Shown here: piece by piece, positions 1-55,682 of the stretch
Numbering within the stretch: the stretch's first letter is position 1
Layout: each line of letters begins with the position of its first letter
IMG/VR virus record: IMGVR_UViG_3300036850_000029
Coordinates: 1-55,682 of that record
From: a virus
Taxonomy: Duplodnaviria > Caudoviricetes
Reading direction: 5' to 3' (one strand)
Length of the DNA stretch: 55,682 nt
Notes under the pieces: model-generated
Database searches by the model: none
What the model was told of the DNA's origin: nothing
What the model saw: the letters and a program-made list of their open reading frames with translations, nothing else
Made by a program: the position numbers and the translations under genes

Positions 1-227
1 TTCCACTTGTAAATGACGGATGCGATTCCAGGTATCAACAGCGTCATCCGAAGCTTCGCATACTCGCCGCGTTGAACGATCTGTTGCTTAGAGAGCTTGC
101 CGATCTCCCGTCGTCAGACCCTCAGTCGTCTGCCTCAGACGCCCCCGCTAAAACACCGCATCAAAGCCGTCCTAGAACAACGGTCGTGCGGACAACGCTG
201 ACGACGGGAGCTTGATTATGGCCGTAT
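1..227. repeat. Terminal direct repeat / circular overlap, copy 1
   Basis: Identical to 55456-55682 except G128 vs T55583. Confidence 0.97.
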
Positions 228-462
228 GAACAAGTTTATCTCACAACGAAACCACGAAACTGGAGAGATAGAGCAGATTGAAACGTTTGAGCTATGCTGC
301 CCTAGCTGTTTAAGACCAATTCGATGCATCGTGGACAGGGACTCTCCGCTTCATAGCTGGAAGGAAGAAGCTGAGTATTACCGAGACTTTTCTCACCAGC
401 TTTCCAAGCGACTGGCCTTTTCAGAGATGTTACTGAGGACAAAATTTAAGGGATTCCAATGA
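226..462 (+). CDS. Hypothetical protein with CxxC
   Basis: ORF continuing the operon from the 55260-55670 gene; CPSC motif. Confidence 0.6.
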   Translation: MNKFISQRNHETGEIEQIETFELCCPSCLRPIRCIVDRDSPLHSWKEEAEYYRDFSHQLSKRLAFSEMLLRTKFKGFQ

Positions 463-629
463 CCCCTGAACAAGAGAAGCAATACGCGGAGGTGTTTGAG
501 AAGGTGCAACAGAAGATAATGGAAACGCCTTGGATGCCACCGCTTCCTAAGTATCCGCCGCCCGGAGGCTGGATACAATTCGTCAATCCGCCTGAACCAC
601 CGAAAGAGGAAGGATCGCTTTGTGAGTGA
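459..629 (+). CDS. Small Pro-rich hypothetical protein (56 aa)
   Basis: Read by hand (MTPEQEKQY...); ATGA overlap with upstream stop, fills the gap. Confidence 0.55.
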   Translation: MTPEQEKQYAEVFEKVQQKIMETPWMPPLPKYPPPGGWIQFVNPPEPPKEEGSLCE

Positions 630-1587
630 CTTTGTAATCAAGGATGCAAGCCGACAAGGCGTTAAGCCGTTAATCGGCCTTTATTCAGAATCCGGCTGCG
701 GCAAGACCTATTCCGCGCTCTTGCTCGCCCGTGGGATTGTCGGGCCTTCTGGCAAGATCGTTCAGATCGACACCGAAGCAGGCCGTGGCGCTCTATATGC
801 CGACGTGATTCCAGGTGGCTACAAGACTCTTGAGATGAGCGAACCGTTCTCGCCCGCTCGCTACATCGCCGCTATTCAAGCCGCTGAACAGTCAGGAGCC
901 AAGATCGTCGTCATAGACTCAGCATCGCACGAATGGGAGGGTTTGGGAGGCGTGTTGGACATGGCTGCCGAAAGCGAGGCAAGGAGCGGTAAGGCTGGGC
1001 TTCACAACTGGAAGATTTGCAAAATGGAGCATTCAAAGATGATGCTCAAGCTGCTGCAATCACCATTGCCAATGATCGTTTGTTTGAGGGCAAAGTATAA
1101 GACTCGGCAGACAAAAGAAAACGGAAAAACGGTGATCGTGAAGGACGAGAACACGAGTCCCATACAGGATGAATCGTTCATCTTTGAGATGACAGCGCAC
1201 GCTGAGATTTTACAGGACCATTCCATTCGACTTACCAAGTGTTCGCATCCGGCGCTACGTTCCTGTTTCCCAGAGAAAGGGCCACTCACTGAGAAACACG
1301 GGGAAGCGATTGCAGCTTGGTGCAACGGTGGATCGAAGCCACAGGCTGCTGCGAAGGAACCTTCCGCAGCAGCCCAAGCCACCGAGAAGACACGCGCATG
1401 GGCGCTCGATCAATTGAAGGCTTACGATCCGGCGTTGTTGCAATCGTATTTCGAGCAAGTGGGATGGATATTGCCAACGGTCGAGACGGTGAACGAATGG
1501 CCTTTGTCAAAAGTCCCCACCAGCAAAGCTGCGATCACAGAGTTGATGGGTAAGATCGAACAATTCAGAGAAACAGGGAGCGTATGA
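622..1587 (+). CDS. AAA_24/Sak4-like ssDNA-annealing ATPase
   Basis: Walker A SESGCGKT, Walker B IVVIDS; adjacent to exonuclease. Confidence 0.8.
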   Translation: MSDFVIKDASRQGVKPLIGLYSESGCGKTYSALLLARGIVGPSGKIVQIDTEAGRGALYADVIPGGYKTLEMSEPFSPARYIAAIQAAEQSGAKIVVIDSASHEWEGLGGVLDMAAESEARSGKAGLHNWKICKMEHSKMMLKLLQSPLPMIVCLRAKYKTRQTKENGKTVIVKDENTSPIQDESFIFEMTAHAEILQDHSIRLTKCSHPALRSCFPEKGPLTEKHGEAIAAWCNGGSKPQAAAKEPSAAAQATEKTRAWALDQLKAYDPALLQSYFEQVGWILPTVETVNEWPLSKVPTSKAAITELMGKIEQFRETGSV

Positions 1588-2537
1588 CTGAACTCAAGAA
1601 CCCGTTCACGAACGCGAAGGTGATCGGCGCGAACACGGACCCTGATGCGTATCATCGTCCCAACGCCAAGCGCGGCGATCCTCAACTGTCCATGTCTCGA
1701 AGCGATCTGTGCGAGTTTGCTCGTAATCCGATTCGCTGGAGAAATGGCTATCGCTCTGAGGAAACCGATTCGACCTCGTGGGGTGGCCTGATTGATTCGT
1801 TGTTGCTCGAACCCGCCGACCGATTCGCCAAACGCTACGCCATCACGCCGCGCACCTACCCGGCACCGAAGACCCACGCGAAGGTCAAGTCCGGCGAGAT
1901 CAAGGAAGGCGATCCGCTCGATTGGACCGGGAACGCGACGTACTGCGCGAACTGGAAGGCTGCACAGAGCGGCAAGGAATTCGTCAAAGAGGACGATTAC
2001 GAAAGGGCTAAAACGGCTCGTGAAACTGTCTTCGAGCATGAATCTGTGGAAGACGTTTTGTTCGACGCGGATCTTCAAGTCATGGTCGTCGCCGAATACC
2101 ACGACAAAGACACCGGAATCCTTGTTCCCGTCAAGGGACTGATCGACATCGTGCCATCACTATCTGACACAGCGACAGGCAAGATGTTGATCGACTTCAA
2201 GACCTGCACCAATGCCGCAATGCACGTTTGGGAAAAGTCCTGCTTCACCTACGGGTATCACGTTCAAGCCGCGATGTATCTCGACCTTTACACGGCTGCC
2301 ACTGGCGACGATCGAAACACGTTCGCTCACATCATCCAGGAATCGTTCGAGCCGTTCCATGTCGAGAAGCGCATTCTATCGCAGGAATTCGTTGAGCTTG
2401 GACGCCACCAGTATATCACCGCGCTCAAGCAATACTGTCAGTGCCTCAAGACGGGCGAGTGGCCCGGTTATCCGGCGAGGACTGTGATTAACGGTTGGGG
2501 GCTTACCGAACCGGCTGCGTGGATGCTTGGCGTATGA
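1584..2537 (+). CDS. RecE/ExoVIII-like PD-(D/E)XK exonuclease
   Basis: KGLID...LIDFKT...YGYHVQAAMY motifs. Confidence 0.85.
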   Translation: MTELKNPFTNAKVIGANTDPDAYHRPNAKRGDPQLSMSRSDLCEFARNPIRWRNGYRSEETDSTSWGGLIDSLLLEPADRFAKRYAITPRTYPAPKTHAKVKSGEIKEGDPLDWTGNATYCANWKAAQSGKEFVKEDDYERAKTARETVFEHESVEDVLFDADLQVMVVAEYHDKDTGILVPVKGLIDIVPSLSDTATGKMLIDFKTCTNAAMHVWEKSCFTYGYHVQAAMYLDLYTAATGDDRNTFAHIIQESFEPFHVEKRILSQEFVELGRHQYITALKQYCQCLKTGEWPGYPARTVINGWGLTEPAAWMLGV

Positions 2538-2833
2538 CCCCTATCCAGACCGTCAAGAAGGTTGTCTGCAAGAGATACGGCGTGACTGATGCGCAGTTGT
2601 GCTGGAAGACGCGAGGGCCGAAAGAATGGTCGTGGCCGCGACAGGTTGCCATGTGGATTTGCGTGAGACAGGAACTTGGCAGCCACGAAGAAATCGCCAG
2701 TTCGTTCAACAGAATATGGAACGACACGGTGTATGCCTACAACAAGGTTCAGTCCGACGTGATGAACTACCCGTTCCTCAGAAAAGAAGTCGATGACGTG
2801 CTGAATTTGGCAATCAACGAAATGGAATTATGA
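2534..2833 (+). CDS. Stand-alone DnaA domain IV-like HTH protein
   Basis: VCKRYGVT..L..KTR...PRQVAMW...EIASSFNR pattern of the DnaA C-terminal domain. Confidence 0.7.
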   Translation: MTPIQTVKKVVCKRYGVTDAQLCWKTRGPKEWSWPRQVAMWICVRQELGSHEEIASSFNRIWNDTVYAYNKVQSDVMNYPFLRKEVDDVLNLAINEMEL

Positions 2834-3102
2834 TACCAGCGAAAGATTTTGCGGAACATATTTTAGGGCTTTGTTCGGCTGGAAACATGAGCGATTTGTT
2901 GCTTCCAGAACTCACTGTTTTAGTGCAGCGGATTCAACAGGACGCCCTTGATAAAAACGGCGCGATGACAAAATGCTCCGTCCAAAGACTGGAAGCGTGG
3001 ATGAAGGAAATAACAGACGTTCTGTGTTACCAACCAGACATCCCAATGGATCACAAGACGTGCATAGTTAATGCGCTTAAACTATTCCAAAACGAGATAT
3101 GA
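2830..3102 (+). CDS. Hypothetical protein, paralog of next gene
   Basis: Coupled ORF; shared N-terminal pattern. Confidence 0.65.
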   Translation: MIPAKDFAEHILGLCSAGNMSDLLLPELTVLVQRIQQDALDKNGAMTKCSVQRLEAWMKEITDVLCYQPDIPMDHKTCIVNALKLFQNEI

Positions 3103-3458
3103 AACCTGCATCTGAATGGACCGATCATATATCTGGCTTGATAGATTGCTTTATTCCGACACACATGGTGGGTATCTATAACGAGGAACTTGCGAACATC
3201 GTTCGCCGTATTCAAGAGGACGCGCTGAACACCGAAGCTGCGAATCACACGAGTATGATTCGTTGCTGCAATCACACAGCGTTGCTCGATTGGGCGGCTG
3301 GTATTTGCGAAGGCATAGTCTCCGTGCAGGTCGGAAGTTCTGTTACTTTGCATCAGGCCCAAGAATGGTTGCGGTCTTACCATTACGAAAAGGATCGTTA
3401 CGTGGTTGTTACGCAAAAAGGTTACACACATGAAACCAAGACGATGGAGATCAAATAG
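3099..3458 (+). CDS. Hypothetical protein, paralog of previous gene
   Basis: Coupled ORF; shared N-terminal pattern. Confidence 0.65.
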   Translation: MKPASEWTDHISGLIDCFIPTHMVGIYNEELANIVRRIQEDALNTEAANHTSMIRCCNHTALLDWAAGICEGIVSVQVGSSVTLHQAQEWLRSYHYEKDRYVVVTQKGYTHETKTMEIK

Positions 3459-3702
3459 ACGAAAACCGCCGCGTCCTGCGTGGTACGATATACGCGATTT
3501 ACGCACTGGCGAGATTTCTTTTGCAGTTTGGATGCGTAACTCGTTCTGGATTCCAGAAAAAACAGGAATGTACAGCTACCTCATCACTGGCCTTTCCGAT
3601 TATCATTGGCGCGGCCCAATTCGTGGGATCTCGGCAGACGACAGGAAGAACTATCCGTTTTTGAAACCCAAACCAACATTCATCGTGAAGTTGGGAATGT
3701 GA
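3430..3702 (+). CDS. Hypothetical protein
   Basis: ORF in tightly packed operon. Confidence 0.55.
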   Translation: MKPRRWRSNRRKPPRPAWYDIRDLRTGEISFAVWMRNSFWIPEKTGMYSYLITGLSDYHWRGPIRGISADDRKNYPFLKPKPTFIVKLGM

Positions 3703-3706
3703 CGCT

Positions 3707-3892
3707 ATGAAGATCAAAAGCGCAGGAGAAAACGCAGACCACCGAGAGTGCGTTGTATATTACATAGTGTTCGATAGCGTAGGGCAGATTCCAATCGCCA
3801 TGTTCCTTGAACAGGAAGACGCCATTAATTGGGTGAACAAGCAACAACCAAACTGCTGGATCGACGCGTTCGCTTTGAACGTGAAAGTGTGA
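3707..3892 (+). CDS. Hypothetical protein
   Basis: ORF in operon. Confidence 0.55.
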   Translation: MKIKSAGENADHRECVVYYIVFDSVGQIPIAMFLEQEDAINWVNKQQPNCWIDAFALNVKV

Positions 3893-3895
3893 CCT

Positions 3896-4069
3896 ATGTA
3901 TTTCGCGATGATCATGTGGAAGGACAGAGAAGTCGGCCCTGTCACGCCCGAAAACGGAGATGGCGCGAAGCTTTGGGCCACTCGACAAGAGGCAGAGAAA
4001 GCTATCAAAGAAATGCCGCTATCAAAGTCCAAAGAAATCCGAATCTTCGACTTGGACAACTGCGAATGA
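3896..4069 (+). CDS. Hypothetical protein (57 aa)
   Basis: Read by hand (MYFAMIMWKD...); stop overlaps next ATG. Confidence 0.55.
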   Translation: MYFAMIMWKDREVGPVTPENGDGAKLWATRQEAEKAIKEMPLSKSKEIRIFDLDNCE

Positions 4070-4323
4070 TCGACGTGCCACATATTGCAAAGAACGCGGA
4101 CGGGTTCCCGATGGAAGTTCCTTGTTGGGATACCGTCAAAGAGTCTAGAAGCCAGTTCAAAGCGTTACTCTGGTGCTCGCGTGGTCACGTTTGTACGATC
4201 TGTGGTCATGAACACACGATTTCAGATGACGGAACGGTTTCTCCGTCGTGCGTCTGCCCTAGAGAAGGTTGCACGTTTCACGAATTTGTAAGGCTCGTTG
4301 GGTGGGAGAATCGAAATGAATAA
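4066..4323 (+). CDS. Cys/His-rich probable Zn-binding protein
   Basis: CSRGH...HTI..DGTVSPS..C..GC.FH pattern. Confidence 0.6.
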   Translation: MIDVPHIAKNADGFPMEVPCWDTVKESRSQFKALLWCSRGHVCTICGHEHTISDDGTVSPSCVCPREGCTFHEFVRLVGWENRNE

Positions 4324-4522
4324 TCGAGTCTGTATTGTTTGCGGTGCCAGGGTGACGAACATGAACCCAAAGGCAAATACATGCTCAAGTCGATGCACGC
4401 GCAAACGCGATGGTAAGCCCGATCTGGAAATCATATTCAATCACTGTTTGGTCTGCCAAAGTCCGATTGAGGATAATGCAACACATTGCAATTCCTGTGG
4501 GGCAAATGATTTTGAACAATGA
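4316..4522 (+). CDS. Zinc-ribbon protein
   Basis: Four CxxC/CxxxC pairs. Confidence 0.6.
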   Translation: MNNRVCIVCGARVTNMNPKANTCSSRCTRKRDGKPDLEIIFNHCLVCQSPIEDNATHCNSCGANDFEQ

Positions 4523-4704
4523 AAATTAAATTTGAACCTCGCGACACCTGGGTGGGTATCTTTTGGGATCGAGCCGGGCGCGTCACGACACTGGAAACAG
4601 ACAGACAGTATTATCGAGTGTATGTCTGCATCGTGCCATGTCTCCCGATAATCTTCACGGTGTCTCGAAACATCCCAAAACACCGAAGATATGAAAACTG
4701 GTAG
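4519..4704 (+). CDS. Hypothetical protein
   Basis: Coupled ORF. Confidence 0.55.
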   Translation: MKIKFEPRDTWVGIFWDRAGRVTTLETDRQYYRVYVCIVPCLPIIFTVSRNIPKHRRYENW

Positions 4705-4794
4705 GAGGAATGAAATCTCCGATCATGCACACGATAATTTGGTTGTAACCCAACTCGAATCTGTTAGCGTCTGATCTACTGTTACTGTTTGTAG

Positions 4795-4954
4795 GCTGCC
4801 AAGCCGCTGGACACGGCTATAATAAAAAACACTCATGCGAGTTAATCAAATTCCCAAAGCACGACTGGAAGAGGGGTTTTCGATGCGCCGCCCGGCGTCG
4901 TCGGCTTTTTCCCTGTCCAATCCGGTCGTGCCTTGGGGCTTTGATTATCCATGA
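4795..4954 (+). promoter_or_regulatory. Structured leader with 39-codon uORF (4835-4954) coupled to the initiator gene
   Basis: Stem 4844-4869/4921-4946; uORF TGA overlaps ATG 4951. Confidence 0.55.
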
Positions 4955-5727
4955 AACTCTACAGAATCCGAGACTGGCAGGAGTTGTACGAGAACAACCG
5001 ATCACGCACTGTTAAGGATCTTTCGTGGGTGGCGATTCCAAATCGGCACGACGGCGAGAACTACACCATGATTATGAGCCACAAACGAGGCTCAGAAATC
5101 TTCTCCGCGTTCATCCTCATGGTCGAAGTAGCCTCCAAATGCAGGCCCAGGGGAACCCTCATCCGAGACAACGGAAAACCCCATAACCCGATCAGTCTAT
5201 CACTCAAATGCAGGTGCCCGGCATCTTGGTTTGAAATCGCCATCGAATATCTGTCTGAGAACACAGATTGGCTTGAATTTGAGGACATTGCATCAGGGTG
5301 TCAGGAGCCTGTCAGCGCCCTGTCAGCGTCCTGTCAGGCAGGTGACGAAGAAGGGAAGGGAATGGAAAGGAAAGAATTGAATGGAAAGAATGGAACGTAT
5401 CCGCCCGAAAGCCGCGTCGCACTTTACTTCCTCAATGAGCAATCAGGACGCAACTTCAGAGAGACGGCTGAGAACCTTGGGTTCATAACAGCAAGGCTTA
5501 AAGAGGATGGGGTGGACATCGAAGGGGTTAAGAAGATGATTGTTCGTCAATGTTCCATTTGGAAAGGGACGGCACAGGCCGAATATCTACGTCCGCAGAC
5601 GCTCTTTAACGCCACCAAATTCGATGCCTACTACGCAGCCAAGGATGTTCCCGTTCAAACCTCGTTACCGATCCAGAAAACTGAATCCAAACAAATCCAG
5701 GAAACCATCAACGTTCCAACCTTATGA
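4951..5727 (+). CDS. Phage replication initiator (lambda O-like organisation, conserved phage C-terminal domain)
   Basis: C-terminal LNEQSGRNFR...ARLKE...YLRPQTLF..TKFDAY; internal iterons; upstream of DnaC-like gene. Confidence 0.8.
   Translation: MKLYRIRDWQELYENNRSRTVKDLSWVAIPNRHDGENYTMIMSHKRGSEIFSAFILMVEVASKCRPRGTLIRDNGKPHNPISLSLKCRCPASWFEIAIEYLSENTDWLEFEDIASGCQEPVSALSASCQAGDEEGKGMERKELNGKNGTYPPESRVALYFLNEQSGRNFRETAENLGFITARLKEDGVDIEGVKKMIVRQCSIWKGTAQAEYLRPQTLFNATKFDAYYAAKDVPVQTSLPIQKTESKQIQETINVPTL
5299..5395 (+). repeat. Putative origin: 4x TGTCAG iterons plus purine tract
   Basis: TGTCAG at 5299, 5310, 5321, 5332 (11-bp period), then an A/G-rich tract. Confidence 0.7.
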
Positions 5728-6440
5728 ATGAAATCGTTACCCCAAGCGAAGTCCTTGATCCGTTCCTCGCGAAGATGAAGGCAATCGAAGATTCCATGAC
5801 GCCTGAACAAAGGGCCGCTCGCGAGGCTCGATATGAGGAGTCCAAACGGCGTGATTATGAAATGAAGGTGAACCAGTTCAGGTACGATTGGGGCGCTCCT
5901 AAGCGGCACGTTGAAACTGCCACGGTCAAAGAAGGGCCGTGGGGTGAGAAATACAGATCCATCGCCGCAATGCTGGGCAGCGGGTTCATGATCGCCCTGA
6001 TTGGTGGCCGTGGCAGCGGGAAAACCCAAATGGCTGTGCAATTGATGAAGCACGCAACCGCCAAGCTCACTTCAGCCAAGTTCATCACCGCCGTTCAGTT
6101 CTTCATGGAAATCAAAGAAACCTACAAACGCGACTGCGATAGCGCCGAGAACGACATTCTCGAAAAGTTCTCACGCCCGTCACTGCTCGTCATCGACGAA
6201 ATCGGCAAGCGCGGCGGGTCCGACTGGGAAAACAACCTTCTCTTTGAACTTCTGAACCGACGTTACAACGACATGAAAGACACCATCATGATCGACAACC
6301 GCTCAAAAGCTGACTTCATCGAAACCATAGGGCCATCAATCGCCAGCCGTATGTCCGAAAACGGCGGTATCATCGAGTGCAACTGGCAATCCTTCCGTAA
6401 CCCCGAAGAATCAAAGAAAACCCCGCAAATCCATTCCTGA
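5724..6440 (+). CDS. DnaC/IstB-like helicase loader ATPase
   Basis: GGRGSGKT, LLVIDEIG, LLNRRY, IASRM. Confidence 0.88.
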   Translation: MNEIVTPSEVLDPFLAKMKAIEDSMTPEQRAAREARYEESKRRDYEMKVNQFRYDWGAPKRHVETATVKEGPWGEKYRSIAAMLGSGFMIALIGGRGSGKTQMAVQLMKHATAKLTSAKFITAVQFFMEIKETYKRDCDSAENDILEKFSRPSLLVIDEIGKRGGSDWENNLLFELLNRRYNDMKDTIMIDNRSKADFIETIGPSIASRMSENGGIIECNWQSFRNPEESKKTPQIHS

Positions 6441-6445
6441 GTCGA

Positions 6446-6916
6446 TTACGGCCCATTCCTACGCCTCGCCGCCAACCGATCAAACGTCCCCTCATCCCCA
6501 CGCTCCATGGCCTTCACCGCCGCCGCCTCACCGTTCAGCGGCTTCCCCCGCTTCCTCAATCGCTCTTTCCTCTTCGCGTCCCGATTATATGCCCTCCTGG
6601 CTTCCTCGTCCCTGATCGACCGATAATGCTGGTAGTTCGTGATAATCCAACCCCAGTCCCGATGGCTGTCCAAAACCATCAACCGCCTTCCCTCGTGCGC
6701 GTGTGACCGGCTTCGTGGATCTGGCTTCATCAACTCAATCAAACAAGCCTTCACCTTCGGCAACGGTAAATTGATCCTCCGCGCTATCGCTTCCGGCGTC
6801 ATGTCCACCACCCCGTCCACGTCCGCCAGCTTCAGCATGTCCTCAAAAAAATGGCGCACCTCGTAATTCTCGGCAATGCTGGAATCGAAGATTTGCGCGA
6901 ACACTTTCACGAACAT
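6446..6916 (-). CDS. Second initiator-like winged-helix protein (N-terminal domain only)
   Basis: MFVKVF.QIFDSSI...ADVDGVV...PDPRSRS..HEGRRL...GW.I.NY..YR pattern of phage replisome-organiser N-termini. Confidence 0.6.
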   Translation of the reverse strand: MFVKVFAQIFDSSIAENYEVRHFFEDMLKLADVDGVVDMTPEAIARRINLPLPKVKACLIELMKPDPRSRSHAHEGRRLMVLDSHRDWGWIITNYQHYRSIRDEEARRAYNRDAKRKERLRKRGKPLNGEAAAVKAMERGDEGTFDRLAARRRNGP

Positions 6917-6924
6917 TCTCCAAT

Positions 6925-7010
6925 GTTGACAGCCACTTCATCCATTTGTCAATGACAAGTTTGACAGTCAGCAATGTCAGCCCATGCAGAAGGAGAAGAA
7001 GAAGGCGAAA
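6925..7010. repeat. TGACA/TGTCA cluster incl. palindrome TTGTCA-A-TGACAA, followed by GAAG-rich tract
   Basis: Five TGACA/TGTCA words within ~55 bp; palindrome 6946-6958. Confidence 0.65.
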
Positions 7011-7355
7011 AAAACGAACTCCAAAATTCCAGATTTCTTCAGAGAGGCGTATATCGTAGCACCCAGGTATTCGTGCGGGCCTACCGGGTGCACCCCGTGG
7101 GGACGGTCCAGGAAAAAAGGGGGGTCCAAGGCCATTGATGCGCACAATTCACAATTATATTCAATTCATAACGTTGTGGTTACAATGACTTACACAACTT
7201 GTGCTTTAGTGAACGTTAACGCAAATCGGGATTCGGATCGGAAACACCACAAGACGCCCCATGGCGAGCCGGGATGAAGATCCGCCACTGGATGGTGGTT
7301 TGGGCTTGAAATGTGGCTTCTGGGGCCTATCTTGGCGCAAAGAATGGCACTCCTG

Positions 7356-7877
7356 ATGGAAGATCAAACGACAGTTGCGCCTCGTGGTTGGGATATGGCG
7401 ATTGATCCAGCGATTTGGGCTAAGGTCAGAGAGAGATACGTGAAAGGCGATAGACTTACTGTACTTTCGGACGAGTTTGGGTTGAAATACGGGACGGTAT
7501 CGAAGAAGGCGCAACAGGAGGGTTGGCGGAAACTACGCGAGGAATACGAGGAGAACAGCCGGAAAGCGGTAACAACGCCAGAGATTGAATTGCGCAATCG
7601 AGCAACGATTGAGAGGGCCTTGGGGCCGCAAGACGATTACATTGAGCAGGTATCGAACTATCGGGCGTCTGCTGAGGTATTGAGACGGGAGTTTGAAGCG
7701 ACGCAAGAGGAGTTGAAAGATCCACCGGCGGATGTGAAAGATCGAGTAGCGTTGAGACGAACATTGATTCAGTTGCACGAGCGGATTCAAGAGGCTCTAT
7801 CCATCCCATCTGTGAAGCCTGTTGAACTTCGGCAATCTGGCAGTGAGAAGCGAACACCGGCGATTCCTCTTGGCTGA
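7356..7877 (+). CDS. terS: Terminase small subunit-like HTH protein
   Basis: W.KVRERYVKG..L..LS.EFG..YGTV.KKAQQEGW...R..Y HTH plus coiled coil; start uncertain (7344/7356). Confidence 0.6.
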   Translation: MEDQTTVAPRGWDMAIDPAIWAKVRERYVKGDRLTVLSDEFGLKYGTVSKKAQQEGWRKLREEYEENSRKAVTTPEIELRNRATIERALGPQDDYIEQVSNYRASAEVLRREFEATQEELKDPPADVKDRVALRRTLIQLHERIQEALSIPSVKPVELRQSGSEKRTPAIPLG

Positions 7878-8004
7878 TTCGAGCATACTTATTTGTTATG
7901 CTCGGATGATGGACTTCGTTTGTAATCTTCAATGATGACGGCCTTATGCTGAGTATTAGTCTCACGAATGGGCTGTTTTTTGGACACACTGACAAAATAA
8001 GTGA

Positions 8005-8033
8005 TTGCGTTGCGTTCTGTGTCGTGTATGGTT
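8005..8033 (+). promoter_or_regulatory. Sigma70-like promoter of rightward early array
   Basis: TTGCGT-N17-TATGGT. Confidence 0.45.
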
Positions 8034-8079
8034 GCATCACTTCGAGGATGAACTTCGGGGTGAACAACGGGAACAAATT

Positions 8080-8277
8080 ATGAGAACAAAAACAGAATGG
8101 AAGAAGATTCCGAGCGTGACCAGGCCGGGGAGATATTTCTACCGGTCGGGCAAGGTGACAGTTCGACAGTCGTTCATGACTGGGGATTGGAGTTATCAAC
8201 GGGAAGGGTCAATTGAGGTGGGAGGTTTTAAGACTCCCGATGAAGCTAAGGCTGCGGCGGATTTGATGGCGCAGTAA
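8080..8277 (+). CDS. Hypothetical early protein
   Basis: ORF after promoter. Confidence 0.6.
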   Translation: MRTKTEWKKIPSVTRPGRYFYRSGKVTVRQSFMTGDWSYQREGSIEVGGFKTPDEAKAAADLMAQ

Positions 8278-8304
8278 TTTGGGCAGTGAAACAAGAACAA
8301 GGAA

Positions 8305-8661
8305 ATGGAAACTATGAGAACGACAAAAGACGACCGGCGGTTTTACGATGAGCAGCTAAAAATGGCTCGTCAACTATTGGCTCGGAAGGGGTTGGATGGG
8401 CTGGAAAATCCGCACGCAATGACGGGTCGGAAATGTGGCTGCGGGGATTGTTTTTGTTGCGCGGCGCTTGCTGTATTCAACGCGGCGCATGGCAGCCCGA
8501 AAATCTACTGGCGGGACCTTGACGCAAGCATTGATGTGATTGCGCGTGGAGCAGAATACCGAACAACAGGGGGAAGTCTGGTGTTTTGGATGGGGCATGA
8601 GGCAACGGAGGCAATGAACTATCTGGACGGGCGTACGGCAGAAAGGAGCGCAGCACGATGA
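8305..8661 (+). CDS. Hypothetical early protein (CGCGDCFCC)
   Basis: ORF with AAGGA RBS. Confidence 0.6.
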   Translation: METMRTTKDDRRFYDEQLKMARQLLARKGLDGLENPHAMTGRKCGCGDCFCCAALAVFNAAHGSPKIYWRDLDASIDVIARGAEYRTTGGSLVFWMGHEATEAMNYLDGRTAERSAAR

Positions 8662-8879
8662 AAAATCCTAACTGTGACGGAGAGCATTGTATTAAACAGC
8701 GCGGAGAGGTTCGCGTGCTGCCGACTGGGGGAGATTCAAGCGCGATACTGTGCCGCGAATGTTATTGGCGCGAAATGATGTTCCGGCACGTGCGCAACGA
8801 GAAGTTGAGCGACGATTGCAAATTCTCCATCCCAACTTGGGAATCGTTGCGGGTTTACGGCGCAGAGCAACCAGCCTGA
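8658..8879 (+). CDS. Hypothetical early protein
   Basis: AAGGAG RBS, coupled. Confidence 0.6.
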   Translation: MKNPNCDGEHCIKQRGEVRVLPTGGDSSAILCRECYWREMMFRHVRNEKLSDDCKFSIPTWESLRVYGAEQPA

Positions 8880-8926
8880 TCCCCTGACCCACGCTCCCGT
8901 GACAGGGGAGCCCAGTCAGCGGATTA
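8878..8926 (+). other. Intergenic interrupted hairpin
   Basis: ATCC-C-CTGAC...CTCCC/GGGAG...GTCAG-C-GGAT nested pairing. Confidence 0.5.
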
Positions 8927-8951
8927 ACTGCTGAAGCGAAAGGACGAAATT

Positions 8952-9116
8952 ATGAGACTGACAAAAAGGTACTTGGAGACGTGTGTAAAGTTGGGTTTTC
9001 GTGCAGACACTAAGTTTGTGACGTTGCGCGGGAATGTGATTGGTTTTACGTGTGGGAAACCCGACGAATTGAGAAGGCTGGCGCGGGCCGCGATTGCGAA
9101 AGCGAGGGGAGCATGA
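8952..9116 (+). CDS. Hypothetical protein (54 aa)
   Basis: Read by hand (MRLTKRYLE...); AAGGA RBS. Confidence 0.6.
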   Translation: MRLTKRYLETCVKLGFRADTKFVTLRGNVIGFTCGKPDELRRLARAAIAKARGA

Positions 9117-9322
9117 GCGAGCAGCGACATTACAGGCCGATTTTGGCACTCGGCTATCAGAGCGGCGACGGAACGATCCAAGTCACGGATGTTTTGTGTA
9201 ATAATTTTCCTGACATGACAAACGCAGAAATGGCGGCTCTATCGTGGAATCTCACCATTTGGGCGGGTGACTTGCGCAGGCCAGCGCGGGCAGAACTGGC
9301 GAGGAAGGAGAGCAAGGAATGA
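9113..9322 (+). CDS. Hypothetical protein
   Basis: Coupled ORF (MSEQRHY...). Confidence 0.55.
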   Translation: MSEQRHYRPILALGYQSGDGTIQVTDVLCNNFPDMTNAEMAALSWNLTIWAGDLRRPARAELARKESKE

Positions 9323-9531
9323 ATCGAGGAATCATCATGGACGCGGCCACGGGCGAACCTGTCACCGAATCAGAACGTTCAAGACTCTGGATCATAGCCG
9401 CAATCTCGTATTTGGAATCAGCCAAGGCGTGGTCTGAAACCAGTCGCCGGAATCGTAAAAGCAAAGTCGATTACTATTTGAGTAGTGCCAGCGATGCCAT
9501 TGCGCTTGCGAGGAAGGAGCCGGGGGCATGA
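9319..9531 (+). CDS. Hypothetical protein
   Basis: Coupled ORF. Confidence 0.55.
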   Translation: MNRGIIMDAATGEPVTESERSRLWIIAAISYLESAKAWSETSRRNRKSKVDYYLSSASDAIALARKEPGA

Positions 9532-9866
9532 AAGCATATCCACAAATTGAAATCGTGAATTGGCAGGACAAAGGTTTTTTCGGGATCGTGTGGTTGGATG
9601 AAAAGCACAACCGAACAATTCCACACGCAAACCTGAAATGTCCCGAGGAACTGTACGCAACCGAGGCCGAAGCAAATGCGGCATGTCAGCTTTACGTTGA
9701 AAGGATTGTTGTGTTGAACAATAACACGGCTTTGACTCCGTGTTCTGCTGGAATGGCCCTTGATGCTGCTGCGAACATAATCGCAATGGTTGGCACAACG
9801 GGGATTGAACATGCACACAAGCAGGCGGAGAAGTGGCTTAGACTCTATTATCCTGCACGCTTATGA
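9528..9866 (+). CDS. Hypothetical protein
   Basis: Coupled ORF, AAGGAG RBS. Confidence 0.6.
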   Translation: MKAYPQIEIVNWQDKGFFGIVWLDEKHNRTIPHANLKCPEELYATEAEANAACQLYVERIVVLNNNTALTPCSAGMALDAAANIIAMVGTTGIEHAHKQAEKWLRLYYPARL

Positions 9867-10066
9867 GGTTCATCGAGTTCAAAAAGAATGTCCAACACGG
9901 TGACGATCTTCCGGTTCAACTAATCATAAAGGGCGGCTTGTTGGTGGACAAGGAAACGGGTGAATTCGTTAGATTCGGTCTGCCAGATGGAACGGAAGTC
10001 AACGTAATGCCGCACGAGCATTTGAAGCGTCGTCTTGACGAAGCTTATCTATGGCGAAAACAGTGA
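9863..10066 (+). CDS. Hypothetical protein
   Basis: Coupled ORF. Confidence 0.55.
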   Translation: MRFIEFKKNVQHGDDLPVQLIIKGGLLVDKETGEFVRFGLPDGTEVNVMPHEHLKRRLDEAYLWRKQ

Positions 10067-10078
10067 AAGGAAAACAAC

Positions 10079-10201
10079 ATGAACACCTACAAGCAGACAG
10101 TCCGTGATTGGATGGAGCAATACGCGCAGACAAAAATGAACCTGCGTCAACTGAGGCGATTGTTTCGAGCGTGGATGCTGCGGAACTCTACAGGCTCTTA
10201 A
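10079..10201 (+). CDS. Small hypothetical protein (40 aa)
   Basis: AAGGA RBS; read by hand (MNTYKQT...). Confidence 0.45.
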   Translation: MNTYKQTVRDWMEQYAQTKMNLRQLRRLFRAWMLRNSTGS

Positions 10202-10211
10202 AGGAGGCGGA

Positions 10212-10433
10212 ATGAAAGACGACATGAGACAATACCGGGAGCATCTAAAGGTGAAACATTCAGATGGCGGAGCGAGATGGAAAACACTCGATGAAGTGTG
10301 TGTTGAATCGCCGCTGATGAGGGAATTGCGAGCCGAACATTCCAAGCTGGATCGGCTGTTGATATGGCAGGTAATTGGGGTGACAGGCTGGCTGGCGTTC
10401 CTGGCGGTGATTGTGGCAACGGCAATGAGATGA
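10212..10433 (+). CDS. Small protein with C-terminal TM helix
   Basis: AAGGAGG RBS; hydrophobic C-terminus. Confidence 0.6.
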   Translation: MKDDMRQYREHLKVKHSDGGARWKTLDEVCVESPLMRELRAEHSKLDRLLIWQVIGVTGWLAFLAVIVATAMR

Positions 10434-10441
10434 CTAGCTTT

Positions 10442-10510
10442 ATCCCCGCCGCTTCCGCGTTTCCCCACACGCGGCTGGCCCTCATAATGCCAGTCCTTAG
10501 CGGCGGGGGT
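10442..10510 (+). ncRNA. Candidate three-way-junction antisense RNA A
   Basis: 12-bp closing stem, two hairpins (loops UUCCCCAC, CCUCAUAAU), UCCUU joiner. Confidence 0.6.
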
Positions 10511-10604
10511 TTCGATTTAAGCCCTCGCAATTCTCCCCCATGTAAGGACAGCGGACGGTCAATCAAAGTGGCTTAAACGGAGTCCTGAGACGATTTCTGA
10601 GGCT

Positions 10605-10832
10605 TCAGGTAGGCTTGCCCGGGCTTTGATAGTGTTTCACAGCCCATTCAGCGGTCAACATGACGTTCCACCAATCCTCCATCGTGATACCTGTAATCAA
10701 GACGTGTTCACGCTGGTCAATGACGAGGACTTGAGCGCGGGCGGTGGCGAGAATCCTGCCAAAATCGAGCGCGGACAGAGAGGGGACTTCGGGTGGAACG
10801 GGCAATGGGTTGGATGGGGGTTGGTCGATCAT
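10605..10832 (-). CDS. Hypothetical protein
   Basis: ORF with own TTGACC..TACTTA promoter-like element. Confidence 0.5.
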   Translation of the reverse strand: MIDQPPSNPLPVPPEVPSLSALDFGRILATARAQVLVIDQREHVLITGITMEDWWNVMLTAEWAVKHYQSPGKPT

Positions 10833-10892
10833 GGCTACCTATAAGTAGGAGAACAGGCTTGTAAGGTCAAGGCGGATGGCCTAGGGTTGGGT

Positions 10893-11495
10893 ATGAGATT
10901 CCTCGTCTGTCTTCTGCTTGTTTTCACGGTTGGATGCACTTCTGGTTTGTTCAACAAACGATCTGAAAAACAAGCGATGGATTCGGCTGAGAAGCTGAAC
11001 AGTCAGTCACAGGCGAACCTTGAGCGAGTGATTGAAGGGCAGAAGGAACAGCCAAGGCCGAACATCTCACCGCAGATAGACATCAAAGGATCGAGCAACC
11101 AAGTTGACATCAAGATCCAAGCTCCTCTGCCACCTGAACCAGTTCAACCGTATCGAGAGTTCACTGGGTACGGAACGAGGACGAATCAGAAGGTAACGAC
11201 ATCGCAAAGTTGGTGGTCGGATTACAAGAACACACTGCCGCTTGGAATCTCGATGCTGGCGATTGCCATTGGTGGTTACGCAATCATTGTGCTGTTGAGG
11301 AAGGCTCGACAATCGAGCGCGGCGTTCAATTCAATGGCTGGTATGGTGGACGGTCAAATGGCACATTGGCTGGATGAATTGAACGATCAAATGGCAAAGG
11401 AAAAAGACTCAGACGCACAGGCTAGGATGGCTGTGGACAGGGCGGCCATGGAAAAGTTCCGAGGGAAGTTAGCTGAAATGAAGCCAAAGAAATAG
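10893..11495 (+). CDS. Lipoprotein with internal TM helix (u-spanin-like topology)
   Basis: Lipobox FTVG-C; TM LGISMLAIAIGGYAIIVLL. Confidence 0.55.
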   Translation: MRFLVCLLLVFTVGCTSGLFNKRSEKQAMDSAEKLNSQSQANLERVIEGQKEQPRPNISPQIDIKGSSNQVDIKIQAPLPPEPVQPYREFTGYGTRTNQKVTTSQSWWSDYKNTLPLGISMLAIAIGGYAIIVLLRKARQSSAAFNSMAGMVDGQMAHWLDELNDQMAKEKDSDAQARMAVDRAAMEKFRGKLAEMKPKK

Positions 11496-11522
11496 GCGCG
11501 ACAATCGTTAGACTGCCGCGCC
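11488..11522 (-). terminator. Intrinsic terminator (possibly bidirectional)
   Basis: GGCGCGGCAGTC-TAAC-GATTGTCGCGCC followed by TATTTCTTT on minus strand. Confidence 0.65.
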
Positions 11523-11672
11523 TTGAGCACTTCCACGAGAACCATACCAAGCCTAGCCATTGCTAGCCTCTGCGGATCAGAGCTTGCCACGCCATACCAA
11601 TGCCCCAAGCTATCGGAATTAAGTCGGTTTTCAAGCCTTGATTCCGTCCTTCCATCAGTTACGATTCCAGCC

Positions 11673-11822
11673 ATGAGCACATTTCTATTAGGCAGTTTTT
11701 TGATTTTGTTCGGCTTTACACAACTGGTGAACACATCAATCCCCGCATGGGTGATCGGCTTGCTGGCCTTGGCTGCCGGTGTGGCAACGATCATTGGGAA
11801 GTTGTTTCCGCGGTTGAAATGA
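11673..11822 (+). CDS. 49-aa two-TM membrane peptide (holin/toxin-like)
   Basis: Two hydrophobic helices, basic tail; own TTGATT-N17-TACGAT promoter. Confidence 0.6.
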   Translation: MSTFLLGSFLILFGFTQLVNTSIPAWVIGLLALAAGVATIIGKLFPRLK

Positions 11823-11963
11823 TTCGACGATCTTCAGAGCATCCCCTTGTTTCGTAACCCCGTGATCCCCACGGTACCAGTAATCGCCGTGCAAATGCAC
11901 CCAGCGAGCGAGAACCAGTTTTGACAGGTTGATTTCTGGTTCAGTCACGTCGGTATCCTCCAC
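11736..11963 (-). CDS. Hypothetical protein
   Basis: Last ORF of leftward array; convergent overlap with peptide gene. Confidence 0.4.
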   Translation of the reverse strand: MEDTDVTEPEINLSKLVLARWVHLHGDYWYRGDHGVTKQGDALKIVESFQPRKQLPNDRCHTGSQGQQADHPCGD

Positions 11964-12148
11964 AACATCACAACGAATTCCTGAGTCATCTTAAGCTTCT
12001 TCCTGTCCTTCTTCATCTGTTCAGTGATTTGATCGAGCAACAGTCTGGCATGTTCAGACCCCATGCACACAGGATGATCGGTTGCATGGGCACACTTGCC
12101 ATCGGCTGCGACGATCAGAATGTATGGGCGAGCTTGAATTGTTAGCAT
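11945..12148 (-). CDS. Hypothetical protein
   Basis: Packed leftward ORF. Confidence 0.5.
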   Translation of the reverse strand: MLTIQARPYILIVAADGKCAHATDHPVCMGSEHARLLLDQITEQMKKDRKKLKMTQEFVVMLWRIPT

Positions 12149-12570
12149 GATTCCTTCGGCGGTTCATGTTTCCCGAGTGTGTTTCTGGCGAAATCCATTC
12201 TCAAAAGCAGTTCGCCGTCTTCTGGCATTTGGACTGCCCTTGGAAGGCTAAACGCTTCGGAGCTTGCCAGTGTTTTGAGAGCCTCTCTGAGCGCGGCGAC
12301 TTCCTTGCGCAGAGATTCGACTTCAGCCTGGGCCTGCTTCCGCTCGTCACGTTCAGCGACGAAAAACTGTTTGTAATCGCGGAGTAGTTCAAGCTCGGCT
12401 CGTGCGGCGGCTTTTGATCTGATGCCGATTTCACTCCCACTGGCATACTTGACATCGGTGGAACTGATGCAATCAACCGCATAATCGAGCCACGAATCGT
12501 ATCCGGTCGGCGGGGGAAGGGGTTTTGGGGTCACGTCAATGATCTCTGGATTCTGGTTGGTCTTGCTCAT
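12142..12570 (-). CDS. Coiled-coil hypothetical protein
   Basis: Packed leftward ORF from MSKTNQN. Confidence 0.6.
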   Translation of the reverse strand: MSKTNQNPEIIDVTPKPLPPPTGYDSWLDYAVDCISSTDVKYASGSEIGIRSKAAARAELELLRDYKQFFVAERDERKQAQAEVESLRKEVAALREALKTLASSEAFSLPRAVQMPEDGELLLRMDFARNTLGKHEPPKESC

Positions 12571-12737
12571 ACAGGTCCCTTGTGATTCCAACATTTCACG
12601 CGGTCGCGGCATTGAGCGGCGGATGCAAAGTCGCCACGGCGAACGTAGTGCTTCATTGCTCGCCAATTCAGACGTCGCACGTCTCCACGCAGAACATCCG
12701 CGTAGATCGCTGCGAGTTGGTTGGTTCTCTTGCTCAT
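12567..12737 (-). CDS. Hypothetical protein (56 aa)
   Basis: Read by hand (MSKRTNQL...); ATGA overlaps at both ends. Confidence 0.55.
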   Translation of the reverse strand: MSKRTNQLAAIYADVLRGDVRRLNWRAMKHYVRRGDFASAAQCRDRVKCWNHKGPV

Positions 12738-13111
12738 TGTCCCTCCTTCAAGGCGTCGCGCAGCCCGTTCAGCCGTGTGTGGCTGAACGGGCCGCCGCCA
12801 CGCGAGGTTTCGACAAGATCCCTCGCCGCCTGCTCCACGCGCTGCAATCTCTCGATTTCTTTTCGCAGGTAGTCGATCTTTTCAGTCATGTGGGTGGTTG
12901 CGATTCCAACGAAGTCATGGAACGATTCACTGTCCGCTAATAGCTTCTTGAACTCGTCGGCGGGGACGATGGCGACTTCTTTGAACACGATGTTGCCGCT
13001 CGCGTTGAATAACGATCCTCGGTCTGCGTGAACAGTGATGCGCGGCTGACCAGTGCTATCGTCGCCCGCTTCGACGCACTTCCCGAACACGGCGGTTTTG
13101 GTGTTGTTCAT
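12734..13111 (-). CDS. Hypothetical protein
   Basis: Coupled ORF. Confidence 0.6.
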   Translation of the reverse strand: MNNTKTAVFGKCVEAGDDSTGQPRITVHADRGSLFNASGNIVFKEVAIVPADEFKKLLADSESFHDFVGIATTHMTEKIDYLRKEIERLQRVEQAARDLVETSRGGGPFSHTRLNGLRDALKEGQ

Positions 13112-13476
13112 TTGAGCAGTTTGGCTACGCGCTCGGTTAAATAGCCGTTGATCTGAGCGGTTGCCTCGTGATGTTTCTCATCAAAATTCAATTCGGCCCA
13201 CTCGGAGATGCGATGCGTCAGATGGAAGATTTCATGCGCTATGATCTTCGCGGTTAATGAATGGGATTCAAAGAAGATCCCGAAATGGCACCCGTTGCCA
13301 TAAGAGCACAGCCCGTTGTAGCCGCTATATTCACAAACTCCGAATAAATGGTTGAACTTTGCTCGTGCGGCTTCTATGTCTGGATCAACGACTAACCACA
13401 CTTCAGCATCATAGATAGGCACAGTGAATTTACGGCGTAGCTTTCTAACGGCGATTGATTTTACGGTGGGGGTCAT
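13108..13476 (-). CDS. HExxH zinc metallopeptidase-like protein
   Basis: IIAHEIFH plus downstream E (HEATA). Confidence 0.65.
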   Translation of the reverse strand: MTPTVKSIAVRKLRRKFTVPIYDAEVWLVVDPDIEAARAKFNHLFGVCEYSGYNGLCSYGNGCHFGIFFESHSLTAKIIAHEIFHLTHRISEWAELNFDEKHHEATAQINGYLTERVAKLLK

Positions 13477-13655
13477 TGTGGATTTCCTGTTTCGGTTTCC
13501 ATCAGAAAACATCCGACGCAGATATTTCCAGCAGACGTAGCGACCCAGTTGTGTTGTTGACTTTCTTCTCCGTAGAGCCTTTGGCCACACATTCCACATC
13601 GCCCCTTGTGAACCATCGTCAACCACCGCCAGACTGATATTAGCAGCCTTTTCAT
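13473..13655 (-). CDS. Zn-finger small protein
   Basis: CGMC...CVGC. Confidence 0.55.
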   Translation of the reverse strand: MKRLLISVWRWLTMVHKGRCGMCGQRLYGEESQQHNWVATSAGNICVGCFLMETETGNPQ

Positions 13656-13885
13656 TTCGTTTCCTCCAAAGCCTTTCGCGTCACTTCCGCAACCTCGAAC
13701 GATTGGCTTTCAAAGGTCATGCCGGTCAGTTGATTTATGTTCTGAATTTCCGTCAGCGCGGAGCGAAGGCGGGTGATCTCGTCGAGGCATTCGTGGAATG
13801 CTTCCGAGTATGGTGTGAGATTCGCCGCTATAGCCAAATCATCAGCAACGTTTTTCCTAAGCCAGTCAATGCGTTCCTTCGTCAT
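13652..13885 (-). CDS. Hypothetical protein
   Basis: Coupled ORF from MTKERID. Confidence 0.55.
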   Translation of the reverse strand: MTKERIDWLRKNVADDLAIAANLTPYSEAFHECLDEITRLRSALTEIQNINQLTGMTFESQSFEVAEVTRKALEETK

Positions 13886-14250
13886 TTGCCCTCCCTCAGA
13901 TTGTCGATGGCGTCGCGAAGCGTATCCCCACTGGCCTGCGCGTATTCGGGTCCAAAGAAATACCACGCTTTCGACGCTTGCACTGGCGGACCGATTGTGA
14001 CTTTTGGATTACTGAGAAGTTTCTCCAGCTTGTTCAAGCGCTCCGTGTCAGGATGCGGTGCGCGGGTGTTCCATGCGCCGATGGCCTCGGCTTCTTTGGA
14101 CTCGTCGAATGTGTGGTTGCCTGGGCAGTTGGAGCTTTCGCATCCGAAATAGATGCGCGTCCGGTCGTGTTGGTAGCGGTGGCGGCGAGCCAGAGAACCG
14201 CAGTGTGGACACGGCTTCAACACCGGCTCAGGTTTCGCGTCGGGGGTCAT
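13882..14250 (-). CDS. Lar-family restriction alleviation-like protein
   Basis: LKPCPHCG...C...C...EAIGAWNTR. Confidence 0.7.
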   Translation of the reverse strand: MTPDAKPEPVLKPCPHCGSLARRHRYQHDRTRIYFGCESSNCPGNHTFDESKEAEAIGAWNTRAPHPDTERLNKLEKLLSNPKVTIGPPVQASKAWYFFGPEYAQASGDTLRDAIDNLREGK

Positions 14251-14576
14251 TTGTTCCTTTCGTCATCCGCGCACGGCACGCAAAGCCCGCCGACGCTTGC
14301 CCCGTAGGTCCGTTTTTTGCACTTGTCGCAACAAGGGCGAAGTGTGTTTGGGATTCCCAGTTCTAGGAGGATATCCGCAGCGATGCCAACTCGTCTCTGG
14401 TCGAGTTGATAATCTGTATACGTCAACCGGCTGATACCGTAGAAGGTTCTCCTCTCAACCTCCTCGGCAAACCAGCGCAGCACGGCGCGGTATTCTTCGA
14501 CGCGCATGTCGGTCCCTTTGCGGCTCGTCGTAGCCCGCTCAGCCGTGTCGCGCAGTTGTTCGATGGCGGTCATCAT
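14247..14576 (-). CDS. Hypothetical protein, C-terminal Zn finger
   Basis: CDKC...CVPC. Confidence 0.55.
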   Translation of the reverse strand: MMTAIEQLRDTAERATTSRKGTDMRVEEYRAVLRWFAEEVERRTFYGISRLTYTDYQLDQRRVGIAADILLELGIPNTLRPCCDKCKKRTYGASVGGLCVPCADDERNK

Positions 14577-14740
14577 TGTGACAGTTTTCTTCTGAGACTC
14601 AGGAATCGTTTTGAACGCCTTATCGCCTTGCGATATTCCGGGTCTGATTTCATGTGCGAGTACGACTCAGCTATTGTCCACTCCCATTCGCTGGCAAGAA
14701 ATAGAGCGGCAAGTATTGTTTTGCGATCTCTGACGTTCAT
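14573..14740 (-). CDS. Hypothetical protein
   Basis: Coupled ORF from MNVRDRK. Confidence 0.5.
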   Translation of the reverse strand: MNVRDRKTILAALFLASEWEWTIAESYSHMKSDPEYRKAIRRSKRFLSLRRKLSQ

Positions 14741-14964
14741 GGCTTCAAAAGTAATTGTTTTGCTCTCCGTGCGACGGCGAGCCACATCTTGCGCGTTATC
14801 ACGCATCCGAAATTGTCTGCGAGTTGGTCAGCCAACTCCTGATCCGTGATCTCCTTGCGCGGCTTGTGGCGCTTCACGACCTTCTTCCACTTGCCACTTT
14901 TCTGAAGCGCGTAATGGAACGTGATGAAATCGACTGTCGGGAGTTTGTGAGGTTTGCGTTTCAT
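14737..14964 (-). CDS. Basic hypothetical protein
   Basis: Packed ORF. Confidence 0.5.
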   Translation of the reverse strand: MKRKPHKLPTVDFITFHYALQKSGKWKKVVKRHKPRKEITDQELADQLADNFGCVITRKMWLAVARRAKQLLLKP

Positions 14965-15164
14965 CAGTATGGTTTGATTTTCACCGGCAACGATTTGCGC
15001 CCAATCATTTCCGTCCGGCTGTTCTCTGTCTCCATGCCGTGCAACCTGTCCTGTTCATCTTCCTTGGCCAAGGATCTCACCAACAGCCTGAGTTCGTCCT
15101 TTAACTCTTTGATGCGCTCGATACGACGCGCACGCTCTCTTTGACTCATTGGCTTGTCGCTCAT
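14964..15164 (-). CDS. Hypothetical protein
   Basis: Coupled ORF from MSDKPMS. Confidence 0.5.
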   Translation of the reverse strand: MSDKPMSQRERARRIERIKELKDELRLLVRSLAKEDEQDRLHGMETENSRTEMIGRKSLPVKIKPY

Positions 15165-15658
15165 GGAAGTATCCTTTGCTCCTGCCAACCCTGTTTCGTC
15201 TTCCTCGCCAGCCACCAGTTAATCATACGGTACTTGGCCGCTGCCGTCTTCAGCTTCACAATCGAATCGTCGCGAATAGGTCCCGCACCCTTCACTTCCC
15301 ATGCTTCAATCAGACCCCCGCTATAGAATACGATGAAATCAGGGCGATACCGGCATCCGTTCGCCAGTGTGAAGTTTATGGCTTGTGCGTAGATCGTGTC
15401 GTCCGGCCTGATCTTGCGCGTCATAATATCGAGCCATTCCCGCTCTGTCTTGTTAATCGCTGGCTTATGTGACTGCCGGATGATCTGCGGCATCTTCGCC
15501 TTCCAGATTTCCTTGTCAGCATCGTGATGCTCAGGAACGTGGATCTTGAACAGATGCGGGTTACGCTTCCGTGTCGCTTCCGAAGGATTGTTCGGCAGGT
15601 TCATTTTCTCTTTGAATAGACGACGCGCACGGATTGTTGCGGCTTCGCGGGAGGTCAT
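15161..15658 (-). CDS. PD-(D/E)XK endonuclease (DUF1064-like, possible resolvase)
   Basis: YRPDF...EVKG motif. Confidence 0.75.
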   Translation of the reverse strand: MTSREAATIRARRLFKEKMNLPNNPSEATRKRNPHLFKIHVPEHHDADKEIWKAKMPQIIRQSHKPAINKTEREWLDIMTRKIRPDDTIYAQAINFTLANGCRYRPDFIVFYSGGLIEAWEVKGAGPIRDDSIVKLKTAAAKYRMINWWLARKTKQGWQEQRILP

Positions 15659-16056
15659 GCGATGGGAATCAGTTCCATTGTTCCATTCGCACGCTTCCGT
15701 TCTCTCGTTGCAGCGGCGTTCTTCATGTGGCGAATCGTGTCGATTCTAAGGTGACATCTCTGGCACATAGCTTTTAGATGGTCCATTCGACCGCACTTCC
15801 TTCCTGTTTGTTCTTCGCAGTCGCACGGGCCACCGGGATAATCGAGATGCGCGATTGTCAGGATCACAGTTCCTTTCGCCCACTTCGCTTTTGAGCCGTG
15901 CATTTCACAGCAACGCCGTGGCCCTCCCGTTGTTCGATGCAATCCGCATTCTCCCGAGCACTCGCAGCGACAATCCGAACGGATCAGGATCTCGGACCGA
16001 ATCTCTGACCAGTTGGCCGGGTAAAGGTGCGACTTCGTTTTGTGGGGCTTGCTCAT
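15655..16056 (-). CDS. HNH endonuclease
   Basis: YP.NW..IR..IL.R..CRCE...LTIAHLD...HL.AMCQRCH. Confidence 0.8.
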   Translation of the reverse strand: MSKPHKTKSHLYPANWSEIRSEILIRSDCRCECSGECGLHRTTGGPRRCCEMHGSKAKWAKGTVILTIAHLDYPGGPCDCEEQTGRKCGRMDHLKAMCQRCHLRIDTIRHMKNAAATRERKRANGTMELIPIA

Positions 16057-16286
16057 AGCAGTCTTTCGACTCCACTCTTTGTCACAATGGCAAACACCTT
16101 TCCAAGTGATTCAAGCATCTCTTTGTCGTCTGTGATCCCAAGGCTTCCATACGATGCCGTGTCGCAAATCCGAAACGCGATGCCTCCAACGTAGAGCGTT
16201 TTCTTCCGGCGCTTCACTTGGCTCTGAGCGTCTTTGATTGCTTCCTCAACAGCCTTGCGCGGATAGATGACAGCGGGATTACTCAT
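16053..16286 (-). CDS. Hypothetical protein
   Basis: Coupled ORF. Confidence 0.55.
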   Translation of the reverse strand: MSNPAVIYPRKAVEEAIKDAQSQVKRRKKTLYVGGIAFRICDTASYGSLGITDDKEMLESLGKVFAIVTKSGVERLL

Positions 16287-16453
16287 TCCTTCGCTTCCTC
16301 CCTTGCTCCAATTTTCACAGGCATCTGGCCAAGCTTAGCCTGCAACTCCAAAAACAGTTGCCACGCTTCATCTCTGTCCAGTGTGATAATGCCACCATCG
16401 CACTCGATCCGCATGAGCGCACCGGCTGGATGGTCGATGACTTGGACGGTCAT
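16283..16453 (-). CDS. Hypothetical protein
   Basis: Coupled ORF from MTVQVID. Confidence 0.5.
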   Translation of the reverse strand: MTVQVIDHPAGALMRIECDGGIITLDRDEAWQLFLELQAKLGQMPVKIGAREEAKE

Positions 16454-16635
16454 TTCGTCTCCTCCCTCGCGACGCGCTCGCACTCGTGGATCAGTGCATT
16501 GGCTATCATCACCGAGTTTTGTATTGCATGGTCCATTGACATCTCGGGGTCAAGTTTGCAAATCGTTGAGTACATTACCGGCGCGATCCTCTCCAGCTTC
16601 TCGCGCATAACTTGTTCGGGGGTGGGGGTGGTCAT
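16450..16635 (-). CDS. Hypothetical protein
   Basis: Coupled ORF. Confidence 0.55.
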   Translation of the reverse strand: MTTPTPEQVMREKLERIAPVMYSTICKLDPEMSMDHAIQNSVMIANALIHECERVAREETK

Positions 16636-16717
16636 GATCGTGCTTGTGATGAAATAAAACGTTCTGCAAGAAACTTGGAATAGGCTGGTGGAATCGCTTG
16701 TGATAGCTCTGCACGCG

Positions 16718-17110
16718 TCACCTAGAGTATTGATTATACGACGCGCTCAGATTGTAAATGTTAGCCGTCCTTTGAGCGTGCGAATCCGGCTTCCACTTCC
16801 TCCGTTTCGCCCCCGTGAATCCGTGGTGCCAGCAGAGCGCAACATTGGCGGCAGAATCGGCGACACCGGCCTTTCGCATCAGGGTGAGTTTGATGTCGAT
16901 CAGCCGGTGCGCCGGATCGCCCGTGCCTGATAAGCCGAGCCGGGCAAGCTCTCTGAAAGCGATCTTGGAGATTTGATGACGGCCAACTTCACCGGCTTTC
17001 CCGACGGCCTTTGGGTTGTCGTTCGATTCCACCAAAGCCAGCGCGTGCAGGAACCGCTCTCGGTCTATCGGTCCGCACAGCGCAAGGATTAGGAGGATGG
17101 TCGCGTTCAT
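16718..17110 (-). CDS. Lytic transglycosylase (SLT-like) with N-terminal hydrophobic segment
   Basis: ALALVES.DNP.AVG..GEVG..QI...WHHG; N-terminus MNATILLILALC. Confidence 0.75.
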   Translation of the reverse strand: MNATILLILALCGPIDRERFLHALALVESNDNPKAVGKAGEVGRHQISKIAFRELARLGLSGTGDPAHRLIDIKLTLMRKAGVADSAANVALCWHHGFTGAKRRKWKPDSHAQRTANIYNLSASYNQYSR

Positions 17111-17346
17111 TTCGTGAATTCTTTCGGTGGCATTCCGTATCCAGCCTCTGTCGCCAGCCATTTTAGGCGGTCAGGATCTTGACTAAGTCCAGCACCTGCT
17201 ACGCTTCGGCACCATTTACCCCACGTCTCGCCATCTCGAAAATTCATCACATCCGAGATTGATATGAGACGCAGCGCGGAGAGCCTGCACCATTCCAAAC
17301 CGGGAGGAACTTCGGCGATTGTTTGCTTTGTCATTTCAGCTTTCAT
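17107..17346 (-). CDS. Hypothetical protein
   Basis: Coupled ORF. Confidence 0.5.
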   Translation of the reverse strand: MKAEMTKQTIAEVPPGLEWCRLSALRLISISDVMNFRDGETWGKWCRSVAGAGLSQDPDRLKWLATEAGYGMPPKEFTK

Positions 17347-17354
17347 TTCAAAAT

Positions 17355-17426
17355 TGGCGGTGGCGAGCGCAAGGATACGCCCATAGGTGTAACGCTGTTA
17401 TGAGGCAGCGTCAGCACTTGCCACCA
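17355..17426 (-). ncRNA. Candidate three-way-junction antisense RNA B
   Basis: ~12-bp closing stem with 3' GCCA, hairpin loop CCUCAUAA, UCCUU joiner. Confidence 0.55.
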
Positions 17427-17605
17427 TTCGTTTTGTGCGTCTTTCGATTGGAATAATGTTTGGAAACGTTTCCGGTTCTTAAAGCCAGCCAAAGGATCTC
17501 GTTTACCAGTTCATCCGCAGTAAACGATTGCACTTTTGCCTTTTTGCAGCGATTCAATTCGTCGTTCACAAGAGCGCGTATGGCAGGATGAAGTTTTATG
17601 TTCAC
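17411..17605 (-). CDS. Small DNA-binding (RHH/Arc-like) protein
   Basis: GTG start overlapping upstream TGA; VNIKLHP..R....ELVNEIL pattern. Confidence 0.5.
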   Translation of the reverse strand: MNIKLHPAIRALVNDELNRCKKAKVQSFTADELVNEILWLALRTGNVSKHYSNRKTHKTNGGKC

Positions 17606-17787
17606 GATTCCTTTAGTTCCTCCAAAAACTTCCTTCTCGCTCCTCCATACGATTTCCTGAGCGTCGGCAGTGATCGCTTCACGCACAGCCGCACAACGTC
17701 GCTGAACGACATCCCGATTGAAACTGATGTTGCATCAAGCTCCTCTCTTTCTTTCTGTTCAAACCTCACGGTCGTATTGATCTTCAT
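17602..17787 (-). CDS. Ribbon-helix-helix (CopG/Arc-like) regulator
   Basis: TTVRF...EREELD...IGMSFSDVVRLCV. Confidence 0.7.
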   Translation of the reverse strand: MKINTTVRFEQKEREELDATSVSIGMSFSDVVRLCVKRSLPTLRKSYGGARRKFLEELKES

Positions 17788-17793
17788 GCCGCG

Positions 17794-17822
17794 AGAATGC
17801 ATCGCAACCGAACACGTTGCAA
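17794..17822 (-). promoter_or_regulatory. Promoter of leftward early operon with palindromic operator
   Basis: TTGCAA-N17-CATTCT, ATG 7 nt downstream; GCAAC-N7-GTTGC at 17804-17820. Confidence 0.6.
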
Positions 17823-17870
17823 GCGGTGATTTGGTGGGAGGGAAGAATTAAGGCTGGCTAATCTTCGTGA

Positions 17871-20800
17871 TTAGTTTTTCTTTGGAAACCCTTTTTGAGC
17901 TTCCTGAAACAGTTCCTTCAACGGCAATGTTCTGCCGATTTCCTGAGCGCGTTTGTAAACGTGTTCGGTGACTTTCTGAGGAATGTAGCGACCTTCGTAA
18001 ATGGATTTGGCTTCTCCCTTTGGCAAACCACGAGCCATTAGAATCCCAGCCGCTTCACTTGGTTTCACGCCACGTCTCAGCGCAGCCAAGTAATCCGCTC
18101 TCATCTCCTCCCAGTAAGCGCGACGACGAATCTCTGATTCTCGATAAGCCTCAACGATCTGTTCCGGCGTAGTCGTTTGAGTCCTTGTCGCCACCTGACG
18201 AAACACATCTTCCGCCGCATTGCTGTTCTCCATGTAGGATCGGACTTTGAATCCAAGAGCCGTCTTGAAATTGAACTTCTCAACAGCGATGCCTGTCACT
18301 TCACGAGCAATTTCCTGAGCCGGTTCCAGCTTTCTTCCGAAACGTGGCTGCTCATCTTTCAGTGCCGGGATGATTCGTTTCTGAGCGCGTTGAAGTGTTC
18401 CCGGTTCAAGAGAGGTTACAACGTGAGCCAGACGCTTGCGTGTCTTTACCCAGTCTGAATCGGTTGGATTGAACAGATCACGGCCTGTATCAGTCTTCCC
18501 GTTCCTTGCCTCAGCCGTAGCCTTGATCAACATCTGTTCACTGTACCATGGGCGGAATGTTTCCTTTCCTATCTCGGTCACAATATCGACGACGTCCTTC
18601 CCCTGTCGTATCCCGCTAATAACTGGCGTTGCCAAGTCCGTGACGCCAGCATAGGGATCAAGACGTGATGCGTTGATGTAAGTGATCTCACCTGTCTTCG
18701 GATCTTTGCCCGTGAATATGAGGCGCGAGTTCTTGTCATACGGCGCAAGGAATCGGCGCAGATCATCTTCCTCTTGTGCCGTGATTCCGAGCATCAACTT
18801 TGATACTTCCTGCAATGCCAACGGAGCCGATGCAGCAGCCACTTGTAAGCCCAACCGTTTCCAGCCTGTTTCACGCTCAACAGGATTGGTTGATCGAATC
18901 TCATGAACCGATCTTGCAATGCCGTTCACAACATTACGCCAGACTTGGTAAGGGAAGTTCACGAATGGCCCAACCACGATGTTCTTTCGGAACTCTTTCA
19001 CAATGACCGGCGCTTCCGAGTAGGTTGGGTAAATGTCGCGAACGATTGAAGCGGCTTCAGTGTCAAGCTGTGCATCCGTCCAATCGGGATGAATCCGCTT
19101 TTGCGTGGCTCGCTCATTCAGGAACCCAAAGATGTTACCGAACTCATCAGTGAGCCGGTAGATCTCACCCGGCACTTTCACCAAGGAAGTCTTGAGCGCA
19201 CGCATCAAAGACCAAGACGTTAGTTCGGCTGGTGCCACGTCTTGAAGGTTCGCATCCTTGAATATCTCCCGAAGCTCAGACGCTCGGGCTGTATCCCCGA
19301 TCACGCCGAGCTTGTAGAGTCTGTTCAGGAATGGACGCCATGTCTTGTTGGAGCTTGCGAAGTCGGACCAGACCAGCTTCAGGGCTTGGCTCGCGTATCT
19401 TGGATCAACGTGGCCAGCATGGATTGCCATTGGGACACGGGAAAGCAAGTTGCGCGAATGCGTCATCAGGCTTTGCGCTGTGTTCGCAAACTTAGTCCAC
19501 GCATTGAGCATCAAATAACCGCGAACAAGTCCGCCAATCATTCCCTTCCTCACGACCGGGGTATCCATCGACTTGAACGCATCTGCAATATCCTGACTCG
19601 TTCTCAGTCCCGACAGCGGCGACATGGATTCAGAACCTTCGGCTGCGATTCGCGCATTGAATCCTGGCGGGTTCGATCCTTCCTCGAACAGATAGTTCCC
19701 CATCCCCTTTGCCTTCACTTCCTCAAGGAACTTCTGTTTGGCGACAAACTGAGCCATTTTGCCAACGCTCTTGGCGTAGTTGATGAGTGGATTGCGATAC
19801 TCACCAAGGACAGCGCGTAGTTCTTGCGGTATGTCCTTTCGACGCAGGAACATTGTCAGATCCTTTGATCCGAGCTTACCGCCTGTCCCGAATGACGATT
19901 CGTCCCGAAGATCGCTCAACCAGTTCAACAGTTCCCGTTGGGCTTGTTCCGGTGTGATACCGCGTGCAGTTGAGAGATACTGTTCCGCCCTGATCCTGTC
20001 GCCTATCGGAACCTTCTCATAGAAGTCTGGAGCCGGTGTCTTTTCATCGAAGAACCTGTACGACCGATGAACATACACGTCCATGTTCTTCTGGATTGTC
20101 TCGATCAGATCTCCAAGGCTCTTGGCTTTGGCGCTGTCAGGCTCAAGTCGATTCAATTGCTCAGTCAGCGTGTCGATTGTTTTCTGTGACCATCCTTCAA
20201 TCTGAGAACGCATGGTGTCGAGTTGTCCTCGAATAACGGGTGGAATCTTGGCAGTTTGTTCAGGCGTTGTGCGTCCATGCAGATACTCGTCCATCAGCTG
20301 AACGTCTTCCGGTGGAATGCGCCGTGTTCCGCCACCAGCTCGTTGCGCCCTGCTCAATCCGTAAACATCTCCAAGCGTGTTCAGGAAGTCGCGTTGCGTC
20401 ATTCGGATGTCGAATTCAGCCGCCCTCCGTTGGCCTTCCATGACAGTTTGGAGTTCGTGAACCTCGCGTGGCAACTTTCCAGACACGGTAAAGGCCTGTC
20501 TGGTTTTCTTCATGAACTTGCCAACGGCACCTGTCGGAATGGATGGAGCAGATGGCGTGATGCCCATGGTTGATCCGCGTTCTGACTGCAATGCTTCTGG
20601 TGAGAATGGCGGGGTTACATGTAATTCACCTTTGGCGGCTTCTGGAATGACACTCCCGCGTGGCAGAACTCCTTCGCCACTTTCAGGGGCGGACACTTGC
20701 CCTTGGCCTTCTTGCGCGACTTCTGGCTGGCGCACAGACACATCAGGCGGTGTTGGGCTTTCGATTTGCTGGGCACTTGGTCCTCCTTTGGCTTCCAACT

Positions 20801-22346
20801 CAGTTAGCCTTGTTGTTTGTTCAGGCGTTAATTCAAAACCCGAATCTCGAATCGTCTGCAACGCGTCCAGTTCACTAGCCGTTGACGGTTTCGGTTGCGC
20901 CGGTGCTGTGACTTTCGATGGCTCAGCAGGCGGAACTATTAGTCCGCTATCAATCGGCTCAGTTTTAATAGTTGGAGCTTCCGCTGTCGGCACAGCCGAA
21001 GGTTCGGTTTTAGGAAATGCCACGTCTCGAAACACCCGCGCTTGTTCCCTTGTTAGCTTGGCATCTGGAAAAAGATCCTGAATCTTTTTGATGGTATCAG
21101 CCCGCGCTGCCCGAATTTCTTCAGTAACAACAGTGCGAGGTTCGGCTGGGGTTTCTGGAACAGTCGGCTTTGGCGGCTTGATAACCTCACCCACCAACTC
21201 CCGGGCAGACATTGGCAGCCCTGACCGTGCGGCATCGACAGCCACTCCGATAGTCTGTTGTTCAACCGTTGGTTCAGGCGGAACTAGGGCCACCCCCATT
21301 CGTTGTGCTCTTTGGGCTTCATAACCCCTTAGTCGCGCCAGTTCGGCAGGTGGAATAGGCGTAGTCCCCTGCATTCTGGACTGCGCTTGTTGAGCCACCA
21401 AAAGATTGTCAATGCCGCGCTTATATTCTGGGCTTCCGAAATAGGCATCAACCCTGTCCTTGGCCATCACCTGCCTGACATTGGCCGCAAGATGAGGAAC
21501 CTCAAAGGCTAGGTTCATTCCAACGATTTTGAGCAATTCGCGCTTATACTCCTCTGGATCGTTTTTAAGCAGTTCAACCAACTCGGGAGCCGCGCTGGCC
21601 GTCAAAAGCCCTCCAACGAGCGATTGTGAGCCAACCAGACGCCCTGTAGCTTCCAATGCTCTCGTTGCAACTTCACCGGCACCCATCCTTCCAGCCACCC
21701 GCTGCGCCATGAGTTCCCCTCCAGCCCTTCCAGCAGAACCAACCCCGGGGATCACCGCTCCAATCGCCCCGGCTTTTGCAGCAGCTACCGGATCTCCCGT
21801 CTCAGCGAAGGTTTGAGCATAGAATGGGGCAGCAGTTGCAACGGATGGCGGCACACCGGCAGCCGTTAAGGCAACAGATCCAGCAATCGTCGGGGCTAGC
21901 CGTGCCATCTCAGTCGGTATGACGTTGAGAAGGCTTTCCTTTTGTCCAAACGAAAGAGGCTCTGGCCCAAGTCCAAACTTGGAGATGGCTTCTGCCGGTT
22001 CTCCGCGCATAAGCCGCGACGTAGCACCAGCTAAAGCTTCTCCCGCTGCCGCGAGAGGCTTTCCAATAATCTGTCCCGGGCTTTCTGGCTCTGGATCTCC
22101 CAATGCGGCAGCTACCAATCTTCCCGGTATCCCCAATGGATCGGTAATATCCCGCTTCAGGCTGCTACCAAGTTGCTGTTGTCTGCTAATCAGCGTTGCT
22201 GGATTGTGAGCCAATGGAACCTGAAGCTTGGCTTCTTCCTCTGGAGTGATTGGAGCCTCGAAGCCTTCTTCGTCCTCAACCAATGGGGCATCCTTCCAAG
22301 GTTGGGACGATTCAACTAACGGAGCACTTTCATAAAACTTGGGCAT
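17871..22346 (-). CDS. Large internal virion/ejection protein
   Basis: 1491 aa helical protein at the end of the tail operon (podovirus position). Confidence 0.65.
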   Translation of the reverse strand: MPKFYESAPLVESSQPWKDAPLVEDEEGFEAPITPEEEAKLQVPLAHNPATLISRQQQLGSSLKRDITDPLGIPGRLVAAALGDPEPESPGQIIGKPLAAAGEALAGATSRLMRGEPAEAISKFGLGPEPLSFGQKESLLNVIPTEMARLAPTIAGSVALTAAGVPPSVATAAPFYAQTFAETGDPVAAAKAGAIGAVIPGVGSAGRAGGELMAQRVAGRMGAGEVATRALEATGRLVGSQSLVGGLLTASAAPELVELLKNDPEEYKRELLKIVGMNLAFEVPHLAANVRQVMAKDRVDAYFGSPEYKRGIDNLLVAQQAQSRMQGTTPIPPAELARLRGYEAQRAQRMGVALVPPEPTVEQQTIGVAVDAARSGLPMSARELVGEVIKPPKPTVPETPAEPRTVVTEEIRAARADTIKKIQDLFPDAKLTREQARVFRDVAFPKTEPSAVPTAEAPTIKTEPIDSGLIVPPAEPSKVTAPAQPKPSTASELDALQTIRDSGFELTPEQTTRLTELEAKGGPSAQQIESPTPPDVSVRQPEVAQEGQGQVSAPESGEGVLPRGSVIPEAAKGELHVTPPFSPEALQSERGSTMGITPSAPSIPTGAVGKFMKKTRQAFTVSGKLPREVHELQTVMEGQRRAAEFDIRMTQRDFLNTLGDVYGLSRAQRAGGGTRRIPPEDVQLMDEYLHGRTTPEQTAKIPPVIRGQLDTMRSQIEGWSQKTIDTLTEQLNRLEPDSAKAKSLGDLIETIQKNMDVYVHRSYRFFDEKTPAPDFYEKVPIGDRIRAEQYLSTARGITPEQAQRELLNWLSDLRDESSFGTGGKLGSKDLTMFLRRKDIPQELRAVLGEYRNPLINYAKSVGKMAQFVAKQKFLEEVKAKGMGNYLFEEGSNPPGFNARIAAEGSESMSPLSGLRTSQDIADAFKSMDTPVVRKGMIGGLVRGYLMLNAWTKFANTAQSLMTHSRNLLSRVPMAIHAGHVDPRYASQALKLVWSDFASSNKTWRPFLNRLYKLGVIGDTARASELREIFKDANLQDVAPAELTSWSLMRALKTSLVKVPGEIYRLTDEFGNIFGFLNERATQKRIHPDWTDAQLDTEAASIVRDIYPTYSEAPVIVKEFRKNIVVGPFVNFPYQVWRNVVNGIARSVHEIRSTNPVERETGWKRLGLQVAAASAPLALQEVSKLMLGITAQEEDDLRRFLAPYDKNSRLIFTGKDPKTGEITYINASRLDPYAGVTDLATPVISGIRQGKDVVDIVTEIGKETFRPWYSEQMLIKATAEARNGKTDTGRDLFNPTDSDWVKTRKRLAHVVTSLEPGTLQRAQKRIIPALKDEQPRFGRKLEPAQEIAREVTGIAVEKFNFKTALGFKVRSYMENSNAAEDVFRQVATRTQTTTPEQIVEAYRESEIRRRAYWEEMRADYLAALRRGVKPSEAAGILMARGLPKGEAKSIYEGRYIPQKVTEHVYKRAQEIGRTLPLKELFQEAQKGFPKKN

Positions 22347-22349
22347 AGC

Positions 22350-23132
22350 TCATGGCTTGCGTCGTTGTTTGCCTTCTGGATCAACGAAGATCGTTCCGCT
22401 TGGCAAAGCATCGTATTGTTCAGCCGTTGTGATCGTCGGCATGGAAGCTTTCCTGTCTGTCTCTCCAATCTGCGCCCTCAAATTGATTACCTTCGATCTC
22501 AACGCTTCAACTGGATCTGCCCCAGTTCGGAACGGATTTGCTGGAGTATCCCGAGCTATTAACTCAGCGGCAGCAAGCTCTGCTTCAGCGCCTCTCAGTT
22601 CACGTCTCAATCGCTCCTCTGCTGTATCCTTCGATGTCGTTGCTCTCACCCCAGCCGCTTCAACCGTAGCTTTGTTGCGTTCACTGGCTATCTTCTCCCT
22701 CGACGCAATCCCTGCCGCTGCATCTTCCGCCCTTCTCTTCCGTTCAAGATCGGTCAGTTTATTTTTTTCTAACGCAATCTCACGGTCGAGATTCAACTTT
22801 TGACCGAATTGAAGCACCTTCTGATCTGCCTCAAACTTGTCCTGAAGCGCCCTCTGAGCGTCCCTACCAGTCTGGCTTGCGGCCAACTCCCGCCGTATCG
22901 CCAATTCCTGTTCCCTTGCATCTTGTTCACGGGCGAATTGTTCAGCCGCACGTTCAGCCGCTTGCTGTCTCAATGCCAATTCAGCCGCCTGTGTATCCCG
23001 TTGGATGGCGATCTGTTGCCCCCTCATGGCGTTATCGGCAAGAATATTTCCGATCTGCGCACCGCGCATGGCGATCTCAGACGGCTTAACCGTCTCAGTC
23101 AGCCACGGCGGTAATTGTCCGAATGTTGCCAT
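22350..23132 (-). CDS. Internal virion protein
   Basis: Coiled-coil, A/E/R-rich, position. Confidence 0.55.
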   Translation of the reverse strand: MATFGQLPPWLTETVKPSEIAMRGAQIGNILADNAMRGQQIAIQRDTQAAELALRQQAAERAAEQFAREQDAREQELAIRRELAASQTGRDAQRALQDKFEADQKVLQFGQKLNLDREIALEKNKLTDLERKRRAEDAAAGIASREKIASERNKATVEAAGVRATTSKDTAEERLRRELRGAEAELAAAELIARDTPANPFRTGADPVEALRSKVINLRAQIGETDRKASMPTITTAEQYDALPSGTIFVDPEGKQRRKP

Positions 23133-24325
23133 TATTCAAACGGGTTCGGGCCAAGGAAAAAGTTCATGACATCATCCACGGACTGGGATGACGGCGGCGA
23201 ATAATCAATCTCGCCAAAGTTGAAGTCGAATGGGGTGGCCGCTTGGGCGGGAGCCCCGTAATTAAAATCCTGAATACCAGGTCCGTAATCAATCGGAGAC
23301 TGTGTAAATCCAGTCCCCATGTCAAACATCGGACTCAAAGACGCTCCCCCGAATGAAAATGGCGCTGTGCTGGTAGCCGGAGGAGTAGCGTATGGCGGCT
23401 GATATTGAGCTACAGACGGGGTGAATGATGGACCTGAGAAATTGGGAACAACTGTAACAGCCAGTCCCGATTGCGATTGCTGAGGCGGTGGCGGTCGATA
23501 TCGCGGTCCACCGGGCGCAAATGGACTTTCGGCAGTTGATGTCACCGCATTCCACCCTGGCCCTGTGCCTGTGTCTGTCGTTCCTTTGCCTGGCGTACTT
23601 GGTCTGACCCCCGGCACCCCTGTTGTCCCCGCTGGAGGCACGATGCCTGCCGCCCTCGCCAATTCCGCCATCTCCCTTGCCAAAGCTTCCTCGTACCGCC
23701 CTCGCGCTACTGGATCTGGTGCCGATGCCACCAAGCTCGCGTACAAATCCCGTTGCGTCTGTGCTTCAGGCGAAATGAATGACGTGGCAGGATTCAGGAT
23801 CGGTGACGTGGCAATGCTCGATCTGTTCGCCAACGTCTGATTCGCCAGTTGCGCCCCCTGATTCATGTACTCAAGCGCGTTCAACCCCAGGTTCCTCAAC
23901 CCTTGATTCGCTTGAAACCCGCTGCCAAGCGTCCCCGAAGACACACCGTAGGCAGCCGATTGTTCCTGTAATGCCCTCAAGACTTCAGGCGGAAGCCTGC
24001 CGTTGAGCATGTCCAGAATGTTCGCGCTCTGTTGTGCCGTAATCGCATCATAACCCGGCACAGCGCGGCGTAACTGTTCCAACACTTCACCCTGATTGAA
24101 CTGATTCGTGCGTCCCGATAGATTCGCTATGTCCCCGAAATTCCCAAGGTTCGCCAGAATGGCGTCCAGTTGTGACTGTTGAAGATTTGGCGTGGCAGGT
24201 TTGCTCCCGAACACATCCGATCCGGCCAACCCTCTGTTTGCGCCAATGCCCGTGCTGGTTGAGCTAAAGCCACCAGTCGAACCTCCGCCTCTCAAGATAT
24301 TACGAATTGCCATAGACTCACCCAA
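23132..24325 (-). CDS. Internal virion protein
   Basis: G/Q/N-rich, SAAYG..G.GSG pattern, position. Confidence 0.55.
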   Translation of the reverse strand: MGESMAIRNILRGGGSTGGFSSTSTGIGANRGLAGSDVFGSKPATPNLQQSQLDAILANLGNFGDIANLSGRTNQFNQGEVLEQLRRAVPGYDAITAQQSANILDMLNGRLPPEVLRALQEQSAAYGVSSGTLGSGFQANQGLRNLGLNALEYMNQGAQLANQTLANRSSIATSPILNPATSFISPEAQTQRDLYASLVASAPDPVARGRYEEALAREMAELARAAGIVPPAGTTGVPGVRPSTPGKGTTDTGTGPGWNAVTSTAESPFAPGGPRYRPPPPQQSQSGLAVTVVPNFSGPSFTPSVAQYQPPYATPPATSTAPFSFGGASLSPMFDMGTGFTQSPIDYGPGIQDFNYGAPAQAATPFDFNFGEIDYSPPSSQSVDDVMNFFLGPNPFE

Positions 24326-25316
24326 TGTTAAATGCGTGCCGATTGTCTATCCTGCCATCACCGAAGATTGGCACATTAATGCTGATCCTGTCCCCAGTAT
24401 GAGTGCGCAGTTCATGGTTCAACTCACGAATCGCAGCCTTCTCCAAAGCCAACGATTCAAGCTCCAGATTATCCTCCCGCTTCTTCATAGACTGAATCAT
24501 TGTCCGAATCGCTTCAAGGTTTGGGATAATCAGATAATCCGTGTCCACCCGAGCCGGGATGTATTCGAGCTTCACGATCACGTTCACCTGTTTATCCGAA
24601 CAGCCGCAAGAACCGCACGCTGTCGGCAGATTGCTCAGATACGACCGCCGATACCACGGCTTTGTCTCAGTCGGTTCATAGACGCCAAGCGGCAATTGAT
24701 CTCCGCTATCTGAGTCCACCTGAAACAATCGCACCAACCCATCCGTCAACGGCTTTTGAATCCCCGTGATTCGTGACACGGTAAATGTGCTTTCCACGAA
24801 CGGATCAGCAAGCGTCATTTCAAACCCGTCGCTCATCACCCCGCCGATCACGGTTCGGATGAACACATTGTTTTCGTCGTAACCCTGAACCAAAATCGTT
24901 TTACCGATGTCCGTTGCCTCCGTGTAATACAGGCGCAGTTTTTTGTTCGTGCCTGAGATATCCGCGAATGTCACTGCCATGCCTCGATCAACCATTCTCA
25001 GAGAACATGAACAATCGCTTGGCTGTAATCCAGCCGAGTTGCCCATAAACTCCCACCACTGATTGTGCATTGGCACGGGAGCCTTGCACACGTCCACCAT
25101 TTCAATGGTTGCAATGTGTCGCGGCCAAGTCAGACAACCGTTGCTGACACAGAGTTGTTCCCGAACAATTGTCCCGCACCAACGCCCACGATCAAGCAAC
25201 GCCTTCTGAGCGCGATTCACGTAACCAGTGAAACGAGCATCGGCAGGACAGATCCCAAGAACGGTTTGAATCCCGCTCGACGGATCTTTCGCATCGGCAA
25301 GAGTAGTTCTAATCAT
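24318..25316 (-). CDS. Head-tail adaptor-like protein
   Basis: N-terminal TLADAK...YVNRAQ..L pattern; position. Confidence 0.5.
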   Translation of the reverse strand: MIRTTLADAKDPSSGIQTVLGICPADARFTGYVNRAQKALLDRGRWCGTIVREQLCVSNGCLTWPRHIATIEMVDVCKAPVPMHNQWWEFMGNSAGLQPSDCSCSLRMVDRGMAVTFADISGTNKKLRLYYTEATDIGKTILVQGYDENNVFIRTVIGGVMSDGFEMTLADPFVESTFTVSRITGIQKPLTDGLVRLFQVDSDSGDQLPLGVYEPTETKPWYRRSYLSNLPTACGSCGCSDKQVNVIVKLEYIPARVDTDYLIIPNLEAIRTMIQSMKKREDNLELESLALEKAAIRELNHELRTHTGDRISINVPIFGDGRIDNRHAFNIG

Positions 25317-25849
25317 TGTGGAAACCTGTAATGAGTACGAGCCGTACGCCGGATAAAGTTTACGCCTCTGGCTTCAAGAGTTGCGGCACTTGCAATCACG
25401 GCTGAGTTTGCGTTCAAAGCAAGAACCCCGGCTCCCTTCGGAATCCTGTCAACCCATGCAGCCACAATCTCCCACATAGGACCGCTCGTTGCCGTGACTG
25501 CCTCATCAGACCCTCCATCATACGTTTTAATCGCAGTCGCGTCCCCGTCGTAAAGCGTGATGATGTTCGCCGTTGCGTCCTGTTGCAGCCAGTGAGCCTT
25601 TGCCCAAACCCCATTGAAAAACGAATAATCCCCATCAGGACTCAGATCGCCGTTCAATCTGAACCACGGCTTATCCTGATCGGCTGGGTCCGGCACGCCA
25701 CCCGAAAAGAAACCGTAATTCCACACTGTCAGATCGCCGGGAATGCTGCCGGAAATCGTCTGTTGCATTCCTGTCCACGCCTCTTGTTGGTTGGCAGGAC
25801 AGAAACCTTCCGGCAAAGGTGTGAAGCTAAATTCAACTTGTAGCGCCAT
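25313..25849 (-). CDS. Virion structural protein
   Basis: Position in tail operon. Confidence 0.5.
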   Translation of the reverse strand: MALQVEFSFTPLPEGFCPANQQEAWTGMQQTISGSIPGDLTVWNYGFFSGGVPDPADQDKPWFRLNGDLSPDGDYSFFNGVWAKAHWLQQDATANIITLYDGDATAIKTYDGGSDEAVTATSGPMWEIVAAWVDRIPKGAGVLALNANSAVIASAATLEARGVNFIRRTARTHYRFPQ

Positions 25850-25861
25850 TGGTTTACTTTA

Positions 25862-26098
25862 TCAGGTTACAGGTTCGGCACAAGTCTTGCATTCTTCGGT
25901 ATTTCCAAGCGTGACTCTCACCTTTTGTTTCCTCCACTCAGGATCGTACATATCCTTCAACATCTCATAGTCTTTCCGCTCAAAATGTATCCTGCCGTTA
26001 ATCACAGACCCCACCTTCAACACAGCCGACAAATAACCAATCGGTCGAACCCTCACCTGCTGACCGATCTGGTTAATTGGAAATGAGACGTAACTCAT
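25862..26098 (-). CDS. Hypothetical protein
   Basis: Coupled ORF. Confidence 0.5.
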   Translation of the reverse strand: MSYVSFPINQIGQQVRVRPIGYLSAVLKVGSVINGRIHFERKDYEMLKDMYDPEWRKQKVRVTLGNTEECKTCAEPVT

Positions 26099-28278
26099 GG
26101 CGGGGTCAAAGGCGTTAAGTCAAATGTAGCATTACAAGCACAAGGCCCAGGCGGGAACGGAAGCGAACCGTTTTGCACTGTCAACGCGATTGTATGAGTG
26201 CCAACCCCCGCTGGAATCAGATGTGTGACAATGTCGCCACCACCTGAAATTCCAGTGCATACTCCGGGTGGACCTCCCGTACCTTGGGTTTGTGAAAACT
26301 CAGAAATCCCGTCCACAACCACGCTCACAAAACTTGCCGCAGATGGCCCATCTATGGCACTCGTTGTTGCGACAGCCCACGTCACCACTTCAATCGACAG
26401 CGTGTATTCATTGCAACTGCCGATCAATGTTGTAGACGCTTCGCAGTTGCCGGGTGGAATATCTGCCGCTACATCCAGACTCACCGTTCCGCCTGCTCCA
26501 GATGAACTGCCACAATCCCCCGTCATCGTCCACACCAAGTCTTGAACTGGATGGTTCACGCACGATTGACATTGAGCATCTGCCATTGCTTGAGCGTCGG
26601 CTAAAGCCTGAGAGTCCGCGTCCGCCTGAGAGACACACGACGAATAACTTCCCGCAGGCACGGTGAATGGACCGCCCGTCTCGCCAATGGGGCATTCCAC
26701 CGTTTGTTCGGAATTTAGAAAGGTGCATCCATTGCAGATGTACATCGTGCAATCGTCGTAGTCAGCTCTCGGCACGAAGGTCCTTCCATCCAAGGACGCC
26801 GGTTGTCCAAGACCGTCTCCGGCCAGAGAACCAAGCGCAGTTCGTTTGCAGGTTATCGTATTGGATGAAGCCTGAATGAAGACCACATTGTTTGATGCCG
26901 CCGAGTTGTGGATCACCAGCAAATCTTCATCCTCATTGATGTCCAAACTCGCAAGGGCAGAAGATGCTTCCGAGACGCTCGCAGTGATGGTGTTTGTTGC
27001 GGGATTGATTACTTTTAGTCCCGGCGTAGCTGAATCTCCCGCCAATCCCAACACATACACTTTGTCCTTGGACTCGAAATAGTAGGACAGACAATTAGTG
27101 CTGCTAAACGCATCCCCATTCGAGATCACTATCTCGTCCACCTCGGTCCCGGAAGGATTGTACACTTTGACGCGATATTCGTTGTTCGCTCCGTCAACTA
27201 GATCCGTGAACGCATACCACGCATAAATGCGATCGTTTGTAGTTGTGTGGGCACAGCGCAACCCAAACCCATACGAATCAACCCCGGGAGTTCCAAGAGG
27301 CAGAGCAACCAAAATCGTTACCGTGTCCGTAAAAACATCAATCTGAAGAATATTTCCATCAGACACCCCAGCCTCCTCCGCCGGGATGTAAACCTTGTCA
27401 TTAATTGTATCCAAACAGAAATGCCTTCCGCTAAGATCCGCAGCCGTCACGGCACCCGGTAAAGTTAATGGTCCCGTCACTCCAAACGTTGTCGGATCAA
27501 TCACGAATAAACCTCCAACGGCGTTTACGTAAACCTTGTTCTGCAACGGGACAAAGATCAGGTTTCGAGGGTCCGATCCAATTGCAATCTGAGTCAATTC
27601 AGTCTCCGTGGCGAAATCAATCACACTCACTGTACCCCCCGCGTTATTCGCCACAAACACATAATCCTCGAAACCGCTCCCTGAAATCGGAGCCATGGCA
27701 GCCGCAGATGGAAAGTCCCCAACGATCACCCGACCATCAGGACTCAAACAACCTTCACAGGAAGATGCCACACAACCCGCCGCAGCCAATCCTTGCGCTA
27801 TCGTTAATGCTTCAGCATTTGCATCTGCCTGAGAAATCATGGAAGCCACGGCATTAGCTGGCACAATGAATGGCCCTCCCGCAAAGCCTTCGGGACAATT
27901 CACTGATTGCTCTACGTTGTAGAAGATAATTGGCCCTCCAATCGGAGTCTGTGCATTAGCCGAATCTTGAGCGCACTTGAGCGCCGCCGCATTGGCTTCA
28001 GCTTGTGTCGCCCCCGTGAACGGTCCCTCGCACGGCGCAGGGCCAGGTGGAAATGCCGGGGTCGGTGGATTGTTGGTGGCTGGTTTGTTGGCATTCGCTG
28101 GGATTGTTACCGTAACCGGTGTGCAATTGTAATTTGGAGGACATTGCGACGTGTAACTGACTTCCTGATTGAAAAACACTTCCACGTCGCTGCCTGCTGC
28201 CGAGTAATTCTCAAACGAATCTTCTCCGCAACAGATCAACGCTTTGCAGGCCGGTTCTGTGTTGCAAACAAGTGGCAT
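26095..28278 (-). CDS. Cys-rich tail/RBP protein with DUF5977-like repeats and YVTN-type beta-propeller
   Basis: Repeats F.N.EQ...CP...VPA....S..SQADA...A; FVAN..GGTVSVID, VINPATNTI blades. Confidence 0.65.
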   Translation of the reverse strand: MPLVCNTEPACKALICCGEDSFENYSAAGSDVEVFFNQEVSYTSQCPPNYNCTPVTVTIPANANKPATNNPPTPAFPPGPAPCEGPFTGATQAEANAAALKCAQDSANAQTPIGGPIIFYNVEQSVNCPEGFAGGPFIVPANAVASMISQADANAEALTIAQGLAAAGCVASSCEGCLSPDGRVIVGDFPSAAAMAPISGSGFEDYVFVANNAGGTVSVIDFATETELTQIAIGSDPRNLIFVPLQNKVYVNAVGGLFVIDPTTFGVTGPLTLPGAVTAADLSGRHFCLDTINDKVYIPAEEAGVSDGNILQIDVFTDTVTILVALPLGTPGVDSYGFGLRCAHTTTNDRIYAWYAFTDLVDGANNEYRVKVYNPSGTEVDEIVISNGDAFSSTNCLSYYFESKDKVYVLGLAGDSATPGLKVINPATNTITASVSEASSALASLDINEDEDLLVIHNSAASNNVVFIQASSNTITCKRTALGSLAGDGLGQPASLDGRTFVPRADYDDCTMYICNGCTFLNSEQTVECPIGETGGPFTVPAGSYSSCVSQADADSQALADAQAMADAQCQSCVNHPVQDLVWTMTGDCGSSSGAGGTVSLDVAADIPPGNCEASTTLIGSCNEYTLSIEVVTWAVATTSAIDGPSAASFVSVVVDGISEFSQTQGTGGPPGVCTGISGGGDIVTHLIPAGVGTHTIALTVQNGSLPFPPGPCACNATFDLTPLTPP

Positions 28279-28280
28279 GG

Positions 28281-30032
28281 CTACCTTCCATACTGCGCTT
28301 CTTCAAACGGTTCGCAATGGGCAATAAACCCATCAATCCGAGCGTGCCCGGTTATCTCAATCCTGAACTGTGCCTCGAAAAAGTTCCTGAACGGAGTTCC
28401 CGAAATCGGATCACAAACATCTGGCGGCTGTGTCAGGATGAGTCTTGTCCGGTATTGCTCGCGATAATCTTGAAACATGAAACAGCCCTCAAGCGGGTCA
28501 GGATCTTCGCATGCGTTCTTCGGGGCGCATTCATCCCACTCTTGCCAATCCAGCCAGCAAGGGTAATTGTCGGGTCGATATTGAACCTTGATATGAACCG
28601 TGCCAGACAACCGCGAAAGATACAGATCCGCTGTGTCGAGTTTCTTCAGGCTGAATGGATTGTTCCAATCAAATCGAGCCGTTTCAACCGTGCTGACTAT
28701 CCGGTTTACTTCATTGTCAAACCGTCCCTCCATCGTCAACTCCCACAATTCGATCTGATAATCCGAGTTCAGAACAAACGCAAAGCAACGATCTCTGCCG
28801 CCAAAATCGGCTGTCACAAGCTTCAACACATTCAACCCTGTCCATGCTCCGTCCCATGCTGGCGGTAGTTTCTCGCCAATGCTGGAGATAAGATCGTAAT
28901 CGAGAACGGCAAGCGCACGATGCATCACGCCGAAGTTGGTTCGCAACGGGCTGATTGTTCCGATGAACCGATTGTCGAACAAGGTGGCACTACCGAATTC
29001 CAGCAATGCCCGATCATCCCGTTCCATTGCCCGATTCATTTCCTTGCTGATCGGTGTATTTCCCCATGCGAGGAATTCACGCTTGGCCATGAACAACGTT
29101 CGGAATCCGTCCTTGCTTCGATAGAACACGTCGCCGTTCACGTCCACAACACTGTCCTGAGCCGTGCTGCCGAAGTTGTGCATGATGATGCGCTGGAGAG
29201 GTTCAGTCAAAGCAGCCCAATCAGTTCGCAACGGTGGCACACGCACGGAATAAATCGTGTTCCTTGTCATCACCAACAATTCACCCTCGCCAAGAGCCGA
29301 ATCGTTATTGATAGTCTTGTGGACAGACGTGATGTTCCCGGCATTGGATGGCACTGTGAACACGCCGCCACCAGCAAGGAACGTGTTCTCTATGATCTTC
29401 AGAATTGCATCACGCCGATACGGCAGGATGGTTCCGCTTGGACCTCCAACAATATCACCGGCAATGAAGAACCTTCCTTGAGCAATCCAGATCCGGCCCA
29501 TGTAATACTCCATCATCTTCCCTGTCTTCAGTTCATTGGCAGGATTAGCGCGTCGGCTGGTTGTTCCATCGAAGATGATTGGCAACGAAAAGCCGTCTTG
29601 AAGTATCCAATAGTTCTCACCTTGAATTGACCAGTTCGGAATCAGGTTCGGTGGGTTTGGATCACCGGGAATGCTGATATCCTCAACCGAATAATCCGTG
29701 GTGACATTGATCTTGTGCATCACTCCACCAACAACCGCGATCAAAAAGGTGTCGCCGCTGTCTGGATCGTAATAGTCCGCATGTTGAAATCGTCCAGTGA
29801 GCCATGCCGCTTCCAAGTCGGGATCATTCCACACCAGCGTTCGTCGCACCCAGGCAGGCCGAGTCTTGAGTGACCCGCCTCGAAACGTCGTGTTCAGAGC
29901 ATACGATGATTGAGTGCGCTTAAGTCCATTGGGGTTGCGTACGGATTGAATGCCAGGATTCTTGCCGGAATCTATCCCCGCGCTTTGTTCTCGGAATCCG
30001 TCTGAAATACGTTTGAGCGCGCGAACACTCAT
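28281..30032 (-). CDS. Tail nozzle/DNA-stabilisation (P22 gp10-like) protein
   Basis: 583 aa beta-rich, YMGRIW, VNGDVFYRS..G; position. Confidence 0.6.
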   Translation of the reverse strand: MSVRALKRISDGFREQSAGIDSGKNPGIQSVRNPNGLKRTQSSYALNTTFRGGSLKTRPAWVRRTLVWNDPDLEAAWLTGRFQHADYYDPDSGDTFLIAVVGGVMHKINVTTDYSVEDISIPGDPNPPNLIPNWSIQGENYWILQDGFSLPIIFDGTTSRRANPANELKTGKMMEYYMGRIWIAQGRFFIAGDIVGGPSGTILPYRRDAILKIIENTFLAGGGVFTVPSNAGNITSVHKTINNDSALGEGELLVMTRNTIYSVRVPPLRTDWAALTEPLQRIIMHNFGSTAQDSVVDVNGDVFYRSKDGFRTLFMAKREFLAWGNTPISKEMNRAMERDDRALLEFGSATLFDNRFIGTISPLRTNFGVMHRALAVLDYDLISSIGEKLPPAWDGAWTGLNVLKLVTADFGGRDRCFAFVLNSDYQIELWELTMEGRFDNEVNRIVSTVETARFDWNNPFSLKKLDTADLYLSRLSGTVHIKVQYRPDNYPCWLDWQEWDECAPKNACEDPDPLEGCFMFQDYREQYRTRLILTQPPDVCDPISGTPFRNFFEAQFRIEITGHARIDGFIAHCEPFEEAQYGR

Positions 30033-30316
30033 TTAGCCGCCTTCATGGATTTAATTTCGTGAATCAACTGGTTAAGAACGTCCCGCGTGTTTTCTTTCGG
30101 AAACAAAGTGTCTTTCCCTTGAACTTCCCACCACACAAATACGGCTGCAAACACTCCAGTAGCCCAGATCACCTTATTCTCAAGCTTCTTTACCCGATCG
30201 TCCATATCGGAGAAGCCCTTCCCCATAGCGGCCTCAATCTTGCCCATCCTGTCATCGCCCTGCTTTAAGACAGCAATGATGGATTCATTTACCACTTCCT
30301 GACGATTCTTCTTCAT
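30029..30316 (-). CDS. Single-TM coiled-coil protein (holin-like)
   Basis: RVKKLENK followed by TM VIWATGVFAAVFVWW. Confidence 0.5.
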   Translation of the reverse strand: MKKNRQEVVNESIIAVLKQGDDRMGKIEAAMGKGFSDMDDRVKKLENKVIWATGVFAAVFVWWEVQGKDTLFPKENTRDVLNQLIHEIKSMKAAK

Positions 30317-30740
30317 TCAGTTTTTGCAGTTCAAACAAAGCCCGTTTGGCTCTCAATCGGTTGGTGGCGTGATGCCGCTGCCAAGCGTGCTTTAGAATAC
30401 GAGTGAAGCATCGGTCTTTAAGATGCGATTTCAAGACGTAATCTTCCGCCCCAGCGTTGAAGCATCTGGCTTCCAGAACGTCGTCGTCTTCCTTTGTTAG
30501 AACCACAATGGCGCTATCCAAACTCATCGAGAATATGGATCGAATGGTTTCGTCTGGAGAAACTTCAAGGTGCAGATCCAGAAGCGTGATGTCTGGACGC
30601 ATCGTATGCACCATCGGCTGCCCTGCCATCAGGCTGTTGTAAGACGTAACCTTGAACAGCAACCCCACGTAATCGTCCGAGAACCGCTCATTGACGAGCG
30701 TTTTTACGATTGGATCATCATCTATCAGAATGACCGACAA
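30285..30740 (-). CDS. Stand-alone response regulator receiver (CheY-like)
   Basis: ILIDDD, PDITLLDLHL, IVVLT, GAEDYVLK. Confidence 0.88.
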   Translation of the reverse strand: MSVILIDDDPIVKTLVNERFSDDYVGLLFKVTSYNSLMAGQPMVHTMRPDITLLDLHLEVSPDETIRSIFSMSLDSAIVVLTKEDDDVLEARCFNAGAEDYVLKSHLKDRCFTRILKHAWQRHHATNRLRAKRALFELQKLNEEESSGSGK

Positions 30741-30755
30741 TGTGCGTCTCAGACA

Positions 30756-31160
30756 TCATTCCTCGATTATAGGTTCGAGAGCAGCCAGCACCCCGGCAGG
30801 AATGGCGTTCGTCGGACACGAATCAACTCGTTGACCGTCTGGCGTAGTCACCTTATCCGTTCCATCACCAACACGCAACTCTGCCAGCTTCAGCTTGTGC
30901 GGCTCAAACTCAGTCGTGCCGTCGAGCAACGCACCCCATTCCTCCAGATACGCCCTGCCCTCGTCTGAGTCCTGAGCCAGTTGTTTGCTGCCATTGGCGT
31001 GCTTGGCGATCAACTTCTGTTGCGCCGTCTTCAGATCACCGGCTGCCGTACGCACCTTGCGCAGATTCTTGGCGAGTTTCCACGTTGTCACGCCATCAAA
31101 TTTGAACGTGTCCAGAGAGTTCAAGGCTTTGTCCAGTGCGAGCAGGTCCAGGTTTGTCAT
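30756..31160 (-). CDS. Hypothetical helical protein (tail-associated chaperone-like)
   Basis: WKLAKN...LIAKHA...ALEPII pattern typical of phage tail regions. Confidence 0.55.
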   Translation of the reverse strand: MTNLDLLALDKALNSLDTFKFDGVTTWKLAKNLRKVRTAAGDLKTAQQKLIAKHANGSKQLAQDSDEGRAYLEEWGALLDGTTEFEPHKLKLAELRVGDGTDKVTTPDGQRVDSCPTNAIPAGVLAALEPIIEE

Positions 31161-31255
31161 AGGTTATGGGTTTGTGTTCTCGAATCGTTCAGACAATAGG
31201 CATGGTAGGGCAGAAGGTCAATCCTCCCACACGTTGTAGTATTATCCCCTGCATG

Positions 31256-31444
31256 TTAAGCCGTCGCAGGGATCTCCCAGTCCAGATACGTTCGTGTCAA
31301 CGTAGTTTTCATGGTGTCCCGGTCCTCCGTGAAGGTGTAGCCTTCAAGGTTTCCATTCGGAAAACGAGTTTCAAGAAACGCTTTGACTTGATTGCAATCA
31401 TCCGTGTTCTGGCATTCGATGATGTATGTTTCCGTGACCTTCAT
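31256..31444 (-). CDS. Hypothetical protein
   Basis: GGAAGGA RBS. Confidence 0.5.
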   Translation of the reverse strand: MKVTETYIIECQNTDDCNQVKAFLETRFPNGNLEGYTFTEDRDTMKTTLTRTYLDWEIPATA

Positions 31445-31456
31445 AATGTTCCTTCC

Positions 31457-32092
31457 TCAATCTCCCACGGCGAAATATCGCCAGTTAAGGGCCAAGTTGG
31501 TTCCGGCAGAATATTCGACGATTGTCGCATTAGTTTCCGTCACTGAAAAGGAATGCTTATGATGGTACTCAAACGACCTATCATGGGTATGACCTCCTCC
31601 GGCTGGCGTTGTTCCTGAAAACGGATCTAAGTCCACACTATGCACATGAGTGTAAATGTTAGAGCCAAGCGCGACTGCATCCACTCCACCTCCTCCTGAT
31701 ACGGGCGCGGACGACGTAGCCGATGGATGATCGTGATCAATGTTATGGAAATGACCGGACGGGGGAGTTTCTCCGGTGGCGAACTTAGAGGCTCTCACAG
31801 TCACACCGGACGGCTGTCCCGATACGTTTCCGATGGTGGCTTTGTCGAATCGATCTCTCATCACTTTAACGACAGCCTTTCCTGGGGCGAATGCTCCTGT
31901 CGTATCCTGGTTAAGAATGACCTCAATATCGTCGGCTGTCGTACCCGCTTCATCATAAATGGACAGGAATCTCAGGAAGCTGAAGGACGCGGATAGGTCC
32001 ACAAGGAACCCACCCGTGACATAGGAAGCAGGCCCCGTGACGCTTCCAGTCGCGATGATCGGAATTGTAACTGTATCGAGTATGGCTGCCAT
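31457..32092 (-). CDS. HxH metal-needle fibre protein, paralog 3
   Basis: TGPASY.TGG N-terminus, five HxH. Confidence 0.7.
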   Translation of the reverse strand: MAAILDTVTIPIIATGSVTGPASYVTGGFLVDLSASFSFLRFLSIYDEAGTTADDIEVILNQDTTGAFAPGKAVVKVMRDRFDKATIGNVSGQPSGVTVRASKFATGETPPSGHFHNIDHDHPSATSSAPVSGGGGVDAVALGSNIYTHVHSVDLDPFSGTTPAGGGHTHDRSFEYHHKHSFSVTETNATIVEYSAGTNLALNWRYFAVGD

Positions 32093-32093
32093 G

Positions 32094-32696
32094 CTATTCG
32101 GTGGCGCGGTAAAAGAAGGTCGCTCCAGAAAGGTTTATTGCTACGGTTTGCGCCGTGGTCCTGTCAGTCTCCGTGTTCGTCGCCGAATGTTGATGCTGGT
32201 AAATGTTGTCAAACGTATGCGTATGAGCTGAACCTGGTCCGGTATTTCCAACGAAGTTGGGAGGATCAAAGGAATGCGTATGTGATTCGATATTCGGTGA
32301 TCCGACAGCATCCAGAGTGGTTCCTCCTCCAGTGAGATTGTTTGCGCCAGAAGTCACGGCTGCATGATTGTGATCCATGTTGTGAGTGTGAGCCGATTCG
32401 TTGTCATATGTTTGTCCGGCTGTAAACTGTTCGGTCACTCCGGCTGGGAGTCCGGCCATTCCTTCGATGCTTAGGAGTGCCTCGTAATATCGTTGGTCCA
32501 TGTTTATGCTTACTTGGCCAGCAGCTGGCGAGTTCCTTGTCCACCGAAACACAGCGGTTGAAAGATTGGCTCCTCGAACGCTCACGAACAACTGGAAATG
32601 GTTTACGGTGGTCAGCCCCGTGGTGATAATAATTGGGGTGGTCTGGTCCAGATAGGCAGGTCCTGTGAACGAATTGGTTTCAATGCGAACACTCAT
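32094..32696 (-). CDS. HxH metal-needle fibre protein, paralog 2
   Basis: FTGPA N-terminus, five HxH. Confidence 0.7.
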   Translation of the reverse strand: MSVRIETNSFTGPAYLDQTTPIIITTGLTTVNHFQLFVSVRGANLSTAVFRWTRNSPAAGQVSINMDQRYYEALLSIEGMAGLPAGVTEQFTAGQTYDNESAHTHNMDHNHAAVTSGANNLTGGGTTLDAVGSPNIESHTHSFDPPNFVGNTGPGSAHTHTFDNIYQHQHSATNTETDRTTAQTVAINLSGATFFYRATE

Positions 32697-33358
32697 AACT
32701 TCACTCCGGTGGCGCACAGATACCATGTGGTTGCGCTGAGATTGGTAGTGCTTCCGAGTTCTACTAGCGCGAATTTCAGAAAATCATGAATGACATCATG
32801 AGAATGTTGATAAATGGAGTTGTCCCGGTGATAATGGTTTTGGTCAGGAACGCTGGATGTCCCGGTTAAATTGGGAATGTCCAATGTGTGCGTGTGGGAT
32901 GATAGATTAGGACCTGCGGCGTCCAGAAGGACTGATCCCCCTCCATTGTTGTTCACTCCAGAACTGAATGAACCATGATTATGGTCAATCGAGTGGGTGT
33001 GTGACCCCTCTGGACCTGACTCAGCCCCGAGCGCGTCCAGCGTGAGAACCAAGATTGGAACATCGGTTGGGTTTCCTACGGAGACACGATTGTAACGCTT
33101 TCGCACAATTTTCACCTTGGCCTTTCCAGAAGAAGGAGCGTTCAGTGTGATTTCATAAAGCACAGCGGGAAGGTTCGGACCGCGCGACCCTTTCTTGACA
33201 ACAAGCTCCAAGGAATTAAGCGAAGAAAAGGTTTTGCTGAGATCGACGGTGAACCCTCCAGTCGTATAGGACGCCGGACCTGTAAATTCATCAGCGATTG
33301 TGTGCTGATTGAATGTTGCAGCAACTCCACCGCCTCCAAATGGTCCGTAATAAGCCAT
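32693..33358 (-). CDS. HxH metal-needle fibre protein, paralog 1
   Basis: FTGPASYTTGG N-terminus, five HxH. Confidence 0.7.
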   Translation of the reverse strand: MAYYGPFGGGGVAATFNQHTIADEFTGPASYTTGGFTVDLSKTFSSLNSLELVVKKGSRGPNLPAVLYEITLNAPSSGKAKVKIVRKRYNRVSVGNPTDVPILVLTLDALGAESGPEGSHTHSIDHNHGSFSSGVNNNGGGSVLLDAAGPNLSSHTHTLDIPNLTGTSSVPDQNHYHRDNSIYQHSHDVIHDFLKFALVELGSTTNLSATTWYLCATGVKL

Positions 33359-33359
33359 G

Positions 33360-35168
33360 CTATGCGTAGTCGATGTTCACAACCAAAGCTGTTGCTGGGG
33401 CTGTCCCGCCTCCCGGCGTCGTCGTGGCTGCAATTGATATGGCCGTTGAAAACTGAATCCCCACGCCAAATGATGTGTCAACTCCCACTTGCGATGTTGC
33501 ATTGGATTGCAACGCCACGCTGCGTGTTGGAACAGTGGTTCCCACGACAACGCTTCCTGAAGCCAAGTCGTAGAAATGCAGGTAAGCCAAAGCCACTCCG
33601 GGGTTGAAGATATTGTAACTCCACACTTTCCCAGCAGCAGCTTTCACAGCAACCGCTGTATTTGTCACGGCTGCATTCCGAAACGGTGTTGCGCCGCCTG
33701 TGGTTCCAACCACAGGAGCCACAGTGGAACCTGAAACATCCACTTTATCCGTTGCAAATACCAAGTTTCGGATGTCCAGATCCGTCGCTGAAACAACCCA
33801 CGGCGATGTTGATTGCGTCACTGCAACAGTGCCGGTGATTGTAGTGGACGTGAGAGATACCACCCAAGGGCTTGTTCCCTGAGTAACGGTGGTTGTTTCC
33901 AGAGCCGTCAATGTGGCCGAATCCAAGGCCACAACAGAACCGCCCACGTCCACCTTATCAGTAGCAAAAACGAGATTTCGTATGTCCAGATCAGTTGCCG
34001 ATACGACCCATGGACTGGTTGATTGAGTCACTGAGACTGTCCCGGTTATCGTAGTTGATGTCAGCGAAACAACCCACGGACTGGTCCCCTGATTTGCCGT
34101 CACCGTTCCGATAACTGGCTGAGTTGCAGGGAAATTGCTTACCGACACAGATGAACCAGAAGCATCAACTTTGTCTGTGGCGAATACCAAGTTCCTGATA
34201 TCCAGATCCGTAGCGGATACCACCCACGGGGAAGTTCCTTGAAGAACGGTAATCGTTTCAAGAGCCGTCAACGTGGCAGCATCCAGAGCCACTACACTTC
34301 CGCTGGCATCGACTTTATCCGTGGCAAACGCGAGATTTCTGATGTCCAAATCCGTCGCCTGAACTGTCAGCGTGATCGACGAAACGATATTCACGTCTTG
34401 GGTGCCAGAGGGAATAGTTGTCACCGTCCCCGATACTGTCCAAGGCGACGTTCCTTGCAGAACAGTGATCGTCTCTAATGCCGCCAATGTTGCAACGTCG
34501 AGTGCCACTATGCTCCCGCTCGTATCCACCTTGTCTGTTGCAAAGGATAGGTTACGAATGTCGAAATCGGTTGCGGCAACAGTGAGTGTGATCGAACTGA
34601 CAATGTTTACATCCTGAGTACCTGACGGTGTAAACGTTCCTGAGACAACCCAAGGTGAAGTGCCCTGTAGGACCGTGATGGTTTCGAGGGCGGTAAGTGT
34701 GGCTGCGTCCAAAGCCACGACTGAGCCCGACACATCGACCTGATCTGTCGCAAAGTCCAAGTCCCAAGTCCTGCCCACGCTCCAGACGCCGCTTTGCGTC
34801 ACTGCAACTGTAGCAGGAAAGTTGCTGACACTGACAACCCATGGGGAAGTTCCTTGGTTAACCGTCACTGTCCCATCAACCGTCCATGGGTTTGTGCCTT
34901 GTAGAACCGTAATTGTTTCAAGGGCAGCGAGGGTAGCGGCATCGAGGGCAATCACTGATCCGCTGGCGTCAACTTGGTCAGTGGCAAAATCAAGTGTCCA
35001 TGTCCTCCCAAGATCACCTGATACAACGAGAGGAACTGAACTGACAATGTTAACGTCTGTGAGTCCGACTGGAGGAATGCCGCTGGAAATACCTTCGGCA
35101 ATGAGCGCGAGAAGCTGCCTGTCACTCAGGCATGTGTAGCAACCGGCTGGTTGAGGAGTGTCAGCCAC
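33360..35168 (-). CDS. Repetitive Thr/Ser/Val-rich fibre protein
   Basis: DIRNL.FATDKVD x5, LET.TV.QGT.PW x5; N-terminal GCYTCL. Confidence 0.7.
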   Translation of the reverse strand: MADTPQPAGCYTCLSDRQLLALIAEGISSGIPPVGLTDVNIVSSVPLVVSGDLGRTWTLDFATDQVDASGSVIALDAATLAALETITVLQGTNPWTVDGTVTVNQGTSPWVVSVSNFPATVAVTQSGVWSVGRTWDLDFATDQVDVSGSVVALDAATLTALETITVLQGTSPWVVSGTFTPSGTQDVNIVSSITLTVAATDFDIRNLSFATDKVDTSGSIVALDVATLAALETITVLQGTSPWTVSGTVTTIPSGTQDVNIVSSITLTVQATDLDIRNLAFATDKVDASGSVVALDAATLTALETITVLQGTSPWVVSATDLDIRNLVFATDKVDASGSSVSVSNFPATQPVIGTVTANQGTSPWVVSLTSTTITGTVSVTQSTSPWVVSATDLDIRNLVFATDKVDVGGSVVALDSATLTALETTTVTQGTSPWVVSLTSTTITGTVAVTQSTSPWVVSATDLDIRNLVFATDKVDVSGSTVAPVVGTTGGATPFRNAAVTNTAVAVKAAAGKVWSYNIFNPGVALAYLHFYDLASGSVVVGTTVPTRSVALQSNATSQVGVDTSFGVGIQFSTAISIAATTTPGGGTAPATALVVNIDYA

Positions 35169-35182
35169 ATTAAATCACAACG

Positions 35183-35377
35183 TTAAAACTGTTTCATTCT
35201 CAGCGTCATCTGTCGCCTTGTTTTGCAGTCTTCGATCGTGACTCTATGAATCAGCCCGTAATCCCTGAATGTGTAGATAAAACGGGACCGATCATCAATC
35301 TGCATCTCGCTTCCGGTAATTGAACGTTGCCACGATCTGAGTTTCTTTTCATTTTCTCCATTAATCGCAAAGTCCAT
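35183..35377 (-). CDS. Hypothetical protein
   Basis: Packed ORF. Confidence 0.45.
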   Translation of the reverse strand: MDFAINGENEKKLRSWQRSITGSEMQIDDRSRFIYTFRDYGLIHRVTIEDCKTRRQMTLRMKQF

Positions 35378-36123
35378 TATATGACAGCGTTAGCGTTCAG
35401 TTTCACCCATGCACCAGCCGCATTGAAAACACCACGAAACGCCACATCCGTTCCACCTATAACCGATGTGTAGGTGAACAAGAGCGTTCCTCCAGCCACG
35501 TCGTTATGTACTTCCACGGTTGGGTTGGTTGAGGCAGGCATGAGAAACAGTATGTTGATGATGTCGCCCTCGTCTGCGTCTGTCAGCTTGAGCGAATATG
35601 TCGCCGTGTAAGGTCCAGCCCCGGCATCAACCGTGGCAATCAGAGAATGTTCAGTTGCCGTGGCACCAATCGTCACGTCCACATTACCAGCCGCACCAAT
35701 CGTTGATTCAGCGTAGGTGTTCGCTCCACCGGCTGCCCCTGTCGTTCCTGTATCACCCTTGAGTCCAGCCGCAGATACTTCCGCTCCCGAAGGAATCACC
35801 ACAGCCGGTGCCGCATTGCCTGTGTAACCAAGGTTCTTCAGCACAACCTCTGTATCCAATGGCTTGCTGATGACCTCGTAATAACCGCCTGTCTCAATGA
35901 AGACAATCTGACCGGGAGAAATCCAAACGGAACTATCAACTTCAGCCGTTACATTGGCATTCGCCGCAGGCTGAGTGAATGACGCTGAGAGATGAGTGAA
36001 AGCGTTTTCACCATCTGCACCGTCTGCACCGTCAATGCCATTCGGTCCCGGCACCTGAACCGTCGGTGTGTCTTCGCACGTCGTCGAGCAACAGACTTCG
36101 TTTGATGTTGAGGCTTCAGCCAT
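35377..36123 (-). CDS. Structural protein with short collagen-like segments
   Basis: GPNGIDGADGADGEN; GLKGDTGTTGAAG. Confidence 0.6.
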   Translation of the reverse strand: MAEASTSNEVCCSTTCEDTPTVQVPGPNGIDGADGADGENAFTHLSASFTQPAANANVTAEVDSSVWISPGQIVFIETGGYYEVISKPLDTEVVLKNLGYTGNAAPAVVIPSGAEVSAAGLKGDTGTTGAAGGANTYAESTIGAAGNVDVTIGATATEHSLIATVDAGAGPYTATYSLKLTDADEGDIINILFLMPASTNPTVEVHNDVAGGTLLFTYTSVIGGTDVAFRGVFNAAGAWVKLNANAVI

Positions 36124-36550
36124 GTGCTTCCTTCCAAACATGAGCCAGCTTGTCTGACTCGATCTTTTCCCTCATCGCTTGGCCGATCTCCATTGCGTTC
36201 TTTCCCGGCATCGCGTGAGCCACATCCATGAACATCGCCATACAGCCGAGCTTTATTCTGTCCATGTCTTGTGCGCGACCGGTGTCAGATAACGCCTCTC
36301 GAATCTTGCCGAACGTCTGAATGTCATCCCAACCATGCTCCATTGCGCTTGCGAAATAGTGGGGGATTGAAACGACACAGGACCGTTTCTCCGCTTCATC
36401 CATTGTGTTCGTCAATGGCAGCCCGTGTGTATCTGCCATCTGGAAAGCCCCACCAAGCACCATCCTGCCATCAGCCGTGAAACCACACAGACACAATGGC
36501 CCACTCAGTGGCACGGACAAGCTTGGGTGAGATGTATAGGCTTCAGCCAT
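36116..36550 (-). CDS. Hypothetical protein
   Basis: Packed ORF. Confidence 0.55.
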   Translation of the reverse strand: MAEAYTSHPSLSVPLSGPLCLCGFTADGRMVLGGAFQMADTHGLPLTNTMDEAEKRSCVVSIPHYFASAMEHGWDDIQTFGKIREALSDTGRAQDMDRIKLGCMAMFMDVAHAMPGKNAMEIGQAMREKIESDKLAHVWKEAHG

Positions 36551-36551
36551 G

Positions 36552-36938
36552 TTACGCGACTTTCACCGTACGGCGAGTGTACTTACGTTTCACTCTTGGT
36601 TGTTCGATTGCCACCGGGGGGATTGATCGTGCAGTCGGAACTGGCGGGATTGGATTAAGTTTGGGCCTCGTCACCACCAAATGCGGAATCTCACCCAACA
36701 CATTCCCGTTCTTCGTATCCACAACTTCCCTGATCGTTGGCGCTCGAAACAGCTTATCAATATACTGCCCCACATAAGGCAACACTTCCTTGGCAACGAT
36801 ATATTCGATCCCGTCAAACTTGCCTCGCTGATAATCAGCGAAAATCTTTCCTTGATGCTGGACGACAGCCTTGGCGTCCATGACAGAGTTGATACGCAAT
36901 TCGAGATAACGTTGAGCAGGTTTTGTTGGGGCAGGCAT
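36552..36938 (-). CDS. Hypothetical protein with basic tail
   Basis: Packed ORF. Confidence 0.6.
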   Translation of the reverse strand: MPAPTKPAQRYLELRINSVMDAKAVVQHQGKIFADYQRGKFDGIEYIVAKEVLPYVGQYIDKLFRAPTIREVVDTKNGNVLGEIPHLVVTRPKLNPIPPVPTARSIPPVAIEQPRVKRKYTRRTVKVA

Positions 36939-37157
36939 AGGTTATGGGTTTGTGGGTTGTTCGCCCGGTTTCAATAATGGAAATGGGAAAAGATTTGGGT
37001 CCATCGGATCTGGGCGGTCATTAATGCTGAAAGTCCCACCATTCTTTTCCACCATCTTTCTGATGTGTTCCAGAACTTCTGGCGGTTTCAAGGGTTCTGG
37101 GAGTTCAGCATTCATGGTTGTCCGAAACCTTGATACGCCATATCTTCCAGTCACGCA

Positions 37158-38957
37158 ATGGAAAATGCCAACCAGCCAAAGCCGGACCTTAAACCCGGCC
37201 AGATTTTCAAATACGGCACCATCTGGCAGGCTCAGGATGATCTGGATATCGAGATGGCCGCATTTAGGGCAGGCGGTAAATGGAAGAATTCAAAGGGCGA
37301 AGATTGCGGAAACGGTTTGTTCTTTCATGCCAAGGAATTTCAGAAGCTCCTTTGGCCACACAAGAAATGGCACAAATGGAATGACCTTCTCCTGTCCAAA
37401 TACTGCGAGTACAGAATTGTTGGCGTCATGGGACCGGCTTCAAGCACCAAAACTCACGAAGCTTCTGCTTGGGCGCTCATTAATTATTTTGCTTACTCGG
37501 ATGAAATAACCATCCTCGTTTCCTCAACAGACAGCCGAGGCTTGGAACTCCGTGTCTGGGGTGAAATCAAGAAATACTGGTCTTTGGCCAAGGAACGATA
37601 CAGCAACCTTCCCGGGCACATCATGGACAGCCGAACCATGATTACCACCAATGGCCGGGAAATGGATGTTCGCGATTTCCGAAACGGCATTGTTGGCATT
37701 CCGTGCGTCGTCAATCATACCTATGTTGGAATCGGAAAATATGCCGGGATTAAGAACAAAAGAGTCATCCTGATAGGTGACGAATTACAGTTCATGGCAG
37801 GATCATTCCTTGAGGCGATTGCCAACTTGGACAGTAACCAGAGCTTTCAATGCATTGGCATGGGCAATCCAAAGGACCAGAACGACGCCCTTGGAAAGCT
37901 ATGTGAGCCATCCGATAAGGACGGAGGCTGGGAAGGCAGAGACATTTCTCCCAAGACAAAGACGTGGCGCACACGGTTTATGGATGGCATCTGCATTCAG
38001 CTTTACGGCACCGATTCTCCAAACTTTGATGTGCCAGAAGGACAACCCGCACCTTTCCCGTTCATCATAACCCGCAAGAAAGTTCAGAACGTCATCGAGT
38101 TTTACGGCAAGGATTCGATGCAATATTGGATGCAATGCATCGGGGACATGCCCGATGAATCCATTGGAAAACGTGTTCTGACTCGCGCTTTCTGCGTTAA
38201 ATTCCACGCCCTTGAAGAAGCTGTTTGGGACATCGAACCATCTCTCAAGATAGTAGGCTTGGACGCTGGTTACGGTGGCGACCGTTGCGTTCTCACGGAA
38301 CTGCACATTGGCCGAGACGTTAAAGGCAGACAGATCATGGCCTTTGCCGGTAAACCCGTGATTGTGCCTGTCTCTGTTGGTCGAGGAAACGATTTGCCGG
38401 AGGATCAGATAGCACGGTTTGTGATGAACTACTGCAATGACAGAGGGATTAAGCCGGAAAATGTCTTCTTCGATTCAACCGGACGCGGCACATTGGGAAC
38501 TTCATTCGCTCGCCTATGGTCCGCACAGGTTCAACCCGTCGAATTTGGTGGAGTCGCTTCGGACAGGCCGGTATCCGCTCAGATCCGAACACCGTGCAAA
38601 GATCATTACAGCAAATTTGTCACTGAACTTTGGTTCTCAGTCCGTCGCATAATTGAGTCAGATCAATTTCGTCAGCTACCCGAAGAAGTCATGGCTGAAG
38701 GCTGTATGCGGGAATACAAAATCGTCTCAAGAAATAGGGAGGAGATCGAGACTAAGGACGAAATGAAGTTGAGAATGGGAAGATCTCCCGACCTTTTCGA
38801 CTCGCTTTGTTGCGGGGTGGAAGGCGCCCGTCAACGTGGCTTTCAGATAGCTGGTTTAGGCGAACAACGCAAGGGTTCTGACCAGAAATGGCTCCGTGAT
38901 TTATTCGCCAAATCTCAAAGGTTGAATAAACGTGAGCAATTGATTTATACTCCCTGA
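37158..38957 (+). CDS. terL: Terminase large subunit
   Basis: ATPase GPASSTKT, ILIGDE, GMGNP; nuclease GLDAGYGGD, FDSTG, SPDLFDS. Confidence 0.9.
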   Translation: MENANQPKPDLKPGQIFKYGTIWQAQDDLDIEMAAFRAGGKWKNSKGEDCGNGLFFHAKEFQKLLWPHKKWHKWNDLLLSKYCEYRIVGVMGPASSTKTHEASAWALINYFAYSDEITILVSSTDSRGLELRVWGEIKKYWSLAKERYSNLPGHIMDSRTMITTNGREMDVRDFRNGIVGIPCVVNHTYVGIGKYAGIKNKRVILIGDELQFMAGSFLEAIANLDSNQSFQCIGMGNPKDQNDALGKLCEPSDKDGGWEGRDISPKTKTWRTRFMDGICIQLYGTDSPNFDVPEGQPAPFPFIITRKKVQNVIEFYGKDSMQYWMQCIGDMPDESIGKRVLTRAFCVKFHALEEAVWDIEPSLKIVGLDAGYGGDRCVLTELHIGRDVKGRQIMAFAGKPVIVPVSVGRGNDLPEDQIARFVMNYCNDRGIKPENVFFDSTGRGTLGTSFARLWSAQVQPVEFGGVASDRPVSAQIRTPCKDHYSKFVTELWFSVRRIIESDQFRQLPEEVMAEGCMREYKIVSRNREEIETKDEMKLRMGRSPDLFDSLCCGVEGARQRGFQIAGLGEQRKGSDQKWLRDLFAKSQRLNKREQLIYTP

Positions 38958-38960
38958 GTC

Positions 38961-39677
38961 ATGCCTCTTAAGCTTAGAAAAGGTTTTCCTCCCGGTGGCT
39001 GGCAGTTCTTCCAACCCGAAACCGGCTGGAGCGCACCATTCCCATTGGCAGATGGCTTTGACAAGACAGTCAGCCGCATCATAAACCATCGTCTGGCCAA
39101 TCCTCGATTCCCTTTTGCCACCGATTACAACACGGTTGCCGATCAACTCGACAAATTCACCTGTCACCGGCTGAAATTCGATCCACATTACTGCGACGGG
39201 GTTGAAGCCGATAAAAAAAAAGACGTTCCACGCCGTATTCCACAAAACAGGCCATTAATCTCAGCAAGTTTGCAAACGCTCCAAAGAAAGTTTGTCGAAG
39301 CTGTAACAAACGTTAAACGTTCGGCAGTCGGCGCTCGGATTCTGAACGATTGGATCGGTCACGGCAGTCATCCTGTCGCGCAACCAATCGCTGAACGACG
39401 CGGCGCAACATGCGCGGCTTGTCCGCTCAATTCCAAGGAAGCAGATTGGATGTTTGGCATACCAAAAGCCGTGGCAGTTGCCATTCATGAACATCGCCGT
39501 GTGAAATCTCAGTTAGCCTTGAAAGTCAGCATGGAAGATCAGCTTGGAACATGCACCGCTTGCGGTTGCCAGAATGCACTGGCAGTGTGGGTTCCTATTC
39601 AGCACATTCGCAAGCTGACACCCAAGGATATTGCAGCCAAACTGGACAAGAATTGCTGGAAACTCAATGAACCATAA
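38961..39677 (+). CDS. Cys-rich hypothetical protein
   Basis: CAAC...CTACGC...CW. Confidence 0.6.
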   Translation: MPLKLRKGFPPGGWQFFQPETGWSAPFPLADGFDKTVSRIINHRLANPRFPFATDYNTVADQLDKFTCHRLKFDPHYCDGVEADKKKDVPRRIPQNRPLISASLQTLQRKFVEAVTNVKRSAVGARILNDWIGHGSHPVAQPIAERRGATCAACPLNSKEADWMFGIPKAVAVAIHEHRRVKSQLALKVSMEDQLGTCTACGCQNALAVWVPIQHIRKLTPKDIAAKLDKNCWKLNEP

Positions 39678-39682
39678 AGACT

Positions 39683-39874
39683 ATGAAATTCACAATGGCA
39701 GTATTATTTAGCGCACTAGCATTCGTGGCACTGTTTATTTTTGTGATAATCCCATTGATGGATTCATGGAACGCAAGGGCTGACGTAAAGGCGTTTTGCA
39801 CCGTATCTATAGTGCTTTTTCTGGCGTTCATGATGGGACACTTCGGACACAAAAAGTCAGGTAATTGGAAATGA
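39683..39874 (+). CDS. Small two-TM membrane protein
   Basis: Two hydrophobic helices. Confidence 0.55.
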   Translation: MKFTMAVLFSALAFVALFIFVIIPLMDSWNARADVKAFCTVSIVLFLAFMMGHFGHKKSGNWK

Positions 39875-40662
39875 ACTTCCTCTGCATCATTCCGTTTCAC
39901 AAAGGCGATGCCCAGCTTGCTGAGGAGTTGTTGCGCTGGATAATTGAGCTTGGAGGTTGTCGCAAGCACCGTTGTCTGCTCGTTGCCGATGCCAGTGTGC
40001 ATCTGAACATGACAGATGCGCTTACCACGCTCGCAAGGGAAGCTTTCGGAAAGGCAACCATCGCTTACGTTGACGATATCAAGACTTCATGGCCGAAGGC
40101 GTCTAATCAGATGTTCAAACACGCCGCTATTCACGCTGCCAAATGGGAACATTGCCCGTTCTTCTGGTGCGAACCGGATTGCATCCCGCTCAGATCGTCC
40201 TGGTTGGATGAAATCGCCAATGAATACGCCCGATGCAACAAGCCGTTCATGGGCAAACTCGTTTCCACCGATCAACACGGGATGCCCGCCCTTCACATGA
40301 ACGGAAATGCCGTGTATCCGCATGATGTTGGCCTCCGTTTATCCACTGTTTTGAACGGCGATCAGGCTTGGGACATTGCTTCGGCTGATATCACTGTGAA
40401 AGATGCTTTCAACACGCCGTTGATCCATCATTTCTGGGGAAGGTTCGATTTGCCGCCGCATTTCGAGGACTACCGCACACGCCATAGCGCCGAGAACACG
40501 CTCACGTTGCAGAATATCCCAAAGAAAGCTGTCCTTTTTCACCGTTGCAAAGATGGGTCACTCATAAGAGTGTTGCGCCAACGCTTCAATAACGACGCTT
40601 TCACACCCTTAATCCATAACGCCGCTGGCAAGCAGAAGACAATTGCCGTGAATACAGATTGA
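39871..40662 (+). CDS. GT-A-like glycosyltransferase
   Basis: IIPF N-terminal strand, FFWCEPDCIPL...WL, HMNG.AVY. Confidence 0.55.
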   Translation: MNFLCIIPFHKGDAQLAEELLRWIIELGGCRKHRCLLVADASVHLNMTDALTTLAREAFGKATIAYVDDIKTSWPKASNQMFKHAAIHAAKWEHCPFFWCEPDCIPLRSSWLDEIANEYARCNKPFMGKLVSTDQHGMPALHMNGNAVYPHDVGLRLSTVLNGDQAWDIASADITVKDAFNTPLIHHFWGRFDLPPHFEDYRTRHSAENTLTLQNIPKKAVLFHRCKDGSLIRVLRQRFNNDAFTPLIHNAAGKQKTIAVNTD

Positions 40663-42917
40663 AATTTAACGACGCTGACAAGGTATCGGAAGTGGTGATG
40701 TACATGAAGCAAGCCGATCTTCCGCGCTCTGCCAATCGTGCGAAGATCAATCAACTGTTCAACGGCGACCCGCCTTACACCGAAGAAGAAGCTCTTGAGA
40801 GCAAGGTGCAGATCAACGTCAACTTTCTTGAAGCCGCCAAGATCGCTCACGACGCTCGTTCAGCCTACGAAAACGCTTTCCTGAAGCCTGGTAACTATTT
40901 CTCAGTCACGTTGGATTCAGGCCCTCAACACAAACGTTCTGCATGGGGGAAGATCATCACCAAAGCCATCAACCGTTGCATGAAGAAGTCGGCGGCTTAT
41001 ATGGACGTGATCCGATCAACCGGCGCGTCGTCTGTTCTTCACGGCATCGGCCCTGTTGTCTGGGATGATCGCAACAAATGGTGCCCGTGCGCCATTGGCG
41101 TCGAGGATGTCCTTGTTCCTTCCGGCACGCGAGTAAGCCTAGATAACATGAGCCATTTCGCTGTGTATCGGCAATACACACAGGCGCGGCTGTTTCGCAT
41201 GACACACGGGGACAAGCGAGATCCAGGTTGGAACATGGAGGTTGTAAATCAGGAATTGAAACGTGTTCGCACTCAAGACATGCAGACAACCAGTTATCGG
41301 GACCTTGAAAGCCCTGAGAAACTTGCCGAGTTATATCGTCAAAACCTTGGCTTTTACGAATCGGATTGCACCCCAACCGTGGATTGCTGGGAGTTCTATT
41401 TTCAGGATGACAAGGACGGTGAATGGCAACGGCGCATCGTGTTGGATTACGAATCCAAACAGGACACAACCAAGTTTCTCTACTCATCCAAGCGCATTTA
41501 CGCCAAGAACCTGTCGAACACACTGCATATCCAGTTTGCTGATGGCGCAAACGTGGCCCCGTTCAAATATCATTCCATCCGATCACTGGGTTACTTGCTC
41601 TACGCCGTATGCCGCATCAATAACCGGCTCAGGGGGCGTTTCCTTGAAGCCGCTTTTGAAGCGATGAAATGGTATTTCAGGGCTGCCAGCGCGGAGGATC
41701 GGGAACGATTGGAGAAGGTTGATTTATTCCATCAAGGCATCATTCCCATGGGCATTGAATGGGTGCCTGCCAATGAACGGTTTCAGGTTCGGGAACAACT
41801 CATTCAGGCTGCCATGTCTCAGAATCGGCAGAGCATGTCTGAGAACTCGTCCAGTTTCACTCAGGACGTGAACGATGGAACCGAAAAAGAACTGACAGCC
41901 ACGGAAACAATGGCCCGTGTGAATCAGGCCGCTGCGCTCGTTTCGTCCATGCTCAATCGCGCTTACAACTACCAGTATTTTCAGTATCGCGAGATTGGAC
42001 GCCGTTTCTGCATCAAAGATTCCGATGACGCATCGGTTAAGAAATTTCAGGAAGAATGCGAGAAAGCCGGTGTTCCCAAAGAGATCCTGAACGTTGAACG
42101 CTGGCACATCGAGCCCGAGCGCGTGCTTGGTGCTGGGAACAAATCACTCGAAATCGCCCAAGCCAACGCGCTAATGGCCGTCCGCAATCTTCACGATCCT
42201 GAACCTCAACGAAAAATCCTGCACATCTACGATATGGCAATGACGGACAACCCGGATCTCGCCGATAGTCTGGTTCCAGTTACACAGAAACAAGTCAGTG
42301 ACACAGTTCACGACGCCGAACTTTCCATTGGCACGTTGTTGCTTGGACTGCCTGTCTCGATCAAGACCGGCATGAATCACATCGAATACGTCGAGACATT
42401 GATTCGTGGCATCGCTGCCATGGTGGCTCGCATTGAGCAGACAGGCGGCATGGCTACGCAACAGGAGATCATCGGGCTTCAAAACGTGGCGCAGCACATC
42501 GGTCAACACGTTGAGATCATTGCTCAGGATAAAAACGAGAAGCAAAGGGTGAAACAATACGGTGATGCGCTTGGCAAGCTGATGAACATGGTCAAGGCGT
42601 ATGCGCAACGGTTGCAGGAACAGCAGCAGCAACAGGCTGGGAACGGTGGTTTGCCACCTGAAGCCTTGGCCAAGATCCAGTCAGCCACGATCCTTGCTCA
42701 GACCAATGCGAAGATCAAAGAAGCGAAGGCCGCGCAACAGATGCAGCATAAAGACGCTTCGTTTGCGGCTGGCGAACAGCGCAAAAACGTTCAGTTACAA
42801 CAGGATTTACAGCGTGACTTGGCACAAACAAACGTGGACATTGCAGCGCAAGACCTGACAACACAGGCTGAAATCGTCAGGCAAGGACGTAAACCACAGA
42901 AGCCACCGACACAATGA
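40659..42917 (+). CDS. Portal protein
   Basis: 752 aa after terL, LTATE motif, Q-rich C-terminal coiled coil. Confidence 0.8.
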   Translation: MKFNDADKVSEVVMYMKQADLPRSANRAKINQLFNGDPPYTEEEALESKVQINVNFLEAAKIAHDARSAYENAFLKPGNYFSVTLDSGPQHKRSAWGKIITKAINRCMKKSAAYMDVIRSTGASSVLHGIGPVVWDDRNKWCPCAIGVEDVLVPSGTRVSLDNMSHFAVYRQYTQARLFRMTHGDKRDPGWNMEVVNQELKRVRTQDMQTTSYRDLESPEKLAELYRQNLGFYESDCTPTVDCWEFYFQDDKDGEWQRRIVLDYESKQDTTKFLYSSKRIYAKNLSNTLHIQFADGANVAPFKYHSIRSLGYLLYAVCRINNRLRGRFLEAAFEAMKWYFRAASAEDRERLEKVDLFHQGIIPMGIEWVPANERFQVREQLIQAAMSQNRQSMSENSSSFTQDVNDGTEKELTATETMARVNQAAALVSSMLNRAYNYQYFQYREIGRRFCIKDSDDASVKKFQEECEKAGVPKEILNVERWHIEPERVLGAGNKSLEIAQANALMAVRNLHDPEPQRKILHIYDMAMTDNPDLADSLVPVTQKQVSDTVHDAELSIGTLLLGLPVSIKTGMNHIEYVETLIRGIAAMVARIEQTGGMATQQEIIGLQNVAQHIGQHVEIIAQDKNEKQRVKQYGDALGKLMNMVKAYAQRLQEQQQQQAGNGGLPPEALAKIQSATILAQTNAKIKEAKAAQQMQHKDASFAAGEQRKNVQLQQDLQRDLAQTNVDIAAQDLTTQAEIVRQGRKPQKPPTQ

Positions 42918-43186
42918 CCCTCTCCCCTAAATCTCGCTTCCTGAAGACGACCGAATCAAAAGCTCACCTTGATCTTGTGACTCAGGATTATTTCCAGACC
43001 GCCTTGACCGTTGCCTTGGCTGAGATGGAGATGAACATGCCGCCTCCCGGCAGCCCCACGAACGGCTGGGATAACGCCAGTCAGATGCAAGGCGCAAAAC
43101 GTTTCATTGAAGTTCTACTCAATTTGGCCGAACCTCCCGCACCGCAGAAGAAACCTGTCAGCGAAACCCTTAAACCCATAAACTGA
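42914..43186 (+). CDS. Small head-associated protein
   Basis: QMQGAKRFIE.L.NL pattern after portal. Confidence 0.55.
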   Translation: MTLSPKSRFLKTTESKAHLDLVTQDYFQTALTVALAEMEMNMPPPGSPTNGWDNASQMQGAKRFIEVLLNLAEPPAPQKKPVSETLKPIN

Positions 43187-43187
43187 T

Positions 43188-44450
43188 ATGCCAGCCGCAC
43201 CCGCCGCTCCTCCGACTGAATCGGCCCCTGCCGCTCCCGCTCCAGCGGCCAAGCCAGATTCAGGGCCATTTGTCCCTCCACCACGGCCACCGGCTTCCGA
43301 ACGGTTCGCTGATGAATTTGCTGAGTTTGATCGTGTGGCTGCCGGTGATACTGCCAAGCCCGATCCCAAGCCCACGGAAAAGAAGGCTGAGAAACCTGCC
43401 AAGCCAGTTGAGAAACCCGCTGAGAAAGTTGAGAAGGCGGTTGAGAAATCAGAGGAGAAGGTTGCTGAACCGGTCGATCCAAAAGAACCGAATGTTGATC
43501 CGGCTGAAGCTGTAGAGACGCCTGACAAGAAATTCCAAACCGCCAGGGAGGTTCGGGAATGGGGCCAGTCGTTGCACCGTGAGAACGTCGCGTTGAAGAA
43601 GCAGATGGAAGAACTCAAGAACGCCAAGCCCAAGGACGATCCAACCAAAACGTATCAGGAAAAGCTCGCTGAGATGGAAAAGCGCCAGCAGCAGCTTCAG
43701 GAAGAACTGAAGTTCACCAATTACGAGCGCAGCGACGAGTACAAGCAACAATACATGGTGCCACTGCACAAGGCGTATCAGGCTGCATTCAACGATCTGG
43801 CCGAGATCACTGTTGAGGCTGATGACGGCACGACTCGTAAAGCAACCGAAGACGATTTCCGAGTTGTCACCCAACTGCCTCTTGGATTGGCCAAGGCCAA
43901 GGCTCGCGAGTTGTTCGGTGATCTGGCCGAAGATGTCATGGCACATCGTCGCCGTGTCATCGAACTGAACGAGGCACGCAAGGAAGCTCTCGAAACCTAC
44001 AAGACCAAGGGCGTTGAACGAGAACAACAGACCGCTGCACAACGCGAAGCTGCGCGTAAAGCGCGTCAGGAACTATTCGAGGCGTCCATCAAGGAAGCTC
44101 CTGAGAAGTTCCCTGAATACTTCGCGCCAATCGAAGGGGACGATGAAGGCAATGCACTTCTGGAATCTGGAAACAAACTCGCTGACATGGCGTTTAAAGG
44201 CGCTCAGGGCCTATCTGAAGAAGCCCTTGTCAAAGCTCATGCAGAGGTTCGCCTTCGCGCAGGCGCGTTCAGCCGTGAAGTCCTAAAGAACAAACGGCTT
44301 AAGGAACGAGTTGCTGCTCTTGAAGAAGAACTGAAAGCGTTCAAGGCTTCAGAGCCGACTGGAGGCGACACAGGCCGTGACGAGACTGCCCGTGAACTGT
44401 CCGTTGAAGAAGAAATCGACGCCATAGCCGCAGGAAGGAAAGCTGCCTGA
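43188..44450 (+). CDS. Scaffolding protein
   Basis: P/E/K-rich N-terminus, long coiled coil. Confidence 0.7.
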   Translation: MPAAPAAPPTESAPAAPAPAAKPDSGPFVPPPRPPASERFADEFAEFDRVAAGDTAKPDPKPTEKKAEKPAKPVEKPAEKVEKAVEKSEEKVAEPVDPKEPNVDPAEAVETPDKKFQTAREVREWGQSLHRENVALKKQMEELKNAKPKDDPTKTYQEKLAEMEKRQQQLQEELKFTNYERSDEYKQQYMVPLHKAYQAAFNDLAEITVEADDGTTRKATEDDFRVVTQLPLGLAKAKARELFGDLAEDVMAHRRRVIELNEARKEALETYKTKGVEREQQTAAQREAARKARQELFEASIKEAPEKFPEYFAPIEGDDEGNALLESGNKLADMAFKGAQGLSEEALVKAHAEVRLRAGAFSREVLKNKRLKERVAALEEELKAFKASEPTGGDTGRDETARELSVEEEIDAIAAGRKAA

Positions 44451-44453
44451 TGC

Positions 44454-45272
44454 GTGAACACCACTGCTTTTACAATCGTTCTGAACGGCGCACTGACAAT
44501 CGAACAGTGCATCCGTCATCACGCGCCGTTGTTTGATCGGTATGTCGTGGTTGAAGGGGCGGCTATGCGTTGCAAGTCCCAGCCAAGAGGCGATGGCCGG
44601 TGGCTCACTGGAGGTAAGAAGAATTCAACAGACGGCACAGTTGAAATCCTTCAACGGCTTGAGGACGAGATTCCCAATCTGAAAGTCATCTACGCCAAGA
44701 AAGTGTGGAATGGGAAGTTGGAGATGTTTCAGGAAGCCCTCAATCACACCGATTATGGGCTTGTGTGGCAGATAGACTCCGACGAGTACTGGCGACCATC
44801 GGACGTGTCGAAGATGAACCGATACATGGAATCGGAGACACATTTCACTGACGCTGAGTTTTGGGCTTTTCACTTTTGGTCAAGCCCGTTTCTTCACACT
44901 GAACTTAAACCCACGGCTTGGGGAAACATTGTACCATGGAGGCGATTGTTCCGGTTTTCCAAAGGCGATTCAGCATTGTCACACGAGCCACCATTGATGA
45001 GGAGGAGGAACAAGGATGTTGTTGCTCGCAGAACTCAAACATCAAGCATGGGTGTCTATCTGTTTCATTACGGTTATTGTCTCAGAGAGCAATTCAGGCA
45101 GAGAGAGGTTTTTTACAATTTGAAAGAGGGAGAACTTACTCAAGAGTTGGATGCATTTTTAGGTGGATGCGGATCTCCACCGTGTGGGGCGCTCGTTGAA
45201 TACAAAAGACAGCACCCAATTTCGATTGACTTTCTTCTTGAAAAGCGCAACATGCTTGCGCATAGTCTATGA
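44454..45272 (+). CDS. GT2-like glycosyltransferase
   Basis: VVVEGA, STDGT.EIL, WQIDSDE, HYGY. Confidence 0.8.
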   Translation: MNTTAFTIVLNGALTIEQCIRHHAPLFDRYVVVEGAAMRCKSQPRGDGRWLTGGKKNSTDGTVEILQRLEDEIPNLKVIYAKKVWNGKLEMFQEALNHTDYGLVWQIDSDEYWRPSDVSKMNRYMESETHFTDAEFWAFHFWSSPFLHTELKPTAWGNIVPWRRLFRFSKGDSALSHEPPLMRRRNKDVVARRTQTSSMGVYLFHYGYCLREQFRQREVFYNLKEGELTQELDAFLGGCGSPPCGALVEYKRQHPISIDFLLEKRNMLAHSL

Positions 45273-45884
45273 ATGCAAAGGAAATCATCTCTGAACATTA
45301 CAGGCGTATTGGATCTTCCGGAGGAAAGTCCGGCATTGGGAAGGCGAAAGCGCGACCGTCATGGCAGGCTAAAATGGCTGCCGACGCGAGATGGTCTAAA
45401 TCCAAGAACGCGCGAGGGAGCCATATTAGACTTCAAGAATAGAGTATCAATTGATGCCGCTACAGGATGCTGGATCTGGATGGGTCATATAAGGCCAGAT
45501 GGATATGGGCGCTTCATGTTTGCTAATGAGATTTACGCGAACCGTGCCAGTTGGGCTTTGTTTAATGGTAGCATTCCTGATGGCATGATGGTGCTTCACA
45601 AATGCCCCAATGGACATAATCGGAGCTGTGTTAATCCTAATCATCTTTACCTTGGAACACATTTACAGAATATGGCCGACAAGCAATTGAACGGCACGAA
45701 CCGATCATCATACGGAGAAACTCACTATAGAGCGTTGTTAACCGATGAACAGGTTAAAGAAATAAGACGTGTTCATCGGAAAGGAATTCGTGGATTCGGG
45801 ATGAGGGCTTTGTCTAAACGATTTGGAGTCGCAGAATCGACTGTCTTTGCAATTATTCATAGAATAAACTGGAAGCACATTTAA
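45273..45884 (+). CDS. HNH homing endonuclease with C-terminal HTH
   Basis: GCWIW.G...GYG...VLHKC...CVNPNHL..GT..QN. Confidence 0.9.
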   Translation: MQRKSSLNITGVLDLPEESPALGRRKRDRHGRLKWLPTRDGLNPRTREGAILDFKNRVSIDAATGCWIWMGHIRPDGYGRFMFANEIYANRASWALFNGSIPDGMMVLHKCPNGHNRSCVNPNHLYLGTHLQNMADKQLNGTNRSSYGETHYRALLTDEQVKEIRRVHRKGIRGFGMRALSKRFGVAESTVFAIIHRINWKHI

Positions 45885-45888
45885 TCCC

Positions 45889-46503
45889 ATGCACAACTCG
45901 CTTGAATTCGGCATAGCCATGAGCGGTTGCGCACCCGCTCTGATCGGTTGCATGTCGCCCATGATTGATCCAGAGAAACATTTCGTCTATGCCGAGATCG
46001 GTATAGCTGAAGCTCGCACCCTGGTTGCCGTTGCTTCGATCATTGAGACGATGACACCAAACTTCACCTGTCACGGTATAGACATTGAATCCGGCTGGTC
46101 GCTGAACATGGATGAAGTCAGGCAACGCACTGAACCGTTCGGGGACAAGATTAAGATTCACCTGAACGGTTCAACCGACTTCCTGAATTCATCACCAGAT
46201 CACTCGATTGACTTCCTGTTGATCGACGGTTGCCATGAGAAAGATTGTGCGGCAAAGGATTTTGAGGATGCCTGCACTCGGATAAAGTCGGGGGGCTACG
46301 TGGCTTTCCATGACACGGCAGATTTCATGCAGGGCGTGCAACCGCAGCCGCACAACAATCAACCGTGCAATGTTCTGGCCGCATTGGAATCGGTTGGATT
46401 GCTTCACGATCACAGACCGGGTTGGAAGCTGCACTGGGAAGTCAAAGGCGTTGAAGGCGGCGAGAACAACGGCATGATGATCTTCAAGAAAAATGGAGAC
46501 TAG
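45889..46503 (+). CDS. Class I SAM methyltransferase (Methyltransf_24-like)
   Basis: EIG, GID, LLIDGCH, GGYVAFHD. Confidence 0.85.
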   Translation: MHNSLEFGIAMSGCAPALIGCMSPMIDPEKHFVYAEIGIAEARTLVAVASIIETMTPNFTCHGIDIESGWSLNMDEVRQRTEPFGDKIKIHLNGSTDFLNSSPDHSIDFLLIDGCHEKDCAAKDFEDACTRIKSGGYVAFHDTADFMQGVQPQPHNNQPCNVLAALESVGLLHDHRPGWKLHWEVKGVEGGENNGMMIFKKNGD

Positions 46504-47977
46504 CACCTGTCTTGTTAGCCTCGGTAGGGCGGGGGACGTATGCGGAAGCTTACGAGCCGTTCCGCTTCTCAATGCCAGGCATGGTGGACGCATCGCCATG
46601 ATGGTTGCGCGTCCGTACGTGGATTTGCTCGACGGCTGCTCCTACGTTGAAGCCGTCCCGTTTGAAGGTCCTTTCACTAAGATTCACGACGCACTTGCCA
46701 TTGCCAGATCGAAGTATCGCCATGTCATAAACGCAGCGGTGTACGGAGAGAATTACGGCACAGACAGAAAGGCAGAATCGTTCTGCATTGAAAGCTGGCG
46801 ATTGATGGGCTTGGAACATGCCTACTTCGATACACCCCTCATCTTCGACCGTCGATCCCCTGAACGTGAAGCCGCATTAATCGCAAACATTCCCACCGAC
46901 AAACCTTGGCTCCTCATCAATTGCAGCGGCCAATCGTCCCCATTCCCTTACACCGGTCAACTCAGGCAACAACTGCGCAAGTGGCGTGACAAATTTGAAA
47001 TCATCGACCTGTCACTGGTGAAGGCTGAACGACTGTATGACCTGCTCGCCTTCTACGATAAGGCTGCCCTGTTAATCACCACGGATACAGCGACACTTCA
47101 CCTTGCTGCCGCCTCCAAAGTCCCTACGCTCGCCTTCATCACAGACAAGCCGTCTATGTGGCACGGCGCAGCCCCAACGTGCAATTGCCCTTTGAAGATC
47201 CGTTACAGCGATTACCCGAATCGCCAGAAAGAAGTTGATGCATTGATCGGCTCCATTCGTCCAATTACTCCCATCATTCCCATCGTTCATTCCGGCCCTC
47301 GTCTTATTCATATCTGGTCTGAGTATCCAGCCACCGGGGATGACGCGAGACGTTATGCCTTCACCAAGACGACGTGGGAAGCCGAGTGGAAAACCGCCAA
47401 CTGGCAGCCTAAACCGCTCACGGATGATCTGTTCAAGCGGTCGTCAAAGAGCGAATTGAACGACGTGCATCCTCTGCCGTTCATTAAGGATATGATGGAT
47501 CTTGGTTGTGAAGGGGCAAACGATGACGACGTGATCGTGTTCACCAATCGTGATACATGCCTCATGAAAGGAATTGGAAAGGCGATCCTTCGCGACATTA
47601 AAAAGTCATCCTGCCTATGGGCGCATCGTTGGGACTTCGGACATCTGGACAAGCCGCTTGAACCGCATCAGCTATTTGACGGCGCTCTGTATGTTGGATG
47701 CGATCTATTCGCGTTCACTGTCGGTTGGTGGAAGAAACACAGAGACGAATATCCAGACATGGTTTCCGCGAGAGAGGCATTCGACTGGATGCTCCGCGAA
47801 TTGATGAAGCTAAGGGGAGGAGTGGAATGGCACACTGGCATTTATCACATTTCCCATGCGAGCTATTGGTATAATCCTCGCGTGAAGAACTCAAACCCAT
47901 CCCAGCTTCACAACAAACGGCTCGCCAGAGAATTCCTCACCAAACACAAGCTGCCGCAGGATGGGTTTAGTCGCTAG
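46493..47977 (+). CDS. GT9-like glycosyltransferase fused to a second GT-like domain
   Basis: LGRAGDV, LITTDTATLHLAAA; C-terminal FTNRD...GCDLFAF. Confidence 0.75.
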   Translation: METSTCLVSLGRAGDVCGSLRAVPLLNARHGGRIAMMVARPYVDLLDGCSYVEAVPFEGPFTKIHDALAIARSKYRHVINAAVYGENYGTDRKAESFCIESWRLMGLEHAYFDTPLIFDRRSPEREAALIANIPTDKPWLLINCSGQSSPFPYTGQLRQQLRKWRDKFEIIDLSLVKAERLYDLLAFYDKAALLITTDTATLHLAAASKVPTLAFITDKPSMWHGAAPTCNCPLKIRYSDYPNRQKEVDALIGSIRPITPIIPIVHSGPRLIHIWSEYPATGDDARRYAFTKTTWEAEWKTANWQPKPLTDDLFKRSSKSELNDVHPLPFIKDMMDLGCEGANDDDVIVFTNRDTCLMKGIGKAILRDIKKSSCLWAHRWDFGHLDKPLEPHQLFDGALYVGCDLFAFTVGWWKKHRDEYPDMVSAREAFDWMLRELMKLRGGVEWHTGIYHISHASYWYNPRVKNSNPSQLHNKRLAREFLTKHKLPQDGFSR

Positions 47978-50286
47978 GCTTGGGTGATGGTCAAATCGTC
48001 GATATACCCGACAAAATTTGTCCCTCCCCACGCTTCGGCAAGTATCTCAACAACGCCAGCCTCCGTCGGCTGGAACGTAATCGTGATTTCTTCCCAGACG
48101 TTTGCACCAGCACTCATCGCCGCTGTCACATCATTCGGAATCCCGCTCAACTGAGCGCCTTTGCAATTCAATCGCAGAGTCAATCCTGTGTCCGTTCTTC
48201 GCAGCCAAGCCTTGAAAGTAACCAGCGCATTTGCTGCACAAGCCACCTTGGCAATGCTAAGATCCAACGGATACGTCGCGCTACGATTAGTGCTCGTAGG
48301 CAGCAACGCCCATGAAATTCCTGATGCTGTGTGACGAACGGTCGCCTCGCTACGGATCAATCCTCCGTCTGTGAAAATCTGATGGTTGTCAGCGATGCCG
48401 TCGTGTTTTTCGGAGAAGATGCGGGAGTTAGCGAAAGCTGTTTGTCCTGTTACTTCTGTGCCTTCTGACATGGTAAAGTTTCGGATGTAGTTTATTCCTA
48501 CAGTATTAGTAACAGAAGACGGATTTCCAGACGTTGATCCCGAATAAATAATGTTGTTGTTTCCCGGTATAGCACTTACTCCGTTGGTACCATTATTATT
48601 GGCCCCATTCAACGTCGTGATACTGTTTCTGGAACTGTTGAAGAATTGAACTCCGTTGCTACCGTTATTGTTTGCACCGTTCAAAGTCGTGATCTTGTTG
48701 TTGGAACTGCTTGAGATAAAAACGCCGTTGGTACCATTATTATTGGCCCTATTCAACGTCGTGATCGTGTTGCTGAATCCTGTGGACATACTTACTCCGT
48801 TGGTACCATTATTATTGGCCCCATTCAACGTCGTGATACTGTTTCCGTTCCCTACCCCAAAGTTGACTCCGTTGGTACTATTGTTGTTTGCCCCATTCAA
48901 CGTCGTGATCGTGTTGCTGAAGCTGCTTTGTGTAAAAAACATACCGTGGTTGTAACGTACCAATCCGAATTTATTAAGACTTACAAAGCTTTTTGAATTT
49001 AGCGTAATACCTCCATCCCCAAGCCCATTCTGACCATCGAACCAAGTCTCCAAGGTTTGTGTGCTCATGTCCGTTCGATCCCAACCACCTTCAAATGAAA
49101 TGAGATTGCCATCTGTTCCAGAATCCTGGACATCATTGACTGGCGCGGAGGCTACAGCCATGACTGTTTTGATAGTCTCTCTCTTGTAAGTCGTCACTGT
49201 CTCAGTCACGCCTGAATAACCACGCCAATTCGTATCAGTTGGAATTGTGTTAACCCGCATATCTAACACTACCCTTGTCCCATTTATCGACTGAATACCG
49301 TGCCATGTTTCCCCAGCCGTGTTCTTCCCAATCAAGCTTGTCAGCGTGAGACTGTCCGCGCTGCTGGATACCTTGCACGCTAGAACGTTTGAAATCAAAA
49401 ATGTCTGAGCGCCGTTGTCTGTGTTCACCACGAAACCGATAGACTCAATGGCTGCGCCCAAAGCTCCCGCCATATCAACCGTGATTGGCATCCATTGATT
49501 GAGAGCCGCGAAAGCAGGGATATTGATCGTGTTAACCGGAGTCACGCCTGCTGCATCAGAGCAAAGAGTCAGTGATGTGGAAGCCGCCAATCCAAGCGTG
49601 CCTGCCGTCTGCTTGATCCAGAACGATACCTGTTGCTTGGATGAAAGATCCAGCGTGCCAGTTGGAAAGTAGGCCGCCAGTCCGGTTGTGAAACCTACTG
49701 CAACCGCAATCGAGTCTGATACGTCGCTGCACTTGAAATCTGACGTGTTCAGTGAAGTCGTCACATTCGCGCTCGCTGTCCACGCCACCCGTCCTTCACC
49801 ACGATTCGCGAAGCTCGCAATGTTCTGCGTGAGTGCAGACGCCAGTGTCACCCGCGAGTTGTTTCTCAATCTTGCTGTCCCACTCGCGCCACCTATCCCG
49901 TTCCCAGTGCTACCAACCAACTCGAACGTGTTCGCCGCTACGCTCGCGACTTCCCATGTTCCATTCGCGTTCGTGTTTGTCGTGTGACCCGTGATGATGA
50001 TTGTGTCTCCGTTCGCGTAACCGTGGCCAGTGAGTGTTACCTCAATCGGAGCCGCATTCGTGCTGCTCACGATGTTCTGTGTAGGAGCAAGTCCTCCCAC
50101 TCGATCTGTCCATACTCCCGTAATCCCAAGCGAAGTCGGAGCAGGACTGCCCATCACTCGGATTACGTCGCCAGGGGCTATGCGTGCGGCTGTAGCTCCC
50201 GACGTGAAGGTTTTCCATCGGTTCGCAAAGGACAAACCATCTGCGGCGTCTGAACCGTCCTCGTACGATAAAAAGTAGGTGGCCAA
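47974..50286 (-). CDS. Beta-helix spike/fibre protein
   Basis: GSDAADGLS...WKT N-terminus; five 24-aa Asn-rich coils; TTG start with GGAG. Confidence 0.7.
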   Translation of the reverse strand: MATYFLSYEDGSDAADGLSFANRWKTFTSGATAARIAPGDVIRVMGSPAPTSLGITGVWTDRVGGLAPTQNIVSSTNAAPIEVTLTGHGYANGDTIIITGHTTNTNANGTWEVASVAANTFELVGSTGNGIGGASGTARLRNNSRVTLASALTQNIASFANRGEGRVAWTASANVTTSLNTSDFKCSDVSDSIAVAVGFTTGLAAYFPTGTLDLSSKQQVSFWIKQTAGTLGLAASTSLTLCSDAAGVTPVNTINIPAFAALNQWMPITVDMAGALGAAIESIGFVVNTDNGAQTFLISNVLACKVSSSADSLTLTSLIGKNTAGETWHGIQSINGTRVVLDMRVNTIPTDTNWRGYSGVTETVTTYKRETIKTVMAVASAPVNDVQDSGTDGNLISFEGGWDRTDMSTQTLETWFDGQNGLGDGGITLNSKSFVSLNKFGLVRYNHGMFFTQSSFSNTITTLNGANNNSTNGVNFGVGNGNSITTLNGANNNGTNGVSMSTGFSNTITTLNRANNNGTNGVFISSSSNNKITTLNGANNNGSNGVQFFNSSRNSITTLNGANNNGTNGVSAIPGNNNIIYSGSTSGNPSSVTNTVGINYIRNFTMSEGTEVTGQTAFANSRIFSEKHDGIADNHQIFTDGGLIRSEATVRHTASGISWALLPTSTNRSATYPLDLSIAKVACAANALVTFKAWLRRTDTGLTLRLNCKGAQLSGIPNDVTAAMSAGANVWEEITITFQPTEAGVVEILAEAWGGTNFVGYIDDLTITQA
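48578..48915 (-). repeat. 72-bp tandem coding repeat x5
   Basis: ITTLN(G/R)ANNN.(T/S)NGV every 24 aa. Confidence 0.9.
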
Positions 50287-50304
50287 TTTATTTGTTCTCC
50301 GTGA

Positions 50305-50586
50305 TTAAGGGTCTGGTGCCGCAATAAACGGTTGTGCCTGCCATGCTACATCCATTCCGTCTGTGTCGATTGAATCTTTTGCAGTCACATTAACGAATGG
50401 TTGAGCCTGCCACGCGAAGTCCATCGTCTCAAGATCCGCCTTGTTTGGCAACGCGCCTTCAGGCGGCGGAACAGGAGCGTTCGCAATCTCACAAAGCAAC
50501 TGTGTCTTGATCGCCGCACGTTGTCTGGGTGGCAGGCAAACGAAGCATTTGCCGTCACTCAGCAATTGATTCACGTCACAAGCCAT
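50305..50586 (-). CDS. Small capsid-associated protein with MD.AWQAQPF repeat
   Basis: CD.NQLL.DG.CF.CLP N-terminus. Confidence 0.65.
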   Translation of the reverse strand: MACDVNQLLSDGKCFVCLPPRQRAAIKTQLLCEIANAPVPPPEGALPNKADLETMDFAWQAQPFVNVTAKDSIDTDGMDVAWQAQPFIAAPDP

Positions 50587-50590
50587 GACG

Positions 50591-50815
50591 CTACGCCTCG
50601 CTTATCTCGCAAAGAAGTTGGCTTTGAACGGCGCTCTGTTGAGGCTCTGTCAATCTCATGAACGGTTCAGCCGCATCTATCAACTCATCAACCGTCTGCG
50701 TATTGCCAGCGATCTCTTTGAGAAGTTGAGTTTGAATCGCGAGGATCTGTTTGGTTGGAAGACACGAAAAACAGCCGCCATCAGCCAGGAGTTGATTAGG
50801 ATCGCACGATGCCAT
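50591..50815 (-). CDS. Small capsid-associated protein
   Basis: Paralog of previous gene; QxQLLxEI twice. Confidence 0.65.
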   Translation of the reverse strand: MASCDPNQLLADGGCFSCLPTKQILAIQTQLLKEIAGNTQTVDELIDAAEPFMRLTEPQQSAVQSQLLCEISEA

Positions 50816-50817
50816 AA

Positions 50818-51096
50818 TCAGTAATCAGCCGCCATTGCATCAATCTCTTTGTCAGCCGAATGTTGAACCGGCACATCCTCGTCATCGTTTGAAATGACTT
50901 TTTCGTTGGGCTGAACACCGCGCTCAAGGGGCTTGCCATCTATGTGTGTGATCGTAAAACGCTCTCCGATCTTGATCCACTTCACCATTGCCTCGCCCTC
51001 ATCCTGTCCCATTGCAACCGTTCCTTCAGGCGGAGTGAACTCGACGCCGGGATAGTTGTCGTGCATTTGCATAAGGATCGGGAGTGGCCAACCCAT
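50818..51096 (-). CDS. Hypothetical acidic protein
   Basis: Follows the capsid gene; start uncertain. Confidence 0.5.
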   Translation of the reverse strand: MGWPLPILMQMHDNYPGVEFTPPEGTVAMGQDEGEAMVKWIKIGERFTITHIDGKPLERGVQPNEKVISNDDEDVPVQHSADKEIDAMAADY

Positions 51097-51116
51097 TGTC
51101 AGCCACTCCCGCTTGG

Positions 51117-52658
51117 TTATTCAAGGCCGCAAACAACGTCCAGTTCGACGCTGTTACACGTCGAATCGTCCAGCAGCAACGGATTGGCGTTTCCAACTGC
51201 GCTGAACGTGCCCAACGAGCCAACGTTCGCATTCAGCCAGACAACCAGCGCATCCATGTCTGCCAACGGTCCTGATGCGTCATGCACAATCGGCACACCA
51301 TTACAGGTAATGCTCTCGTCATCCGCACTGATCGAGTAGGTTTCCCCCTCGCCCAGTTCGCACAGAGTGAACGACATCTGCGGGTTCGGGCACGGATCAT
51401 TCGCGCTGTTGTAATCCTGCTCAACATAGCCAGGATCATCGGAGCAAGGCTCCTCACAGGCGATGCAAGAACGATCGCGCAGCGACAGAATCGCAATGAC
51501 CCATTCAGGCCGCACGTACTGTGTCGCATTCACGAAGTCCGCAATGAACTTGCCCTTGTTACGCCGGGTGTTCTCGATCACGCAACCATTCGAGTCCGCC
51601 CCGAGGTTGTCCTGAACGAACTGCCATTTGCCGCCAAAATCACGGGCTGCAAACGGCATCATCGGGTTGATCTGGGTGTTGCTGCGAACCAGCGATTTCA
51701 TCGCCATCCGGTTCCAGATGAAGTCGATCTGGTAATGGGCATTCACCCATTGATCGTTCACGACTCCCTTGATCCCTTGCGTCGCCGCCTCGTTCACATA
51801 CGGGTAAACGCGTTGAAGCGTCACGCCGTCGTTGAGCAACTGATACCGGATTGGGAACATGTCGATGCGGATACCGAAGTTCCCCACCGCGTCCGTGATG
51901 CCGTACTTATACAGCGCACCCCCCTTGACGAAGTTGTCGAACCGATACATCGCCTGCAACTCGGCATTGCCTTCGCGCAAGCGCCATGCCGTCTCGATGT
52001 CCGTCACAAACTCAAACATCGGGGGCATGTCAGGAACCGATCCGAGATAGCCGTTGAGCATCAGCGGAACAACGAATCGCTGAAGCATCTGAACGGTCAG
52101 CAAGCACGTCGGCAACACGCTCGGCACAATCTCCGTGCAATCACCGTTATCCGTGTAGGTGAATTCAGTCAGTGCCAAGCTCGAAACCACCTTCGTACCA
52201 GCCCCGCGAAATGCTTCCGTGCGGAACCGATCCGAGATGATGATATTCGTCGCCTGCTTCAACTGCTCGACGTACCCGGCAAACTGAGCTTTCGCCCGGT
52301 CCGCACTGAGAATCAGGTCGTAGCAGAAAAGCTGACTCTTGAACGATTTGCGCTGGAGACTGTAACTGTCCCTGGTCGTACCAAATCCAATCTCCGTTTC
52401 GTTGGGATCGCAAGGGGTGCCGATACAGGATTCAACCGTGACGTCTTCCCAGCAACCGGCGAGGTTAGGGAAAACACGGTTAATCCGGTCGAACGTATGA
52501 GAAACGCCATCCTGTGCCGGGAAGCTCCCGAGCATCACGTGGCCCACCCAACCGTCGGTTGGTGTGATGTCCTTGATTAACAACTCGTCGAGATGTTCCA
52601 CGCGACGAATGAGGATGTCCGAGAAAGCCTTACAAGAGAGACTGCCTGCTTCTGCCAT
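51117..52658 (-). CDS. Major capsid protein
   Basis: 513 aa, strongly biased codon use, own promoter and long leader, only MCP candidate. Confidence 0.75.
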   Translation of the reverse strand: MAEAGSLSCKAFSDILIRRVEHLDELLIKDITPTDGWVGHVMLGSFPAQDGVSHTFDRINRVFPNLAGCWEDVTVESCIGTPCDPNETEIGFGTTRDSYSLQRKSFKSQLFCYDLILSADRAKAQFAGYVEQLKQATNIIISDRFRTEAFRGAGTKVVSSLALTEFTYTDNGDCTEIVPSVLPTCLLTVQMLQRFVVPLMLNGYLGSVPDMPPMFEFVTDIETAWRLREGNAELQAMYRFDNFVKGGALYKYGITDAVGNFGIRIDMFPIRYQLLNDGVTLQRVYPYVNEAATQGIKGVVNDQWVNAHYQIDFIWNRMAMKSLVRSNTQINPMMPFAARDFGGKWQFVQDNLGADSNGCVIENTRRNKGKFIADFVNATQYVRPEWVIAILSLRDRSCIACEEPCSDDPGYVEQDYNSANDPCPNPQMSFTLCELGEGETYSISADDESITCNGVPIVHDASGPLADMDALVVWLNANVGSLGTFSAVGNANPLLLDDSTCNSVELDVVCGLE

Positions 52659-52930
52659 AGTTTTCGTGCTCCAAAGTGTTATGGACGCAAATGCGTCCGG
52701 TTTACTTCGTAGCGGGCGTTTGACTACGGCAGCTCGAACATTTCCGAGAAGCCTCGACCCTTCTTTCAGAGTCTCCCAAAAGTTGCGGATGGCAGCTTTT
52801 AGAGTGGCTTAACACTTGAACCCAGAATCGCCGCAACTTGGCCAACCTGAATTCGCCTCCGTAGCAAGCCAGAGGACTTTACCGATACATTGCTGAATGG
52901 ACGGATACGCTCACGCCTTGAACTTGTCAA
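52659..52930 (-). promoter_or_regulatory. MCP promoter (TTGACA at 52925-52930) and ~240-nt structured leader
   Basis: Several hairpins and a 9-bp long-range stem. Confidence 0.55.
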
Positions 52931-52963
52931 GCAGATCGAGTTGGTTCATAAAGGGTTCAATTA

Positions 52964-53908
52964 TTAGACATCAAGTTCACACGATTTATCAAAAGCCCGT
53001 TCAGCACAAGAACATGGAATGTCAGGCTCGGAGTTCGCCGGTTCATCGAAGAGGTCTTTTTCATTTGCGAGTTGCTCGATTAGTTCGTAAGGCTCTCCTA
53101 GCCTAAAGTGTTTTCCGTTTCGGGTCTCTCCGTTTGCAGATTTCTTGGATTCCCACCCCTTCCACCACCCAAGCAATCCCGGATTCTCTTTGACCAGCTT
53201 CACTCGTTTCCATTTCGCTTTCAAAAAGCAAAGATCGCAGTTTCCTTGGTAACTCTTCAGCCTCAGATCGAAACAATTCTCCTGCCAGAACTTAATTACG
53301 TCCGCTTCGGTCACGCCCCACTCAACCAAAGGAAAACGTGGGTGCTCGAAACTGTCGCAATTAGCGAGGATCTGGATTGATCGGTGGCTTTCGTCTTTTC
53401 TGATTCCAATGATGCTTGCGTATTCTTTCAGCCCGATGGAGAACAGATACCGCATCGCCGTGCGTATCTTGAGTTGGATGGAGCATCCTCGACTTACCAC
53501 ATTCGGAAGCACGGTCATCCAGTTAAGCAGTTCATCGAATGGCTCCCCACGCCTGCTGGCCGTTTCATAGGTAACGATTTTGTACCAGTGAACAGTCTCT
53601 CCGATGGCTGCGGCTTTTGCGAGATTGGCGTTTCTTCTCGCCGTAGGGAAAATGCCATCAGGAATATCAGATGCCAGTTTTCGGGTGTACTCTACCCATA
53701 CAATGGGAACCTCCCATCTGGTCTGGACTTCATTGACGAAATCGAGTGTTTCCGGCATCTCCTTGCCTGTGTTGCAGAATATCGTGACATAATCATCCCG
53801 ATAGTGTGGATATGCGTCGAGCAACTTACGAAGCATGAACCCACTTGTTCTTCCACCGGAAAAGAGCACAGCGGGTTGGGGGGCCTTAATGTGAATTGGT
53901 TCGCTCAT
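52964..53908 (-). CDS. PAPS-reductase-like (PP-loop) protein
   Basis: FSGGRTS, NTGKE..ETLDFV, IGIRKDE, GNCDLCFLK. Confidence 0.8.
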   Translation of the reverse strand: MSEPIHIKAPQPAVLFSGGRTSGFMLRKLLDAYPHYRDDYVTIFCNTGKEMPETLDFVNEVQTRWEVPIVWVEYTRKLASDIPDGIFPTARRNANLAKAAAIGETVHWYKIVTYETASRRGEPFDELLNWMTVLPNVVSRGCSIQLKIRTAMRYLFSIGLKEYASIIGIRKDESHRSIQILANCDSFEHPRFPLVEWGVTEADVIKFWQENCFDLRLKSYQGNCDLCFLKAKWKRVKLVKENPGLLGWWKGWESKKSANGETRNGKHFRLGEPYELIEQLANEKDLFDEPANSEPDIPCSCAERAFDKSCELDV

Positions 53909-53909
53909 T

Positions 53910-54010
53910 GTAATAAAACGACCCCAGCATCCAATGGCGTGATCGTCGGGCTTTGAAAACCCTAGAAACTCAGATGCCGGGGCCAAGATTTATTGTGTTC
54001 GATCACGCGC
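53910..54010 (-). promoter_or_regulatory. Pseudoknot/switch leader of the PAPS-reductase-like gene
   Basis: Crossing stems 53920-53931/53973-53984 and 53937-53945/54000-54008. Confidence 0.55.
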
Positions 54011-54056
54011 CTCAAATCCTACTGACAATCCTTGGTGAATCAAGCATAAATGGCTC

Positions 54057-54347
54057 ATGCCCGACTTGGCGATGAAACTGAAACCGGATCGAATGAGGAT
54101 TGAGAATTACGCTGATCTGACCAATTTACCTGAACCTGGCCGAATCGTGACGATTCTTGGGATACGCGAGATTCATTTTTTCGATGACAAGACACATCGA
54201 GCGTATTGGGTGGCAGCGTGGTTGAAAGTGCCTGAGACGGCTGAATTGTTCATTCAGGAATGCAATCGAATTTTCGCCGGTGTCCATTTCGAGAAATGGG
54301 AATACGGGACGAAACGATTCGAGGCCGAAGGGATAAAGATCGGTTGA
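54057..54347 (+). CDS. Hypothetical protein
   Basis: ORF divergent from the PAPS gene. Confidence 0.5.
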   Translation: MPDLAMKLKPDRMRIENYADLTNLPEPGRIVTILGIREIHFFDDKTHRAYWVAAWLKVPETAELFIQECNRIFAGVHFEKWEYGTKRFEAEGIKIG

Positions 54348-54563
54348 GCTTCATGCAGGCAGGACACGCGCATGGGAGATCGTCGTTGATGGGAAGCTTC
54401 CCGATCAACAGACCGAACCCGCCGCACACAGGGCACGCTGCATTGATCCAATTTGGCTTCATCATTAGATTCACTTAACCATAACAAGTAGACTTCCTGA
54501 AAACTTTCGTCAACGGGATTTTCGGAATGACAGGGGAGCGGGAGCGGGATTATGGTGGCGGGC

Positions 54564-54684
54564 GTGAGCGTGAGACCGATTACGAGGTTATGGGAGATGA
54601 GTAGCGTCATCCGGTGCCCTGCGTGCCGTGAAACACCCCTACGCTGGCGATCCGAACGCGGGTGAAAACCCCGCCGCGCTCACA
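54564..54684 (+). ncRNA. tRNA-shaped ncRNA (not a canonical tRNA)
   Basis: Acceptor-like GTGAGCGTG/CGCGCTCAC; T-arm-like GCGGG-TGAAAAC-CCCGC; promoter-like ATGACA..TATGGT just upstream. Confidence 0.6.
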
Positions 54685-54712
54685 CTGAACCCAACCCGAA
54701 CTGGATAACGCC

Positions 54713-54910
54713 GTGAAAACCCTAATCTTGAACGAATCACTGGTTGAGGCGCTGACAATCCTGCAAGCGAGATACGATGTGGACAAGCGAATGGATGATT
54801 TCTCAAAGCGCGAAACAGGTGAGAAGTTCATCGGCAAAGGAGAGCTTGAGTTATGGATTTCCAAGCAAGTAATGGAGACGTTCAACGCGGCAACCAAAGA
54901 AACACCATGA
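54713..54910 (+). CDS. Hypothetical protein
   Basis: First ORF of rightward operon. Confidence 0.55.
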   Translation: MKTLILNESLVEALTILQARYDVDKRMDDFSKRETGEKFIGKGELELWISKQVMETFNAATKETP

Positions 54911-55263
54911 CCTGTAAAGAAATCAAAGCAGGGATGAGGATCGCCGTTGTCACTGTTTACGAGCTTCATCCTGTTGAAGATGAAGACAGGGTTTTAAACG
55001 GTGAAATGGATGCCTGTGGAGAAGTTATAGTACACGAAGGCCAAAATAAAATGTGGGGCAAACAAATCTGGCCTATACCGTGGTCTGAAAGAGAAAAGAA
55101 GAAGCAGTTGTTTTGCTTCGATATTTTCGGGTGCGAGGGGCAGTTCGAGTTGTTGGATTCAATAGCCAACAACATATCAGCGATGCCTCAAATGTCTTCG
55201 CTGACGCCTCCTTATGAACACATCTCCTACAAGGAATTTTTAGACAAGAAAGAAACACCATGA
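54907..55263 (+). CDS. Hypothetical protein flanked by 17-bp direct repeats
   Basis: AAAGAAACACCATGACC at 54896-54912 and 55249-55265. Confidence 0.6.
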   Translation: MTCKEIKAGMRIAVVTVYELHPVEDEDRVLNGEMDACGEVIVHEGQNKMWGKQIWPIPWSEREKKKQLFCFDIFGCEGQFELLDSIANNISAMPQMSSLTPPYEHISYKEFLDKKETP

Positions 55264-55670
55264 CCAAGATCCAGACAATCGAACATTTCATTCAAAAGTT
55301 CACGGCCATAAGCGACGATCAATGGTGCGAGAACAGTCTGCAAGATGCTTTTGGACGACGATGTGCCCTTGGCCATTGCCTGATAGACACCAGCCTGCCG
55401 ATCAAGGACTGTGAATCTGAACGGTTAACCGCACTGTTTCGACATTGCTTGTCCGTTCCACTTGTAAATGACGGATGCGATTCCAGGTATCAACAGCGTC
55501 ATCCGAAGCTTCGCATACTCGCCGCGTTGAACGATCTGTTGCTTAGAGAGCTTGCCGATCTCCCGTCGTCAGACCCTCAGTCTTCTGCCTCAGACGCCCC
55601 CGCTAAAACACCGCATCAAAGCCGTCCTAGAACAACGGTCGTGCGGACAACGCTGACGACGGGAGCTTGA
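55260..55670 (+). CDS. Hypothetical protein
   Basis: W......RCALGH...NDG pattern; 3' part duplicated at 1-215. Confidence 0.6.
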   Translation: MTKIQTIEHFIQKFTAISDDQWCENSLQDAFGRRCALGHCLIDTSLPIKDCESERLTALFRHCLSVPLVNDGCDSRYQQRHPKLRILAALNDLLLRELADLPSSDPQSSASDAPAKTPHQSRPRTTVVRTTLTTGA

Positions 55671-55682
55671 TTATGGCCGTAT
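55456..55682. repeat. Terminal direct repeat / circular overlap, copy 2
   Basis: Matches 1-227. Confidence 0.97.

Follow-up and report, generated by a model that had tools for sequence, protein, structure and literature searches.

Two predicted three-way-junction RNAs of a soil phage expose a common anti-start-codon loop and an anti-Shine-Dalgarno sequence

The genome of an uncultured soil phage harbors two sense-strand RNAs that are predicted to fold into very stable three-way junctions and that, on otherwise unrelated scaffolds, would hold the same two short sequences single-stranded. One of these sequences is CCUCAUAA, complementary to the start context UUAUGAGG; the other is UCCUU, complementary to AAGGA, the usual Shine-Dalgarno (SD) sequence of the phage. 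The best explanation as a whole, to which we assign a probability of roughly one in three, is that the first of them (element 1) is a terminator whose RNA fragment represses translation starts of the early unit that it closes. To our knowledge, phage antisense regulators acting on ribosome-binding sites are known from a few model phages only (P1 C4, P4 CI, P22 sar and lambda OOP). The arrangement, in which one anti-start-codon loop and one anti-SD strand recur on two unrelated scaffolds, the first of which probably doubles as an operon terminator, is a compact and testable design in a phage with almost no recognizable gene families. If the proposed pairing is true, a terminator-embedded, two-site regulator that mimics translation initiation would be added to the repertoire, and its 8-nt loop would be a simple handle for analogous elements in viral dark matter. 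If the pairing is false, the elements would still illustrate well how branched terminators or stability structures occur in phage operons.

The window, by which we mean the whole stretch of DNA analyzed, corresponds to a single IMG/VR virus record (55,682 bases). Bases 1-227 are 100% identical to bases 55456-55682, forming direct repeats of 227 nt at both ends. This indicates that the record was circularly assembled (or is terminally redundant) and is probably complete, at ~55.4 kb; it is listed as linear and 64% complete despite its identical ends. The only sequencing run with the stretch is a DNA run from a soil metagenome that may be its source; the contig of this run is identical across element 1 and shows one SNP, at 10387. 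Gene map and gene starts were obtained with our own crude codon-usage caller, which gave 85 predicted initiation regions. In this map a plus-strand gene block extends from ~459 to 10433 and includes one minus-strand gene (6446-6910). It is followed by a lone minus-strand gene (10605-10832), a plus-strand block (10887-11495 and beyond), a minus-strand block from 37115 down to 11736, a plus-strand block at 37158-47977 and a minus-strand block at 53986-47974. Family matches were found for very few of the phage's proteins, namely an exonuclease VIII-like protein (1584-2537), a replication-initiator-like protein (4951-5727), a DnaC-like loader (5724-6440), a virion protein of 1491 aa, a PAPS-reductase-like protein, a Lar-like protein and a weak SLT match. 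Integrase, repressor or recombinase families were not recognized in the phage by family searches, and a search of the protein atlas with the DnaC-like protein returned nothing useful on the host taxon. Several TTGACA-like repeats, likely promoters or operators, occur at 6917-6983 between the divergent gene 6446-6910 and the plus-strand unit. They suggest that 6984-10433 is a separate early unit, which spans ~3.5 kb (about 6950 to 10433), comprises 12 genes and is probably ended by element 1. The genes of this 6.9-10.4 kb unit matched no Pfam or PHROG family.

Element 1 (10442-10510, plus strand) was predicted with a minimum free energy (MFE) of -38.4 kcal/mol and a z-score of -4.54, and none of 200 dinucleotide shuffles gave an equally good fold. 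Its closing stem (10442-10453 with 10499-10510; 12 pairs, one of them U-G) encloses hairpin 1 (10455-10474; 6 bp, 8-nt loop) and hairpin 2 (10475-10493; 5 bp, 9-nt loop), the latter being followed by the joiner UCCUU (10494-10498). The loop of hairpin 2, CCUCAUAAU (10480-10488), contains CUCAUAA and is complementary to the start context AUUAUGAGG. The joiner is the single-stranded part of GUCCUUA (10493-10499), which was identified as an anti-SD sequence by fold and complementarity. Within a context of 129 nt, the unpaired probability was 0.98 for the loop motif and 0.83 for UCCUU. The predicted fold is exactly that described in the initial annotation, with a 12-bp closing stem, two hairpins and a TCCTT joiner, and the operon-end position proposed there was likewise recovered, as element 1 starts 8 nt past the UGA of the last plus-strand gene of the unit (10212-10433). 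This gene has a codon score of +6.2 and encodes a protein of 73 aa with a C-terminal hydrophobic helix. Two homologues of the protein were found, one with a single-residue difference and one with 77% identity (P0002), which is encoded on a contig of 835 bp. On the other side, element 1 is bordered by the convergent minus-strand gene 10605-10832, which encodes a protein of 75 aa. The C-terminal 30 residues of the latter match a repeat unit of giant proteins, present in 18 and 14 copies in proteins of 6478 and 5594 aa (E 1.8e-29 and 1.5e-13). A long imperfect hairpin at 10514-10580 adjoins element 1 and presents an apical UAAGGAC (10543-10549) that is complementary to the joiner sequence GUCCUUA. 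Judged by this complementarity, a pseudoknot or kissing contact between the two is possible on read-through transcripts.

Directly 3' of the closing stem lies the U-rich tail UUUCGAUUU (10510-10518, plus strand). Its tail score of 2.82 is reached by 0.97% of all window positions, and the opposite strand scores 0.10. Like intrinsic terminators and 3'UTR-derived sRNAs, element 1 combines a GC-rich basal helix of 12 bp with a U-rich tract just past the last stop codon, at the end of a transcription unit. In contrast to the simple stem-loops of terminators, it is a branched three-way junction of 69 nt, the stem of which encloses two hairpins (43-nt interior), and its internal loops, as well as those of element 2, carry a recurring motif that matches start codons. 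Branched 69-nt hairpins are atypical for intrinsic terminators, and a terminator consensus scan allowing loops of 3-8 nt found nothing in 10000-11200. The long minus-strand block ends in a canonical hairpin terminator (11494-11523), which indicates that the host uses intrinsic termination. Element 1 probably terminates transcription and caps the early unit. Scans for sigma-70-type promoters near both elements found none, with a consensus that may not be that of the host.

The GC-rich helix, a tail in the top 1%, the position 8 nt past a stop codon and the location between convergent genes equally suit the alternative that both elements are terminators, attenuators or mRNA-stability structures only, their common loop and UCCUU being due to coincidence or to neutral descent from a duplicated element. 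In detail, element 1 would end the early unit, the long transcript of the minus strand would be punctuated or stabilized by element 2, and ribosomes that terminate at the nearby UGA-C codons would modulate how the RNAs fold. This alternative is only slightly less probable than the best explanation given above. The atypical branched form of element 1 and the missing proximal U-tract of element 2 argue against it, whereas the location of the upstream gene's stop within element 2 is in its favor. It is further favored by a described precedent, a stop-proximal terminator on which the terminating ribosome has a repressive effect (PMC4824070). Either junction would be partly melted when a ribosome terminates at the neighboring UGA.

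The proposed repression is based on complementarity to translation starts. The best candidate target is gene 8952-9116, where the SD AAGGAC, a 3-nt spacer and AUUAUGAG occupy positions 8940-8956 of the plus strand (AAGGAC-GAA-ATTATGAG, ATG at 8952). Two further genes match the loop only, with exact 8-mers at 8077-8084 (ATTATGAG; gene 8080-8277, ATG 8080) and at 9861-9868 (TTATGAGG; UUAUGAGG; gene 9863-10066, ATG 9863), both on the plus strand. The start of gene 9863-10066 overlaps the stop codon of the preceding gene. The antiparallel anti-AUG and anti-SD complementarity to the ribosome-binding site and start of gene 8952, which the initial annotation had pointed out, is thus present in the sequence, and the additional loop matches that it listed at 8080 and 9863 each overlap the predicted start codon. 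In total, the complement of the loop matches 3 of the 85 predicted initiation regions as an 8-mer and six as a 7-mer. The 8-mer count was equalled by 0.15% of 20000 shuffled loops and by 0.115% of 20000 random 9-mers from the window, the 7-mer count by 0.1% of 20000 shuffled loops. Among 20000 random loops containing CAU, 0.32% equalled the 8-mer count and 1.06% the 7-mer count, and when all 4096 NNNCATNNN loops were enumerated, 15 attained three matches. The excess of loop matches at starts thus corresponds to a P of about 0.001-0.003. That this loop is among the 15 of 4096 CAU loops that best match the starts of this phage speaks against structures that act as terminators only.

All three 8-mer matches (8080, 8952 and 9863) lie within the 12-gene unit that is closed by element 1; the probability that three random genes of the 85 all fall into it is ~0.002 (calculated by hand). 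A two-site match of 8+6 nt occurs in one of the 85 regions, that of gene 8952, and was also reached by 77 of 20000 shuffled versions of the 22-nt segment. AAGGA is the common SD of this phage, present in 18 of the 85 genes and in seven of the ten genes from 8314 to 10212. Genes 8080, 8314 and 8952 have a GAAAYUAUGAGA context and MRT/MRL N-termini in common. The matching starts resemble each other, so the matches are not independent events. The common starts may represent duplicated gene starts or a module-boundary sequence. The regions 8077-8100, 8311-8335 and 8949-8975 have the start context GAAAYTATGAGA in common, and the N-termini of the three proteins read MRTKT, MRTTK and MRLTK. The only long intergenic gap within the early unit (72 nt) is located at 8881-8951, and a stable hairpin without a U-tail (8881-8910) is found there, just 5' of the ribosome site of gene 8952. 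The complement of the hairpin-1 loop showed no excess of near matches, with 12 observed and 14.3 expected.

Predicted duplex energies were unremarkable and give the proposed targets no support. When the 22-nt segment was used as RNAduplex query against the 85 regions, gene 8952 ranked third with -18.4 kcal/mol, and the best target was an unrelated gene with -21.2 kcal/mol. A best target as good as the observed one was found by 18.8% of 500 shuffled queries; the mean over all 85 regions was somewhat low (P 0.036). Duplexes formed by the loop alone are weak (-7 to -10 kcal/mol). Energies of -8.2 kcal/mol (loop) and -9.0 kcal/mol (joiner) were obtained for gene 8952, and the values for gene 9863 were -10.4 and -9.3 kcal/mol. 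In a genome-wide duplex slide, the start-codon sites were outside the ten best for either loop. RNAcofold of the elements against the 85 initiation regions gave values of about 0 for the candidate targets and was dropped because its nested model cannot represent pairing between a loop and a strand. That duplex energies do not favor the proposed targets is a further point for a role in termination or mRNA stability only.

A second junction with the same exposed sequences was found by sliding-window folding of the whole genome. Element 2 (17358-17426, minus strand) has an MFE of -36.6 kcal/mol and a z-score of -4.12, and none of 200 shuffles folded as well. Its 7-bp closing stem encloses hairpin A, with the 8-nt loop CCUCAUAA (17398-17405), and hairpin B, with the loop UCCU(U) (17371-17375); unpaired probabilities are 1.00 for the CCUCAUAA loop and 0.81 for UCCUU. 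Element 2 is located between two same-strand genes within an operon. The UGA of the upstream gene (17413-17411) forms part of the hairpin A stem, and 11 nt separate the 3' end of the element from the ATG (17346) of the following gene. With this position, element 2 is no clean operon-end RNA. It is also a poor terminator on the sense strand, where the tail score is 0.41 and UUUU begins 4 nt past the stem. On the plus strand the tail is U-rich (score 2.74), which reflects the Lys/Asn/Thr codons of the gene on the minus strand, read in antisense.

Elements 1 and 2 have the CCUCAUAA loop and the exposed UCCUU, i.e. only 8+5 bases, in common, and the remainder cannot be aligned. The initial annotation had spoken of two copies of the RNA. 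A near-identical copy does not exist, as a search allowing up to three mismatches gave one match, and what takes its place is the non-alignable junction at 17358-17426 with the same loop motif. Both elements are in the sense orientation of the neighboring genes and present, from 5' to 3', CCUCAUAA, UCCUU and the 3' strand of the closing stem, which is the antiparallel order for SD...AUG; the order of the hairpins differs between them. They are the two most stable multiloop structures of the genome. The stable set consisted of 74 distinct 80-nt windows with an MFE of -30 kcal/mol or lower, which hold 161 loop 8-mers. Nine of these windows contain a multiloop with a closing helix of at least 6 bp, and four of the nine are the two strands of elements 1 and 2. 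Within this set, CCTCATAA is the sole loop 8-mer common to different stable structures. In transcribed sense it occurs in these two loops only, and its third exact occurrence is the antisense of the start of gene 9863. The probability of finding a prespecified 8-mer in another stable loop is ~0.0025 (161/65536). The agnostic expectation for any loop 8-mer in common among stable structures is 0.2, so that a single common 8-mer, taken alone, is not rare.

The two figures bear in opposite directions on a role in termination or stability only. The expectation of 0.2 makes one common loop 8-mer among 161 acceptable as coincidence, whereas the recurrence of a prespecified 8-mer at ~0.0025, accompanied by an exposed UCCUU and located in the one other strong three-way junction, speaks against it. 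If the elements were old duplicates, all but the motifs would have diverged beyond alignment, which argues for selection on the motifs. A second junction that exposes both CCUCAUAA and UCCUU makes a chance motif unlikely. For the coincidence of the exposed pair in both elements, we infer a probability of roughly 1e-4 to 1e-3, obtained by multiplying 161/65536 by the chance of an exposed anti-SD pentamer. The exposed pair has very probably been selected for, as a feature of an RNA class that is specific to this phage and has two members.

In the mechanism that we favor, element 1 would first serve as a branched intrinsic terminator and as a 3'-end protector of the early unit. The stable 3' fragment would then pair in vivo with initiation regions of the same early unit, gene 8952 being bound through both sites and genes 8080 and 9863 through the loop only. 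This pairing would lower translation of the targets and thereby exert a feedback from the end of the operon, working like P1 C4 or P4 CI. That elements 1 and 2 together repress initiation regions of the AAGGA...UUAUGAG class is tentatively suggested as the most economical reading of the common motif. An undescribed class of phage riboregulators that imitates 30S surfaces, i.e. the anticodon loop of the initiator tRNA (CUCAUAA) and the 3' tail of 16S rRNA (UCCUU), is an unlikely extension of this idea. Such RNAs would occlude AAGGA-spacer-UUAUGAG starts, each being released 3' of a translated gene so that a unit tunes its own members.

P1 C4 and P4 CI had been named from the outset as analogues of element 1. 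The analogy holds in logic but not at the level of the RNA family. P4 CI RNA belongs to the Rfam C4 family. Rfam searches of the whole window returned no family at gathering score, and at E up to 10 the sub-windows 9800-11200, 10425-10530 and 17320-17470 matched neither C4 nor tRNA, the only matches being irrelevant snoRNA and viral fragments. The elements are not members of the C4/CI or tRNA families. C4 is described as a processed RNA of ~77 nt with three stem-loops, in which stem P1 closes further stem-loops; the target mRNA is bound through the loops a' and b', of which b' covers its ribosome-binding site (PMC5320573). According to this description of C4 from P1 and P7, both RNAs are structured, ~70-77 nt long and built from a closing stem with further hairpins, and both have single-stranded segments complementary to two short target sites, one of them at the ribosome-binding site. 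C4 and its targets also derive from one operon transcript, as is proposed for element 1. The two differ in that element 1 is located at the 3' end of its unit, downstream of all candidate targets, whereas C4 is encoded upstream of its targets, in an immunity operon of a temperate phage. In addition, the 3' end of element 1 is probably formed by termination and not by processing, one of its pairing sites is a junction strand instead of a loop, and the loop of hairpin 1 has no target above chance.

Terminator structures that double as parts of regulatory RNAs are known from bacteria. The terminator loops of the E. coli sRNAs SdsR, RseX and ArrS drive repression of fepA; they are described as acting on 5'UTR structure, 'likely without base-pairing', in an Hfq- and RNase E-dependent manner (PMC11979758). 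In contrast to these bacterial sRNAs, direct anti-SD and anti-AUG pairing is proposed here, and in a phage.

Instead of pairing with mRNA, the exposed sequences might be recognized by a protein or the translation machinery. The elements would then be mimics of tRNAs or of initiation complexes, with roles as decoys for an enzyme or nuclease that binds anticodon loops, as RNase P-type processing signals or as operators for a phage RNA-binding protein; we consider this quite improbable. CUCAUAA is found in both loops, and we take it to be the anticodon-loop sequence of methionine tRNAs; UCCUU(A) of the elements presumably resembles the 3' tail of 16S rRNA. The architecture fits to some extent, as hairpin 2 of element 1 consists of a 5-bp stem followed by a 5-nt single strand, and element 2 combines a 7-bp closing stem, a 2-nt linker and a hairpin stacked on the 3' strand, followed by G-CCA. 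In its most permissive mitochondrial mode (-mt -ps), ARAGORN labelled element 1 as 'Met (cat)' at 10446-10507 and element 2 with 'tcat'. However, this mode made 114 calls in 55.7 kb and is therefore nearly uninformative, and the labels merely restate the CUCAUAA in the loops. ARAGORN detected no tRNA gene in the window at bacterial and lowered bacterial thresholds and called neither element at default mitochondrial thresholds. The Rfam tRNA model has no match at E<=10, element 1 has neither CCA nor a T-arm, and the UCCUU in both elements is left unexplained unless the whole mimicry idea is adopted. Processing by RNase P has a precedent in C4 RNA, the 5' end of which is cut from a longer transcript by this enzyme (PMC5320573).

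Function might also reside on the opposite strands, where AAGGA ... UUAUGAGG would form a ribosome-binding site and start within loops. The reverse complements would then open small antisense ORFs, serve as decoys for ribosomes or pair each with the sense form of the other element. The fold is equally good on both reverse strands, with SD and AUG single-stranded, and most other CTCAT...TCCTT pairs in the window are the antisense of real gene starts. Candidate antisense ORFs of 95 aa (10485 to 10198, minus strand) and 18 aa (17400-17456, plus strand) are present, the ATG at 10485 being in frame with ORF 10198-10566, and the U-rich plus-strand tail past element 2 (2.74) would suit a transcript of this orientation. 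In spite of these points, a role of the opposite strands is very improbable. The codon scores of the two ORFs are -7.2 (95 aa) and -2.65 (18 aa), in contrast to +6.2 for the sense gene 10212-10433, which has homologues, and the sense strands were therefore taken as functional. Moreover, the 18-aa ORF continues beyond the terminator postulated for the plus strand, neither a gene of that strand nor a promoter-like site was found near 17.3 kb, and the U-richness stems from the Lys/Asn/Thr codons on the minus strand. Ribosome-binding sites that are split or bridged by a hairpin occur in T4 genes 25 and 38. They bear only on the opposite-strand reading, in which an SD and an AUG are held apart by a hairpin, as on the plus strand of element 2; the opposite-strand frames at both elements lack a coding signal.

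The elements are inverted and 6.9 kb apart, and the genes flanked by them are small, accessory and of mixed orientation, including the Lar-like gene and the weak SLT-like gene. A pair of structured DNA sites that bounds an accessory segment of 6.9 kb (10.5-17.4 kb), as module boundaries or recombination sites, could account for this arrangement. It is hardly credible, however, as only 8+5 bases are common to the two sites, no recombinase was recognized and no composition break was found, and as both the RNA-type folding and the exposure of the motifs would be left unexplained.

Relatives of the elements were searched for at the nucleotide and the protein level. Megablast of 7000-12000 against phages gave no match, blastn with a word size of 11 returned only matches with E values of 0.3 or worse for both elements against phages, and an exact 35-nt pattern was found in 0 stretches of viral contigs. 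Short exact hairpin-top patterns occurred at 10+10 loci in viral contigs, none of which had a junction with UCCUU in place; three of these loci fall in an HNH-like coding frame. The proteins 10212-10433 and 9528-9866 had no relatives in viral contigs, and none were found there either when the 73-aa protein was aligned to both of its homologues and the alignment used as query. The same alignment gave one locus in metagenome contigs (L002), which was rejected as an unrelated oxidoreductase, and two loci in genome contigs. One of the latter (L004) matches in a non-coding frame, and the other (L003) was judged spurious from its tblastn match alone, which is identical to that of L002. The 1491-aa virion protein has one distant relative, in a record (G001) with 31% identity. 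CTCATAA is absent from both strands of this record, which is uninformative because of its GC content of 61.6% and its 517 stable windows.

Two further interpretations were examined and rejected. A stimulator of stop-codon read-through was considered, as UGA-C ends both upstream genes, but the spacing differs between the two (8 nt and 0 nt), and only the loop of element 1 contains an in-frame stop. Sites resembling attC, IS200/605 or put were inspected by eye only and showed no defining sequence features.

Some other structured or repeated sequences were observed in the window. The two most stable local folds of the genome lie on the minus strand at 12753-12832 and 16843-16922, with -52.9 and -43.3 kcal/mol per 80 nt; both are within predicted coding regions, and the former has a GC content of 71%. 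Four tandem units of 72 nt (48578-48915) lie within the gene of a 770-aa protein, and seven dispersed units of 51 nt (33859-34929), spaced by ~150-216 nt, within that of a 602-aa protein; both proteins are repeat-domain structural proteins. An identical 19-mer, CACAAACCCATAACCTATG, is present on the minus strand at 31158-31176 and 36936-36954 and ends in the start codons of two genes. Two matches were found in 0 of 100 shuffles, and a related leader precedes a third gene at 43170-43190 on the plus strand. This 19-mer may be a common SD-less leader or a late-gene signal.

What the first reader, a model, noticed from the sequence alone, without database searches (positions are those of the whole stretch)
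17355..17426. Second junction RNA with the same loops, different stems and a 3' CCA
Seen (minus strand): GGTGGCAAGTGC-TGACGCTG[CCTCATAA]CAGCGTTA-CACCTATGGGCGT-ATCCTT-GCGCTCGCCACC-GCCA. Stems are unrelated to the 10442 element, yet the CCUCAUAA loop and the UCCUU joiner before the closing stem recur, suggesting selection on exposed sequence. It follows two RHH regulator genes in the opposite early operon. Inference: RNase P-type processed RNA giving cross-repression between the two convergent early operons. CUCAUAA is also a tRNA-Met anticodon loop, so tRNA mimicry or decoy activity is an alternative.
Basis: partly seen in the sequence, partly recalled or inferred. Interest (0 to 1): 0.76.

Follow-up and report, generated by a model that had tools for sequence, protein, structure and literature searches.

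The report
tRNA-shaped small RNA in soil phage
A 71-base stretch between two genes of an uncultivated soil phage folds into a very stable tRNA-shaped RNA with a CCA tail that is not a tRNA; it may be cut out by RNase P and act as a small regulatory RNA, but there are no relatives or expression data to prove it.

Summary
The quoted sequence is exact (minus strand, G1 = 17425, A71 = 17355; 17426 is a U before it). It folds strongly: MFE -34.5 kcal/mol, z -4.35, 0 of 200 shuffles as stable.

It is a three-way junction: a 6-bp acceptor-like stem, an 11-bp arm with the 8-nt loop CCUCAUAA, a 7-bp arm with a UCCU tetraloop, then GCCA. That is the shape of a tRNA without a D arm. ARAGORN, the Rfam tRNA model, the Rfam C4 model and all of Rfam give no match.

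The element carries the sequence features of a bacterial RNase P substrate: U-1, G+1:C, a 13-bp coaxial stack and 3' RCCA. It shares CCUCAUAA followed by UCCU(U) with the 10442 element. That element has the same topology as phage P1 C4 antisense RNA, with the shared motifs where C4 has its target-binding segments b' and a'.

My best reading (0.35) is a processed, C4-like anti-ribosome-binding-site RNA. "Early operon", "RHH genes" and "cross-repression" are not supported. No relative's DNA, no RNA data and no convincing target could be obtained, so function stays inferred. I rate it a new variant of a known kind, of moderate interest.

The parts
17355..17425 (-). Element B: the whole 71-nt tRNA-shaped RNA (G1 = 17425, A71 = 17355)
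   Evidence: Sequence. MFE -34.7 kcal/mol and pair probabilities. z -4.35.
17426..17426 (-). U at position -1, just 5' of the predicted RNase P cut (between 17426 and 17425)
   Evidence: The role of U-1 comes from passages of PMC11143913. The cut itself is inferred.
17420..17425 (-). P1 5' strand GGUGGC (acceptor-like stem, 6 bp)
17359..17364 (-). P1 3' strand GCCACC
17387..17417 (-). P2: anticodon-arm-like hairpin, 3 + 8 bp with one bulged C. It contains the stop codon UGA (17413-17411) of the upstream small ORF.
17398..17405 (-). 8-nt loop CCUCAUAA, unpaired in the ensemble. It holds the heptamer CUCAUAA.
17365..17382 (-). P3: 7-bp hairpin GGGCGUA/UGCGCUC (two G-U pairs) with tetraloop UCCU (17375-17372). 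It abuts P1 with no spacer, as a T arm does.
17355..17358 (-). 3' single-stranded GCCA (RCCA motif), followed by AU-rich AUUUUGAAAUG that leads into the next ORF (ATG 17346)
10442..10510 (+). Element A, the partner that shares the motifs. It has a 12-bp closing stem and P2 (loop 10461-10468, UUCCCCAC). P3 has the loop CCUCAUAAU (10480-10488), and the joiner is UCCUU (10494-10498).
   Evidence: Same topology as P1 C4.
8940..8957 (+). Best in-window candidate target (weak): AAGGAC-gaaa-UUAUGAG, the ribosome-binding site and start of ORF 8952-9116. It is unpaired in the local fold.
   Evidence: Complementarity only; not shown to be a target.

Best explanation
Element B is a small structured RNA embedded in the long leftward transcription unit. 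I think it works like the RNase P-processed antisense RNAs of phages (P1/P7 C4 type).

(1) The polycistronic transcript folds into a tRNA-shaped module without a D arm.
(2) Host RNase P cuts between U17426 and G17425. The 3' end is made at or near the encoded CCA, in the AU-rich stretch that follows.
(3) The released 71-nt RNA exposes CCUCAUAA in an 8-nt loop and UCCU in a tetraloop. Both are complementary to ribosome-binding-site sequence, 5'-AAGGA...UUAUGAGG-3' (Shine-Dalgarno plus AUG region).
(4) It pairs with such a site and lowers translation.

Element A (10442-10510) carries the same two motifs on unrelated stems, so it would recognise the same target. A side effect of step 2 is that the upstream small ORF (17411-17605) loses its stop codon, which lies 13-15 nt inside the RNA.

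Shown: sequence, fold stability, RNase P determinants, motif sharing, the C4-like topology of A, and non-membership in known families. Inferred: transcription of this strand, processing, trans action and the target.
For: - Fold: z -4.35, 0 of 200 shuffles as stable. It is among the top 10 structured 80-nt windows of the genome and stable in flanking context.
- Three G-U pairs exist in the minus-strand junction; they would be C-A on the other strand (read).
- All neighbouring ORFs with family support are on the minus strand.
- RNase P determinants are present: U-1, G+1:C, a 13-bp P1+P3 stack with no spacer, and 3' GCCA (determinants from passages of PMC11143913).
- Among 31 stem+RCCA candidates in the window it is the most stable. 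Only 2 of 587 shuffled candidates are as stable.
- The P1 C4 control shows a closing stem, then P2, then P3 directly adjacent, then a single-stranded joiner, then the closing stem.
- In C4 the target-binding b' lies in the P3 loop and a' in the joiner (annotated a2/b2 sites and sequence). C4 starts GGUGG and ends CCACC.
- Element A has this same topology, with CCUCAUAA at the b' place and UCCUU at the a' place. Element B starts GGUGG and ends CCACC-GCCA.
- Passages of PMC5320573 state that C4 is cut by RNase P at the 5' side of its closing stem, starts with GGW, and that its b' loop occludes a ribosome-binding site.
- All exposed segments of A and B are C/U-rich and free of G: UUCCCCAC, CCUCAUAAU and UCCUU in A; CCUCAUAA and UCCU in B.
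- My estimate (inference, not a computed test) for the joint chance of the shared loop 8-mer plus the shared downstream pentamer between two of the top structured elements is about 1e-3 or less.
Against: - There is no conservation evidence. No relative's DNA could be obtained, so there is no covariation.
- The Rfam C4 model finds nothing in this genome at E <= 10, while P1 scores 68.8 bits. No Rfam family matches.
- B itself does not have the C4 topology. Its long loop is in the first hairpin, and UCCU is a 4-nt loop closed by A-U, a poor pairing platform.
- No a/b-type target pair flanks B. The energy scan gave no outlier apart from the elements' own antisense strands.
- The two-site count (12 against 1.7 in shuffles) includes both self-antisense sites and generic ribosome-binding sites. 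The best candidate (8940-8957) has only 7+5 bp with B.
- The plus strand also folds well and also ends in ACCA.
- Shared loop 8-mers are common under a lenient hairpin definition.
- Element A has no RCCA.
Confidence: 0.35

Rival explanations
1. Processing or punctuation module. The tRNA-like fold is there only to be cut by RNase P (and 3' enzymes). The cut would separate the upstream message (virion protein plus two small ORFs) from the downstream message (79-aa ORF, SLT-like, HNH-like and resolvase-like genes) and set their stabilities. The excised RNA would be a by-product with no trans function.
For: - The RNase P determinants are the same as for the best explanation.
- The element sits exactly at a module boundary: virion structural protein upstream, DNA-metabolism and lysis-type genes downstream.
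- The next ORF starts 9 nt after the CCA without a visible Shine-Dalgarno sequence.
- RNase P is reported to process polycistronic mRNAs (passage of PMC3858429).
Against: - It does not explain why an unrelated-stem element 7 kb away on the other strand carries the same loop octamer and the UCCUU pentamer.
- Element A lacks RCCA.
- Cutting here would remove the stop codon of the upstream ORF.
Confidence: 0.2
2. No dedicated RNA function. B and A are ordinary stable intergenic hairpin clusters, such as transcript-stabilising or attenuating structures or RNase III sites. The shared motifs and the CCA are coincidence, or simply pyrimidine-rich reverse complements of ribosome-binding-site-like sequence.
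For: - Shared loop 8-mers are frequent (79 against a mean of 64.9 in shuffles).
- Stem+RCCA is frequent (31 against 19.6).
- CCTCATAA three times is reached by 6 of 100 shuffles.
- Seven other regions of the window are at least as structured.
- Both strands fold.
- There is no conservation or expression evidence.
Against: - Several features coincide: an octamer that fills the loop in both elements, UCCU(U) downstream in both, extreme stability, U-1/G+1/RCCA, and a P3 that abuts P1 as in tRNA. I estimate this joint occurrence as rare (inference).
- The terminator scan finds no terminator at either element.
Confidence: 0.25
3. tRNA-Met mimic or degenerate tRNA. B (no D arm, with CCA) and A (no T arm) imitate the anticodon arm and, for B, the acceptor end of tRNA-Met/fMet. 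They would be bound or cut by proteins that read those features, for example as decoys for tRNA-directed defence nucleases or as sponges for tRNA-binding enzymes.
For: - The loop holds CUCAUAA.
- B has 2 nt after the acceptor stem, a 4-nt 'variable' spacer, a T-arm-like helix abutting the acceptor stem, a discriminator and CCA.
- A has a D-arm-like and an anticodon-arm-like hairpin plus a 5-nt spacer.
- Defences that cut tRNA-fMet (VapC; passage of PMC7180214) or tRNA CCA tails (Cas12a3; abstract passage of PMC12851939) exist.
Against: - ARAGORN finds 0 genes. The tRNA covariance model gives no match at E <= 10.
- The loops have 8 and 9 nt rather than 7, there is no T loop (UCCU tetraloop), and the anticodon-like stem is 11 bp.
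- Literature searches found no described phage decoy of this kind.
- No defence or counter-defence context was seen in the neighbouring genes.
Confidence: 0.1
4. DNA-level site. The 8-bp and 5-bp motifs, in inverted orientation 7 kb apart, are binding sites for a DNA-binding protein (for example one of the small upstream ORFs) or recombination sites. The hairpins would then be incidental.
For: The motifs occur in opposite orientation on the two strands. Small possible DNA-binding ORFs lie next to B; the first has a sub-threshold NikA-like hit, E 0.052.
Against: - The spacing between the two motifs differs (6 against 22 nt).
- The motifs sit precisely in unpaired positions of very stable RNA folds.
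- No inverted-repeat operator architecture is present.
- The RHH fold is not confirmed.
Confidence: 0.05

Closest known systems
C4 antisense RNA of phages P1/P7 (Rfam RF01695)
   Same: - It is a small RNA (77 nt) embedded in an operon transcript.
- Its 5' end is made by RNase P at the base of a closing stem that starts GGW.
- It starts GGUGG and ends CCACC, with a tRNA-like 3' overhang.
- It has two exposed segments (a hairpin loop of about 8 nt and a short single strand) that pair with a two-part target at a ribosome-binding site.
- Element A has the identical helix topology, and the shared motifs lie at the b' and a' places.
   Different: - There is no sequence or covariance-model similarity: no match at E <= 10, while P1 scores 68.8 bits.
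- B's own topology differs: the recognition loop is in the first hairpin, the second motif is in a tetraloop, and the closing stem is only 6 bp.
- B has a full encoded CCA.
- No a1/b1 or a2/b2 target sites lie beside it.
- There are two copies on opposite strands instead of one.
tRNA-Met / armless (truncated) tRNAs
   Same: An acceptor-like stem that starts with G, a discriminator plus CCA, a CUCAUAA heptamer in the long arm's loop, a 4-nt spacer, and a helix that abuts the 3' acceptor strand.
   Different: There is no D arm and no T loop. The loop has 8 nt on an 11-bp arm and the acceptor stem has 6 bp. It is not detected by ARAGORN or by RF00005.
Other non-tRNA RNase P substrates of phages and cells: P4 CI RNA, phi80 M3 RNA, the tmRNA precursor, and tRNA-like 3' processing modules such as mascRNA. 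Names are recalled; C4 and tmRNA as substrates appear in a passage of PMC3858429.
   Same: A tRNA-like acceptor/T-stem stack with an RCCA-type 3' end, used as an RNase P handle on a non-tRNA RNA.
   Different: No homology was tested or found. The functions of those RNAs differ (immunity, unknown, trans-translation). The phage here is an orphan without relatives.
Cloverleaf-shaped accessory RNA of soil phages noted earlier in this scan (e1-5350865)
   Same: A tRNA-shaped element in a soil phage that ends in ACCA, that no tRNA detector recognises, and whose role is unknown.
   Different: That one is 96 nt and four-armed, and is reported as conserved with compensatory changes. I could not see its sequence or compare it.

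Membership tests
tRNA | Recognised by tRNA detectors (ARAGORN; Rfam RF00005 at or above 29 bits) | tested here: not met
   ARAGORN finds 0 genes in the window. RF00005 gives no match at E <= 10 in the genome, while it is over its cut-off in 14 of 14 control genomes. No tRNA hit in the 801-nt permissive Rfam scan.
tRNA | 7-nt anticodon loop on a 5-bp stem, D arm, and T arm with a 7-nt T loop | tested here: not met
   8-nt loop on an 11-bp arm, no D arm, and a 7-bp arm with a UCCU tetraloop.
tRNA | Acceptor stem with a 5' G and a 3' discriminator plus CCA | tested here: met
   GGUGGC/GCCACC followed by GCCA. The stem is 6 bp rather than 7.
C4 antisense RNA (RF01695) | Covariance-model score at or above the gathering score (45 bits) | tested here: not met
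   No match at E <= 10 in G000 (8 candidates scored). The P1 control scores 68.8 bits.
C4 antisense RNA (RF01695) | Topology: closing stem, two directly adjacent hairpins, single-stranded joiner, closing stem | tested here: not met
   Element B has AA after P1, its recognition loop in the first hairpin, a 4-nt spacer and no 3' joiner. Element A does meet this topology.
C4 antisense RNA (RF01695) | Two-part complementary target sites (a/b) in the same transcript next to the RNA gene, with b at a ribosome-binding site | tested here: not met
   There is no AAGGA...UUAUGAGG-type pair in the 40-60 nt windows that the scans examined around the sites near B. The only exact pairs are the antisense strands of A and B. 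The best real ribosome-binding site is 8940-8957, 8.4 kb away on the other strand.
C4 antisense RNA (RF01695) | 5' end generated by RNase P | not testable with these tools
   Only the sequence determinants can be read. No RNA holder is listed for this phage.
Bacterial RNase P substrate (model-substrate determinants) | U at -1, a G+1:C pair, a coaxial helix of about 12 bp, and a 3' RCCA able to pair with the P15 loop | tested here: met
   U17426, G17425:C17359, P1 6 bp + P3 7 bp = 13 bp with no spacer, and GCCA 17358-17355. Determinants are from passages of PMC11143913. Actual cleavage was not tested.
Intrinsic (rho-independent) terminator | G+C-rich hairpin immediately followed by a U tract | tested here: not met
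   The scan of 9000-19000 lists no terminator at 17355-17426 or at 10442-10510. After B come GCCA and then only four U.
tmRNA | Detected by ARAGORN (tRNA-like domain plus tag reading frame) | tested here: not met
   ARAGORN finds 0 tmRNA genes.

The most novel reading that the evidence does not exclude
The two elements are a matched pair of truncated tRNA-Met mimics made by the phage. One lacks a D arm and has an authentic acceptor end and CCA tail. The other lacks a T arm. Both present the CUCAUAA anticodon-loop sequence. They would serve as decoys or sponges that absorb host tRNA-directed immunity, such as nucleases of the VapC type that cut the initiator tRNA anticodon loop, or effectors that cut or modify CCA tails. 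A related bolder variant is an RNA that imitates both mRNA-reading elements of the 30S initiation complex at once (an anti-Shine-Dalgarno UCCU/CCUC and the initiator anticodon loop) in order to mask start sites.
Probability: 0.08. Interest if true: 0.85.

Novelty: new variant of a known kind. Interest (0 to 1): 0.4.

Why it matters
If the reading is right, an orphan soil phage carries two small RNAs, not alike in sequence, that reinvent the P1 C4 principle. Each would be a tRNA-like handle for RNase P joined to exposed anti-ribosome-binding-site loops, and neither belongs to any curated RNA family. That would show that processed antisense RNAs embedded in operons are more widespread, and more varied in shape, than covariance models built on enterobacterial phages can detect. 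It would also give a compact, testable case (71 nt, defined cut site, defined loops) for how tRNA-like shapes are reused in phages. If the element is instead only a processing signal or a chance hairpin cluster, it is ordinary.

Tried and rejected
**Relatives**
- blastn of 16700-18000 against 50,697 phage records gave no match.
- The 1491-aa neighbour in viral contigs gave 1 locus at 31% identity (L002). That locus has no CCTCATAA and no similar structured element among its top 10 windows.
- The same protein in metagenome contigs gave 0 relatives. In GenBank phages by tblastn it gave 11 records at 22-27% identity, too distant to use.
- The SLT-like neighbour in viral contigs gave 0.
- The 79-aa neighbour has 2 relatives in the protein collection (68% and 71% identity, on contigs of 955 and 3093 bp). 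Their DNA could not be reached. The alignment scan of metagenome contigs returned 2 loci that I read as false positives, and the scan of viral contigs returned 0.
- The upstream small ORF has only itself in the protein collection.

**DNA pattern scans**
- The 16-nt hairpin-top pattern matched 10 viral stretches. None of the 10 resembles the element.
I folded 126 matches and read those whose ends pair; they are G+C-rich and look like coding sequence.
- The ends-plus-loop pattern in genome contigs matched 48 stretches. I folded 51 matches and none reproduces the junction.

**Expression and population data**
- No RNA holder is listed; one DNA run holds the stretch.
- Laying that run's contigs showed no variant inside either element.

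**Target search**
- Exact and 1-mismatch sites, G-U-tolerant sites and the two-site count and the duplex-energy scan gave no outlier beyond the self-antisense sites.

**Context checks**
- For the two small ORFs, Pfam and PHROGs gave nothing better than E 0.05-0.09.
- AlphaFold single-sequence models were of low confidence (pLDDT 63 and 60).
- Foldseek against the PDB gave 0 matches at E <= 0.001.

**Earlier notes of this scan**
- There are none for this genome or sequence.

**Readings rejected**
- A phage attachment site holding a tRNA 3' half: there is no T arm and no tRNA match.
- A minus-strand gene starting at the AUG antisense to element A. That frame scores poorly for coding, and the plus-strand ORF it overlaps has a convincing C-terminal membrane helix.

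Full report
**What is there.**

The window is one whole IMG/VR virus record of 55,682 bp. The only sequencing run that holds it is labelled soil metagenome.

U(17426)-GGUGGC-AA-GUG-C-UGACGCUG-[CCUCAUAA]-CAGCGUUA-CAC-CUAU-GGGCGUA-[UCCU]-UGCGCUC-GCCACC-GCCA(17355)

- The 72-nt stretch folds to -34.5 kcal/mol, against -21.8 +/- 2.9 for dinucleotide shuffles. That is z -4.35, with 0 of 200 shuffles as stable.
- In my scan of all 80-nt windows on both strands, this locus ranks 9th and the 10442 locus 8th after regression on G+C.
- The fold persists with 60-nt flanks.

It evaluates to -28.2 kcal/mol against -34.7 for the MFE, and none of the 7 listed suboptimal folds within 3 kcal/mol has it.

The favoured structure is a three-way junction:
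- P1, 6 bp: GGUGGC/GCCACC.
- Two unpaired A.
- P2, 3 + 8 bp with one bulge, with the 8-nt loop CCUCAUAA.
- Four unpaired nt: CUAU.
- P3, 7 bp including two G-U pairs, with the tetraloop UCCU. It abuts the 3' strand of P1.
- A single-stranded GCCA.

This is the outline of a tRNA lacking its D arm.

**It is not a tRNA or any curated RNA family.**

- ARAGORN finds no tRNA or tmRNA in the window.
- Rfam at gathering thresholds finds nothing in the window.
- A permissive Rfam scan of 17000-17800 finds only three chance-level hits to unrelated families. The same holds around element A.
- The tRNA model RF00005 gives no match at E <= 10 in the genome, although it rings in 14 of 14 control genomes.
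- The C4 model RF01695 gives no match at E <= 10 (8 candidates scored), while phage P1 scores 68.8 bits.

**RNase P features.**

A review of RNase P (passages read, PMC11143913) names the determinants of bacterial substrates. They are U at -1, the G+1/C+72 pair, the 12-bp acceptor plus T-stem stack as a measuring device, and the 3' RCCA that pairs with the P15 loop.

Element B has U-1 (17426), G+1:C, a 6+7 = 13-bp stack with no spacer, and GCCA.

How special is this?
- A G..C stem of at least 6 bp followed by RCCA at a 55-89-nt span occurs 31 times in the window, against 19.6 in Markov shuffles. The motif alone is therefore common.
- B is the most stable of the 31 (-0.489 kcal/mol per nt). Only 2 of 587 shuffled candidates reach -0.48.
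- The same script shows that the plus strand of this locus also has a G..C stem followed by ACCA. The plus strand folds to -36.0.

The strand therefore rests on three points:
- the direction of the neighbouring genes;
- the three G-U pairs of the minus-strand junction;
- the fuller RCCA.

It does not rest on energy.

**The partner element and the C4 comparison.**

Element A (plus strand, 10442-10510; -38 kcal/mol, z -5.35) consists of:
- a 12-bp closing stem;
- one unpaired U;
- P2, 6 bp, loop UUCCCCAC;
- P3, 5 bp, directly adjacent, loop CCUCAUAAU;
- the joiner UCCUU;
- the 3' strand of the closing stem.

I fetched phage P1 as a control. The Rfam alignment of its c4 gene shows the following:
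- a closing stem;
- P2;
- a directly adjacent P3 with a long loop;
- a 7-nt joiner;
- the 3' strand of the closing stem.

The record annotates target sites a2 (TTGACAG) and b2 (GTTAGTGA, next to the icd ribosome-binding site). These are complementary to the joiner and to the P3 loop respectively.

So A has the C4 topology. The two motifs that A and B share sit in A exactly where C4 has its b' and a' recognition segments. B shares with P1 C4 the end sequences GGUGG...CCACC.

Passages of PMC5320573 state that C4 is about 77 nt, is cut by RNase P at the 5' side of its closing stem, and starts with GGW. They also state that its b' loop partly occludes a ribosome-binding site while a' gives specificity.

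**What the shared motifs would recognise.**

5'-CCUCAUAA...UCCU(U)-3' is complementary to 5'-AAGGA...UUAUGAGG-3'. That is a Shine-Dalgarno-like pentamer followed by a start-codon region. All exposed segments of A and B are C/U-rich and free of G.

I searched for targets:
- The exact octamer complement occurs once outside the elements, at the start of ORF 9863, but without AAGGA upstream.
- The two-site count (AAGGA, then within 60 nt at most 1 mismatch to TTATGAGG) is 12, against 1.7 in shuffles.
- The list is made up of the two self-antisense sites, a few generic ribosome-binding sites and some internal sites.
- The best genuine ribosome-binding site is AAGGAC-gaaa-UUAUGAG at 8940-8957, the start of ORF 8952-9116. 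It is unpaired in the local fold. It matches A by 6+8 bp and B by 5+7 bp.
- A duplex-energy scan gave no outlier.

I therefore treat the target as unknown.

**Significance of the motif sharing.**

CCTCATAA three times is weak on its own: 6 of 100 shuffles reach it. Shared loop octamers are common under a lenient hairpin definition (79 against 64.9).

What is unusual is the conjunction. Two of the ten most structured elements each present the same octamer filling a hairpin loop. Each is followed within 6-22 nt by UCCU(U) before the closing strand. My back-of-envelope estimate is about 1e-3 or lower after allowing for a few hundred element pairs. This is an inference, not a computed test.

**Context.**

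All ORFs near B that have any family support run on the minus strand:
- Directly upstream lies a 1491-aa protein matching phrog_22602, 'virion structural protein' (E 1e-48).
- Then come two small ORFs, 17602-17802 and 17411-17605. The second ends at UGA 17413-17411, inside P2 of the RNA.
- Downstream, 9 nt after the CCA, come a 79-aa ORF, an SLT-like protein (Pfam E 2.9e-4, just under the cut-off), an HNH endonuclease (E 1.2e-17) and a resolvase-like protein (E 3.7e-10).

The two small ORFs could be RHH proteins, but this is not shown:
- the best hits are NikA-like at E 0.052 and a PHROG repressor at E 0.092;
- the AlphaFold models have pLDDT 63 and 60, with an extended N-terminus followed by helices;
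- Foldseek finds nothing at E <= 0.001.

'Early operon' is thus not supported. B sits at a boundary between a structural module and a module of small, DNA-metabolism and lysis-type genes.

Element A lies after a 73-aa ORF with a C-terminal membrane helix and before a lipoprotein-like membrane protein at 10893-11495. A bidirectional-looking terminator at 11494-11523 is the more likely meeting point of the convergent transcription.

**Relatives.**

None could be used. Every nucleotide and protein-anchored search failed or returned only very distant or false hits; these are listed under Tried and rejected.
- No RNA run is listed.
- The one DNA run shows no variants in either element.

Hence there is no covariation and no expression evidence.

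**Verdict.**

My best explanation (0.35) is an RNase P-processed, C4-like antisense RNA with anti-ribosome-binding-site loops that shares its specificity with element A.

Rivals:
- a pure processing or punctuation module (0.20);
- no dedicated function, or coincidence (0.25);
- a tRNA-Met mimic or decoy (0.10);
- a DNA-level site (0.05).

It is not a member of the tRNA or C4 families by their defining models. It resembles them in how it would work.

I could not compare it.

Supplementary files of the papers were not consulted. Hartmann et al. 1995, the primary paper on C4 and RNase P, is not held. Its content is cited only through the passages of PMC5320573 and PMC3858429.

Noticed in passing
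window 1-227 and 55456-55682: An exact 227-bp direct terminal repeat. The record is probably a complete genome of 55,455 bp with a terminal repeat or a circular assembly, although the collection labels it linear and 64% complete.
   Followed up: partly
window 17411-17413 (minus strand): The stop codon of the upstream small ORF (17411-17605) lies at positions 13-15 of the RNA. An RNase P cut at 17426/17425 would leave that ORF on a message without a stop codon. Conversely, a terminating ribosome would unfold P1 and P2.
   Followed up: no
window 17362-17426 (plus strand): The plus strand of the same locus also forms a G..C stem of 6 bp preceded by U and followed by ACCA, and it folds to -36.0 kcal/mol. 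The locus is tRNA-end-like on both strands.
   Followed up: partly
window 8940-8957 (plus strand): The ribosome-binding site and start of ORF 8952-9116 read AAGGAC-gaaa-UUAUGAG. This is the best in-window complement to the motif pair of elements A and B. A strong hairpin precedes it.
   Followed up: partly
window 11494-11523: A 13-bp G+C-rich hairpin followed by a U-rich tail on the minus strand, right at the stop of the plus-strand gene 10893-11495. It is probably the true convergence terminator of the two transcription units.
   Followed up: no
window 10212-10433, 10893-11495 (plus strand); 16718-17161 (minus strand): Possible lysis-type genes lie next to both elements: a 73-aa protein with a C-terminal membrane helix, a lipoprotein-like protein with an internal membrane helix, and an SLT-like transglycosylase with a hydrophobic N-terminus.
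   Followed up: no
window 48578-48915 and 33859-34929: Four tandem copies with a 72-nt period lie inside the 770-aa tail-like gene. Seven dispersed copies of a 51-nt unit lie inside the 602-aa gene. These are probably repeated protein domains.
   Followed up: no
window 12740-12835 (minus strand), 4850-4940 (plus strand), 51070-51165 (minus strand): Other very stable local structures (z -5.8, -4.1 and -5.1; folds). None carries the CCUCAUAA or UCCUU motifs.
   Followed up: partly

Follow-up and report, generated by a model that had tools for sequence, protein, structure and literature searches.

A stand-alone response regulator receiver in the tail-fibre module of an uncultivated tailed phage, and its candidate membrane partner

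The question raised by this locus is why a tailed phage should carry a response regulator receiver among its tail genes, and whether this receiver could make a late step of infection responsive to signalling in the host. The locus lies on the minus strand of the IMG/VR virus record IMGVR_UViG_3300036850_000029, whose 55,682 nucleotides, all of which were analysed, are denoted here as the window. How phages adjust the time of lysis to the physiology of the host has been worked out in a few systems only, and orphan phage receivers have already been annotated (PHROG 731, 'CheY-like AMG'), none of them with a tested function. An initial sequence-only reading of the window had described a lone receiver domain overlapping a holin-like gene in the tail operon. 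The features considered here are collected in Table 1.

Table 1. Position and basis of the features discussed in the text
Feature	Position	Strand	Basis
Conserved tail hub/nozzle-like protein, 583 aa	28281..30032	(-)	Homologues, ESM Atlas
95-aa ORF, ATG start; candidate membrane partner whose N-terminal part is helical, with a single hydrophobic segment and a C-terminal tail of 30 residues	30029..30316	(-)	ORF list
Hydrophobic segment: 15 uncharged residues, rich in aromatics (49-63 of the 95-aa protein)	30128..30172	(-)	Kyte-Doolittle
32-nt overlap, receiver 3' end and first ATG of the 95-aa ORF	30285..30316	(-)	ORF list, sequence
Stand-alone receiver (REC) gene, 151 aa, TTG start	30285..30740	(-)	ORF list and IMG gene call
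Basic 'stalk': alpha5 extended into one helix of 36 residues (111-146), after which no output domain follows	30303..30410	(-)	DSSP on AlphaFold2 model
Stretch with T82 (30495-30497), Y101 and K104 (30429-30431): switch and catalytic residues	30429..30497	(-)	Alignments
Codon of D55 (GAT), predicted phospho-acceptor at the end of beta3	30576..30578	(-)	Invariant column in all alignments
Codons of D7-D8-D9, acidic metal-binding residues after beta1	30714..30722	(-)	Alignments; match EvgA DD pair
134-aa ORF upstream of the receiver, ending in a TGA that shares the reading frame of the receiver ORF	30756..31160	(-)	ORF list
Variable tail-fibre block with a fibre-anchor homologue (35377..36141), a repeat protein of 602 aa and three paralogues rich in His	31457..36141	(-)	phrog_31840

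The receiver protein

The lone receiver ORF described by the initial reading was confirmed to be real. The IMG gene calls give the same lengths for it and for the downstream ORF (151 and 95 aa), and the 151-aa protein matches the response regulator receiver family PF00072 (CheY-like) over residues 3-111 with a score of 39.6 bits, above the cut-off of 30.2 bits (E 6.6e-10; 39.8 bits in the genome-wide profile search), this being its only Pfam family at E<=0.01. Its best PHROG match is phrog_731 (E 8.4e-14), and the 21 PDB sequences that it matches at E<=0.01 are all response regulators. The AlphaFold2 model (pLDDT 92.8) has the (beta-alpha)5 fold, with five strands and five helices in order, and a Foldseek search with this model yielded at least 443 matches at E<=0.001, all those listed being receivers or receiver fusion constructs.

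The protein carries the acidic pair after beta1, the Asp after beta3, the Thr/Ser after beta4, the Lys after beta5 and the aromatic switch residue (Y101) that characterize receivers. Across an alignment of 20 sequences D8, D55 and K104 never vary and T82 hardly does, while the column of D7 holds either D or E in the receiver alignments. A further alignment (A4), made of four Alteromonas phage receivers, the 151-aa receiver and its two nearest metagenomic relatives, has Y101 and K104 invariant in seven of seven rows. The claim that all the receiver catalytic positions are intact was thus borne out, since D7/D8/D9, D55, T82, Y101 and K104 fit conserved columns. The position following the Thr (T+1) is occupied by Lys, versus Gly in five of the six aligned relatives and Ala in the sixth; bulky residues at T+1 slow phosphotransfer.

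The absence of an output domain, also noted at the outset, agrees with a 151-aa protein that contains PF00072 only and whose residues beyond the domain form one helix in the AlphaFold2 model. Profiles for HATPase_c (PF02518), HisKA (PF00512) and Hpt (PF01627) gave no match in the window record or in a complete relative, G007. The window record, a linear contig, has an estimated completeness of 64%, so that the statement that the genome has no kinase holds for the 55.7 kb at hand. As the receiver has neither a phage kinase nor an output domain, any phosphorylation must come from host donors. Taken together, sequence and model identify the 151-aa protein as a genuine single-domain response regulator, predicted to be competent for phosphorylation.

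The gene is not a fresh, unadapted insert, because its codon usage is phage-like (mean log relative synonymous frequency 0.051, inside the genome range). Read-through of the in-frame TGA, which would fuse the 134-aa ORF to the receiver, was considered and rejected: TGA ends 24 of 40 tallied genes, and the spacing between the receiver start and beta1 is normal.

The overlapping gene and the tail module

The 32-bp overlap noted in the initial reading was found, provided that the first ATG of the 95-aa ORF is used. The receiver residues encoded in the overlap belong to the low-confidence C-terminal tail of the AlphaFold2 model, and the stop of the 95-aa ORF overlaps in turn the start of the 583-aa ORF. 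Translational coupling of the receiver to a small protein with a hydrophobic segment is therefore supported by the gene overlap, which alone ties the receiver to the 95-aa protein.

The initial reading had called this small protein a holin-like, single-TM coiled-coil protein, a description that survives only in part. Its hydrophobic segment is there, although the Kyte-Doolittle 19-residue maximum, at residue 49, is only 1.33, a value that is marginal for a membrane span and not above that of the strands of soluble receivers. The coiled coil rests on a sub-threshold match to DUF7201 (PF23831, viral coiled-coil proteins) of 17 bits, under the cut-off of 27; DUF7201 gave 14.5 bits in the genome search, where controls also ring in 7 of 14 genomes, and an ESM Atlas feature score of 0.90 to viral DUF7201-type clusters (27 of 30 matches) is taken as a lead only. 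A word-indexed search found no homologue of the 95-aa protein outside its own record.

The holin-like label was not supported. No holin, spanin or XhlA family was matched by the 95-aa protein in Pfam (at E<=0.01 or E<=1) or in PHROGs (E<=5); phrog_937 was absent from its PHROG matches at E<=5, and BLASTP gave no alignment to the member of that family in phage PB15. No endolysin or spanin gene lies beside it, its neighbours being the receiver and the hub-like gene, and profile searches of the record gave no match to PF00959 or PF01510. The only lysin-like ORF, a sub-threshold SLT-like match at 16718..17161 (-), is 13 kb away from the 95-aa ORF. This ORF and that at 10887..11822 (+) are better candidates for lysis genes of the window.

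The placement of the pair in a tail operon, by contrast with the holin assignment, was upheld by a tail-fibre anchor homologue, the hub-like gene and a gene for a 1491-aa virion protein. The hub-like protein has 610 homologues at E<=1e-5, with homologues in 78 of 80 related loci, and in the ESM Atlas it scores 0.98 to clusters of viral proteins, including one in which PF11134 (Phage_stabilise) makes up 17%. The fibre-anchor homologue is present in 45 of the 80 loci. The region between anchor and hub is hypervariable. Seven proteins encoded around the hub that served as queries (the 602-, 211-, 62- and 134-aa proteins, the receiver and the 95- and 727-aa proteins) have no homologue in the 80 loci, the 602- and 211-aa proteins being the two members of the upstream fibre block that were queried. 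The 134-aa ORF matched no family (Pfam, PHROGs) and no PDB relative, and its AlphaFold2 model (pLDDT 40.2) was unusable. PADLOC returned nothing for the receiver or the 95-, 134-, 62- and 727-aa proteins. Promoter-like sites (13, versus 7.9 +/- 2.8 expected), one of which (31221..31193, minus strand) precedes the 134-aa ORF, and terminator-like sites, which occur at chance level, were not treated as evidence. No RNA run containing positions 28200-31500 was listed; one DNA run, labelled soil metagenome, contains this stretch.

Receivers beside membrane proteins in other phages

Among 80 related IMG/VR phage records, a receiver was found in one (G007, locus L069), so the gene is dispensable for the phage group. 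In G007 the gene for a 140-aa receiver overlaps by 4 nt the next gene, upstream of the hub gene; this next gene encodes an 88-aa protein whose C-terminal TM segment is clear. This phage belongs to the same group as that of the window (their hub proteins are 47% identical), and in the same module its receiver is likewise succeeded by a small, hydrophobically anchored protein (about 90 aa). A tail-fibre protein of L069 and the tail-fibre block of the window have phrog_31840 in common. However, the receivers are 25% identical, that of G007 lacking a stalk, being extended at the N-terminus and having a K-P motif, and a 113-aa ORF and a tail-fibre gene separate its pair from the hub gene, which the 95-aa ORF of the window abuts. 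In addition, the similarity of the partner proteins is not significant, since 27 of 1000 shuffles reached the alignment score. The check proposed in the initial reading, whether the gene pair is conserved, was thus a weak positive: the arrangement recurs, but, judged from their sequences, the two receiver/TM pairs are not demonstrably homologous.

Further searches with the receiver led mostly to generic relatives. Single-sequence IMG/VR scans with the receiver and the 95- and 583-aa proteins gave nothing, as did the scan with alignment A6, and a word-indexed search with the receiver returned only the records of the protein itself. Metagenome and genome scans with receiver alignments gave 29 and 17 loci, respectively, with generic, taxonomically scattered receivers; the best match of the genome scan, the only one of these loci that was examined, proved to be a NarL-type regulator (L038). 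The three nearest stand-alone receivers (P0002, P0018 and P0087) lie on Logan contigs of at most 6.3 kb. Alignment A2 pointed to three IMG/VR loci, including L003, which looks like a bacterial fragment and was set aside; in another IMG/VR locus, L002, a receiver is fused to a strong TM segment and a charged tail. No REC-TM fusion was found among the best 39 non-self receiver matches of <=340 aa.

Further cases came from Alteromonas phages. Two reports describe V22 gp30 (149 aa) and A5 gp11 (147 aa) as CheY-like proteins, classified as class II auxiliary metabolic genes of a 'host recognition module' (PMC7289586, PMC10579305); the words holin, spanin and endolysin are absent from their main texts. 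We found that the lone receivers of four Alteromonas phages (V22, A5, PB15 and XX1924) sit inside lysis cassettes. In V22, A5 and their IMG/VR kin L059 and L060, a helical protein of small size, weakly hydrophobic along a stretch at its N-terminus, is followed by the receiver, an Rz-like spanin, whose gene overlaps the receiver 3' end by 32-35 nt, and a two-TM holin-like protein; an endolysin adjoins the cassette downstream in A5 and L060, and an amidase lies upstream in V22 and L059. In PB15 and XX1924 an XhlA-like coiled-coil/TM protein (phrog_937) precedes the receiver, whose next neighbour is an endolysin in PB15 and a DUF5675 protein in XX1924; a holin (phrog_3427, PF11351) comes after these. 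All four receivers, which belong to two lineages, keep the DD, D, S/T, Y and K residues.

Matches to A5 gp11 occur in 34 GenBank 'phage' records, of which six were examined and two dropped, most of the others being unannotated assemblies. The match in Komp_PAO1_1 lies opposite an annotated CDS, and that in Y11, an unverified and unannotated record, falls within a 542-aa frame of bacterial-looking DNA; both were rejected.

Possible roles and known counterparts

The reading that we favour, tentatively and at somewhat less than an even chance, is that the receiver is phosphorylated by the host and acts with the co-translated 95-aa membrane-type protein on a late inner-membrane event. The phage would carry the receiver as accessory cargo in its hypervariable tail-fibre module and express it with the late tail genes. 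Host histidine kinases, Hpt proteins or acetyl phosphate would phosphorylate D55, the phosphorylated receiver would act through contact with another protein, the likeliest being the 95-aa protein, and the late inner-membrane event would thereby depend on the phospho-signalling state of the host. The leading candidate for this event would be the control of lysis timing, with control of superinfection or of the envelope as an alternative. A link of the window receiver to the membrane or to lysis is plausible: a design of receiver and membrane partner appears to recur with unrelated sequences in G007/L069, L002, V22/A5/L059/L060 and PB15/XX1924. Small TM ORFs are common in phage genomes, so that any one adjacency of a receiver and a TM protein could also be due to chance. 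Further points against the favoured reading are the marginal hydrophobic segment, the missing match of the 95-aa protein to holin, spanin or XhlA families, the distance to any endolysin candidate, the presence of a receiver in one of 80 related records only, the two receiver/TM pairs that are not demonstrably homologous and the Lys at T+1.

An alternative that we consider rather unlikely is that the receiver works as a phosphate sink or decoy, competing for a host kinase or Hpt protein, or draining phosphate through fast autodephosphorylation, and thus blunting a host two-component response late in infection, the neighbouring 95-aa protein being unrelated. Such a response might be that to envelope stress, or a pathway tied to defence or motility. 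Bacteria are known to possess single-domain regulators of the sink type, the catalytic residues are intact in a protein that has neither an output domain nor a phage kinase, and in 19 of the best 25 matches scanned the receiver is part of a hybrid kinase or of a GGDEF or PAS protein. Yet this explanation does not account for unrelated phage receivers being found repeatedly beside, overlapping or fused with membrane proteins, and a late operon would be an odd time for host takeover. Moreover, the receiver homologues are taxonomically scattered and point to no host or target pathway.

The favoured role of the receiver as a partner of a membrane protein can be extended to a general proposal, which we consider unlikely as it stands: that a lone receiver and a small membrane partner, separate, overlapping or fused, form a module assembled repeatedly and independently by tailed phages, through which host phospho-signalling would set a late inner-membrane event, most likely holin triggering and hence the moment of lysis. 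The window would then carry a version of this module, placed among the tail-fibre genes of a large group of uncultivated, podovirus-like soil phages. Should phage receivers prove to take their signal from host kinases and to act on membrane partners, they would provide a direct and testable route from host two-component signalling to a late decision of the phage, as well as a compact switch for engineered lysis.

The long alpha5 helix raises another, very unlikely possibility, namely that receiver and signalling helix form a heterodimer with a host protein of the WspR/DgcR/RssB type and block its dimer-dependent output, for instance c-di-GMP synthesis. The full-length Foldseek matches of the model (RssB, WspR, LvrB and DgcR) are indeed receivers with a stalk, the best of them with 133-149 aligned columns and TM-scores by query of 0.66-0.73; sequence matches in multidomain proteins reach residues 130-145 of the receiver, and the motif in the stalk tail is kept in P0002, the nearest stand-alone relative. 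However, the heptad pattern is weak by eye, the strongly basic stalk would suit other partners equally well, and the receivers of G007 and of the Alteromonas phages have no such stalk, so that stalk blocking cannot be the general logic of phage receivers.

We find it similarly improbable that the receiver fold serves, independently of phosphorylation, as a scaffold (chaperone or adaptor) in the assembly of the tail-fibre module. The receiver gene lies between tail-fibre genes and the hub gene, and the CheY-like genes of Alteromonas phages were grouped with the host-recognition module in published work (PMC10579305). Against such a role, the gene is missing in 79 of 80 relatives and is consequently not a core assembly factor. 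Furthermore, pseudo-receivers typically lose catalytic residues, all of which are kept in the window receiver and in the four Alteromonas receivers of two lineages. That receiver and 95-aa ORF are a neutral passenger of a recombination hot spot, as the hypervariable region between anchor and hub, the seven window proteins lacking homologues in the 80 loci and the single receiver found there might suggest, is scarcely credible given the intact frame, the complete catalytic set, the phage-like codon usage, the tight overlapping packing and the recurrence of the same design in unrelated phages.

What is new here is a very divergent orphan CheY-like receiver of a phage, a second example in the same phage group and the placement of the published Alteromonas examples inside lysis cassettes; in the literature covered, with subscription journals mostly outside its scope, no paper on a link between phage receivers and lysis was found. 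Bacterial single-domain response regulators (CheY, Spo0F, DivK, CpdR) consist of a receiver only and act by protein contact or phosphotransfer. The window protein is likewise a receiver only with a complete catalytic set; unlike them, with their cognate kinases in the same genome, it is phage-encoded, has no kinase in the record and bears a 36-residue stalk. In WspR (3bre, 3i5a), DgcR (6zxb), RssB (3f7a, 3eq2) and LvrB (8vc9) alpha5 also runs on as a long helix, but there it leads to a GGDEF, PP2C-like or kinase output, whereas the phage receiver ends after the helix. The cyclic-phosphate processing receivers (cREC, PF20274), jumbo-phage proteins linked to NAD/ADP-ribose enzymes (PMC7824862), were rejected as a counterpart, since only PF00072 was reported for the window receiver and its neighbours include no NAD/ADP-ribose enzymes.

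Among phages, the 'response regulators' of PB15 (KX982260) and XX1924 (MN592896) resemble that of the window in being lone receivers directly beside a small coiled-coil and single-TM protein (a candidate for such a protein in the window), after tail-fibre genes. In these phages, however, the TM protein lies upstream of the receiver, has a strong TM segment near its C-terminus and matches phrog_937 (XhlA-like 'hemolysin', E 1.8e-16), and an endolysin or DUF5675 protein and then a GTA_holin_3TM holin follow, features that are unmatched in the window. Membership of the window receiver in the lineage of V22 gp30 and A5 gp11 was rejected, as the resemblance goes no further than that among receivers in general (pairwise E 0.007, with 22% of 59 aligned residues identical) and tblastn against GenBank phages gave no match at E<=1e-3. 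Their genes are followed by those for an Rz-like spanin, a holin-like protein and an endolysin, in contrast to the 95-aa protein and hub genes of the window, and they lack the long basic stalk. What V22 and A5 do share with the window is a lone receiver of about 150 aa with an intact catalytic set and no phage kinase, encoded at the distal end of a tail-fibre module, with phrog_731 as its best PHROG match and a 3' end that overlaps the next gene to almost the same extent (32-35 nt versus 32 nt).

A stand-alone receiver ending in a stalk

The 151-aa ORF encodes an intact receiver with neither a phage kinase nor an output domain, which carries a stalk and is packed tightly with the gene for a small protein with a hydrophobic segment, within the late tail module. 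PF00072 was the sole Pfam family found (39.6 bits; curated cut-off, 30.2), the best PHROG, phrog_731, has no assigned function, and all 21 PDB sequence matches at E<=0.01 were response regulators, EvgA being the best. The catalytic set, which the sequence-only reading had described as intact, is indeed complete: alignments with the nearest relatives and four phage receivers placed D7/D8, D55, T82, Y101 and K104 in the catalytic columns, with D8, D55 and K104 invariant across 20 aligned sequences and T or S occupying the T82 column in the other receivers. The T+1 residue is Lys, versus Gly in five and Ala in one of six aligned relatives; bulky T+1 residues slow phosphotransfer.

The AlphaFold2 model, derived from a 20-row alignment (pLDDT 92.8, pTM 0.85), predicts the (beta-alpha)5 order, with alpha5 as a single helix spanning residues 111 to 146. 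When this model was compared with the PDB by Foldseek, at least 443 matches at E<=0.001 were obtained, all those listed being receivers or receiver fusion constructs. The near-full-length ones (133-149 columns) were RssB, WspR, LvrB and DgcR, whose receivers run on into a stalk helix, as predicted here. Taken together, the fold model and these full-length, stalk-type matches indicate that the protein consists of a receiver and a stalk with nothing behind it, in agreement with the claimed absence of an output domain. The accompanying claim that the phage lacks a kinase held for the 55.7 kb of this ~64% complete record, from which HATPase_c, HisKA and Hpt are all absent. None of the three scored over cut-off in G007, a complete related IMG/VR phage, or in the Alteromonas phages A5, V22 and PB15.

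Judged by sequence comparison, the receiver is very isolated. Neither tblastn against 50,697 GenBank phage records nor a single-sequence scan of IMG/VR produced a match, and a word-indexed search returned only a shortened copy of the protein itself. When 1.84 billion representatives were searched exhaustively with phmmer, 5,228 matched at E<=1e-3 but only 42 at E<=1e-10. The closest non-self match was P0002, a metagenomic protein of 148 aa (39% identity, E 1.2e-20) that is likewise a bare receiver and has a basic C-terminal helix motif in common with the window protein; like the other nearest stand-alone receivers, P0018 and P0087, it is a singleton from a short contig. A Pfam scan of the 25 top matches identified 19 as receiver domains belonging to hybrid kinases or to proteins of the GGDEF/EAL, PAS/GAF, SpoIIE or HD types; the remaining six are receiver-only.

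The surrounding tail-fibre module

The window is a linear record of 55,682 b (~64% complete by the CheckV estimate), with a G+C of ~0.51 and no tRNA genes found. The codon usage of the receiver gene is typical for this phage, and the ORF lengths agree with the IMG gene calls. The 32-bp overlap reported earlier was reproduced, the receiver's last 32 nt (30285..30316) covering the start of the 95-aa ORF when counted from its first ATG. The TGA stop of the upstream 134-aa ORF (stretch 30738..30758, -) lies in frame with the receiver, five codons ahead of its TTG start, so that read-through would fuse both proteins; as genes in the window end in TGA more often than in any other stop, this placement was judged coincidental. 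Ordinary phage cargo is also present, namely two genes for HNH endonucleases and one for a PAPS-reductase-like protein (45273..45884, +; 15655..16056, -; 52964..53986, -).

A search with the 583-aa protein yielded 610 homologues at E<=1e-5, and the protein reaches 0.98 in the ESM Atlas to viral clusters, one of them carrying 17% PF11134 (Phage_stabilise), a lead towards a tail hub or nozzle. Scanning IMG/VR with an alignment of this protein yielded 373 relatives, of which the best 80 loci were analyzed. In most of them, a gene of 360-450 aa, whose N-terminal part matches the window's 254-aa anchor-like protein, adjoins the hub; that of the G007 locus, L069, matches tail-fibre PHROGs. In the window, the anchor homologue is separated from the hub by ~5.3 kb; besides the receiver and the 95-aa ORF, this interval encodes a 602-aa repeat protein, three His-rich paralogues and two ORFs of 62 and 134 aa. 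Six of these proteins served as queries (602, 211, 62, 134 and 95 aa, and the receiver), and none had a homologue in any of the 80 loci at E<=0.01; the receiver/95-aa pair is therefore cargo of a hypervariable tail-fibre module. No family match was found for the repeat protein or for the His-rich paralogues, which are possible trimeric fibre or needle proteins that bind metal. Since the 727-aa protein also lacks a homologue in the 80 loci, it represents a second variable insertion beside the hub. Further downstream, a 1491-aa protein resembles large podovirus virion proteins.

The 95-aa protein had been called holin-like, a designation that is not supported, because no holin, spanin or XhlA family matched it, even at E<=5. 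No homologue was found beyond its own record, nor any PDB relative. DUF7201 scored 17 bits, below its cut-off of 27, and of 14 control genomes, 7 likewise gave sub-threshold matches to this model; by ESM Atlas language-model features, the protein reaches 0.90 to clusters of viral proteins 80-98 aa long, some with DUF7201, which serves as a lead only. Its hydrophobic segment, 15 residues long and uncharged, has a Kyte-Doolittle maximum of 1.33, not above that of strands of soluble receivers. At most, the protein can be described as small, helical and probably membrane-associated. No recognizable holin, spanin or endolysin was found beside the pair, and the lysis link within the window is weak. 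The 202-aa and 99-aa ORFs are better spanin- and holin-like candidates, although neither has a family match as such, and the only endolysin candidate found in the window, the 147-aa ORF, is the last of the late operon, past the 1491-aa virion protein.

Features of the window and of the compared loci
Feature	Length (aa)	Position	Strand	Remarks
ORF with lipoprotein-type signal	202	10887..11495	+	strong internal TM segment (Kyte-Doolittle 2.42)
2-TM ORF	99	11523..11822	+	two strong hydrophobic segments; after 202-aa ORF
Candidate SLT transglycosylase	147	16718..17161	-	hydrophobic N-terminal stretch; 20.8 bits, just under cut-off 21.3
DUF5977 repeats and YncE-like beta-propeller	727	26095..28278	-	between hub and conserved 178-aa gene
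Hub	583	28281..30032	-	ATG overlapped by stop of 95-aa ORF; homologue in 78/80 loci
95-aa ORF	95	30029..30316	-	first ATG within receiver 3' end
Receiver	151	30285..30740	-	TTG start
134-aa ORF	134	30756..31160	-	upstream of receiver
Three tandem paralogues	211, 210, 221	31457..33358	-	rich in His-x-His-type motifs
Repeat protein	602	33360..35168	-	many near-identical internal repeats of ~40-50 residues; distinct C-terminal domain
Anchor-like protein	254	35377..36141	-	homologue in 45/80 loci
Downstream gene	178			homologue in 52/80 loci
Downstream gene	332			homologue in 57/80 loci
Downstream gene	397			homologue in 30/80 loci
Distant large terminase subunit	599		opposite	homologue in 42/80 loci
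A5 (L035)		10251..12365		lysis-cassette stretch with receiver
V22 (L055)		3211..5290		lysis-cassette stretch with receiver
PB15 (L056)		3205..5146		lysis-cassette stretch with receiver
XX1924 (L057)		1260..3237		lysis-cassette stretch with receiver
L002 (IMG/VR)		5689..6630	+	receiver fused to strong TM helix and charged tail

Receivers beside membrane proteins in other phages

PF00072 was found in one of the 80 related records (1/50 plus 0/30), many of which are short fragments, and in one of the ten that are at least 90% complete. The sole positive, G007 (51.7 kb, 100% complete), presents upstream of its hub a 423-aa protein, a 140-aa receiver (PF00072 score of 78 bits), an 88-aa protein, a 113-aa ORF and the tail-fibre gene; the 88-aa protein starts with a 4-nt overlap of the receiver and ends in a clear TM helix. 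Conservation of the pair thus stands as a recurring design, whereas its common descent is unsupported, because the receivers are 25% identical (pairwise E 1e-5) and the similarity of the small partners is weak (pairwise E 0.04, a score reached in 27 of 1000 shuffles). The hub proteins are 47% identical. In contrast to the window receiver with its stalk, that of G007 has an N-terminal extension and no stalk.

V22 gp30 and A5 gp11 have been described as "CheY-like" class II auxiliary metabolic genes (AMGs) of a shared host-recognition module, in articles whose main texts do not contain the words holin, spanin or endolysin (PMC7289586, PMC10579305). Gene orders from GenBank records and our own family scans place the "CheY-like AMG" or "response regulator" gene of A5, V22, PB15 and XX1924 inside a lysis cassette (spanin, holin, endolysin, XhlA-like). 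In A5, the tail fibre is followed by a chaperone, gp10, the receiver gp11, gp12, gp13, with two TM helices, and gp14, annotated as endolysin. Of these, gp10 is helical, 122 aa long and weakly hydrophobic over an N-terminal stretch (Kyte-Doolittle maximum 1.19), whereas gp12 shares 35 nt with the receiver end and has a match to the Rz-like spanin phrog_4297 (E 2.9e-8). V22 keeps this order; its overlap measures 32 nt, and a papain-like amidase lies upstream. The order also holds in the IMG/VR kin of these phages, L059 and L060, where an embedded lipoprotein ORF typical of o-spanins is visible. PB15 and XX1924 form a second receiver lineage, in which a 4-TM protein and a 101-aa coiled-coil protein with a C-terminal TM (XhlA-like phrog_937; E 1.8e-16 and 1.2e-12, respectively) precede the receiver. 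The next gene encodes an endolysin in PB15 (phrog_894) and a DUF5675 protein in XX1924, with a holin (phrog_3427, PF11351) coming after it. The catalytic set is intact in the receivers of all four Alteromonas phages. In another IMG/VR locus, L002 (an 82-kb contig, estimated 16% complete), the tail of the receiver-TM fusion shows weak similarity to an Rz-like spanin (E 0.0046); peptide deformylase-like and vWA-like ORFs, both read by eye, adjoin this fusion.

Possible action and comparison with known receivers

Host donors would phosphorylate the window receiver, which would then act through protein contact. Because lone phage receivers are repeatedly, and apparently independently, associated with small membrane proteins, and because in the Alteromonas phages this association is with the lysis cassette itself, action through a membrane partner is our best single guess, tentative as it is, with lysis timing as the leading candidate for its output. 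A soluble phosphate sink or decoy is less probable. Two further readings are improbable: a dominant-negative stalk subunit acting against host REC-stalk enzymes, which the RssB-type architecture would fit and the stalkless G007 receiver would not, and a phosphorylation-independent role in assembly, set beside the late tail location on one side and the intact catalytic residues on the other. Neutral cargo, despite the variable surroundings, is very improbable.

Orphan CheY-like receivers of phages have already been annotated and published, the function of all of them being only putative. An association of receiver, membrane protein and lysis was not found in the literature searched, which leaves out most subscription journals. 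The window receiver adds to this group a new and very divergent member, provided with a stalk, and it constitutes one of the less clear instances of a recurring and interesting receiver-membrane theme.
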